DNA of 64,000 nucleotides. It comes from Mustelus asterias (taxonomy: Eukaryota). The DNA is taken from the NCBI RefSeq assembly GCF_964213995.1, contig NW_027590452.1, forward strand, positions 62,001 to 126,000, written 5' to 3'. Positions 1-64,000 of the stretch are shown piece by piece (position 1 is the first letter of the stretch; the number at the start of each line of letters is the position of its first letter). The position numbers were made by a program, and so were the translations under genes. The notes below the pieces were generated by a model, which saw nothing but the letters and a program-made list of their open reading frames with translations, was not told the DNA's origin and ran no database searches.

Positions 1-109
1 CGCTAAACCTGTGTGTGGAGGTCTGCAGCGAGAGAGAAGAAAGATCTCAAGCGGCAGTTTGGTGTTCAAATGTGGGAGCTGCCCTGCGAATGTGGAGAGC
101 TGGTGGGAA

Positions 110-740
110 TCCCTGGGGGCTCAGGGCCAAGGACAATGGCAAAGAGCCGGGGAGAACAGGAGGCGTGCTAAAGGGCAGAGAGCCGGGGGGGGGGGGGGGG
201 GGGGGAGAGAGAGAGGGCAGAGAGCCTGGGGAAAGGGACCACAGCCGGGCAACAGGGCAGAGAGCCGGGGGAAAGAGTAGAGAGTCAGGAGAAAGGGCAG
301 AGAGCCAATAGAAAGGGCAGGGAGCCAGGTGAAAGGGCAGAGAACCAGGAGAAAGGGCAGAGAGACCAGGGAAAGAGGAGAGAGCCAGGATAAAGGGCAG
401 GGAGGCCGGGGAAAGGACAGAGAGCCGAGGAAAAGGGCAAGCGAGCCCAGAGGAAAGGGCAGAGAGTCAGGGGGAAAGGCAGAGAGTCAAGGGGAAAGGG
501 CAGACAGCCAGGGGAAAGGGCAAAGAGGATAGGGAGCAGGGACACCGGGCAGAGAGTCGGGGGAAAGGCTAGGGAGCTGAGGGAAAGGGCAGATAGCAGG
601 GGGAGAGGGCCCAGAGCTGGAAGGAAGTGTAGCGAGCCAGGTGGAAGTGCGGAGAGCCGGGTGAAAGGGGAAAAGAGCCACAGGGAATGGCAGAGAGCCA
701 GGGGAAAGGGCAGAGAGCCGGGGAAAATGGGCAGAGAGTG
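110..740 (+). repeat. Purine/G-rich degenerate ~20-bp tandem repeat (consensus ~GGGGAAAGGGCAGAGAGCCA), ~1 kb upstream of IgM CH1
   Basis: Many recurrences of gaaagggcagagag(c/t)c. The ORFs across it are low-complexity artefacts. Confidence 0.9.
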
Positions 741-1714
741 GGTGATCGACGGGCGGAGTGAGGAGGTGCAAAATAGAGCTAGCACCACAATCAGATCATC
801 TGTAATCTCAATGAATGATGGAGGAGACTTCAGGGCCCGAATGGCCAACTCTTGCTCTGAATGTATGATTCTTCAATTAGTCAATGTTGCATTTATTTGA
901 ATTTGTAATCACATTTAGAGCTTCCTGGTCATTCAGTAAGTATTCATTCCGGAGATATTTTTGAAGCAAAGTCACTAATATTCGTTTTGTGGAGTGAGAG
1001 GCAGTGAGTTGGAGAGAGGAAGGGGTATATGTCAGTTTGAACACAGCCAATTTCCAAAACTACAATGTGGAGATGCCGGCGTTAGGTTGGGATGGGCACA
1101 GTAAGGAGTCTGACAACACCAGGTTAAAGTCCAACATGTTTATTTGGAATTGCGAGCTTTTGGAGCTCCTTCATCAGGTGAGTGGATGATATGAATGAAG
1201 AGACAACTTCTTCATCACAAAGTGCTGTTGTTTGAGAAATAAAGAGAGGTTGCAATAATGGAGAAAATCTTTGCTCTTCTCTGTTAATCCAATGAATGAT
1301 TTGTCATTTTGAGGACAGCAGAATGTTTTTTCTTTCTAATCTGATAGAGGTGGAGACAGGGATATGAGTTTCTACAGAGATGACGGATCTCAGATGATAG
1401 AAATAACAGAATCACAAAGGTGGATGTACGTTTTGATCGGGAAATATTAGGATTAGTTCATAATTCTAGTCAAAGTTTGAGATAGAAACATAGAAAATAA
1501 AGCAGGAGTAGACCATTCGGCCCTTTGAGCCTGCTCCGCCATTCACTTTGGTCAGAGCTCATCAATATCCTGATCACACCTACTACCCATATCCCTTGAT
1601 CCCTTTAGCCCCAAGAGCTTTATCTAACATAGAAACATAATTGTAAAAACATGTTTGATGACTTAATAAACGCAAGTAAGAGTCTAACTTGTTCAATCGA
1701 CTATTCTTTCCCAG

Positions 1715-2008
1715 CGACACCGTCTCAGCCCACTCTCTACAGCCTGGTCTCCTCCTGTCAGCAACGCAACCCCGACGGCTCCATCACCTACGGCTGTTTG
1801 GCGATGGACTACTCTCCGGATGTCACCAAACTGACCTGGAAGAAAAATGGGCAGCCGCTCACCAATGGGTTTAAGACTTACCCGTCAGTGAGAAACACGA
1901 AGGGAACCTACACCCTGAGCAGCCAGTTAACTATCACCGACTCAGAATGCCCCAAAATTCACTGTGAGGTTCAACACAGCGGCTCAGTCAAGAGCATTGG
2001 AATGCAAT
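1715..2008 (+). CDS. IGHM: IgM heavy chain constant exon CH1
   Basis: ttctttcccag acceptor and T|gtaag phase-1 donor. Translation (A)[14 protein letters not shown]...[10 protein letters not shown]...LTWKKNG...[11 protein letters not shown]...IHCEVQH is a C1-set domain typical of shark C-mu1. Confidence 0.95.
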
Positions 2009-2950
2009 GTAAGTGTTGTGGAACCTGGGAAAGACAGGGACGCTGTGATTGAACTGTATAAGGCTTTAGTTATAACTGATCTGTAGCACTCCGAAAAATT
2101 GGAATTGTGCAAAATCCAGGTAAGTGTCTACTGACTGAAAAGTTGCTCAGAACCAGAGGGCCATAGAAATGTTACTGTACAGAAGGAGGCCATTTAGCCC
2201 ATCATATCTGTACTAGCCAAAAGGGAGAACAAATAAACTATCCAGTCATTTTCAGCCCATTTTCCAGCCCTTGCTCTGTAGCCTTGCAGGTTAAAGCACT
2301 CGAGATCCAGACCCAGATACCTTTTAAATGAGCATGCTCCCTGGTAATTGAGCCCTCCACTTGGGGAATGAATTATTTCTACCTACATCATCCTCAGCCT
2401 CCTCTTTTTCTGAGGAGAACAACCCCTCCCTATCCAATCTCGCCTCATGGCTGCAATTTTCAGGCCCTGGCAACATTCTTGTAAACCTCATCTCTCTTCA
2501 GAGTCATTATGTCATTCCTGCAACGTGGTGACTAGAACTGTACAGCAAACTCCAACCGTGGCCTAACTAGCGTTGTATGCAGCTCCATCATTGCATCACT
2601 GTTTTTGTATTCAATTCCTCACATAATAGAGGAACTAATCCGATATGCTTTCTTGATCAATTTGTCCAGCTGCCCTACCATCTACAAGGACCTGTGGACA
2701 TGCACTCTAAGGTCTTGCATTTCCTCAATCCCTCTTAACCTTCCAGTTTATTGCCTTGCGTTGTTTTCCCTCCCTAAATGCATTGTGTGGCACTTTTGAC
2801 GGTTGAATTCCATTCGCCATTTCCCTGCCAATTCAACCAAACCATGGATATAATTCTCAAATCGGCAGCGATGGTGCTAAAATAAAAGAACTAATTTTAA
2901 TTGTTGTCAATTGAATCTTCAAGTAACATCTAAACATGTGTTTATTGAAG

Positions 2951-3271
2951 GCGACACCACCCCAGCCGTTATCCGCCCAACCGTTCTACTCACCGTGAGT
3001 TCCAGTGAAGAAATCACAAGCAGAAAATTTGCAACCATCGTCTGTTCAATCATCGATTTCCAGCCAAAGTTAATGACGGTGAAGTGGCTGAAGAATGGAC
3101 AACCCATGGATTCAGGAATTGTCACCTCTCCCGCCTGTAAAGTGAACGGAAACTTCTCGGCCAGCAGTCGGCTGACAGTCTCCGCTCAGGAATGGATCAG
3201 CAAAGCGGTCTATACCTGCCAGGTCACTCATCAAGAATTCATTCTGAGTCAGAACATCAGCGGATCTCTGG
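2951..3271 (+). CDS. IGHM: IgM heavy chain constant exon CH2
   Basis: ttgaag acceptor, G|gtaag donor. [28 protein letters not shown]...VKWLKNG...[14 protein letters not shown]...YTCQVTHQ. Confidence 0.95.
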
Positions 3272-4185
3272 GTAAGAGACTCAAACCGAGGATAAAATAT
3301 ACCATTCCGATGTTAATCAGAATTAGGGGTCTATTAAAGTTAGTACAAAACACAGAACAACTTCTAATTTACTGGCATGTGGTTTGCTGCATTAGGACAG
3401 TGCCCCATTCAGAATTTCATCACAACAGCAATTTTTGTTATTCCTTCATGAGATGTGCATTTATTTCCCATCCCTGAGGGCACTTAAGTGTCAACCACGT
3501 TGCTGTGGATCTGGAGTCACATGCATGCCAGGCCAGATAAAGATGGCAGATTTACTTTTTTAAAGGGCATTCGTGAACCAGGTGAGCTTTTACAACAACG
3601 GCTTCATGGTGATCATTTGACTTTTAATAGATTTTTATTGAATTCAAATTTCACCATTTGCAGTGGTGAGATTCGAATCCGTGTCTCTTCAATTAGAATC
3701 TTGTCCTCGGTCTCTGGATTACAAGTCCATTGACAATACCACTGCCTCCCCTTGAAAGAGTGTTTCTTTCTATTTTGAAGTAACATAGTGAGCGAGGCAG
3801 CCTTGATGTCAGCTTTTTTCCTGAGACGGCTGGTAAGATTTGGAGAAACAGTTGGTGTTGGACTGTTTCACAGGTCACAGCGGAGGGGTAAAATGTTGGA
3901 AAGTGCATTCACCCTAATAATTAATCAATGACAAGTGCTGTGTTCCTGAGTTGGGGCATGGTTTGGAATGCTGCAATGCTGATTCATGAGAATGATACCG
4001 CTGCTAAAATATTTTAATAAAGAGAATAATTTCACAGAACAAGCTGGTTTTCCATCGTCTATAGAAGTTTAAAGGCGATACTTAGAGGTTGATATCTCGA
4101 AGGCGACTTTTTCTCCTTTAGGGTGAATACTGCTGTCCTGCTTCTGAAGAGGGAACTCGGGTTGATTTTCGTTTGTCATTCACAG

Positions 4186-4494
4186 GTCCTTGCCAGTGCC
4201 ATGATCAAACAGTGACGATACAGCCACCACCAATAGAACAGGTCCTACTGGAGGCAACAGTGACCTTAACCTGCATCATTTCTAATGCTCCTTATGGAGT
4301 CAACGTGTCCTGGATCCGAGACGGGAAGTATTTGAAATCTGAGATTGCCGAAAAGCCTGGAGCGGATCCTGACAGCGTGGTCAGCAACTTAAACATCTCG
4401 ACACAAGCCTGGCTGAGTGCGGCTGTGTTTCACTGCGTGGTGAGCCATCAGGATCTGCCGACTCCTTTAAGAAAATCCATCCACAAGGAAACAG
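4186..4494 (+). CDS. IGHM: IgM heavy chain constant exon CH3
   Basis: cattcacag acceptor, G|gtgag donor. [16 protein letters not shown]...[10 protein letters not shown]...NISTQAWLS...[21 protein letters not shown], characteristic of shark C-mu3. Confidence 0.95.
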
Positions 4495-4579
4495 GTGAGC
4501 TGAGAGATTGAAGCAATAAATGTGTCACTGTGTCTATTTCCAGTGTAAGTGGAGTGGTCAATATTTAGTATTCAGTGCA

Positions 4580-5318
4580 TTTATACAATAAATGGCAGAG
4601 TCATCAGGAGTATAGAAACACAGAGGGACCTAGGTGTGCAAGTCCACAAATCCTTGAAGGTGGCAACACAGGTGGAGAAGGTGGTGAAGAAGGCATATGG
4701 TATGCTTGCCTTTATAGGACGGGGTATAGAGTATAAAAGCTGGAGTCTGATGATGCAGCTGTATAGAACGCTGGTTAGGCCACATTTGGAGTACTGCGTC
4801 CAGTTCTGGTCGCCGCACTACCAGAAGGACGTGGAGGCATTGGAGAGAGTGCAGAGAAGGTTTACCAGGATGTTGCCTGGTATGGAGGGTCTTAGCTATG
4901 AGGAGAGATTGGGTAGACTGGGGTTGTTCTCCTTGGAAAGACGGAGAATGAGGGGAGATCTAATAGAGGTATACAAGATTATGAAGGGTATAGATAGGGT
5001 GAACAGTGGGAAGCTTTTTCCCAGGTCGGAGGTGACGATCACGAGGGGTCACGGGCTCAAGCTGAGAGGGGCGAAGTATAACTCAGACATCAGAGGGGCG
5101 TTTTTTACACAGAGGGTGGTGGGGGCCTGGAATGCGCTGCCAAGTAGGGTGGTGGAGGCAGGCACGCTGACATCGTTTAAGACTTACCTGGATAGTCACA
5201 TGAGCAGCCTGGGAATGGAGGGATACAAACGATTGGTCTCGTTGGACCAAGGAGCGGCACAGGCTTGGAGGGCCGAAGGGCCTGTTTCCTGTGCTGTACT
5301 GTTCTTTGTTCTTTGTTC
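4580..5318 (+). mobile_element. 5'-truncated CR1-type LINE (RT C-terminus and 3' tail) in the CH3-CH4 intron
   Basis: ORF 4549-5337 has the CR1 ORF2 motifs RDLGV, LVRPHLEYCVQFWSP and RRMRGDLIEVYKI, and ends in a (gttcttt)n tail. Confidence 0.92.
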
Positions 5319-5730
5319 TATTAATGGTGTCCCCTGAGTGGAAACTCTACTAACTAAAGACTCTGGTCCTGCAGATATTTTTACGGGGAAATTTGATGTG
5401 TTGATGAATGAAAAGTGAACTGAAAGCGATGTTATTGGGTTTAGATCGAATAAGGAGGGAGGAGCCTGATGTGGAGCATGAAAACCAATAAAAAAGCAGA
5501 TCAGTTGGGCCGAAGAGCCTGATTCAGTGCTGTAAACTTTCTGAAACTTTCCAGTCCAACCCGCTGAGTTATTTGAGAAAACAATTGCGTTCACCTCTCC
5601 TCCAAGCTGGAAGTCAAAAATAGAAACATTTAAAATCGAAAGCGAAGCACATTTTTCTGATATCTAGCCAGCAGTTCCATTGTCTCCAGAATTCTCCAGT
5701 TTATTGACATCTATTCTACATTTTCTGCAG

Positions 5731-6122
5731 ATCCAAATCCGCGGGAACCGTTCGTCTCTGTCCTCCTGCCCTCGGCAGAAGAAGTCTCCGCTCAGAGATT
5801 CGTCTCCCTCAGCTGCTTAGTGAGACGTTTCTCCCCGCGAGAGATCTTCGTCAAATGGACCGTCAACGACAAGCCGGTGAATCCTGGGAACTACAGGAAC
5901 ACCGAGGTGGTGGCGGAGAGCGGCAACAGCTCCTTCTTCATGTACAGCCTGTTATCCATTGCAGCAGAGGAATGGTCCAGCGGTGCTTCTTACTCCTGTG
6001 TGGTGGGACATGAAGCCATCCCCTTGAAGCTCATCAACAGAACAGTTGACAAATCCAGCGGTAAACCCAGTTTTGTGAACATTTCCCTTGCTCTGATGGA
6101 CACCGTTAATTCATGTCAATGA
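5731..6122 (+). CDS. IGHM: IgM CH4 exon plus secretory tailpiece (internal donor at 6060/6061 for the membrane form)
   Basis: ttttctgcag acceptor. [14 protein letters not shown]...[16 protein letters not shown]...[24 protein letters not shown]|[19 protein letters not shown], with N-I-S sequon and penultimate Cys. G|GTAAA internal donor. Confidence 0.96.
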
Positions 6123-6149
6123 GAATCATTCGCGAACATTAAAAACTTC

Positions 6150-6155
6150 AATAAA
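6150..6155 (+). terminator. Polyadenylation signal for secreted IgM mRNA
   Basis: AATAAA ~28 nt after the secretory stop codon, with a second copy immediately downstream. Confidence 0.75.
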
Positions 6156-6952
6156 AATAATAAAATACTTTTCCTCTAACGACAAATGAAATAGCCAAAC
6201 GTTTAATTGATTGTTTTTCAGTTTTACTTCCATTAGCTATCTTTGGTTTGAGTCAGGTATTTTCAGGTCTCAGGCCCAAGTCTTGTTGAACCAGTGCGTC
6301 CAGCTCAGATACACCCTGTGTTAGAGACAGAGTAGAGCGCATTCATTACAGGATTCTGCAAAATATCTTCACCGACTTTCCTCCCTGAGGAAAACTCCGA
6401 CAATTTCAACATTTCTGACAAACAAACACAACATTTAGATCTCGGTGTTCCTGCTTCTCTCGTTGTCCATGCCTTTACGCATTGATGTCATATTTAAGCT
6501 GCTGCACCACACCCACTGGGAACTGAAGTGAGGGTCACACCAGAAACATGGAGCAACAATCCCCCCATCAGAGAGAGGGAGAGTGAAATTGTTAACATAC
6601 CGGATTCCTACTCACCCAACAAAGAGAGGGGAGGAGCAGTAGCTAACCCATGTACCATCACTTCCTCAATGAAAAGAGGAGGAATGGCATTATTTAACCC
6701 ACTCACCTCCACCTCCTCAGTGGTTAGAACCATCAGGGACATTGCTTCACCAGGTAGAGAGAGGGAAACTATGAGCTCACTCTCCTCCCTTTCCCCAGGT
6801 AGCGTGTTTGGAAGGGAACGGCTCTCGACTATAAGGACTCAGTTGTCAAAAGTACAAATTAGTTTTCGGTTTACTTGCTGCAGACTTTGAAGTATCATTA
6901 TCAAAGTGTCATTGAAGTATATAATACACATATACTTATATATATATATACT

Positions 6953-6987
<35 letters not shown>

Positions 6988-7309
6988 GAATGTATACTTA
7001 TATACATATATACTTATGCAACATAATTTAAAAATGTTTCAACACTCTTGTTCCTGTTAATCATGTGCTGGCATTGATTTCCCATGATACAAATTTAAAC
7101 AAATAATAGAATCCTCCCCGGTTTTCACTGTTCTGTCACTGAGGTTTCTGAGATGCATCATTGAATTATTTCATTCGCTCTCCTGATATCACCGTGCCAC
7201 TCACATAAAAGAAATTTCTACAGCAAACACTGAAAATATGCTCCATTATTCATATTGTTTGGATCATGTTCAGTTAATGATTGCCGGTGAAACTTGAAGC
7301 AACAGTTAA

Positions 7310-7880
7310 AACATACACACACTGACAATACTGCACAAAACTGTCACAATTATAAATGCACACATCGGCGTACACACACACATACACACACACAGACACA
7401 CACACACACAAGCACACACAGACACATCGACACAAATGCACAAATACTCGCACAAATACACATGCTCACAAAATGCACACAAATGCAGAAAGACACATGT
7501 AAATACACACACACAAATGCATGCACATATACAGAAATACAGACAGACGCATTCAAATACAGACATAGAAGCACACATACACAGCACATACACATGCACA
7601 AAAACACACAGATACATGCATACACACAGATACACTTTCACACACCATAGGTACATGCAGTACTTGCACAAACGAACACACATGCAGAGAAACAAGAATG
7701 CACACACAAATACACTCACGGACAACACAGGCACAAACAAAAATACACACACTAATACACACAGACACAAATATACCCACACAAAAATACACCCATACAT
7801 AAATATATCCGTACACAAATATACATAGGCACACACACACATTCTCTCTCTCTCTCACACACACACATACACCCACAGAC

Positions 7881-7911
<31 letters not shown>

Positions 7912-8770
7912 GACACACACACATATGGATACAAAGACTCGCGCTTGTACAAACAGGCACTAAAACAACAACATACGTAGATAATCAGATATGTACAAAC
8001 ACACACATATAGACATAAAACACACAAGTACATACACAGACACATACGTGAGTAGGTACACAGACCCAAACACAAACACATACATGCAGAGACACAATAC
8101 AGACAGAAACTCACATAAATACACAAGCACATACATAGACTCAAATAAGTACATGTATATCAGCACACATTCACGCTGACAGAAATATAGATAGAAAGAC
8201 GCATAATGTTGTACACATTAACAAACATGCATGGAAATATATATAAACAAATTAGCAGACTGCATATAGATGAACAGACTGCAAAACATTTACACGCAAA
8301 CATGTAGACGCAAACATTAACATGATCATACAGAACAGAACACCATAGCACACATTACTACACATCGAAACACTAACATACATCAACACACCGTTATAAA
8401 GAACTATCAACACGTATATACATATACTGACCTGTTAACAGACATGCACACGGACACACGGAGAAACAGACGCACACAGAAAGGGAAACAAACATTACGA
8501 GAGTGACAGAAATTAACACATAGCAATAGGCATAAACACATGTGCACCCATTAAGAATGGCATTAATAAATATTCATAGACTTCACACAATAATAGACTC
8601 ATACATACACAATGACAAGAATAAAATATACACACAGATGCAGACACACAACTTCACAAATCAACAACCATAGGCAAATGAACACGTACATTAACACTGT
8701 TGCACACATATTAACTCAGAGCCAAAGAATAATGCAGACCAGGAGGTGCTCATGCACACGCACACAAACG
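7310..8770. repeat. Degenerate CA-rich low-complexity tract in the CH4-TM1 intron
   Basis: (CA)n/ACAC/ACAT-rich sequence. ORFs here are H/T- or C/V-rich artefacts. Confidence 0.85.
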
Positions 8771-9322
8771 CAAGATCTTAAATACAAACGGTAGGCAAAT
8801 GATGAATGTAAAATTTAAAGGTGACTTTTTAATGCACATATCCACAGATTAACTATCCCAATGTACAATGAACAAACACATTGAGAAGCTGAATTAAGCT
8901 CATGACCTATTTCCACCATAAAGAAGCACAGATCGGAAATTACATCCCAACTCTTAAACAACAACATTCACAGTTTATAGATCAGTAACCATCTGTGAAA
9001 ACAATCATTGATCAGTGAACGTTCCTCAATATCAGTCATAACATTCTTCAATAAGGGATAGTGGCAAATAGTTCAAAAATGAACTGATACTCAATTAAAC
9101 ATCTTCAGTGTTTTCTGACATGGACTGTCCAAGGAATGTCAATAAAGATCAGGTGTGAAAATAGTTACGGAGATCGGTTACTGAGTGTCCTGAATTTAAC
9201 AGTAGATATACATTGAAAATTAAATTCGAGATTAAATGGAGAACGGGGAACATAAAAATAACAATAAGATCACCTGGATAAATAAAGTAATCTAATTTCA
9301 GTTCCTGGTCTCCGTCCCCTAG

Positions 9323-9450
9323 ACTCCACTGACCGCGTCTGGATTGACGACAATGAGGATGATAACAGCAACATCTGGACAACCGCTTCTACATTCATAG
9401 TGCTGTTCTTCCTGAGCATTTTCTACAGCACTGCAGTCACTCTGGTGAAG
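9323..9450 (+). CDS. IGHM: IgM transmembrane exon TM1
   Basis: ccgtcccctag acceptor, AAG|gtgag donor. Manual translation DSTDRVWIDDNEDDNSNIWTTASTFIVLFFLSIFYSTAVTLVK: acidic spacer plus the conserved Ig TM (CART) motif. Not in the ORF track. Confidence 0.95.
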
Positions 9451-9590
9451 GTGAGGTGATTCAATTCACTCACATTTCAAACTGGCAGAATGGATTTGAA
9501 AAGAATGTCAATGTTTCGCTGATTAAAAACTTTAACATTAATGTCCCGCATCATCAACATCTGCTTCATTATTGTACCTTTCTTTTGCAG

Positions 9591-9599
9591 ATCAAATGA
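9591..9599 (+). CDS. IGHM: IgM TM2 exon coding part (I-K-stop; cytoplasmic tail KIK)
   Basis: ctttcttttgcag|ATC AAA TGA, 140 nt after the TM1 donor. Matches the two-codon TM2 architecture of IgM. Confidence 0.85.
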   Translation: MK

Positions 9600-11049
9600 T
9601 GGGTTGATTTTTGGAAGCTGCAGATTTCCCTCAGCTGATTATCAAGATCTCTGTATGGATCAAATACAATATCTGCTCTCGGTGACTCTATCAGTAAAAT
9701 TCTCTCAGTTTATCATTCTGAATCTGTAGCTGAGGCAATCATAGACGTTAATTCAGTTTTCAGTGTGAAATGTACGAGGCATTTTTTGTTATAATGTAAT
9801 TGTGGTTAGTAGTTTCTCCGTAGTTTAAAGATCATGTATAAATAAGAAACTTTTCTCACTCCTTATTCACATTTGATAATTCCTCTTTCTATGAAGGTCC
9901 TGTTTTCTCTTTCTGGTGTATGTAACAGATGTACAGATACTGACGGATTCCCTGTGCATCTGTTCTGTTCTCAATGTGAAGCTCGATCGTTATGTTCACT
10001 TTTCTAACTTTAAAAGAATAATGTTGCTGTAAAATATTCTCTGAATTTTTAAAATAAATATTGAATGAAATTTTAACCATCTCTGGCTTGGCTTAATTCC
10101 GTTCTCCAAAACACATCAACTCCACCCCATTGTCCCTATTATACGGTTTCCCCTCTTTCCCAGACAGGGATTTTCCCCAGTCATGTGTGGGATGTGGTTG
10201 AACTCAATTCCCTTCAGTGAAAGAGTCACTGCGCCACCCAGTGACCCATCCGTGTAAATACACCTTCATCTCTGCCTTTTTATGATAAAATCCAGATACA
10301 GAATGAATGAATAATGAGGAGAACTGCGGTGATTTCACGCATAAACTGGTCTGTCACTGACGAGTTTCAGGTAATTCTAATCAGCAAAAGGCTCCTTCAT
10401 TAGAGGCCGATGCAGGACAGCATGTGGCAGAAGATAGTTTCCTATACACTGTCCCTTAAAAACTCCATCAGTGTCGCTGCAGCGTGGGTTAACAGAGTGT
10501 ATCTCTCTATATATCGTCCGATGAAATACTTCCCAGGCAGGCAAACCACAAGCTAGATAGAGAACACATGCAGAACAGATGTGCAAACCATGGGGTGAAA
10601 CCAAGAGACTGAGATGTATTTCACATAAGCACATCATCGATTGCAAATTTCCGAATTATGACTCGTGTTGTGGGATAATTTGAGATGACCAATACTGTCG
10701 TTAACTACAGACAATATAAAACTCACAAGGCAGGTACCTCTGTGTGAGGAGGTCAAAATGAACATTCCCACCGGCTCATTTCCAAAACTGGATAGACACG
10801 TGATCCTGAGTCCCAGTACGATCTATTCTATGTCTAAACATTGAATGTCCCCATTCATAAAGTTGCAAAATGCGTTCCCTCGCCAGAAATTTTCAGATAT
10901 TAATTCTGCTAACTACTAAGGTTCCCAGGCCATTGGCTCTCAACTCTTCGATTCATCACCATACCTTACAGTGACTTGCTTTTGGTTGAAATGAACAATA
11001 ATTCATTCAATACATAAATTACATTTAAAATATGAGCATATATGTTTTA

Positions 11050-11460
11050 TAATGGTCGGCTTATGATGAAAGTAAGGAGGTGTGGGATAGAGGGAAAGTT
11101 GGCCGATTGGATAGGTAACTGGCTATCTGATCGAAGACAGAGGGTGGTGGTGGATGGAAAATTTTCGGACTGGAGGCAGGTTGCTAGCGGAGTGCCACAG
11201 GGATCAGTGCTTGGTCCTCTGCTCTTTGTGATTTTTATTAATGACTTAGAGGAGGGGGCTGAAGGGTGGATCAGTAAATTTGCTGATGACACCAAGATTG
11301 GTGGAGTAGTGGATGAGGTGGAGGGCTGTTGTAGGCTGCAAAGAGACATAGATAGGATGCAAAGCTGGGCTGAAAAATGGCAAATGGAGTTTAACCCTGA
11401 TAAATGTGAGGTGATTCATTTTGGTAGGTCTAATTTAAATGTGGATTACAGGGTCAAAGG
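11050..11460 (+). mobile_element. CR1-type LINE reverse transcriptase fragment
   Basis: SGVPQGSVLGPLLF, KFADDTK and WQMEFNPDKC motifs. Confidence 0.9.
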
Positions 11461-12186
11461 CCTTTCCATCCACCTCCATCTCACCATGTTCTTCCACAGG
11501 TTGTGGATGATATGAGCATCTCCTGGGGATTCTGGACTGGTCCTTTGTATTTTCCGACATTCCTGAATCTGAGATCTTTTCATTCTAATGTCCTGGAGTT
11601 CAGCCCTGAGATTTGAGTTGCTGACCTGTCATATCAACTTCAGAGAGAGAAGGATGAACGGCCAGCATGCGAGTTCAGAAGACCTTCTCTGAATGGTTCC
11701 AGTTGAAAATTAAAGTTTCTTTCTGCTCGAATCTCTATTACTCATCATGTCTGCCGCCCCACGCAGCCAAGGGCCGACCCTCCCTCTCTCTTTTACTTTT
11801 ACCTTCAGTGGTCTGACTCCCGATCTCAATGTACTTTCCCCAAGATCGGGAGGTCTCACGTTGGTCAGGGCGACCGTTTCTTTTCTAACGCGTGCTCTAC
11901 TGAATCTGGGAATGAGTGATTGGATAATGTAGAGGGAGATTTGTATTGCATCACACCTATACCATACCTGTCCAATAATGTGACACCAGATTGTAGAGCG
12001 AGGTTTTAATTCTATCTGTGCTTAACCTATTGGACTTAATAACACGCTTTGCTGATAACCAGTAAACACACACCACACACACATACATTTTAGTTGTTAT
12101 GAGTCTTTGCTGGTTGGGGCGATGAAAAGATTCTATTCATAACAAATTATTAATACAACTTTATGAAAGATGGAAGTATTCATATA

Positions 12187-13172
12187 AGAACAAAGAACAA
12201 AGAACAATACAGCACAGGAACTGGCCCTTCGGCCCTCCAAGCCCGCGCCGCTCCCTGGTCCAAACTAGACCATTCTTTTGTATCCCTCCATTCCCACTCC
12301 GTTCATGTGGCTATCCGGATAAGTCTTAAACGCTCCCAGTGTGTCCGCCTCCACCACCTTGCCCGGCAGCGCATTCCAGGCCCCCACCACACTCTGTGTA
12401 AAATACGGCCTTCTGATATCCGTGTTAAACCCCCCCCCCCCTCACCTTGAACCTATGACCCCTCGTGAACGTCACCACCGACCTGGGAAAAAGCTTCCCA
12501 CCGTTCACCCTATCTATGCCTTTCATAATTTTATACACCTCTATTAGGTCACCCCTCATCCTCCGTCTTTCCAGTGAGAACAACCCCAGTTTACCCAATC
12601 TCTCCTCATAACTAAGCCCTTCCATACCAGGCAACATCCTGGTAAACCTCCTCTGCACTCTCTCTCAAGCCTCCTCGTCCTTCTGGTAGTGTGGCGACCA
12701 GAACTGGACGCAGTATTCCAAATGCGGCCGAACCAACGTTCTATACATCTGCAACATCAGACCCCAACTTTTATACTCTATGCCCCGTCCTATAAAGGCA
12801 AGCATGCCATATGCCTTCTTCACTACCTTCTCCACCTGTGACGTCACCTTCAAGGATCTGTGGACTTGCACACCCAGGTCCCTCTGCGTATCTACACCCT
12901 TTATGGTTCTGCCATTTATCGTATAGCTCCCCCCTACGTTAGTTCTACCAAAATGCATCACTTCGCATTTATCCGGATTGAACTCCATCTGCCATTTCTT
13001 TGCCCAAATTTCCAGCCTATCTATATCCTTCTGTAGCCTCTGACAATGTTCCTCATTATCTGCAAGTCCAGCCATTTTCGTGTCGTCCGCAAACTTACTG
13101 ATCACCCCAGTTACACCTTCTTCTAGATCGTTTATATAAATCACAAACGGCAGAGGTCCCAATACAGAGCCC
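12187..13172 (-). mobile_element. 5'-truncated CR1-type LINE (RT plus 3' tail)
   Basis: Minus-strand ORFs with KFADDTK, LVRPHLEYCVQFW and RGDLIEVYKI. (aagaaca)n tail at ~12187. Same subfamily as the copy at 4580-5318. Confidence 0.92.
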
Positions 13173-13242
13173 TATATGAATAAAATAAACACGCATTATG
13201 ACACTGAATACCAGCAACCTGAAACCATTAATCGCAGACGTT

Positions 13243-13455
13243 ATGCAAATAAGCAACAGTTCCAAATGGGAGAAGAAAGGATAAGAAGAGAGCAGTAATA
13301 ATAAACCAGCATTAATAATCATTCTATAAAATATCATGTCGTAATATTTGCATAGAAAGGAAGAGGCTTTCGACTGGATTCCACTGGATGGCGCTCCAGG
13401 ACTTTAGATGTGGCCAAAAATATCCGATAGCATCAGTTTATTGGTACCACAGGTG
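13243..13455. promoter_or_regulatory. Candidate IgH 3' enhancer: two octamers plus overlapping Runx/E-box site
   Basis: ATGCAAAT 13243-13250, ATTTGCAT 13346-13353, ACCACAGGTG 13446-13455. Motif evidence only. Confidence 0.35.
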
Positions 13456-14664
13456 ACAGTTGGGATTGCAGGAAATATCGTTGCCTGGAGGCAACACTTC
13501 ATACGACAGAGCATTTAAAGGAGGAGCTTGCATCCAAATTGCAGGCTTTATGATAAAGGAGATTTAGACAGTGAACCTTCTTGTATTCATTCGTGGGACA
13601 TGGGAATCAGTGGCTGGGCAGAATTTATTGCTCATCCCTATTTGCTCTTGGGGAAATGTTGTGAATCAACCACATTGCTGTGTAGGCAATGACACAGATT
13701 TCCTTCCCTAAAGGGTTGAGTGAACCAGGTGTTTTTTTTAAACAAACAATCGACAATAGTTGCATGGTCGTCAGTAGATTCCCAATTCCAGAATTTTAAA
13801 AAATGAATTCAGATTCCATCACTTGCCGTGGCGGTATTCAAACCCTGGTCCCCAGGAGATTAGCTGAACCTCTGGATTCATTGTCTCTCGATAATACAAT
13901 TACACCAAGGCCTCCACTGGACGTTTGCATTTCATGGTCCAATGAAACTGGCTACTCCGAAGAAGAAGGTTAATATTGAGTTTAATTAGAATTGCTCCTC
14001 GACATGTCAAAGGGAGGTGTTATAATATGGTGATAATTTGTGAACCGATGTTCGTCTCATTATTAATCCAAATTGAAATAATCTGGAAAATACCCGATTC
14101 CTCCATTCCTTTATTCGTGATAATGCCAGGTTGATAAAACTTTCGGATAAATAATTAAACCTTTCAGCCTCCCTCTGTGTAAATAATAATTCCTTCATTA
14201 CAGTGTCACTGTGCTTAATGTCAGATTCGTTGATTGTAAAGCGCCTTTGAAGATTTTTAAGTACAAAATAGTTGGTTCAAACATTAGGGGCGATGTTTCA
14301 ACAAACTGTCAACTGAGTGAGGTTGAAAGAGAGGACTAATGTAATCAATATTACACAGCACATTGCACTCACTAGACAGATTGGGTGTCATTGCAGTTTC
14401 TCAATTCATACTGGTGTTGTGCCACACCGTTCTTCACGTGTGCGTTTGTATATAATGAACCACGTGTAACTGTCTTGTATTATATTTGCTCGCATGTCTG
14501 GTATTTGTTGCTGCACTGACATAACCTCAGGGAATTCCTTTTCACAAAGCAGACTCTGGAAGGTCCAACGTTTTTAACATTGTCAAAGACTGCATTTCTC
14601 TTTTGTCTATTAATTAATCAATTAATTAATCTCTTTGCTTTTCTTCCTCAATGATGATCTCTGT

Positions 14665-14960
14665 TTAAGTTTATTTATTTCTGGCACAAGTAAGCTAACA
14701 TTAACACTGCAATGAAGCGACTGTGAAAATCTCCTAGTCGCCACACTCCGGCGCCTGTTCGGGTACACTGAGGGATAATTTAGCATGGCGAATTCACCGA
14801 ACCAGCGCAGTCTTTCGGTCTGTGGGAGGAAACCGGTGTCGCCGGATGAAACCCATACAGACACGGAGAGAATATGCAGACTCCACACAGAGCAAGCCGG
14901 GAATTGAACCCGGGTCCCTGGCGCTGTGTTGCACCGTCGCTAACCACTATGCCGCCATGC
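14665..14960 (-). mobile_element. tRNA-derived SINE
   Basis: Pol III box-B-like ttgaacccggg, body ...ggaggaaacc...gcagactccacacag and aataaa-type tail. Similar copies recur across the window. Confidence 0.8.
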
Positions 14961-15492
14961 TGTCCTGTATCGATGTTTGAGTGGATCGGTTTGGGAATCT
15001 TTCACAGTTTTTGTTTGTCTTTCTGTCGATGCTTGGGTTGATTCGGTGCCGGATACGAGGCCTGCCGCGAACACGAAAGGTGGAGTTATTCACATACCGT
15101 CATCGTCAGCAACTCAGACCAATATGTGTCAAATATCTCCAGAACACTCCTGCTTTCTGCCTTAATGATTAGGAACGTCGGAATTGATATCTGTGTCTGG
15201 GCATATATCTGGACGGTTTTATATGTCTTTATGTGTTGGCCTTTGCACGTGGCTGTGTGTGTGTCTGTTTCCAATATGCGGCTGTGCTGTCCACGGGAGG
15301 GCGCTCTCTCATCACTTATGAAACATCACGATCCCCTTCGAGAGGAAGCGATTGGTTGAACATGTGAAAATGGGCGGGGACAGGGAATCGCATTGACGTC
15401 ACTGCATCCCCCTGGCTGTTTCCACTTCTCTAATTGCAGGTCTGGTATAGTCAGTGATCACTGCCTCTGTTTCTGGAGTCCAGACTGGAACC

Positions 15493-15977
15493 ATGGGGGT
15501 GAAACTCTATCTGACTCTGGTTCTTGTCCTGATCACAGGTCGGTCATTCTAAACCTCTGAAATCCATCAATCACCATATTCATTGCCCATTTCCATCTCT
15601 AGGCGATTTTATTCCGTTGTTGTTATTCCACCTAACCCGCTTTGTGTCCGTTGTTATTTTCAGAGATGACTAATGGTGACTCAGTGTCCCAGTCAGTACC
15701 GGTAATCCAAGCAGCAGAGGGTGACCATTCACGAATTCCCTGCTGTTACTCTGTATCGAGTACAGCTGCACAACAAAATTACCTGTTCTGGTATCGCCAG
15801 TATCCACACCGAGCTCCTCAGTATCTGCTCAGAAACAGTGGTTATGGGTTTACCGATAAGGCTCCCGGCTTTGAACACTTCAGCGGGAATCTCAGCCTGA
15901 AACAAAGCACTTTTCTCTTGTCCAAGAAAGGTTTGAAGCTGACAGACAGAGTCGTGACTTACTGTGCAATGAGACCC
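15493..15977 (+). pseudogene. TCR alpha/delta-type V segment (V1): open frame but RSS deleted
   Basis: Leader exon 15493-15538 (MGVKLYLTLVLVLIT) and V exon 15664-15977 (DSVSQ...IPCCYS...YLFWYRQYP...VVTYCAMRP). TGACGTCA at 15394. No heptamer/nonamer after the coding end. Confidence 0.85.
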
Positions 15978-16269
15978 AGAATCAAGAGTCTGTTGTCAGG
16001 AAAACACATGACGTTGAATTACAGAGAAACTGTTCATAGAATGAATCCGTCAGTGCAGCTTCATCTGAGTGGCTTTCCGTCCCTGAGGTCAATGATTTCC
16101 ACTTGGTAAGTGTAATATTTGTCGCTCAGATTACTCCCAGATCAAATCCAATCATTTCCCATCCCAATCACACAAACCCGCAGAGCGCCCGGGCGAATAA
16201 CTCCACCAATCTCTACTTTTAATCTTTCTGTATCAGATGCCTATCTGTCAGTGGAAATCTGTTTAATAA

Positions 16270-16730
16270 GAACATAACATAGGAACATAAGAACTAGGAG
16301 CAGGAGTCGGCCATCTGGCCCCTCGAGTCTGCTCCACCATTCAATAAGATCATGGCTGATCTTTTCGTGGACTCAGCTCCACTTAGCCGCCCGCTCACCA
16401 TAACCCTTAATTCCTTTACTGTTCAAAAATGTCTATTCTTGTCTTTAAAAATAATCAACGAGGTAGCCTCAACTGCTTCACTGGGCAGGAAATTCCACAG
16501 ATTCAAAACCTTTGGGTGAAGAATTTTCTCCTCAACTCAGTCCTAAATCCCCCTCATTTTGAGGCCATGACAGTCAGCGCTGTTCTTGTTTCACCTGACA
16601 ATGGAAATAACTTCCCTGCTTCCCTCTTATCTATTCCCTTCATAATCTTTATGTTTCTATAAGATCTCCACTCATTCTTCTGAATTCCAATGAGTATAGA
16701 CCCAATCTACTCAGTCACTCCTCATAAGCC
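16270..16730 (-). mobile_element. CR1-type LINE 3' fragment
   Basis: (aacataag)n tail and decayed RT C-terminal sequence. Absent from the paralogous inverted arm near 28.7 kb. Confidence 0.7.
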
Positions 16731-17421
16731 AAATGTGGTTTAGCATCAAAGGCACACCCAGAGTTGTCACATTTTGAAGTTTCTGGATTGAAATAATGAC
16801 TGATTGAAATCATTGCTTTCCCGGGAAACAAATAACCCCGGTGGAACCGCATCTCAATGTGGAACAAAGAAATTTACACCACAGAAATAGGCCCTTCGCC
16901 CCTTCAAGCCTGCACCGACAAACTGGAGTTGGCTGACTACATATCCCCGGTACACTTAAAACAGCAACTACTATTTATGTTCATGCCGTGGATGCACTTA
17001 TTTATACCCGCGGAATAAATGAATGTAACTTATTCATTACACTTTTAAATTCAGATACAGAGAAAGTGCTATGCAAAAAACAGGGACAATGAGTTCGAAA
17101 GGAAGAGAGTTAAACCGACAAAGAGCCAGTATAACTGATAATGTTATAAAACTTCCATGGAGAGAGAAAGAGGGTGAGAAAGATGCACACAGCCGGGGGT
17201 GGAAAGTGATTGAAGCTGAGTTTACTCCTCTACGAACAGTGATTGGTCCACAGCTGACGTCATCTCAGGAAGACTGCCAATCGCAGCAGTGAAAAATGAC
17301 CCCATCCCCGCAGTTTCCCAATAATTGCAGTTGCCTCTGATCTGAGTTGACTCTGTGATATAAGACGAGAAACAGCAACGTATTTTAAACAGTGTGGCTG
17401 TTTACTGTCCTATCAGGAACC

Positions 17422-17859
17422 ATGTGTTCCCTGTGTGCTTTACTGATAATAATGGTCATGCTGCCCGGTGAGTCTGAGCTCAAATCCTCAGTGTGTGTTT
17501 CATGGGTTATATTCGTTCACAGATTTCTCACACATTCTATATGTTGTTACAGGAACCAGTGACCAAACTTCAGTTTCCCAGGAGCCGCCCGAATTAACGG
17601 TTCAGGAAGGACAGACAGTAATTTTGAACTGCAGTTACAAAGCAAAATACGCTGACCAAACTCTCTTCTGGTACATCCTGTATCCCGGAGAAGCTCCGAG
17701 ATATTTATTGAAAAGTTACGGCAACGGGAAGGGGGATAAATCTCCTGATTTTTCGGATCGATTTTCTGCTAATTTGGACAAAGACAAGAAATCAGCTCCA
17801 TTAAATATCACCGGTGTCCATGTCTCTGACTCTGCCGTGTATCACTGTGCGCTGAGCCC
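17422..17859 (+). CDS. TCR alpha/delta-type V segment (V2), potentially functional
   Basis: Leader 17422-17467 (MCSLCALLIIMVMLP) and V exon 17553-17859 (TSVSQEPP...LNCSY...LFWYILYPG...DSAVYHCALSP). CRE TGACGTCA at 17255. Intact RSS. Confidence 0.92.
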
Positions 17860-17898
17860 CACACTGCTACAGAGGCACAGTCAGCCCGTACAAAAACC
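17860..17898 (+). other. 23-RSS of V2
   Basis: CACACTG, 23 nt, ACAAAAACC. Confidence 0.93.
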
Positions 17899-18319
17899 AG
17901 CAAAGGCACTCTCACCTCCTCTCACTCAATCAGGTCTGTGAGCTGGGTTGTGAACTGCTAATATAAATGAAATCATATTATACAGATCAGTGAGTTCGAA
18001 AGATCACATTTTGGTGCGGAATGTCTGTCAGTTTATGTAAAATCTCGCTTTATAGTAGTTTCCGTGGTTTACGAGCAACTCTGAATCGGAGACCCTGGTG
18101 CTGTTATTGCAACATTAAATAAAACCCATCAGCATCATATCTCAAAGGTCATCTCGGTGAAAATGCACCGATTGTGCAGCAGATGGAGCAACAATCCCAG
18201 TTTCAATAGGGGGACAGAAGCTGCAATGCTGCCCCCTGGTGGTCACTTCTCCCAGTCTCAGCATTGCAGAGTGTTTAAACAAGAGTGCATTGTCACAGCA
18301 GCACCTTGACCTTCAGTTT

Positions 18320-18525
18320 CAGTTTATTTATTAGTGTCAGAAGTAGGCTTACATTAACACTACAATGAAGTTACTGTGAGAATCCCCTAGTCGCCCACAC
18401 TCCGGCGCCTGTTCGGGTTACACTGAGGGAGAATTTAGCACGGCCAATGCACCCTAACCAGCACATCTTTCAGACCGTGGGAGGAAACCGGAGCACCCGG
18501 AGGAAACCCACGCAGACACGGGGAG
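18320..18525 (-). mobile_element. SINE (3' portion)
   Basis: Same family as 14665-14960 and 58768-59060. Confidence 0.75.
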
Positions 18526-19674
18526 GGGACAGCCCGGGGGAAAGCTCCATTCCAACTGTCCCTGGAGTGTCAGATTAACCTGGGTCACTCACGCACCCCC
18601 GGCTAAGACTCACCTCCCTCAGACAGTGAGACCCTCCTGTATCACTCACCTTACTGTAGTCAGATACCCTCAGACTCAGCACTGGGCCCTGGGCGTGTTC
18701 TTTAAATGCTGCGACCTATCGTGGAGGAAAGAATTGGGAGGATTTTGATTTGATTTGATTTAATTTATTATTGTCGCATGTATTGGGATACAGTGAAAAG
18801 TATTGTTTCTTGTATGCTGTACAGACAAAACATACCGTTCATAGAGTACATCGGGGAGAAGTAAAAGAGAGGGTGCAGAATGTAGTGTTGCAGTCATAGG
18901 TAGGGTGTAGAGAAAGATAAATCTAATATGTAGCAGGTCCATTCAAAAGTCTGAGGGCAGCAGGGAAGTTCTTGAGTCGGTTGGTACGTGATCTCAGACT
19001 TTGTATCTTTTTCCTGACGGAAGAAGGTGGAAGAGAGAATGTGTGCATGAGGTCCTTAATTATGAGTTTTTGGTCCTGTCGCTGTCAATGGGATTTCCCA
19101 TTGAAGTCACCTCACGCTAGCAGGAAACCAGAGGCAGGGGAACGAGAGCAGAGAATTCCCCACGAGTGAACAGCCGGAGAATCCCGGACAGTCGCTCCTT
19201 TCCCAGTTATCACTGCACTCAACCCAGTCGCTGTTTATACGCTCAGTTGTCTCAGTGAATACTACATTACACCATGCTGCTGTGGACACTACAATCAACC
19301 CTTTTTGAGTTCTCACTGTATTAATACCATGTATGGATTGATATTTCATTGGACAATGTGCTGGGTTAGATGAATATTTATTGATTCTTGTGATGTGGGT
19401 GTCACTGGCTAGGTCAGCATTTATTGCCCATTCCTAGTTGCCCTGGAGAAGGTGGTGATGAGCTGCCGTCTTGAACCCGCTGCTGTCTATGTGGTGTAGG
19501 TACACCCACAGTGCTGTTAGGGAGGGGACCTGCTTAAATTATCACTGCATTTAACGATGTCACTCTTTATAAAAAATAAACTAGACCATGTCTGGGTAAT
19601 GAATGTGGAGCATGTCTCCATTTCTCTTTACCTCAGCACTGTATCTGTGTATATAACACTTTATACAGTTTCAA

Positions 19675-19960
19675 TGTTATTTATTAGTGTCACAAGTAGG
19701 CTAACATTAACACTGCAATGAAGTTGCTGTGAAAATCCCCTAGTTGCCACACTCCGGCGCCGTTCGGCTTCACTGAGGGAGAATTTAGCACGGCCAATCC
19801 ACCGAACAGCATGTCTTTCAGACTGTGGGAGGAAACCGGAGCATTCGGAGGAAACCCAGACACGGGGAGAACATGCAGACTCCACACAGACAGTGACGCA
19901 AGTCGGGAATCGAACCCGGGTCCCTGGCGCTGAGAGGCTGCAGTGCTAACCACTGCGCCA
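19675..19960 (-). mobile_element. tRNA-derived SINE
   Basis: Box A/B-like head (gtgctaaccactg, tcgaacccggg) and the family body. Confidence 0.8.
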
Positions 19961-20326
19961 CCCCTATAAACTAGATACAGTTTCTCTTCTTAATGCATGG
20001 GGCCATCCCTCTGTATATACTACAATTGGTCTTTACTTAGTTATTGCTTCACTCAACTATGTCACTGTTTCCAATGCACTCAGTGAAGTCACAGTTATTG
20101 ACGCACGCAGCCATGCCTCTATCTACACCACACCCGACAATTTCTAAGCTGTTGCTGCAATTGCCTCTCTGAAATTCCCCCTCCCCACCCCCAGAACACC
20201 CATCTGCTGCCTTCCCACATTGTCACTGTTCTCGCTGTAAAAGGGAAGTTGAAGCAAGTAAAACCTCGTTCCAATCCGCACTCTTATTAACCTGCTATAG
20301 TGTCACTGGATCCTCTCAGCTTACGT

Positions 20327-20937
20327 ACATGTGTCGCAGTGGTGTTTTTAGTCCTGTTGAAGGAGACCTGGATTTCAGTGAGCAGAAATATCCCAAGCTG
20401 AGATATAATCAGTGTGCTTGTGAGGAAAATCGCTATATTGTTAGGGCCAGGGGTGGGAATGAAGTCGCTGGTCTGATTATTGTAACAGAGAAACACTGGG
20501 TTGCGAATTGTGTCAGAAAACATTTGACAGACATTCAAAATGAGAATGAACATTGATGGCAACTTGTTCTCAGGGATTGTTTTGAATAGCACAATGATAA
20601 CCTTGCGAAATGTATATGCCAATATAAGCTGTCCCTTAGGCAGCAAAATACTCTGATCAAATAGACCCTTTGATCAAAGAGATCTTGAAAAGGAGAGTGA
20701 AGATGGGGAAAGTGCTGCACAATAATTCACACAGGCAAGAAAATGTCATCAAAGGTTGAAGCGTGAGTTAAGGAACTGTAAATGTATTTTTAGTATAGTT
20801 GCAAGTTAAAAATTCAACTGTGGCTCAGCCGTTCGTGTTGAGTGTTGTGTTTTGTTTTGATATTTTGTTTATGACCCTGTGACTATCACTGTCGAGACAA
20901 AATAATTACTTCTGTTTATCAGTGTGGGAGCGCCCTC
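20327..20937 (+). repeat. ~610-bp near-identical direct duplicate of 37402-38013 (3' flank of V9)
   Basis: Read-across identity from acatgtgtcgcagtggtg to agtgtgggagcgccctc. Confidence 0.92.
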
Positions 20938-21100
20938 GAGCGAGTGTTGCAGACTGGCACATTCCAGGGCGCAGGACTACCTGCTGATGGACGCACTAAA
21001 CCTTGGGGCAGTTGCTGCAAAGGCGCAATGGGGGAAACCCCGCTGACTGAGACCATTCGGCCCTTGTGAACTGAGGGGAGCAGAACTCATTCTGAGCCCC
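20938..21100 (+). mobile_element. L1/Tx1-like LINE ORF2 C-terminal fragment
   Basis: Translates to CCRLAHSRAQDYLLMDALNLGAVAAKAQWGK, resembling the end of Tx1-clade ORF2. Confidence 0.55.
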
Positions 21101-21674
21101 TCTTGCTGTAGGACTCACATTGAAGGAATGCAGTGAATATTACACGTCTCGCAATTCTAGTGAAGCACCTCAGAGTGCACATTGTTCAACGTAGACAACC
21201 TAAATGACAACGTCCTTCCTGTATTGACGATCTTAAAATATGTATTATGTTCCATTGATTGTACTGAACATCTTCAATGCGCAACAATACCTTTGCAGAA
21301 ATCTTCAGTATCACTGCACTTTCTGAAATAACCATTTTGCAAAGTTTTGTAATGTTTCATTGAATGTGTTGAAGCACGTCAGCGTGCAAAATTATCTGTG
21401 TACGAAACCTAAACGTCAATGCACTTTCTGTAAAGACTATTCTGAAACGTTCTGTAATGTTCCTTTAATTGTACACAGAGTGCAACAGCTTCATTGTCGA
21501 AAACTTGAATGTTATTGCACTTGGTGTTATGGCCATTTTGAAATATTGTGTAATGTACTTTCAGATATTTTATGAATAAGTTTTTTTTTGCAAAAAACAC
21601 AGCGTCCCAGTCATTGAGAGTACAGAATTCTCACAGCTGCCGCTGCTCCCTTCAATAAGTTGTGAACTACTGGT

Positions 21675-23510
21675 GAATACAAAGAGCTTCTACAAATACA
21701 TAAAGAGCAAAAGAGTGACAAGGGAGAAAGTAGGGCCAGTTAAGGATCAACAAGGTCATCGATGTGCGGATCCACAAGATATGGGTGAGATCCTAAATGA
21801 ATATTTCTCGTCAGTATTTATTGTTGAGGAAAGCATGGATGTTAGGGAACTTGGGGAAATAAATAGTGCTGTCTTGAGGAGTGTACATATTACAGAGGAG
21901 GAGGTGTTGGAAGCCTTACAGCGCATCAAGGTAGATAAATCCCCGGGACGTGATGAAGTGTATCCCAGGACATTGTGGAAGGCTCGGGAGGAAATTGTGT
22001 GTCCCCTAGCAGAGATATTTCAATCATCGATAGTCACAGGTGAGGTGCCTGAAGATTTGAGAGTGGCAAATGTTATGCCTTTGTTTAAAAAAGGCTGAAG
22101 GGAAAAGCCTGGGGACTACAGGCCACTGAGCCTCACACCTGTGTTGAGTAAGTTGTTAGAAGTATTTTGAGAGTCAGGATCTACAGGCATTTAGAGATGC
22201 AAGGACTGATTAGGGACAGTCAGCATGGCTTTGTGAGTGGAAAATCACGTCTCACAAGTCTGATTGAGTTTTTTGAAGGGGTAACCAAGAAGGTAGATGA
22301 GGTCAGTGCAGCTAGTGTTGTCTACATGGCCTTTAGCAAGGCCTTTAACAAGGTACCGCATTGTAGGTTGTTGGATGAGGTTAAATCTCATGGAATCCAG
22401 GGTGGGTAGCTTAATGGATACAAAATTGGCTTGATGACAGGAGCCAGAGGGTGGTTGTAGAGAGTTGTTTTTTAAACTGGAGGCCTGTGACCAGCGGTGT
22501 GCCTCAGGGATCAGTGCTAGGTCCACTGTTATTTGTCATTTATATTAATGATTTGGATGAGAATATAGGAGGCATGGTTCGTAAGTTTGCAGATGACACC
22601 AAGATTGGTGGCATAGTGGACAGTGAAGAACGTTATCTCGGATTGCAATGGGATCTTGATCAATTGGGCCAGTGGGCTGACGAATGGCAGATGGAGTTTA
22701 ATTTAGATAAATGTGAGGTGATGCATTTTGTTAGGTTGAACCAGGGTAGGACTTACTCAGTTAATAGTAGGGCGTTGGGGAGAGTTATAAAACAAAGAGA
22801 TCCTGGGGTACATGTTCATAGCTCCTTGAAAGTGGAGTCACAGGTGGACAGATTGGTGAAAAAGGCATTCAGCATGTTTGGTTTCATTGGTCAGAACATT
22901 GAATACAGGAGTTGGGACGTCTTCTTAAAGTTGTACAAGACATTGGTAAGGCCACACTTGGAATACTGTGTACAGTTCTGGTCACCCAATTATAGAAAGG
23001 ATATTATTAAGCTACAAAGAGTGCAGACAATATTTACTAGGATGCTACCAGGGCTTGATGGTTTGAGTTATAAGGAGAGGTTGGATAGGCTGGGACTTTT
23101 TTCTCTCGAACGTTGAAGGCTTAGGGGTGATCTTATAGAGGTCTATAAAGTAATGAGGGGCACAGATCAGCTATGTGGTCAATATCGTTCTCCAAAGTTA
23201 GGGAAGTCTAAAACTAGAGGGCATAGGTTTAAGGTGAGAGGAGAGAGATACAAAAGTGTCCAGAGGGGCAATTTCTTTCACACAACGGTTGGTGAGTGTC
23301 TGGAACAAGCTGCCAGAGGTAGTAGTAGAGGCAGGTACAATATTGTCTTTTAAAAAGCATTTAGCCTGTTGCTTGAGTAAGATGGGTACAGAGGAATATG
23401 GGCCAAATGCGGGCAACTGGGACTAGCTTCCGGGTTTAAAAAAAAGGGCGGTAAGGACAAGTTGAACCGAAGGGCCTGTTTCCATGTTGTAAACCTCTAT
23501 GACTCTATGG
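21675..23510 (+). mobile_element. Degenerate CR1-type LINE ORF2 (~1.8 kb)
   Basis: Successive ORFs with KSPGxDxxYPR, QHGF, SGVPQGSVLGP, KFADDTK and LVRPHLEYC, interrupted by frameshifts and stops. ctctatgactctatg tail. Confidence 0.93.
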
Positions 23511-24800
23511 TGCTAGCCATTCCTCAGGAAAATTGTTACTCGGGCCGTTTGAAACCTGTCAGTATTTTACATCTCTTGATTTCGATGCATTTTGTTAACC
23601 TTTAGCTCTTGACTCTTGTGCGGGAAAGGTTAATCCAAATTAATATCAACACCGCGATATTGAGCCAGGTCTGCACCAACAGCAGTTATTAGTTCAGTCA
23701 CTTCAGTTGCAGACGGAGATCTGTGCACCGTACAGACAAGGAGGAGTCTGTTGGCCCATTGTGCTTGTGCCATTACTTCGCATGAGCTGTACAAATAATT
23801 CCACATCTCTGCTCTTTGCAAAGAGTTCTGAAGAAACCCAGTCCATCACGCAAACCAGCCGCCCATCCGCTGACTATGTCTACACTTCCCGCTGCCTCGG
23901 AAAAGCGCCCGGCATAATCAAGGACCTCACGCACAACGGACATACGCTCTTCCACCTTCTTCCGTTGGGAAAAAGAAACAGGTGTCTGAGATCACATACC
24001 AACCGATTCAAGAACAGCTTCTTCGCTGCTGCCATCGGACTTCTAAATGGGTCTAACATACATTAAGCTTTTCTTTCTCTCCACCCTGGCTATACTTGTA
24101 ACACAGCATCTTGCACCCTCTCCTGTTCTTCTCCACTATTTTCTCGGTGTATAGCATTTGTCTGTATAGCATGCAAGAAACAACACTTTCCACTGTATAC
24201 CAGTGTATGTGAAAATGATAAATCAAATCAAATCAAATTTACCCAAACCCAAGACAATTCCTCCTTCACATCTCTTGAAACAATATTCAGTTATTTAATT
24301 CAGAAAAACAATGAGAGAAATAAAACCTGAAATAGAGGCATTCATTCTAATGAGCATTTTCTTAAATTTTAAACTATGATGACGGATTGCGATATTAAGA
24401 ATGCTGAAAATATATTGTACTGAGCTGGTGCTCACAGTTTGTCTGATTCCTTAGGAGCAGCGGTCCGAAAGCTTGTGCTACCAAATAAACCTGTTTGACT
24501 TTAACCTGGTGTTGTGAGGCTTCTTATTGTCATGAATTAGAGCAGACAGGAGCTCTCGGCTGGTTGGATGAATCCAGAGTAAAGACCCCAGGAGCTTATT
24601 GGATTATCACCTGATGACGCTGTCAGGAATAAATCAACTTGTGGATTGTGATATCCAATCAGCTCTTTATTCTCTATTCAGTGATCTCCACTCTTCCGAC
24701 CATAGGGTCTGCAGGGTGTGACGTCAGACCAGCCAATGCTCTCTGCTTTATCTTGTTCGATCTTCTACAGCTTTCGGAGCCGAATCCAGGAGCAGCAGCA

Positions 24801-26199
24801 ATGCGGCTCCCCGTTTTCTCTCTGATCTGGGTGACATTCATTGTTGGTGAGTTTAACACTTTAAAAATGAGTTATTTTCTGGAGAGATAAAGTTGAAAAG
24901 CAGGACATTCGTGTTACACAGGTATTGGACCTGCCGTAGAACAGAAATGAATCCTTGCGAGTGGTTTTAGTCTTTTGAAAATAGTTTCGAAAAGCACACT
25001 GCAGAGGCGATTCGAGAGATGGTACCCGGATTGGGAGATGAGAGCTATCAGAATGCAAGGTTATGATTACTTTCTCGACTGACCAAGGAAACTAACGCAA
25101 ATCTGACTGATCTATTTATAATGATATCGAGGATTGGTGTGGTGGACGGGGAGAGGATGATTCCACTTGTGGAAGGATTCCAAATATCTGTCCCATGAAT
25201 CTAATGAAACAAATAGATCAACTGGGAATCGGAGAGAAACATCTTTAGAAAGAGTTGGGTAGAATGTGACTCATATTAACACAATGAACACTTGAGGAGA
25301 GGAGCAAAGACTAATTTAAAGGTGAACTAAACTGGGCGGCATGGTAGCACAGTGGTTAGCACTGCTGCTTCACAGTTCCAGTGGACCTGGGTTCGATTCC
25401 CGGCTTGGGTCACTGTCTGCGTGGAGTTTGCACATTCTCCTCGTGTCTGCGTGGGTTTACTCCGGGTGCTCCGGTTTCCTCCCACAGTCCAAAGATGTGC
25501 GGGTTAGGTTGATTGGCCATGCTAAAATTGCCCCTTAGTGTCCTGAGATGCGTAGGTTAGGGGGATTAGCGGGTAAATATGTAGGGATATGGGGGTAGGG
25601 CCTGGGTGGGATTGTGGTCGGTGCAGACTCGATGGGCCGAATGGCCTGTTTCTGCACTGTAGGGTTTCTATGATTTCTATGATGAGAAACTAAACAGCTG
25701 AGGAAGAAACGGACAGATGCATTGAGAAGAGGCGAGAGGGAGGAATCTCCTGGGGATTGTAAACGGGAACGTAGATCAGTTGGAGAGAATGTGGTATGAT
25801 TCAATACATATTTTTATGTTACACTGTCAGTGAATTTTCTCTCTGAGTTCAATTGAACTTTGAAACAATGTTTTTTCTTTAACCGTGTGTTCCAGATCTG
25901 AGCGATGGAGATTCTGTTACTCGGCGGGAATCCTCACTCACACGGACAGAGGGAGAAGATGTCACTTTAAACTGCACCTTTACCGACGATGCCTATTATT
26001 TATTCTGGTACCGTCAATATCCAGGCAGACAGCCCGAGTTTGCAGTCCGGAGAGACAAGAACGGCGGTTTTGAATTAAAGGCGGATTTCGCTCGGACCCG
26101 GTTTTCTGATTCAGTCCAGCAGTTAGACAAGTTGTACCGATTGACCATCTCGGAGTTGCTGCTGTCTGACACTGCGGTCTATTACTGTGCACAGAGTCT
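24801..26199 (+). CDS. TCR alpha/delta-type V segment (V3), potentially functional
   Basis: Leader 24801-24846 (MRLPVFSLIWVTFIV). V exon 25896-26199, translated manually: DLSDGDSVTRRESSLTRTEGEDVTLNCTFTDDAYYLFWYRQYPGRQPEFAVRRDKNGGFELKADFARTRFSDSVQQLDKLYRLTISELLLSDTAVYYCAQS. CRE at 24719. Confidence 0.92.
25334..25680 (+). mobile_element. tRNA-derived SINE in the V3 leader intron
   Basis: GGGCGGCATGGTAGCACAGTGGTTAGC...GGTTCGATTCCC head (box A/B) and tttctatga tail. Confidence 0.85.
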
Positions 26200-26238
26200 C
26201 ACAGTGATGAAAATGAGTGAAATCCTCGTACAAAAACT
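26200..26238 (+). other. 23-RSS of V3
   Basis: CACAGTG, 23 nt, ACAAAAACT. Confidence 0.95.
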
Positions 26239-27626
26239 GCCGCAGGTTTCTGAGTCACAGCTGCTGTCTGTCGAGAGCTGTTTCTAACAGCGGGTCATAC
26301 ACTGACACGTCAATACATTCCTGTGAACGCAAACCCGACCACAATTCACACAAACACCATCTAAAATCGTTCACAGATTCCGTCTGATTGTTACATTCAC
26401 CGTGCGAGGGAAGAATTAGCTGTTGTTTATTTGGAATCACCGGGAAATCGGCACTAATGTTGAGAATTCAAAATGCTGCAGGTAGCCTTGAACTAGTTGT
26501 ACCCTTGTTCTGATGTTTCAAAAAACACTCGGGCCAAAGAAACCAATGCTGTTTGGTTTGATATGTCAGTCAATAGTGTAAACTGATGCCCGCCTGCTGA
26601 GGCAAAGCCTCATAATCACATCAGCCTGATTAAACATCTCTCAATGTTACAGTAATGAAATAAAAATATCAACTGGGAATCGAAGAGAAACTTCATTGGA
26701 AAGAGTTCGGAAAAATGTGACTCATATTAACACAATGAACACTTGACACATATTAAAACTAAGAATTCTTAACAGTAAAGGTACAGAAGTTTATTTCAAT
26801 GCATGCTTAGAATCCAATGAACAATGATTAATAAGTAAATTATCTCTAAGAACAGGTTTGGTGTACTCTAGACACTGGAACATTTGATAAGAAAATCGAC
26901 TGAATGCAGAACCCTAATTGAAAAGAGCGTCAGAAAGTTCCTGAAGGACAACTAGGGATGGGCAATAAATAGCGGCCGAGCCAGCAACACCCACATACCC
27001 GGAAGTCTTTCTTTAAAAGTCTGCTGTAATCACCAGAAGTACTTTGGGAAATCGAAACCGCGGGATAAGTCTTTCTGCTCAGACAAATATTTTGTTGGGA
27101 TATGGACCAATCGCGGGCAATTGGAACTAGCATAGTGGTTAAAAAAAGGATGGCATAGACAAGTTGGGCCGAAGGGTCTGTTTCCATGCTGTAAACCTCT
27201 ATGACTACCTCGATATCCGTTATTTCCCTGAATATCCACAAATCCATCAACTGTCTTCAAGAAATCAAACGACTGTATAATCATCGCTCTCTTTGACACA
27301 TAGAGCGCATTAAAGCGAATGTAGGGGTTTGACTGAGATGATTTTTGAGATATGACTCTGATGAGTTTTATTTCATGTTGTAATAACAGCACCAGCGTCT
27401 CCTATTCAGAGTTGCTCGTAAACCACAGAAACTACTATAAAGAGGGATTTTACATACACTGACAGACATTCAGCACAAAGAACGTGATCATTCGGTTTAA
27501 CTGGTTTTAATGATATGATTTTGTTTATATTAACAGTTCACAATCCAGCTCAGAGATCGCATTCAGTGAGAGGAGGTGAGAATGCCTTTGCTGGTTTTTG
27601 TACGGACTAACTGCGTCTCTGTAACT

Positions 27627-28071
27627 GCGGTTCAGCGCACACTGTTACAGATACACGGCAGAGTCAGAGACATGGACCCCGGTCATATTTAATGAAGCTG
27701 TTATCTTGTCTCTGTCCAAATTAGCAGAAAACTGGTCCGAAAAATCGGGAGACTTAGCCCCCTTCCCCTTGCCGTAACTTTTCAATAAATATCTCGGAGC
27801 TTCTCCGGGGTACAGGATGTACCAGAATAGAGTTTGGTCAACGTATTTTGCTTTATAACTGCAGTTCAAAATTACCGTCTGTCCTTCCTGAACCGTTAAT
27901 TCAGGCGGCTCCTTGGAAACTGAACTTTGGCCACTGGTTCCTGTAACAACATATAGACTGTGTGAGAAATTTGTGAGTGAATATAACCCATTGAACACAC
28001 ACTGAGGATTTGAGCTCAGACTCACCGGGCAGCATGACCATTATTATCAGTAGAACACGCAGGGAACATGT
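27627..28071 (-). pseudogene. TCR V pseudogene (V4), inverted paralog of V2
   Basis: Leader ATG changed to ACA (28069-28071). In-frame TAA just before the second Cys (TAT CTG TAA CAG TGT). Heptamer destroyed; nonamer kept at 27593-27601. Confidence 0.9.
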
Positions 28072-29000
28072 GGTTCCTGACTGGAGAGGAACAGCGACAC
28101 TGTTTAAAATATGTTGTTGCTTCTAGTCTTATATCACGGAGTAAACTCAGATCAGAGGCAGCTTCAACAATAGGCAAATTGGGGGCTTTTCTCAGTGTTG
28201 CAATTGGCTGGTCCCCTTGAGATGACGTCAGCTGTGGACCAAACCCTGTTGATGGAGGACTAAACACAGCTGGCTCCCTCCAAACACATTCCATCCCGGG
28301 CTGTGTGTGTTTTTCTCACTCTCTTTCTCTCTCCATGAAAGGTGAATAACATTATCAGTTACACTGTCGCTTTCTCGGTTAACCCTCTTTCGTTCGAACT
28401 CAATGTCCCCCTTTTTATAGATAGATCTTACTTTCTAAATAAAGTTAAAAGTGAAATAAATAATTTACACTCATTTACTCTGCGGGTATTAATGAGTGCA
28501 TCCACTGCATGAACATAATAGTAGTTACTGCTTTATTTATACCGGGGATAAGTCATCACCCAAGTCCACATTGACTTGCGTTTCCACTGGGATTACTCTT
28601 ATACTGGGAAAGTACTGATTTCAATCAGTCATTATTTCTGTCCAGAAACTTCAAAATGTGACAACTCTCAGTGTGCCTTTGATATTAGGTCACATTTAAC
28701 AGGTGTCCCCTGACAGATAGGCATCTGATACAGAAAGATTGGAAGTACTGATTTATTAAGTTATTCACCCGGGACATCTGTGGGTTTTGTGTGATTGGGA
28801 TCAGGAAATGATTGGATTTATCTAGGAATAAACTGAGCACCAAATGTCACATTTCCCCAACAGTGACAATCACTGACGTTAGGGACTGAAAGCCACTCAG
28901 CTGGGGCTGCATTGTCAGGGTCATGATCTGCGCATTTTCTCTGAAATTCAACGCAATGTGTTTTGCGGACAAGGAACCCCATTGATTGTGGACCTGAGCC

Positions 29001-29039
29001 AGTTTTTGTACGAGGCCCGCGGGATCCTCATTCACTGTG
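29001..29039 (-). other. 23-RSS of V5
   Basis: CACAGTG, 23 nt, ACAAAAACT on the minus strand. Confidence 0.93.
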
Positions 29040-29513
29040 GGTCTCAGTGCACAGTAATACACGGCGTTGTCTGTCATCTTGGAATCTTTCATGGACAAGT
29101 GAAAAGAGCTTTGTGTCTGGCTGAGATTCCCGCTGAAGTGTCCAAAGCCGGGAGCCGTATCGGTAAACCCATAACTATCGGGTCTGAGCAGATACTGAGG
29201 AGCTCGGTGTGGATACTGGCGATACCAGAACAGGACATAGACTGTAGCTGAACTCGATACAGAGTAACTGCAGGGTATTGCTGAATCTTCGCCCTCTGCT
29301 GCGTCAACTCCTGGGAAACTGAGTCTCCGTTACTCATCTCTGAAAATAGACAACAGACACGCAGCGGGTTAGAAGGAGTAACAACAACGGAATAATCGCC
29401 TAGAAATGGAAATGGGCAATGAATATGGTGATTGGCGGATTTCAGTCAAAGGTTCAAAATGACCAACCTGTGATCAGGGCAATAGCCAGAGACAGACAGA
29501 CTTTCACCCCCAT
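29040..29513 (-). pseudogene. TCR V pseudogene (V5), inverted paralog of V1, frameshifted in FR1
   Basis: Leader 29468-29513 (MGVKVCLSLAIALIT), V exon from 29339. A deletion after DSVSQ shifts the frame. The 3' part DNAVYYCALRP and the RSS are intact. Confidence 0.9.
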
Positions 29514-30553
29514 AGTTCCAGTCTGAACACCAGAAACAGAGGCAGTGATCACTGTCTGCATAAGACCTGGAAATGGAGAAGTTGAAACAGTCAGGGGGAT
29601 GTTATGAGGTCGAAAGTGACTCCGTCTCTCCGCCCATTTTTACATCTTCAATCATAGAAAAGAAACCCTACAGGACAGAAAGAGGCCATTCGGCCCATCG
29701 AGTCTGCACCGACCACAATCCCACCCAGGCCCTACCCCCATATCCCTACATATTTTACCCACTAATCCCTCTAACCTACACATCTCAGGACACTAAGGGC
29801 AATTTTAGCATGGCCAATCAACCTAATCAAAAAGTCGCTCCCTCTGAAGGGAATCGTGATTTTTCATAAGTGATCAGAGAGCGCCCTCCCGTGGACAGCA
29901 CTGCCGCATATTGGAAACAGGTTCACGCACGGTCACCTGTAAAGACTGGCACATATCCACATAATAGAATCATAGATCATAGAATTTGTACAGTACAGAA
30001 AAATGCCATTCGGCCCACCGAGTCTGTACCTATCGCAAGTCTACCCAGGCCCTAGTCCCGTAGCCTCATACATTTGCCCCGCTAATCCCCCTGACACTAG
30101 GGTCAATTTATCATGGCCAATCAAACTAACCTGCACATCTTTGGACTGTTGAAGGAAACTGGAGCACCCGGAGGAGACCCACGCAGACACGGGACTTTGT
30201 CAGCTCATCCAGAGCTACCGGTCTGTCAGGCTCTCCCGCTCGCCGTCGTCCAAGACTTGCGTGATAGACGACAGGAAAGACTGGGAGGCCGTGCTGTCTG
30301 TTGGCTTCAGGTCATACAGTCCGGCTCTTTACGTATTCTTACTGCACTTTTTCGCTTTGTCTTTCTTTCATTCTGATTTGCATGTAACCTCTTCCATTTT
30401 CTTTGAATACATTCCCAACTCTCTTCATTTTAAGCTTTTTAAAATTTTCTGATTCAAGAAATGTTTCGCTCTCATTCCCCTTACCATTGGAATTTAATAC
30501 CGCGCTTGTTGAAACACTGATATTTCTGCGGAGCGGTTTTTGAAAACGGTGCA

Positions 30554-30592
30554 GGTTTTGGCACGGGACCTGCCTGTGTTTTTTACACTGTG
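30554..30592 (-). other. 23-RSS of V6
   Basis: CACAGTG, 23 nt, GCCAAAACC. Confidence 0.88.
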
Positions 30593-30925
30593 CCTCACGG
30601 CGCAGAGATAGGTGGCAGTGTCTGAAACCTGTACGTCCCTCACAGTCAGGATGCTGAGTTTGTTGCTTTCAACGATCGAAGCAGTGATCCTCCCATGTTG
30701 ATCGGTTCCTCTTGTGGCCATCACCAGATGCTGGGGTGACTGATTCGGGAGCTGTTTATACCAACGCACGATGTCAAACGTAATGGAAATAGTGCAGTTC
30801 ATGGATATATTTCTCGCTTCACTGATAACCATCCGTGGAGGGAGCTGCAGCAACTCAGCTTCTCCGGTCATCCCCGTGCAGATCAGAGTGATAAACAACA
30901 AAACGTCGATGCCAATCCTGACCAT
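30593..30925 (-). CDS. TCR alpha-type V segment (V6) with intronless, fused leader
   Basis: Single ORF MVRIGIDVLLFITLICTG-MTGEAELLQ...MNCTIS...VRWYKQ...VSDTATYLCAVR followed directly by the RSS. No AG acceptor at the usual leader/V boundary. Confidence 0.85.
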
Positions 30926-31561
30926 TCTCAGTTCACACACAACACCGAGATCAGCTTTGAACCAGGAGATGGAAATTAACCCGGAACCAAGTATTTTCTT
31001 CGGGTTCAGTTCAGTGCCGTGTTTATGTTGAACTGACAACATTAGGCGGGTTCTACTTTAGCCACCCATACTGAGCGTTTCACACTGACACAGGCCCACA
31101 CAACCTCTGAGGACACACCTGACACGCCCAGATTAAATATTTCTCACGCGACACACTGCTCTCTACTGGTGAATACTGGTAATTCCAGGGTGCAATTCTT
31201 CACTTGGATCTTCGACAAGTTGCAGTTCACGAGATAGTTATAAATGAGAAGAGCTGTTTCCTCCTTCTTGTTATAGCTCTTTCATTGCGGGAGAGCTTAC
31301 AACGTTCCTTCATCGATCCAACGATTGCAGTGCATTTTGCTCTCTCGTTCTTTCTGAAGTTTCATTCCACACTGTGACCAGTCCCGGTCTGACAAGAAGA
31401 AGGTCCTGATGTTAGTCCTAAAATATCGTTCGATAATTTGGGAACTTGTGCAATGGGAACTGGTCTATCCATCGAATGTATGTTACATAACTACAGGAGT
31501 GGCAACATTGACAATTCATAAGAATATTTCAAAAAATAATAAGTTTGTTATCAGTGTTAAC

Positions 31562-32163
31562 ACTATGTTTCTGCATTTGTTCCTTCAATCAAATTTTCTT
31601 CAATAAAGACACGCGCTCCGATAATGAACTTAATGCAATGTCCTTCTGCCCTCTCCTGGTGGAAAAAAAGCACTACAATATACAGCTTTAAAACAACCTG
31701 TTTCATTTTTGGAATCAAGATTGATTCCAACAACTGCTGATCATTCTCCTCAGTATGAAGTATATTTTTACTTTCTTTTCTTTTTGATTGCGCCTGGAGG
31801 TATTAAATCTGATTTTCATTGTTGGAACTCATTGATCATCCGATGTTCCAACAATCTTTTTAGAGCGGATCATGGATATTGTGTCACTCCACCTCTATCT
31901 TCAGGAGTTCAGGTAGAAGTAGAATGGATGACATAAAATCTATTTCTAATACAAGATGCGGGTTGGGGGGAATAGTGGAAACTGGATCTAACATCATGAA
32001 ACACAGCCAGTGTTAATTCTGACAAAATACCGATTAAAGCTGTATATTGTAGTGCTTTTTTTCCACCAGGAGAGGGCAGAAGGACATTGTATTAAGTTCA
32101 TTATCGGAGTGCGTGTCTTGATTGAAGAAAATTTGATTGAAGGAACAAATGCAGAAACATAGT
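31562..32163. repeat. ~130-bp inverted repeat pair (31562-31691 / 32034-32163) with ~340-bp spacer
   Basis: actatgtttctgcatttg...tacagctttaa against its reverse complement ttaaagctgta...caaatgcagaaacatagt, with few mismatches. Confidence 0.9.
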
Positions 32164-33274
32164 TTGGACGAACCACCCCTTTACCGTGAACACGATTTTT
32201 TGTGTAACAATGCTGCGAATATTGCAAGTGATCGAGATCCTAAGGTCAGGTCTACATGGAATGTCCATCCACTCTCATTCTGCGTAAATCTATTAAATAG
32301 CTAATTCTAGCCCTCCATTCATCCCATTTAAAAGATGGTGTTTGGCTATTTACCACATTGTTGTATTCAATTCTCTCAGGACTCAGTGGCCTCCTGCATC
32401 AGCTACGGGGAGTTTTCACAGTTCCAGATCAGCTCTTTTAATTTGGGCTCCGGCTATGATTCAGGAACACCATTAACTAATTTAAAATAAAAGCAAATTA
32501 CTGCTGATGCTGGAATCTGAAACCAAAAGAAAAATGCTGGAATATCTCTGCTGCTTTGGCAGCACCTATAAGGAGAGAAAAGAGCTGACGTTTCGAGTCC
32601 GGATGACCCTTTGTCAAAGCTAAAAGGCATGAGAAGTGGGAGATGTTTATACCTTTTGGTGAGGGAATGAAATATGAGTCATAGCCACAAAAACAAAGGG
32701 AAAAGCTGCTAATGGCAGTCCAAAGAGAGAATAGTAGGTGTGAATGGCCAAACGACAGAGAACCTGAAATCAGAGGGTAAGCTGTGACAGATGAAGATAA
32801 GGAGGGAGGGGGGAGATGGGTGGAAAAGAGGTAAAATTGAGAAAACGGGGGGAAAGGGAAGCAAAGGAGGAGAAAAGATAAGGAAAGGGGAAAGCGTAGG
32901 AGGCGGATAAGAAAGACAATAAAGGAATAAAAGGAAGAGAACAGTTAAAAATTAACCGATTTCCTGTTCTCACTCCGCCTTACAGGTTGAAGCGATTAAA
33001 TGGACAAGTTTGGGTCGCATCCCTGTCCAGGTCCCCGGGAGGTGAACAAACTCCTTAGTTTATTTCTCCCGACGCTGAGAGCCAAGGGAGCCGAGCGCTG
33101 ATTGGGTCATTTGAAGACAATGGAATTCTACGGTTGGCTGTCAATGAATGACGTTGTCAGGAATGAACCAATCAACAGCGGCCCGGATGTAACTCAACTT
33201 CTCACCAGCTCTTGACAATTAAAATGTTAACTTCAACCCTCTCTGCTCACATCCCCCTCGACCTCTCTGCAAAC

Positions 33275-34165
33275 ATGTCTCCTGTGACTCTGTGCTTATT
33301 CCTCACAGCTGCAGCTCTACTAACCGGTAGGTTCACAAGTTACAAACTCTGCGTTTCACATATTTACCATTCACTGCATTCAATTGAGCAGTTCGATTAA
33401 CACACTGGTAAAATATATATTGATTCTAATATCAATTAGAATCATCTTTGTTTCTGCAAGGGAGGAGGCAAAATACCTCAGCTGAATGAGAGTGAAGAGT
33501 TAAGGTGGGATTGCAGGCCCCACCGGAGCCGCTGAGGGACTTTGACAAACTTGATAAAATCTGGATGAAAGCTTTGACAAACCCGAGATCTAAAACCCAC
33601 GGACAGTTTAGTTTCCCCAACAAATAACGTGAAACGAAGGCGAGGATCTGATCTCCTTAGAAGGTGTTCATTAAACGGAGTGTCGTTTAACCGCGACAAA
33701 CACGTTCCCGTTACAACCTGCGTGTTGCGGGATTTATATTCCTGTTTAGATGCTGTGGTTCGTTTTTCAGATTATTGGCCAGGGTGACGGGCCGAATCCG
33801 GCCATTAAACAAAGTGAACTGACATCGTTTAATTTCGCATTACTCTTGGCTCTTACAGGACAATGTGGAGGAGATCCAGTTTCACAGATCCCGGCTGCAG
33901 TCACAGTGAGTGAAGGAGATGATGTTCAGTTATTCTGTAATTATACAACTGCAAGCACTGACAATTATTACCTATTCTGGTACCGTCAGTATCCCAGCGG
34001 ATCCATGGAGTATCTACTGATGAGAAGCAAATATACCGGGAACAAAGAGAGATTCCCAGGAGACCGTTTATCAGCGGAGCTCAATGATACAACCCGCACG
34101 GTCCCGCTGAAAATGTCTAAAACAGAGCTGGCAGACTCCGGGGTGTATTACTGCGCACTGAGACC
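33275..34165 (+). CDS. TCR alpha/delta-type V segment (V7), potentially functional
   Basis: Leader 33275-33326 (MSPVTLCLFLTAAALLT) and V exon 33859-34165 (DPVSQ...LFCNY...YLFWYRQYP...ADSGVYYCALRP). Confidence 0.93.
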
Positions 34166-34204
34166 CACAGAGACACAGAGCTGGGCTGAACCTGTACAAA
34201 AACC
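34166..34204 (+). other. 23-RSS of V7
   Basis: CACAGAG, 23 nt, ACAAAAACC. Confidence 0.92.
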
Positions 34205-34278
34205 CTCAAAACCTCACTCAACATGAACAGGGTAAACAGGAGTCCCAAGATAAACAGGAGTTGGGACGATGAGAATCG

Positions 34279-34350
34279 TGGTTCCACCGAGACTCGGACT
34301 CAGACTGCTGGATTGAAAGTCCAACGTGCTCACCGTGACATCATGAAACC
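34279..34350 (-). pseudogene. Degenerate tRNA-Gln-like sequence
   Basis: The reverse complement aligns end to end with vertebrate tRNA-Gln (GGTT.CATG.TGT...AGCAC.TGGACTTT.AATCCAGC...CTCGGTGGAACC). T-loop and anticodon (TTC) are altered. Confidence 0.65.
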
Positions 34351-34653
34351 AACAGGCGCCAGTATAAGGCAGGAGGTCTTTCACTCAGATCTCACACATA
34401 CACATTCTTGGTCAATAAGGGTTGTTGCTGTTTGACACCAACTGCTCCTTTCTATCGACAGAGCGTTAAAGAGGAGTGAAAATGAGAAAGAGAAACACTG
34501 ATGTTGCGGGCATCTGTCGACAGAGGCCCAGCAATGTGCTTTGTAATAGCAGTGGAATAGGCTGGCAAATTGTCCTCTCGATTCGCACTTGGTGAAAACT
34601 TTAAGCGGAATGTCCTTCAGCAAAGCAATCATCGGCATTGACAAAGAAAAGCA

Positions 34654-34725
34654 AGGTCCTGCGGAGATTTGAACTCAGATCGCTGGATTCAAAGTCAAGA
34701 GTAATACCCATTACACCACAGAACC
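34654..34725 (-). tRNA. tRNA-Gln(TTG)-like gene, probably a pseudogene
   Basis: GGTTCTGTGGTGTAATGGGTATTACTCTTGACTTTGAATCCAGCGATCTGAGTTCAAATCTCCGCAGGACCT. Acceptor stem fully paired, TTG anticodon, GTTCAAATC box B. One mismatch each in the anticodon and T stems. T-tract downstream. Confidence 0.65.
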
Positions 34726-34927
34726 CAGAAAATCGCAAACAGATGCAAATGACTTATGAAACACGACTACTTCTGCTGATATCTCCCGATACGGCTTGCG
34801 AAGGAAATGATTTGCTATAGATTTGGAGGGCTGTGTTGTTTCAGTGGATTTACTACAATAAAGTTTATAAAATGTCTATCTCTTTGATGAAGCACAGGCG
34901 GCAAACTGTCAGGACTGCTCCTCTATC

Positions 34928-34966
34928 GGTTTTTGTACGACTCGTATTGATCTTTACAACACTGTG
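34928..34966 (-). other. 23-RSS of V8
   Basis: CACAGTG, 23 nt, ACAAAAACC (perfect consensus). Confidence 0.95.
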
Positions 34967-35485
34967 CGCCCACCGCACAGAAATAGGTAGCAGTGTCTGT
35001 CACCCGAGTGTCGCCGACACTCAGAACGCTGCGTTTCTCTGCAACAATGTTCCGAGCCCTGATCCTGCCCTGATCGCTGGTACCGCTCACCAGGTGCTGC
35101 ACGGTTCGGTCCGGGTATTGTCTGTACCATTGTAGGACCAGTCCAGCTGCTGTAGTGGAACAGTTCAACGATGCTAGGTCTCCCTCGGTAACCACCACAG
35201 ACTCTGGAGACTGTGATACCTCTTCACTACCAGCGGCATCTGGGAAGGATATGTAGATATGCAACAACATCATAAAATTAAAATCTCATACTGCAATACA
35301 ATGTTGCACAATGAAGTACAATTGAACGCATAATACAAGATAACACAACAAAACAGAATACTATTTAACAGAACATAGCATCGCTAATGTGTGAAATATC
35401 GCTGTCAGAAATAGCGACCACACTTACACTGAGGGAAGAGTAAGAAATCCAGGGAGATGATCACTGAAGCGAAGCTGAGCTTCAT
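34967..35485 (-). CDS. TCR alpha-type V segment (V8), potentially functional
   Basis: Leader 35428-35485 (MKLSFASVIISLDFLLFPQ) and V exon 34967-35239 (EEVSQSPESVVVTEGDLASLNCST...LQWYRQYP...VTDTATYFCAVG). Confidence 0.9.
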
Positions 35486-35715
35486 GTCGGATCCTATCGA
35501 CACTTGTAAAACAGTTGTAGGAAGATCTCAGGACAGGAAAAGCTCCTGGGAAAGCAAAGCTATTGGACATGAATCTGAGCCCAACACCAGTTATACTCTC
35601 GCGACCAGGGCTGGATCTCTGGGACTTTTGATCAGGGAGTGAAATAGTGAGGGAGCTCCAGCATCGATAGGGTGTGGGGGAGGAGCGTGCGCAAGAGTCA
35701 GAGCGTCCCGCATTG

Positions 35716-35813
35716 TGACGTCAGAGCAACAGACATTGTGACATCAGAGTATCCGGCACTGTGACGTCAGAATGCAGCCATGTGCGGCGTCACCATGCAG
35801 CCCTTTGACGTCA
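35716..35813. promoter_or_regulatory. Periodic CRE (TGACGTCA) array upstream of V8
   Basis: TGACGTCA 35716, TGACATCA 35739, TGACGTCA 35762, CGGCGTCA 35785, TGACGTCA 35806. Confidence 0.65.
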
Positions 35814-38044
35814 GTGGGTCTGGTCTGAGGGACAGAAACATCTCTCCCGGAGCTGATCTGAATCTCCAGCCCTGAGTTTGTGGGAATTTACAACTGATCA
35901 GAAACTGGTTTAACCTGTAAACTGATTTGATGGCGGATCTGCCGGTCTGATCGGATTCTGCAGTTAATTTTCTCAGTCATGGCTGGAAAATAAATGGGTG
36001 AATGTTGAGTCCGAGGTTAATGTGGTTCCCGCTGGGTGTGTGTTTTATGCGGCTGAGAACAGCACTGCTCACAGTGGCTGTATCTATCCAGATTCTAGCC
36101 TTTGTCTAACATCAAGTGTAATTTGCTAATCCTGCACTTGATAGAAATCAATAAGGTTACATCGAGGTTTCTTTTGAATCAATTTTTAAAAAAACGCCAT
36201 CTGGGCCTTTTTCTAAGATGAAGCTCAGGTCAAGCACTGGAAGGAATATAATACCTGCTCCAATCAGCTAGGATGTTGTTAATCAAGCCCAAGGCTGGAA
36301 GAATGGGCCCTGTGTTGTCAGCTTCGATCTGCAATGTCTCTCTTGCAGCGACCTTTGAGTGGACCAATTCGGTTTTTGATTGGATATAACTAAAACAGAA
36401 AGCAGGCATCTCGGTCTTTGGGCTCGAATCAAGCATCAAATCGAGTCCAAGATCAGGTGCGATGCTCTTTCATGTCAGCTTGGATTTTTTGCGAGGACCA
36501 TGAATTAGATTCAATTTGAATTGGTTTTGGGGGCAATTAGGAGATGGATTCTGGCTTGGCCAGTCCGCTCTCTGCATTGGCTTTGCAACGTTAAGCAATT
36601 ACTATTTTACAATCCGACAGACAGGAGCTCCCGAACACAATGCAAAGTGCGGGGTTGGATTGGTTTCCATCATAAATTCCGTAAGTGAGTCCTTATTCTG
36701 ATCAACTCTTCAGAGTCCAATTTCTCCAGCTGGAGATGGAGAGAGGTTTGGCTGCCTGACCGGTGCTGTTGCTGTTGTTTGTTTCACGATTGTCTGCAAA
36801 CATGAGTAAGACTCCCTGCGAGCGCAGTTCAATATCATAAAGCTGATATTGATCAGTGAGTTCCAGAATAAAACAAAGACAATCCTTGCAATGTCATAGT
36901 TGAAACTTGTAAAAAAAACTACTTCTGTTTCTGTCTCATCATTTGAGGACAATCAGTAAGTGACATAATTTCCATGACTCAGATCTGAAATACATGTTCA
37001 AACCCGAACAATCATATCGGAGTGTGTTTAAACTTTAGGTTGAAATCACGATTGGGAAATTACTTTAAATGTGTTTATTCCACAATTGCCTATCTGAAGT
37101 TCCCCCTCCCCACCCCGTCTCAACCGAGGCAGACCGAGGGCCGGGTAACTGCAGAATACCCTCGGCCTGAGTAACTGTGTGCCAACCTGAAAAATAACGG
37201 CACACAGTAAACTCTGACACATGTATATAGTTTTAAGAAATGAAATGTAACAAAATGTAATGTTTTTGTAAATGAGCACGGTATTGTACTGTAAAAATGA
37301 TTCTTTTTTGCACTGTTTATGACCTTTGGATCTGTCATTTTGCAATGTTTTATTGGAGAGTTTATTTTTTGTGAATAAAGTATATTTTTGAAATAAAAAA
37401 AACATGTGTCGCAGTGGTGTTTTTAGCCCTGAAGCTGGAGACCTGGCTTTCAGTGAGCAGAAATATCCCAAGCTGAGATATAATCAGTGTGCTTGTGAGG
37501 AAAATCGCTACATTGTTGGGGGCCAGGGGTGGGAATGAAGTCGCTGGTCTGATTATTGTAACAGAGAAACACTGGGTTGTGAATTGTGTCAGAAAACATT
37601 TGACAGACATTCAAAATGAGAATGAACATTGATGGCAACCTGTTCTCAGTGATTGTTTTAAATAGCACAATGACAACCTTGCGAAATGTATATGCCAATA
37701 TAAGCTGTCCCTTAGGCAGCAAAATACTCTGATCAGATAGACCCTTTGATCAAAGAGACCTTGAAAAGGAGAGTGAAGATGGGGAAAGTGCTGCACAATA
37801 ATTCACACAGGCAAGAAAATGTCATCAAAGGTTGAAGCGTGAGTTAAGGAACTGTAAATGTATTTTTAGTATAGTAGCAAGTTAAAAACTCAACTGTGGC
37901 TCAGCTGTTCGTGTTGAGTGTTGTGTTTTGTTTTGATATTTTGTTTATGACCCTGTGACTATCACTGTCGAGACAAAGTAATTATTTCTGTTTATCAGTG
38001 TGGGAGCGCCCTCTGCTGATCACTAACCGGAACTCCCAGTCTGG

Positions 38045-38082
38045 GGTTTTTGTGCGGGGTTCGCTCCATCTGTACCAGTGTG
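38045..38082 (-). other. RSS of V9 (22-nt spacer)
   Basis: CACACTG, 22 nt, ACAAAAACC. Confidence 0.88.
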
Positions 38083-38625
38083 GGCTCCATGGCACAGAAA
38101 TACACGGCGCTGTCGGACAGAACAGCTCTGGCGATATTTAAAGGAACAGTATTGTTTCCTTTGTGTAAAGCAGCCGAGAATCTATCTGAGAAATCCGGAG
38201 ACTGATCGGTATTGCCCGAGCGATATATCTTCATCAAATATCTCAGAGATTGCCCGGGATACTGGATGCACCAGAACACAGCTTGAAAAGCAGCTGTCGA
38301 GTATTTACAGTCCAGTGTTATGTTCTGTCCTTCCAGAACCGATAATTCAGATCGATCTTGAAACACTGAATCTTCAGCATTTGCCCCTGTAACAAAACAC
38401 AGAAGGTAATCAATATCTGGGAGGGAAGAGAGCCCATGGGACAGACACTGATCATTTAAACACTGGCTCAAAAAAGAAAATGCTCGAAATTTTCAGTAGA
38501 TCTGACAACATCTGTGAGAGGAAGAACAAAGATAAAGTTTCACGTCAGGATGACACTTTGTCAGAGTTTATTGACTCACCGGGCAGCAAGACCATTATTA
38601 TCAGCAAACAAAATAAGGAGCACAT
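38083..38625 (-). CDS. TCR alpha/delta-type V segment (V9), V2-related family, potentially functional
   Basis: Leader 38580-38625 (MCSLFCLLIIMVLLP) and V exon 38083-38386 (DSVFQD...LDCKYS...VFWCIQYPG...SPDFSDRFSA...SDSAVYFCAMEP). Confidence 0.9.
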
Positions 38626-40719
38626 GGTGTCTGGTTTCGGGTTCGGCAGAAATGAAGCAGTATTTGAAATGTGTTGACATTTCTGTTCTGATATTCAAGC
38701 GGAAATTCACATCAGCGGAAACGTAATTTACTCAGAAATTATGGGGCGTTTCCCAGCGACAGGATTGGCCGCTTTCTCAGGATTGATGATCGTCGAACAT
38801 CAATCAGCCTTGGCTCGACTAATAAGTTCTGAGTTTCTCTTTCTCCCTGTCTTTCTCGGGTTCTCCGGCTCTCTCTTCGTTTGTGGCCTCTCTATCTCGC
38901 TCTGTTATTCCGCCTCTGTTTGTCTAACCCCCATTGCTCTGCTTCTGACCGTCTCTGTCTTCACACTGGCTCCACGTTCTTATCTTTCTCCCCTTCTCCC
39001 TAAAATTCAGAGTTCAGACAATCCGATTTCCCTCACTCTCCTATTTCAATGAATCCACTAAGTTACTCATTCTTTTGGTGCAACAAATGTAGAAAACGTT
39101 AATAACCAGAAGTTACGAGGTAACATTATGATGGAAATATTTAAATGTAAATAACTAAAGAAGATAGGAGATGAATGTGAATCCAGGGTCATATTTACAT
39201 CCTGTGTTGTTATTTTAGGAAAGGCATCTTATCGGAAACTTGAGGGCTTCATATTGTTTAGAATGAGTTTTATAACCACTATTAATTAAATAAAGCGAAT
39301 CGCCAGCAATTAAAATAACGATGTTATTATCTCTCATGTATACGTTCAACTGTGTTCAATTGCATTGGAATAGTAAAAGGATGAACAAGAATAATGCAAC
39401 ATAATCACCAATTGTAACGACCTTCTGTAATTTGAGAATTTGATGATTTTGCAGGAAACGACCAGTTACCTCAGATTGCCGCCAGATGGCGGTGCCTCAC
39501 CATGTTTGTGTGTTTACTGCAGCGGGTCCGGGAAGCTTTACGAGGCGGTATTGCTGCTGGTCTGGTTTCCTCGGGCATCCAGAAGCTCTCCGAAATAATC
39601 CTGTCGGTATCATGTACTATGTTATATTATGTTGTGTTAAGGAATGAAGGTAAACGAATGGAAAGACAGTGGGTGAACTCGAGGCTGAGATCGTGATAGA
39701 AGTCAAGGCACAGATTAGGAGGAACAGATGGAGTTACAGGGATATAAACACGAGGATCTTCATTATCTTCATTCCTTAGCTTGAAGCTTTCTGTGTTGCT
39801 GCATTTATTCCCCTCACGGGATCAACATCTAAATCCACTGTTGTACAAATCGTGTATTGTTTTATTTACAATCGCAACCCCCTGAAATCTACCGCGGAGG
39901 ACGAAGAGTTCAGCGTCACCAGGTCACGCACAATGAGATTAGTGTTCTTGAGAAACCGCCACAAAAAATAAATAACATTCAATCTGAGCGTGTGAGGCCG
40001 ATCAAATAAAACCGCAGACAGCTGAGGACTTTGGATCTGCATTCGATGGAGTTTAGAGAGATGAGGGGGGAATCTCATTGAAAAATACAGCAGACTGAAA
40101 ATCCTGGACAGAGTGGATGTGGAGAAGATATTTCCATTAGTAGGAGAATCTAGCACACGGCACACAACCCCAGAATAGAGGGACGACACTAGAGAACCGA
40201 TTGGACTTTAATGTCTCTTTCCCAGGTGACTGTTTGTGTGCCAGGCAACAATCTTATGTCTATCCATCTGTATATGGGTACACATGAGATGGGACTTAAC
40301 AGATATTCAACCACCACCCCATCAACATCCTGGGAGTTGACAGAAAACTGAACTGGTCCCCTGGGCATTGNNNNNNNNNNNNNNNNNNNNNNNNNNNNNN
40401 NNNNNNNNNNNNNNNNNNNNNNNNNNNNNNNNNNNNNNNNNNNNNNNNNNNNNNNNNNNNNNNNNNNNNNNNNNNNNNNNNNNNNNNNNNNNNNNNNNNN
40501 NNNNNNNNNNNNNNNNNNNNNNNNNNNNNNNNNNNNNNNNNNNNNNNNNNNNNNNNNNNNNNNNNNNNNNNNCCCCCCCCCGAGCTGTCCCCCCCTCTCA
40601 GACCCGCCCTGACCAATTCCTCTGAGACCCTCCAGTCCCACCAGGATTTCACCCCCCCTCCCCCCAAATCCCAGCCCTATCCATAGGGGCCCCATCCCAG
40701 CTCCTGAACTCCTGTCCCC

Positions 40720-41075
40720 AAACCCCACCCCCACCGACAGACCCAAACCCCACCCCCACCGACAGACCCAAACCCCACCCCCACCGACAGACCCAAACCC
40801 CACCCCCACCGACAGACCCAAACCCCACCCCCACCGACAGACCCAAACCCCACCCCCACCGACAGACCCAAACCCCACCCCCACCGACAGACCCAGCCCC
40901 CACCGACAGACCCGAACCCCACACCCACCCCCACCGACAGACCCGAACCCCACCCCCACCGACAGACCCGAACCCCACCCCCACCGACAGACCCGAACCC
41001 CACCCCCACCGACAGACCCGAACCCCACCCCCACCGACAGACCCGAACCCCACACCCACCGACAGACCCAACCCC
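40720..41075. repeat. 25-bp minisatellite (AAACCCCACCCCCACCGACAGACCC), followed by C-rich low-complexity DNA
   Basis: About 14 tandem copies directly visible, next to an assembly gap (40371-40571). Confidence 0.92.
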
Positions 41076-44000
41076 CACTGAGCCTAATCCCCCCCGACTC
41101 CTGAACCCACTCCCAATCCTAAACCTGCCGCACTCAATCTCTCACCCCCAAATTCCCCTCTCCCCTCCAGGTTCCCCACCCCCCAAAACCCCCTTTAAAT
41201 CCCCACTGCCCAAACCCACTCTCAGTCCCTCCACTTAAACCCCTCTGAACCTCCCCTCTGCCCAATCTCTCTCTGCCCCTCCTCCCGATCCTCTGCCCCT
41301 CCCCCTGATCCTCTCTGCCCAATCTTCTCCAATCCCACTCTAATCACCCCCCCACTCACTCTCTCTCAGGAACTCACCGCCAAAGCCCTCTGAGCCCCTC
41401 CCAATCCTTCTCAACCCCCCGCCCTCAATCTCCACTAATTCCCCCCCCAAAACTCCTCTTTCCCCCACCTGATTCCCTGTCCCTCTGCCCCATCTCCTTT
41501 CATCCGACTCTGTAAGCACCCCCTCCCCCCGCTCAATCTCTCTGACACCCACTGCCAATCTGACTCTCAGCCCCCTGAATCCTCCAAGTTCCTGCCCCAA
41601 TTCCTCACCCCCCCCCAAAGGCTCCCTTTGCCCCCCCTGCCAAACTCAAGCCCCCCCTGACGCCTGCACCCAATCCTTCCTCAGTCCTCCCCACCCCTGT
41701 ATCCCTCTGAGTCACCCCCCCGCTCCGAATCGCTCGGCACCCCCCCAATTCTAACCCTGATGCAAGGCCACACCCTAAATCCCTCTCTGAATTTCCCCCC
41801 TCCCAAATCCCTATGAATCCACCCCGCCCTCAATCCCTTTCCCTCCACCCCAAATCGCCCCTCCCGCTAACCCCCTCTCTGACTCCCTACCCCATCCAGA
41901 CCCTCCCCAGATTCTAAGCCCCTGAGATTCCTCTAGAATCTCCCCTGAATGTCTCCCGAGATCGCACCCACCCTCGCCACATTCCTCTGCCCCCGAATCC
42001 TGCTCCCTCTCCAATCCCACCCCTTCAATCTGTCTGAGCACCAAACCATGTCTTTTAATCCCCGTAAGCCCCCCAATCCCTCCTGTATCCCTCAGAACCC
42101 CAGAAATCCCCCTCTAAACCCCCCCCTTCCCGAATCCCCCTCAGTTCCCCCTGATTCCCTCCCTCTCAGTCCCGCTAAATCCCAAAGTCCCCATGAGACC
42201 CTTAAATCCCCCTGAATCCCTCTAATTCCCGACCACAATCCCTGAGTCTCTCCCTACATCCCTCTACACTCTCCTCCTTGAATCCCTGTCAATTCCCCCC
42301 CCCCCCCCCCCCCCACTCCAGCCAAATCTGTTGTCCCTCCTCACAATCCCTCTAAATCTCCTGATCCTTCCCTCTGAGCCCCGTACCCCGCTCCCCCACT
42401 GCCCAAACCATCTTCAAAGCCCCCCGGCTGAATATCCCTCTAAGTTCCCCTCTTTCCCCCCACCCCTCTCAACCTGGCAAATTCCCACTCCCTCCCTGTG
42501 AACAGCCTCTGGACTGACAGATCCCCCCCCTTCTAATTAGTAACCCCCCCCCCCCCCCCCACCACACATCTATCCCCGTCCACCACCCCCCTGTAAACAG
42601 CTCCTGGTGGAGTTGGATGTGGAAACTCTGCCCATTTTAAACATTAACGTTCAAACGACTAATTCCCCTGACACTGAGCAGCCTGTGTTATAACATCCCG
42701 CACCCCCATCCTGTACAACAGACCCCCTGTCTGATTCCCCCCCCCCCCTCAATTGCCCCCTTTCTCTGATAACCCCTGACTCTGGTCAGCCTGTGTTATA
42801 ATATTCCCCCCTCTTGTACAACAGCCTCCCCCACCAGCCCCTTCCCTCTCTGTCTAATAGCCCCTGGCTCTGAACAAGCCCCTGTATTACACACTCCCCC
42901 CTTTCAGCAGTGCTGAATCCCTCTGAATTGCCCCCGATTCCCTCCCTCTGCGTTCCTGGGCCTTTGCTGCTTGTGAACAGCAAACCCGTGATCTGGCCCG
43001 TCCCCCACGAGAGAGCAGAGAGGGAGATAAGAGGCAGAGAAGCAGAGAGATATAGAGATGGAGTTAGAGAGAATGCTACTGTAATTCAGACAGAATGATT
43101 CACAGAGAGAGGGAAGCAGAGATCAGATACAGAGAGAGATAAGAGGCAGAGAGATATAGAGATGGAGATAGGATGCGACTGTAATTCAGACATTGATTCA
43201 CAGAGAAGGGAGGGAGCAGAGATAAGAGACAGAGATATAGAGATGGAGTTAGTGAGGAATCTGCTGTGATTCAGACAATGATTCACAGAGAGAGGGAAGC
43301 AGAGAACAGATAGAGATATAGAGACAGAGGATGCTACTTTAATTCAAACAGACTGAGTCAGGGGGAGGCAGAGATAGAGAGAGGGGGAAGCAGAGAGAGA
43401 TAGAGAGAGTCAAGCAGATAGCTAGAGAGATAAGACAGAGAAGCAGAGTTAAAGTTCAAATTTTATTCGTCACAAGTAGGCTTACATTAACACTGCAATG
43501 AAGTTACTGTGAAAAGATGGAGATAGAGAGAATGCTGCTGTACTTCAGACAGAATGAGTCAGAGAGGGAGCAGAGATAGATAGAGCGAGAGAGAGATGGA
43601 GAGGAGGCTGCTGTGATTGAGATAAAATGATCCACAGAGAGGGAGAGAGAGATGTGCAGAGAGGCTGAGATACAAAGTGAGATGTCGAGATAAATAGAAA
43701 GTGGGGCTTTGGCAAGACAGTGACAAAGTTTCAGAGAGAGAGTGAAAGATAGAGAGAATGAGAGAAAAGGGAGAAAGATGCTGCCATTTTGAGAGGCTGA
43801 GGTATAAAGGATGGGGAGAGACAGGGATTGGAAAGATGTGGAGAAACAGTTCTGAGGATGGGGGAGTTGCACAGACAGAGCTTCAGGGAGAGGGATTGAA
43901 ATCTGGGATTACATTGGAGCAGGGATCACTGGGAATACCCCCTCCCCCTGACACACAGACCACTAACCCTCCGTGTAAAAGCCCCACCAGTCTATCTGTG

Positions 44001-44799
44001 AATAAAAATGAACGACCAAGACACGGGGACTTTTATTAATATTTTTCTCTCTGGTTATAGCTCTTGTCCGAGGATTCCTCACGGCAAAACTATTCGCTCT
44101 CTGCATCGCCAAAGTTTCCAAAGGAATTCTCCTTGGAAGAGAGAAAGAGAAAATAAAGTGAAATTTGATTAAACACAAAACAAAAGCTGATTATAAACAA
44201 TAAAAGGCACAGCAAGATCCCAGGACTTGCTGAAATTCACAATCTCACTGGGGGAGGTGGGGGAAACATTCATTTTCACCTCCTCATTATTAAACCCTGA
44301 CAAAATGGGAACACGTTTCAAATGCAATGAACTTCCAACTGCCTCCTGACTGTCCCGATATTGAATTTATTAAACACATCAAAGCATTCTGGGGGCTTTA
44401 CTCCAGAGACAGGCCAGTGAAAAAACACAGGAGGCCCCAATGAAGTTCCCACTTCTATCAGTCACCTCTCTCCCCTCACTCTGTTTCTCCCTCTCCGTCT
44501 CTTACACACTTCCCCCCAGATCTCTATCTGTCCAATACCCCGTCTCTGCTCCTGTCTCTGGATAACCTGTCCTGATCTCTGCTCTGTTTCTCTATCTCGA
44601 GGCGAATCTGGATTGAAATGCTCTCTCTAAGTTTCTGTCTGACCGTTTAAAATAAAACTCACAATCAAAAGGGAAATGAGAAGGGGGCGGGAGCTGGAAA
44701 ATCCACAATCCCACCCTGAAGCGGCTGCTTCACATTTTATTGAACCATTGAATTCAGCCACTTAAACCCTGTTGGGGAATTAAGCGAATGCAAAAGTGC

Positions 44800-47700
44800 T
44801 GCTGAGATTTAGGCCGTGAAGTGAGGCCTAGTCACAGAGGCTGCATTATTCCTCCGGTAGAAAGAACAAACCCCCCTCTCTCCCACCCCCCAGTTAAACA
44901 GAACAATCTTCTCCATCCACACCCACAAATCCCAGCGCCCTGTCTAAAAACACAAGCAGGACTCTGGGATTGAGAACAAGCCTTTCCCCCAGGCTCAGGA
45001 ATTTGAATTTCAGCTCCCTCTCCCTCCCGAGTGCTTCACAGTGAGAGAGAGAGAGAGACTGGGAATGCTGCAATCAGGATCCCACAGGGAGTCCCACACT
45101 GCAGGAGGACACCCCCCCCACCCCCAGAGCCTCTGTCTCTATCCCCCTACCCCCCCTCCACTGAGCCCCCCCACACTCCCCACCCATTCTCTGTTCCTCT
45201 CTCTCTACCCCACCCTCCTTCCTCTCCATCTTTTCATGTTTAAAGTGTGGGGCGCTGTCACAGTGCAGGGAATATGGGGCGGGGAGGAGGGCACAGCAAG
45301 ATCCCACACACAGTCTGAGCAGGGCTAGATACAAAGTGATTTTTAAGTGAGGATTGGGCTAAAGTGAGTGGGCAATGAGGGAACCACACTTCTCCCTCTC
45401 TCTCCCTCGCTCCCCCCCTCCATCTCTTCCCCCACCCCAAATAAAAATAATGACAAGTCACTCCAGGATTGGGGCTGTTTGTACATTCGATATGAACAGG
45501 GAACCTTCCACTTCGAGCACAGTCACACCTCTCTCTCCCATTCCCTCTGTCTCTCGCTGTTTCTTTCTCTCTGCCTGTTTCTCTGCCTCTATCTCTGAAC
45601 CTGTCCAGCCCCCTCTGTGTCTCTTTTGCTTTCCCCCCAGATCTATATATATCCAAACCCCATCTCTGCCCCGGTCTCTCCTACTCTGGATAATCTGTCC
45701 TGATCTCTGCTCTGTTTCCCCGTCTGGGGATGAATGGGGATTAAAATGCTCTCTCTGATAAGTTTCTGTCTGACCGTTTCAAATAATGACGCGTTGTGGG
45801 CCACGTTTGCTATTTCTCAGTGATTTCCATGGGGAAATGGGGAGGGAAGCTCCTCCTGCAAAGCCAGATCTCTCTCTCACTGCAATGTGGCAGCAGCCAG
45901 ATTCCAATATCTTTATATTGGGAAAAAATCTTTTCAAACACAACAGCACAGATTCAGCCTCAGTCACACAGCCGCTGGTTACAAATCCCACCTTCTGGGA
46001 GGGTGTGAGTGAGGGTCTTTTCCCCCAGAGACTGGGGAGCTGGGCTGTGAGTGCAGAGCAGAGGACCCCCCCCCCCTAACCCAGCCCCCCTCCAGTGTGT
46101 CTCCTCTCCCTGCCCCTCTGCCTTTGATCTCCCTCTGTTACCCTCCCTTTCTCTCTCCCTCCCTGATAACTCACAATCAAAGGAGAAAGATGGGAGAGAG
46201 AGATACAGCAGGAAAACCCACAATCACATCCCCAATCCGATGGATTAAAGCGGCTGCTGCTGGTTTTATTCGGCTGCCTTTCTCTCTCTCTCTCTCTCTG
46301 TCTTTCTCTCCTTCCCCCCCTCCCTGTCTTTCTCTGTCTCTGTCTGTCTTTCCCTCCCTCCCTGTCTCTCTCTTTCTCTCTCTCTGTCTTTCCCTCCCTG
46401 AAATTAAATCAAAAAAATTAACATTGGTGTTTTCCTTCACATTTGATTGAAAGGTGAAATATAGACAGGAATGTCTGGGGAGAGAGAGAGGGGAGGGGTG
46501 CAGAGATTGGGAAGAACGCTGGAGAGACAGAGACAGGGAAATTATGAACCCTCCATCCAAATAGAAATTCCTGGGAAAAGAGAGAGGAGAATCTGGAGTC
46601 ACACAGCACAGAAACAGGCCCTTCGGCCCACCAGGTCTATGCTGGCCGTCAAATCCCAATCTATACTCCCCCCATTCCCCAGCACTTGCTGCACAGCCTA
46701 CGATGCCTCGGTGATTTAAGTGCTTTAATTTACCCGACCCCCGTTTCCACTTTCTTTCCTTTGAACCCACTTTGCGGTCCGTGAGCGAGATTTTGTTTAA
46801 TAAAGTGTGGTCGCTGTTGCAGTGCGAGCAAAGGCCACAGGCCCAGTGTGTGCACAGCAAGATCCCACAACAGCAGCAGCAACAATGTGAACCTGAATCA
46901 GATGGGACACAGTCCTCCCCAACACACCCCCAACACTCTCGCCTGCTGTGAGCCCCCTTCCCCACTCACTACCCTGTGTGTGTGTGTGTCTGTGTGTGTA
47001 TCTGTCTGTGTGTTTGTGTGTGTCTCATCCCAAATTTTCAGAAAGGGTTGAACTCCCTCTTAAAACGAAGCCAAACCCTTTTTAAAACACAATCTCTGTG
47101 GTGCTCTGGAAGATCCCAGAAGGTGCAGTTCGCTGTGTTGTGTGTTTTAATTTGGGAAATGTTTATACAGAGGGAGAGTGAGGCAGAGAGGGGCTGAGGC
47201 AGTGAAATCCACCCCCCCCCCCCCTCGCCCCGGGACCCTCAGAATTGAATCATAACGTGTAGGGCCACACGGGGGCACAGTGGTTGGCGCTGCTGCCTCA
47301 CAGCTCCAGGGACCCGGGTTCAATTCCCGGCTCGGGTCACTGTGATCCTGTGTCTCTTCCCCCACCCCCTCACTGCACCTCACCCACTGCACCCCCACAA
47401 ACCTCACCTCTTGCTTTCTTTTCCAGTTTTCCCCCTCTCTCTCTCCCACTCCCTCCATCTTTCTCTCTCACTCCCTGTCTGCCTTTCTCTCTCTCTCTCC
47501 GTCCATCTTTCTCTCTCTCCCACTCCCTCCATCTTTCTCTCTCTCTCCCTCACACTGTTTCTCTCTCTCTTTATCCCTGCCTGTCTCTCTCTCTCTCACT
47601 GTCTTTCCCCCTCTTTCTCTCTCTCTCTCTCTCTGTCTTTCCCTCTCTCTCTCTTTCTCCCTCCCTCCCTGTCTTTCTCTTTCTCTCTCAGAGACTGGGA

Positions 47701-64000: not shown

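Follow-up and report, generated by a model that had tools for sequence, protein, structure and literature searches.

The question raised by this locus is whether TCR V segments that lie 3' of an IgM constant region, in the opposite orientation, can be joined by inversion to the D and J segments of that IgM cluster and so give a TCR-V-D-JH-C-mu antibody chain. Such a product was proposed in a first-pass annotation of the window, the whole stretch of 64,000 nucleotides analysed here (Mustelus asterias, assembly GCF_964213995.1, contig NW_027590452.1, positions 62,001 to 126,000). The window is carried by an unplaced 328-kb contig (C420).

The IgM cluster and the V array

The constant region of the IgM cluster lies in the window and its remaining segments lie upstream:

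C420:51479-52890 (L006:1479-2890), 9-10.5 kb 5' of the window: VH stub, D1, D2 and JH
1715..2008, + strand: C-mu CH1 exon, open
2951..3271, + strand: C-mu CH2 exon, open
4186..4494, + strand: C-mu CH3 exon, open
5731..6122, + strand: C-mu CH4 exon with secretory tail and stop, open
9323..9599, + strand: C-mu membrane exons TM1 (9323-9450) and TM2 (9591-9599), open

All exons from CH1 to TM2, including the secretory tail, were open and had canonical splice sites. Changes in C-mu private to the window copy (11 non-synonymous, 10 synonymous) gave a dN/dS of 0.33 (p=0.015 vs neutral), compared with 0.30 and 0.17 for the intact IgM clusters on contigs C143 and C166. The value fits continued use of the copy, and also a truncation younger than most of the changes.

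The proposal depended on free 12-RSS on the upstream D segments and on a cluster that is not germline-joined (VDJ fused). Both held. D1, D2 and JH were found apart and unjoined, with RSS of 12/22, 12/12 and 23, all of them intact, and a 5' 12-RSS was free on both D segments; the idea of a germline-joined cluster was therefore rejected.

The VH of the cluster is cut at CDR2. What remains is CDR2-FR3 with the RSS, while the promoter, leader and FR1-2 are missing, so that the normal heavy-chain product is removed and the cluster is headless. In a functional minilocus VH is complete, with its promoter and a split leader; a whole VH was found in 7/7 other IgM clusters examined. Homology with three paralogs begins abruptly at L006:1479-1485, and in comparison with C166, the nearest paralog whose VH is complete, the copy lacks 349 bp counted from the ATG. 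The 5' half of VH was absent from the 60 kb examined upstream (C420:1-60000). The stub has kept an intact 23-RSS, 437 bp from D1, with heptamer and nonamer identical to those of intact paralogs.

The V segments of the window are as follows:

13078..37116, unstranded: TCR V array block, identity to contig C1151 99.1% (13078-29478) and 98.4% (29772-37116)
15678..15977, + strand: V1, TCR V pseudogene with degenerate YxC motif and no RSS
17570..17898, + strand: V2, TCR V exon with 23-RSS at 17860
24801..26238, + strand: V3, leader, V exon and 23-RSS (26200)
27627..27923, - strand: V4, pseudogene with a stop in FR3
29001..29349, - strand: V5, broken by an FR1 frameshift, 23-RSS (29039) intact
30554..30925, - strand: V6, open (30593-30925), leader and V in a single exon, 23-RSS
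33275..34204, + strand: V7, open, 23-RSS with heptamer CACAGAG
34928..35485, - strand: V8, open (34967-35485), perfect 23-RSS, TCR-alpha-like
38045..38625, - strand: V9, open (38083-38625), 22-RSS

Nine TCR-type V exons at 15.7-38.6 kb, in the orientations +,+,+,-,-,-,+,-,-, agree with the first-pass annotation, and V6, V8 and V9 are intact as it stated, being stop-free, inverted 3' of C-mu and furnished with spacers of 23, 23 and 22. All three encode a Cys-Trp-Cys core with leader and an open V exon, with GT/AG splice sites in V8 and V9; in V9, the residue following the conserved Trp is Cys in place of the usual Tyr. The RSS of V6 is CACAGTG-23-GCCAAAACC, with two mismatches in the nonamer, and that of V9 is CACACTG-22-ACAAAAACC. 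A strict RSS filter, which drops V6 on account of its nonamer, found six sites at 15-39 kb of the window, whereas 100 base shuffles gave 0.02 on average and at most 1. Among the best 60 solved-structure matches of V8, most were TCR alpha chains. V6 and V9 were classed as TCR alpha/delta V by their likeness to V8 and V2 and their lack of likeness to VH.

Inversion geometry and copies elsewhere in the genome

TRDV3 and TRBV30 are inverted V genes at the TCR delta and beta loci. As with TRDV3, opposite orientation and a free 12/23-compatible partner RSS were found for V6, V8 and V9 relative to C-mu; conservation of their position and orientation relative to C-mu was not. The distances to the 12-RSS of D1 are 40.5 kb for V6, 44.9 kb for V8 and 48.0 kb for V9, and an inversion of 40-48 kb is legal because the 5' 12-RSS of D is free and the V segments carry 23/23/22 RSS. 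The proposed route thus stands in its 12/23 logic and geometry, but no sign was seen that the geometry is used or selected. A genome search with exact patterns and a gap of 6-36 bases, by which diverged or longer joins are missed, found 0 germline TCR-V/JH joins vs 5 VH/JH joins. The single germline signal joint found had neither the spacers of the IgH D segments nor those of the window V segments, and no germline-fixed hybrid join or matching signal joint was detected at the limited sensitivity of exact patterns.

The annotation had also held that some V segments must be inverted to reach TCR D/J. The mixed orientation is correct, but the necessity is weakened by the presence in the assembly of at least 19 C-delta exons, in both orientations and on 17 contigs, relative to which C420 is unplaced. 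Of the 328 kb of C420, 326 kb were examined and contained no TCR J or C. A search with Pfam PF09291 gave no C-alpha and the J pattern gave J-delta-type segments only, so J-alpha and C-alpha were not located.

Several parts of the array recur downstream of C-delta. C106 and C90 carry relatives of V3-V4psi-V5 and V6-V7-V8 on the 3' side of C-delta, with order and relative orientation unchanged from the window; on these two contigs and on C119, relatives of V8 stand 73-80 kb 3' of C-delta in inverted orientation. The V3-V4psi block stands 27 kb 3' of C-delta on C436, and the V3 protein is identical to that of a V at this distance. Ig-like V genes were found directly 5' of D-delta on C106, C115 and C90. 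Next to C-mu the picture varied. TCR V genes were absent from 5/6 of the closest IgM clusters over 30-33 kb past the TM exon. On C166 they begin 11 kb past TM, in a set that differs from that of the window, so that adjacency of IgM and TCR V is not unique to the broken copy. V8-V7-V6 are also found 3' of C-mu on C143, in the orientation opposite to that in the window, and V orientation over seven regions was 46 + and 47 -. The suggestion that orientation is under selection was rejected on these grounds.

Origin of the locus and competing explanations

The IgM cluster, about 21.6 kb from mid-VH to the 3' flank, adjoins a 5' spacer with one shared base at the junction; elsewhere this spacer stands about 2 kb before TCR V arrays. 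Likeness to other IgM clusters stops at about 10900-11050 of the window, 3' of the TM exons, and is followed by LINE-like DNA and then by the V array, 98-99% identical to C1151, on which additional TCR V genes occupy the place of the IgM block. The right join falls in the LINE-like DNA and is less secure than the left junction. Among 40 scored matches of the 5' spacer, 39 were from elsewhere and 37 covered the spacer part at 96-99%; the full junction occurred once only. Duplicates at 96-99% form a mosaic across the region, and the IgM cluster differs by 2-7% from every paralog examined.

Four contig-only, DNA-like public runs from one study (0.46-0.51 of words) were compared with the VH-D-JH region. 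At the 16 positions checked, the letter differed from that of the present copy and at 14/16 equalled at least one paralog, which hints that this copy may not be common to the four samples. The left junction was bridged by 0/32 contig pieces examined (of 527), and all four runs had the ordinary continuation of the spacer there. Two V-D1-D2 joints were present in the runs; the one checked occurs in the assembly at two places and is thus germline, so that the runs cannot be taken to show somatic joints. Among public runs no RNA match was listed for window:33700-38600, which is uninformative on expression. A search for longer proteins that contain the V8 domain gave none, which is weak evidence; a protein search with V2 gave five gene models, and the two shark models inspected were multi-V and without C-mu. 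A representative search with V8 returned V-type matches, with no V8-type domain on a C region in the 13 inspected of 150 listed.

The most probable reading of the locus is a recent, headless duplicate of an IgM cluster within a TCR V field. With good confidence it can be described as a headless minicluster between a recurring spacer and a TCR V array, in which the inverted V6, V8 and V9 are likely passengers of segmental duplication that would normally serve the D/J of TCR-delta/alpha and not of IgM. An assembly error, with the cluster itself mis-joined or wrongly linked to the V array, could also produce such an arrangement, since the contig is unplaced and the region heavily duplicated, and the single occurrence of the junction, the 96-99% mosaic and the missing bridge among the 32 pieces, with the ordinary continuation in all four runs, point that way. 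It is nevertheless very unlikely, as the left junction has one shared base and no long repeat, and the cluster has its own 2-7% divergence.

An explanation that is compatible with the headless duplicate is that V6, V8 and V9, or the broken V5, are occasionally inverted onto D1/D2 in thymocytes, giving TCR-V-D-JH-C-mu DNA and perhaps transcripts from a TCR V promoter, with no receptor function. The partners are legal under the 12/23 rule at 39-48 kb. Every nurse shark thymocyte has partial rearrangement at most of its IgH loci, and the V-DD-J and V-D-DJ forms leave one 5' 12-RSS free (PMC2435157); RSS of IgH D and TCR V can therefore be open in one cell. Hybrid V-gamma/J-beta genes formed by inversion are present in normal human blood at 8 per 100,000 lymphocytes (PMC2188320). 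However, the 23-RSS of the VH stub is about 100 times closer to D1, and exact patterns found no germline trace. T cells have no light chains, and a hybrid protein is therefore unlikely. Rare hybrid joints in thymocytes are plausible, and the by-product as a whole is a tentative possibility.

The least probable reading is that the headless cluster, captured by the TCR alpha/delta V field, would have been kept since it borrows the inverted V6, V8 and V9, and would be expressed in B cells as a TCR-V/IgM heavy chain, the reverse counterpart of the IgHV-TCR-delta chimeras. The destruction of VH beside intact D, J, C-mu and RSS, the dN/dS of C-mu, the presence of three inverted V genes that are open and have a usable RSS, and the common trans-rearrangement of Ig V to TCR-delta in sharks (PMC12227049) would agree with this. 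Against it stand the single-copy left junction, the unconserved V orientation beside the C-mu of C143, the near-identity of the V genes to copies in other contexts, the lack of a germline hybrid in the exact-pattern search and the hint that the copy is not common to the four samples. Furthermore, nurse shark IgH is described as rearranging within the minilocus only, with long-distance joins "rare, if it exists" (PMC2435157, PMC5192425).

For the headless duplicate, the left side of the IgM block would have arrived by non-homologous duplication and the right side possibly by a repeat-mediated join. In lymphocytes, most RAG joins would be local ones among D1, D2, JH and the VH stub, in steps of about 400 bp, and would give a product without promoter or leader, making the cluster a young pseudogene. 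Inversion of V6, V8 or V9 onto a free D 12-RSS is legal and may occur as a rare by-product in thymocytes, but a working hybrid antibody would further need opening of TCR V in B cells and pairing with a light chain.

As most likely read, the locus is one more piece of the duplicated antigen-receptor complex of sharks. The headless cluster is also a natural test case: it is unable to form a normal heavy chain, and its C-mu and introns hold private variants, so any full-length transcript with these variants has to take its V from elsewhere or depend on a switch-type event. It makes directly testable why trans-rearrangement is seen from Ig to TCR and not in reverse. A functional hybrid, if true, would contradict the intra-minilocus rule of IgH rearrangement in sharks and would be a snapshot of a minicluster starting to draw on an outside V pool.

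Comparison with known antigen-receptor loci

The literature covered contained no TCR-V-to-C-mu product and no amplified C-delta in sharks; key papers on trans-rearrangement lie outside this coverage, and absence is thus unproven. The closest parallel is the elasmobranch AgRC (Flajnik et al. 2025, PMC12227049), in which, as in the window, IgM miniclusters are interleaved with TCR alpha/delta V of mixed orientation. That paper and its Table S1 already describe TCR V exons placed between IgH clusters, as well as IgM clusters that lack V; the great white shark has entries "IgM (missing V)" and "IgM pseudo?", with NARTCR and Ig-like V genes nearby. The parts of that paper covered here contain no discussion of TCR V joining to IgH D/J and no base-level map of VH truncation, and it lists about one C-delta model per species, compared with the at least 19 in M. 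asterias.

Trans-rearrangement of IgHV to TCR-delta, together with TAILV, for which Criscitiello 2010, Deiss 2019 and Ott 2021 are cited (PMC12227049, PMC5931798, PMC6795676), likewise brings together, within one complex, V and D that belong to different receptor types and are 12/23-compatible. In the window the direction would be reversed, with TCR V onto C-mu, and the product is hypothetical. Inverted V genes 3' of C are known at the TCR beta and delta loci (PMC12227049), and resemble V6, V8 and V9 in having a 23-RSS V downstream of C, in opposite orientation and reachable by inversion only. At those loci it is one conserved V that serves its own locus, whereas the window has a mixed array whose orientation beside C-mu is not conserved; three contigs have the same V block in inverted orientation 3' of C-delta.

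In segment order (VH-D1-D2-JH-C-mu), spacing of about 400 bp and RSS (23 / 12-22 / 12-12 / 23), the cluster matches the shark IgM minilocus (PMC2435157), from which it differs by a VH without promoter, leader and FR1-2. Human interlocus hybrid TCR genes resemble the proposed joint, as RAG joins legal RSS across loci at low frequency, and the joins are sometimes in frame and transcribed (PMC2188320). These are joins between TCR and TCR over a whole chromosome, whereas the joint proposed for the window would be between TCR and Ig over 40-48 kb.

The IgM cluster and its VH junction

The stretch occupies positions 62001-126000 of C420, a 328-kb contig in a 3.7-Gb genome. The C-mu exons CH1-CH4, the secretory tail and the TM exons were found on the + strand of the window, all open and with canonical splice sites. 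A check for D segments with free 12-RSS upstream gave the expected result, and the segments identified were the following.

Segments of the C420 IgM cluster
D1: 10 kb 5' of the window, unjoined, 12/22 RSS
D2: 10 kb 5' of the window, unjoined, 12/12 RSS
JH: 10 kb 5' of the window, unjoined, 23 RSS

The IgM-like block extends from C420:51479 to about 73050. Its VH was found to be headless: homology to the clusters on contigs C166, C132 and C110 begins abruptly in CDR2, 349 bp counted from the ATG are absent, and no promoter, leader or FR1-2 of this VH was present in 60 kb upstream. The remaining stub retains its 23-RSS, 437 bp from D1. A whole VH was observed in the other IgM clusters examined (7/7).

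At the junction (L006:1479 = C420:51479), TCR-array spacer DNA meets mid-VH sequence with one base in common. The spacer side had 39 further matching places among 40 scored; the full junction is single-copy, with one occurrence in the genome. On C232, C1151, C436 and the second C420 array, a TCR V array begins about 2 kb after the same spacer. A CpG-rich multi-copy element lies 200-800 bp 5' of the junction and carries YY1-like and CTCF-like motifs. Four public runs showed the ordinary spacer continuation at the junction position; at 16 of 16 positions compared, their letters differed from the C420 copy. The headless copy may have gone undetected in these runs, or it may be private or polymorphic. 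An assembly chimera is very unlikely.

TCR V segments and amplified C-delta units

Nine TCR-type V exons follow the C-mu exons, in the orientations reported by the first-pass annotation. V6, V8 and V9 are open as described there, with RSS spacers of 23, 23 and 22; their + strand counterparts are V2, V3 and V7, while V1, V4 and V5 are broken. Six strict RSS were found in 24 kb, compared to 0.02 per shuffle, and the best matches of V8 among solved structures were mostly TCR alpha chains. V6 (window 30593-30925) has leader and V in a single exon, a layout shared with its database relative P0146, and this may be a family trait.

From window 13078, identity to C1151 was 99.1%, then 98.4%. A second TCR V array on C420 (246969-295811, L020-L024) repeats the V3-V6 block at 98%, V4 stop included; no TCR-type D, J or C was found on this contig. 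Window 40000-64000 is rich in simple repeats, without Ig-type exons, and is duplicated at 96-99% on C420 (308-326 kb) and on C436.

Searching for a J pattern next to a 12-RSS returned 20 hits, spread over 14 contigs. The hits on C106 and C90 are part of units in which an Ig-like V, a 12-D-23 segment and four or five J precede a single C exon, with a TCR V array behind it. This C exon had 19 open matches on 17 contigs, in both orientations. It was called C-delta because its units contain a D and because named gene models show a transmembrane segment with the delta TM motif.

Open C-delta exons (83-100% identity)
C71 (three sites), C90, C96, C106, C110, C111, C115, C119, C123
C138, C154, C173, C181, C401, C436, C850, C3311
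Fetched stretch L070:8171-8473, C-delta exon

The TCR-delta organisation is cluster-like and amplified. At least 19 open C-delta exons occur in recurring units (NARTCR V, Ig-like V, D, 2-5 J and C-delta, with a mixed TCR V array behind), and IgM clusters are interspersed among these units. Over 10 kb, C106 and C115 share 99.6% identity, and the count may be inflated by uncollapsed haplotypes, but one 20-Mb contig carries three copies and several sequence classes are present. These amplified units may be more surprising than the headless IgM cluster; among the papers listed by literature searches, none describes them. At L129 (C436:213429-213728), a NARTCR supporting V-delta is followed 18 bases on by a D-delta-type 23-RSS, and looks like a germline-joined V-D.

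Relatives of V3-V4psi-V5 (V4psi, the V4 pseudogene) and V6-V7-V8 come after C-delta on both C106 and C90, in the order and relative orientation seen here after C-mu. An inverted V8 relative lies 73 kb past C-delta on C119, and on C436 V3 and V4psi lie in a 7.7-kb block 27 kb past C-delta. C143, chosen for its V8 match, carries V8-V7-V6 behind a C-mu, oriented opposite to the C420 segments. When the six IgM clusters with the closest CH1 were read 30-33 kb past TM, TCR V genes were present in one, C166. V orientation summed over seven fetched regions was 46 versus 47. Nothing in the neighbourhoods compared singles out C-mu as the target of these V genes.

Joining geometry and signs of use

The D1 5' 12-RSS and the minus-strand V RSS share direction, as read from sequence, and joining would therefore be by inversion, over 40.5 kb (V6), 44.9 kb (V8) or 48.0 kb (V9). 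Such a join would put V-D-JH-C-mu on one strand. V6, V8 and V9 also face the D2 3' 12-RSS, so that destructive joins, which would delete JH and C-mu, are among the legal ones.

Some RAG joins become germline-fixed in sharks. An exact-pattern search, an insensitive test, found five VH-to-JH germline joins and no TCR-V end joined to JH. The likewise insensitive signal-joint pattern gave one site, a perfect head-to-head 12/23 signal joint on another contig (L139, C8:50402752-50402815) with unrelated spacers. Besides the five VH-to-JH joins, which are V-D-JH fusions, the germline-joined IgH forms in the assembly are V-D1-D2 fused at two sites (C1007:3295-3321 and C1179:56309-56335) and a C143 cluster with a D2-JH fusion (L105, C143:782262-782279).

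The private C-mu changes, found in the C420 copy alone, had a dN/dS of 0.33, below neutral (p=0.015) and similar to intact clusters. Synonymous changes private to this copy (10/325 sites) amount to more than the 1-2% by which the adjoining V block diverges, and most private changes may be older than the VH break; the ratio therefore favours hybrid use only weakly.

Origin of the cluster and known parallels

The C420 cluster is probably a young headless IgM duplicate in a duplicated TCR V field, whose V genes likely serve TCR loci. The observation in the first-pass annotation was confirmed; its reading as a hybrid chain is supported in part. A functional antibody with a TCR V on C-mu is very unlikely. 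The constraint on private C-mu changes speaks weakly for it; PMC2435157 finds IgH rearrangement confined to within a minilocus, which counts against outside V genes being used routinely. Rare hybrid joints in the thymus are possible, though doubtful, and compatible with a headless duplicate. According to the same paper, most IgH loci in thymocytes are partly rearranged and untranscribed, which leaves an opening for such joints in T-cell precursors, and human V-gamma/J-beta hybrids (PMC2188320) offer a precedent. In PMC12227049, IgH clusters have TCR alpha/delta V exons between them, and some of the IgM entries listed lack a V; IgM clusters amid TCR V exons are, on that account, an arrangement already known.

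What the first reader, a model, noticed from the sequence alone, without database searches (positions are those of the whole stretch)
30554..30925. Intronless leader-V TCR segment that still carries a 23-RSS
Seen: the other eight V segments have a 46-58-nt leader exon and a phase-1 intron. In V6 a 17-residue hydrophobic leader runs straight into G-MTG-EAELLQ at the position where the intron normally lies, and the RSS is intact. The similar short-CDR2 segment V8 keeps its intron. Established: a single-exon leader-V structure is known for the chicken V-alpha1 family. Inference: either precise intron loss through a reverse-transcribed spliced germline transcript (the kept RSS excludes a rearranged mRNA source), or an ancient intronless V-alpha lineage shared by sharks and birds.
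Basis: partly seen in the sequence, partly recalled or inferred. Interest (0 to 1): 0.7.

Follow-up and report, generated by a model that had tools for sequence, protein, structure and literature searches.

The report
Shark T-cell receptor genes lost intron
This T-cell receptor variable gene, likely from a shark, has its predicted signal peptide and antigen-binding domain in one exon and belongs to a whole family built that way; the family probably lost its intron through an RNA copy, likely independently of a similar case in birds, and still keeps the signal needed for rearrangement.

Summary
V6 (30925-30593, minus strand) reads ATG, leader, V domain without a break and ends in a 23-RSS whose nonamer has 2 mismatches. 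It is not a one-off: about 78 of 150 scored matches in the same genome belong to its family. None of 60 copies examined has AG at the intron position, none has a hydrophobic ATG leader exon upstream, and 44 of 60 are intact. A collinear relative exists in Chiloscyllium punctatum. The leader resembles exon 1, not the intron, of the intron-bearing V8 family, and one clade's 5' flank matches the V8 5' flank for about 180 nt: intron loss, not intron exonisation. A clade with bird V-alpha1 is rejected (AU p=0.0017). A cDNA route is likely but unproven: no poly(A) or target-site duplication, no RNA data. One clade sits behind a truncated second V gene whose promoter it probably borrows. Known precedent: chicken TRAV1/TRGV1.

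The parts
30874..30925 (-). Leader part equivalent to exon 1 (17 codons + 1 nt), fused to the V exon; predicted signal peptide, cleavage by eye after Gly21
   Evidence: best 8-residue hydropathy mean 3.34; SignalP not available
30593..30873 (-). L2 + V region of TCR alpha/delta type, short CDR2
   Evidence: Pfam V-set E 1.2e-8; most top PDB hits are TCR alpha chains
30554..30592 (-). 23-RSS: heptamer 30592-30586 perfect, nonamer 30562-30554 with 2 mismatches
30926..31090 (-). 5' flank homologous between family clades A and B; in clade B it is collinear with the 5' flank of V8-family exon 1
   Evidence: clade A itself gives no direct signal against V8
30955..31118 (-). Predicted new 5' UTR intron (donor-like site at -193, acceptor-like site at -29); it would remove two upstream ATGs at 31069 and 31042
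   Evidence: both sites present in 27 of 30 clade A loci; no RNA evidence
34928..35485 (-). Comparator V8: exon 1 35485-35428, intron 35427-35240, V exon from 35239, 23-RSS from 34966; CRE motifs upstream

Best explanation
V6 is a single-exon leader-V gene of TCR alpha/delta type and one member of a large family in this genome whose ancestor likely lost the leader intron through a reverse-transcribed, spliced, unrearranged (germline) transcript of a V8-like gene, likely independently of bird V-alpha1. Shown: contiguous ORF, RSS, family, no AG at the junction, no upstream ATG leader exon. Inferred: the copy carried about 180 nt of 5' UTR, the joined leader, V and RSS but not the CRE promoter; it re-entered the V field, spread by duplication and picked up new 5' sequences (three unrelated ones; clade C sits behind the promoter, ATG-less leader exon, intron and FR1 of another V gene). 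After V-J or V-D-J joining the 21-residue leader would be translated without splicing and cleaved as usual.
For: 0 of 60 copies have AG at the junction; the triplet reads CGG 39, CTG 11, CCG 4, ATG 3, GGA 2, CGA 1. ATG in register in 55 of 60; 4 more have an in-frame ATG two codons upstream; stop in the leader in 1 of 60 against 41 of 60 in the 17 codons upstream and 9 of 9 V8-family intron tails. No hydrophobic ATG..GT exon upstream in 60 of 60. 44 of 60 have ATG, ORF and RSS. Leader against V8 exon 1: z 3.3, 6.0, 2.5 for clades A, B, C; against the V8 intron tail: -0.3, 0.8, 2.2. Clade B 5' flank against V8 5' flank in 60-nt blocks: z 9.1, 4.2, 3.3, then -5.3, -0.7, -1.4, 1.5; six other V genes give z -1.9 to 1.6 in the first three blocks. 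CRE absent within 700 nt in 53 of 53 A/B loci, CRE-like motifs in 5 of 5 V8-family loci. A and B far-upstream profiles do not hit each other's far-upstream region. V6 family plus bird V-alpha1 rejected, p-AU 0.0017.
Against: No poly(A) remnant or target-site duplication seen; clades share 200 nt or more below the RSS. nhmmer did not detect V8-UTR/V6-UTR homology at E<5; clade A alone shows none (z about 1); local-alignment windows were noisy; one control block reached z 3.7. The codon test did not favour coding: pN/pS 0.80 in the leader, third positions least variable. V5 and V9 also lack a CRE within 800 nt, so its absence is not specific. The join cannot be shown to be nucleotide-precise. 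V6 itself has a 2-mismatch nonamer and two upstream ATGs. Order of clades A, B, C is unresolved.
Confidence: 0.57

Rival explanations
1. The intron was removed in genomic DNA by an in-frame deletion (microhomology-mediated repair), or by in-place conversion; the promoter was replaced later by rearrangements in this unstable V field.
For: The end of V8 exon 1 and the end of its intron share a CTTCCC hexamer; a deletion between them would be in frame and one codon short (inference). The leader part is 6 nt shorter than in V8. No retroposition hallmarks. Clade C shows that 5' ends get swapped by DNA events.
Against: Homology to V8 stops near -180, just downstream of the CRE array, as a transcript start would predict; no A or B copy keeps the CRE (53 of 53).
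Confidence: 0.26
2. The hydrophobic stretch is the old intron's polypyrimidine tract: the AG mutated and the tract was either recruited as a new signal peptide or the gene is dead.
For: One A at the junction would give a good acceptor; intron tails of V2, V7, V8 and V9 also translate as hydrophobic stretches; codon test inconclusive; clade C leader scores almost equally on exon and intron tail; donor-like site at -193 in clade A.
Against: Leader and clade B 5' flank match V8 exon 1 and its flank, not the intron; conserved ATG and open frame; the sequence before the -193 site is not leader-like and the site is not shared with clade B.
Confidence: 0.07
3. An ancient intronless V-alpha lineage shared by sharks and birds.
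For: Both fall in one broad group in the quick tree (SH-aLRT 93), and both have single-exon leaders (chicken: PMC10972964).
Against: AU test p=0.0017; bird V-alpha1 groups with sheep, tree shrew and squamate V domains (97/84). It would need intron regain in mammals (two-exon state recalled). Only 87 columns and two bird rows; the quick tree was seen before the test.
Confidence: 0.03
4. The family is a set of silent retro-relics carried along by segmental duplication and not used in receptors.
For: No CRE in clades A and B; upstream ATGs; 16 of 60 copies fail the intactness test.
Against: 44 of 60 intact across three clades at 55-100% identity; an in-frame ATG two codons upstream where clade C lost the original; CDR1 varies while frameworks hold in a tandem array; relatives in at least one other shark.
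Confidence: 0.07

Closest known systems
Chicken TRAV1 (V-alpha1) and TRGV1 single-exon leader V genes (PMC10972964, PMC8456604; passages seen)
   Same: Leader and V in one exon, RSS kept, expanded into a family inside a TCR locus.
   Different: Not the same lineage by tree test; here the likely two-exon source family and the 5' boundary are still traceable, and clades have different 5' ends.
Opossum TRMVj / V-mu-j (PMC2275272, PMC6170632; passages seen)
   Same: Leader intron missing, retrotransposition proposed.
   Different: TRMVj is pre-joined to D and J, so it came from a rearranged mRNA; V6 keeps its RSS and must still rearrange.
Ordinary elasmobranch TCR alpha/delta V segments with split leader (PMC12227049, which calls the split leader canonical for all antigen receptor genes; passages)
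   Same: V-set domain, Cys23/Trp41/Cys104, 23-RSS, scattered V field in both orientations.
   Different: No leader intron; no CRE in clades A and B.
Retrogenes that gain promoters through new 5' UTR exons and introns (recalled, no call)
   Same: Predicted new UTR intron in clade A; borrowed promoter, exon and intron in clade C.
   Different: No poly(A) or target-site duplication found; the copy is a rearranging segment.

Membership tests
TCR alpha/delta V segment | V-set domain with Cys23, Trp41, Cys104, closest to TCR alpha | tested here: met
TCR alpha/delta V segment | 3' RSS with 23-nt spacer | tested here: met
   nonamer 7 of 9
TCR alpha/delta V segment | Linkage to J and C-alpha/C-delta | tested here: inconclusive
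   PF09291 search found nothing, and its control rang nowhere
TCR alpha/delta V segment | Use in rearranged transcripts | not testable with these tools
   no RNA holder listed
TCR alpha/delta V segment | Split leader (two exons) | tested here: not met
   this is the finding
Avian TRAV1 lineage | Single-exon leader | tested here: met
Avian TRAV1 lineage | One clade with bird V-alpha1 domains | tested here: not met
   p-AU 0.0017; bird rows P0102 and P0123 assigned by the QVQQ motif given in PMC10972964; their exon structure not checked in DNA
Retrogene (processed copy) | Intron absent relative to a parent | tested here: met
Retrogene (processed copy) | Homology to parent ends near the transcript start; parent promoter absent | tested here: inconclusive
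   ends near -180 in clade B; true start unknown; not seen directly in clade A
Retrogene (processed copy) | Poly(A) tail and target-site duplication | tested here: not met
   none seen by eye in 700 nt below the RSS of 13 loci; could have decayed
Germline-joined V (TRMVj type) | V fused to D/J, RSS gone | tested here: not met

The most novel reading that the evidence does not exclude
A shark TCR V family descends from a retroposed germline transcript that stayed able to rearrange, expanded to dozens of working genes, and regained expression three ways, once by hijacking the promoter, leader exon and intron of another V gene as a 5' UTR. That would show unrearranged TCR V segments being transcribed, spliced and reverse-transcribed in the germ line, and retroposition adding to the T-cell repertoire independently in sharks and birds.
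Probability: 0.4. Interest if true: 0.65.

Novelty: new variant of a known kind. Interest (0 to 1): 0.45.

Why it matters
The split leader is treated as canonical for antigen receptor V genes (PMC12227049), and chicken V-alpha1 is described as unique (PMC10972964). A second, independent loss in sharks, with the source family still recognisable, makes the mechanism testable. Annotation tools that require a splice acceptor would miss or mislabel dozens of V genes here. Clade C is a clear case of one V gene sitting behind the control region of another. I found no report of single-exon TCR V genes in cartilaginous fish in 10 full-text searches, but six key papers were not held, so this is a weak blank.

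Tried and rejected
RNA: no RNA holder listed; the four runs laid were contigs covering genes and flanks alike, with no joints; no evidence either way. The search for homologous proteins found nothing, near or longer. Codon-position and pN/pS test: inconclusive. nhmmer V8-UTR against V6-family flanks: no hit. Sliding local alignments: too noisy. TCR-alpha constant search in the own genome: blank, control silent. Five peptide motifs in 4 supplement files of PMC5931798: no occurrence; figures are not held. Idea that clade C marks the family's original insertion site: not settled, clade order unresolved in the DNA tree; A and B share the V8-like flank, which favours C as secondary. Idea of a decayed V exon upstream of clades A and B: no support. 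Papers not held: Parra and Miller 2012, Deiss 2019, Criscitiello 2010, Parra 2010, Ott 2021, Gobel 1994. No fold or complex prediction was run; neither bears on the question.

Full report
Observation. On the minus strand an ATG at 30925 opens a frame that runs through a hydrophobic leader, Cys23 (30796), Trp41 and Cys104 to 30593, followed by CACAGTG, 23 nt and GCCAAAACC. The product is a V-set domain whose best solved relatives are mostly TCR alpha chains. Nine V segments lie in the window. Seven of the other eight have a pyrimidine-tract AG 77 nt before the Cys23 codon; V5 has it at 67 nt with a frameshift. V6 has CGG there and no hydrophobic ATG..GT exon within 3 kb upstream. That the source is a shark is inferred from the nearest named relative and agrees with earlier notes on this genome.

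A family, not a single gene. About 78 of 150 scored matches in the own genome are 55-100% identical to V6 (small contigs may repeat one place, so this is no copy number). I examined 60 copies in 58 loci. None has AG at the junction; 55 have the ATG in register and 4 more have an in-frame ATG two codons upstream; 1 has a stop in the leader, while 41 have a stop in the 17 codons before it and 9 of 9 V8-family intron tails have one. None has a hydrophobic ATG leader exon in up to 1.1 kb upstream, and 44 have ATG, ORF and RSS. A codon-level test did not add support (pN/pS 0.80; third positions least variable). P0004 from Chiloscyllium punctatum (52%) and P0002 from an unnamed 1001-nt contig (63%) align over leader and V and fall in the family; their single-exon state is inferred from collinearity, not seen in DNA.

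Intron loss or exonised intron? Intron tails of ordinary V genes here translate as hydrophobic stretches, so the rival had to be tested. The nearest intron-bearing family by identity is that of V8 (about 40%; sister in the quick tree at SH-aLRT 86, unresolved in the careful one). The V6-family leader aligns better with V8 exon 1 (z 3.3, 6.0, 2.5 for clades A, B, C) than with the V8 intron tail (-0.3, 0.8, 2.2). The 5' flank of clade B (4 loci) is collinear with that of V8 exon 1 (5 loci): 60-nt blocks give z 9.1, 4.2, 3.3, then -5.3 and noise; it does not match the intron (z 0.1, 1.1), and six other V genes give -1.9 to 1.6 over the first three blocks, with one later control block at 3.7. Clade A, which holds V6, shows no direct signal but shares its flank with B (E about 1e-12). 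nhmmer did not find the V8 link. Rows are related and nulls are shuffles, so z values are guides, not probabilities. The weight favours loss of the intron. The leader part is 52 nt against 58 nt in V8, so precision is not shown.

Mechanism. The V8 match stops near -180, just below the CRE-like motifs found in 5 of 5 V8-family loci; 53 of 53 A and B loci lack a CRE within 700 nt, though V5 and V9 lack one too. Further upstream the three clades are unrelated. This fits a copy of a spliced germline transcript that lost its promoter; the kept RSS excludes a rearranged mRNA. Against it: no poly(A) or target-site duplication in 13 loci viewed, and a shared hexamer at the V8 exon and intron ends would allow an in-frame DNA deletion. 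How a V transcript would reach germ cells is inference; CRE-driven expression in spermatids is recalled from mammals.

New 5' ends. In clade C (5 loci) the sequence from about -520 to -20 is 74% identical to the promoter, leader exon, intron and FR1 of a different, intron-bearing V family; the host ATG is lost, donor and acceptor are kept, and the sequence switches to the single-exon ORF just before the host Cys23 position. In clade A a donor-like site at -193 and an acceptor-like site at -29 are both present in 27 of 30 loci and in V6 would remove two upstream ATGs. Clade B has donor- and acceptor-like sites near -369 and -200 in most copies. These UTR introns are predictions. Whether C is a secondary fusion is not settled by the DNA tree.

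Not the bird lineage. From 100 extracted V domains, 81 went into a quick tree (19 duplicates or incomplete domains dropped; L059 left out for a frameshift) and 40 into a careful tree. The V6 family is one clade (100/98). Two bird domains with the QVQQ motif that PMC10972964 uses for TRAV1 (curlew P0102, song sparrow P0123) group with sheep, tree shrew and squamate domains (97/84). Forcing them together with the V6 family is rejected (p-AU 0.0017, 87 columns).

Literature. Passages were seen, by term search, of PMC10972964 and PMC8456604 (chicken TRAV1, TRGV1 single-exon), PMC2275272 and PMC6170632 (opossum TRMVj), PMC12227049 (split leader canonical), PMC5931798 (supplements searched), PMC12529555, PMC8559430, PMC12698447 and PMC5278385 (no single-exon V described in the passages shown). 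Ten searches gave no report for cartilaginous fish; six key papers were not held.

Verdict. A real single-exon V family, probably an independent shark case of a structure known from chicken, most likely made through an RNA copy. Expression is untested. New variant of a known kind; interest 0.45.

Noticed in passing
L034:640-1185 (also L035, L036, L042, L059); host family L077-L082: Clade C chimera: promoter, ATG-less leader exon, intron and FR1 of another V family directly in front of the single-exon ORF.
   Followed up: yes
G000:C71:19363811-19397248: Tandem array of 12 single-exon V genes at about 2.46-kb period, differing mainly in CDR1.
   Followed up: partly
window 27940-27620 (V4), 29339-29039 (V5), 15664-15990 (V1): V4 appears to have lost its in-frame ATG and has a stop at the Cys104 position; V5 has an FR1 frameshift but a good RSS; V1 lacks a CAC heptamer. 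Probably pseudogenes.
   Followed up: partly
window 24846-25896 (V3), 33326-33859 (V7): Long leader introns (about 1050 and 530 nt); that of V3 holds a SINE-like repeat (label recalled).
   Followed up: no
window 20263-20430 and 37406-37506: Repeated element found mostly on V-bearing contigs, weakly similar to the far upstream region of clade B (E 3e-6); nature unknown.
   Followed up: partly
window 35273-35240 (V8 intron end): An in-frame ATG in the V8 intron tail gives a short hydrophobic stretch running into the V exon, a possible alternative leader.
   Followed up: no
L069 (G000:C14:97891534-97891692): V6-like fragment (58% over 53 residues, one stop) on a different 107-Mb contig, a possible orphon.
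   Followed up: no
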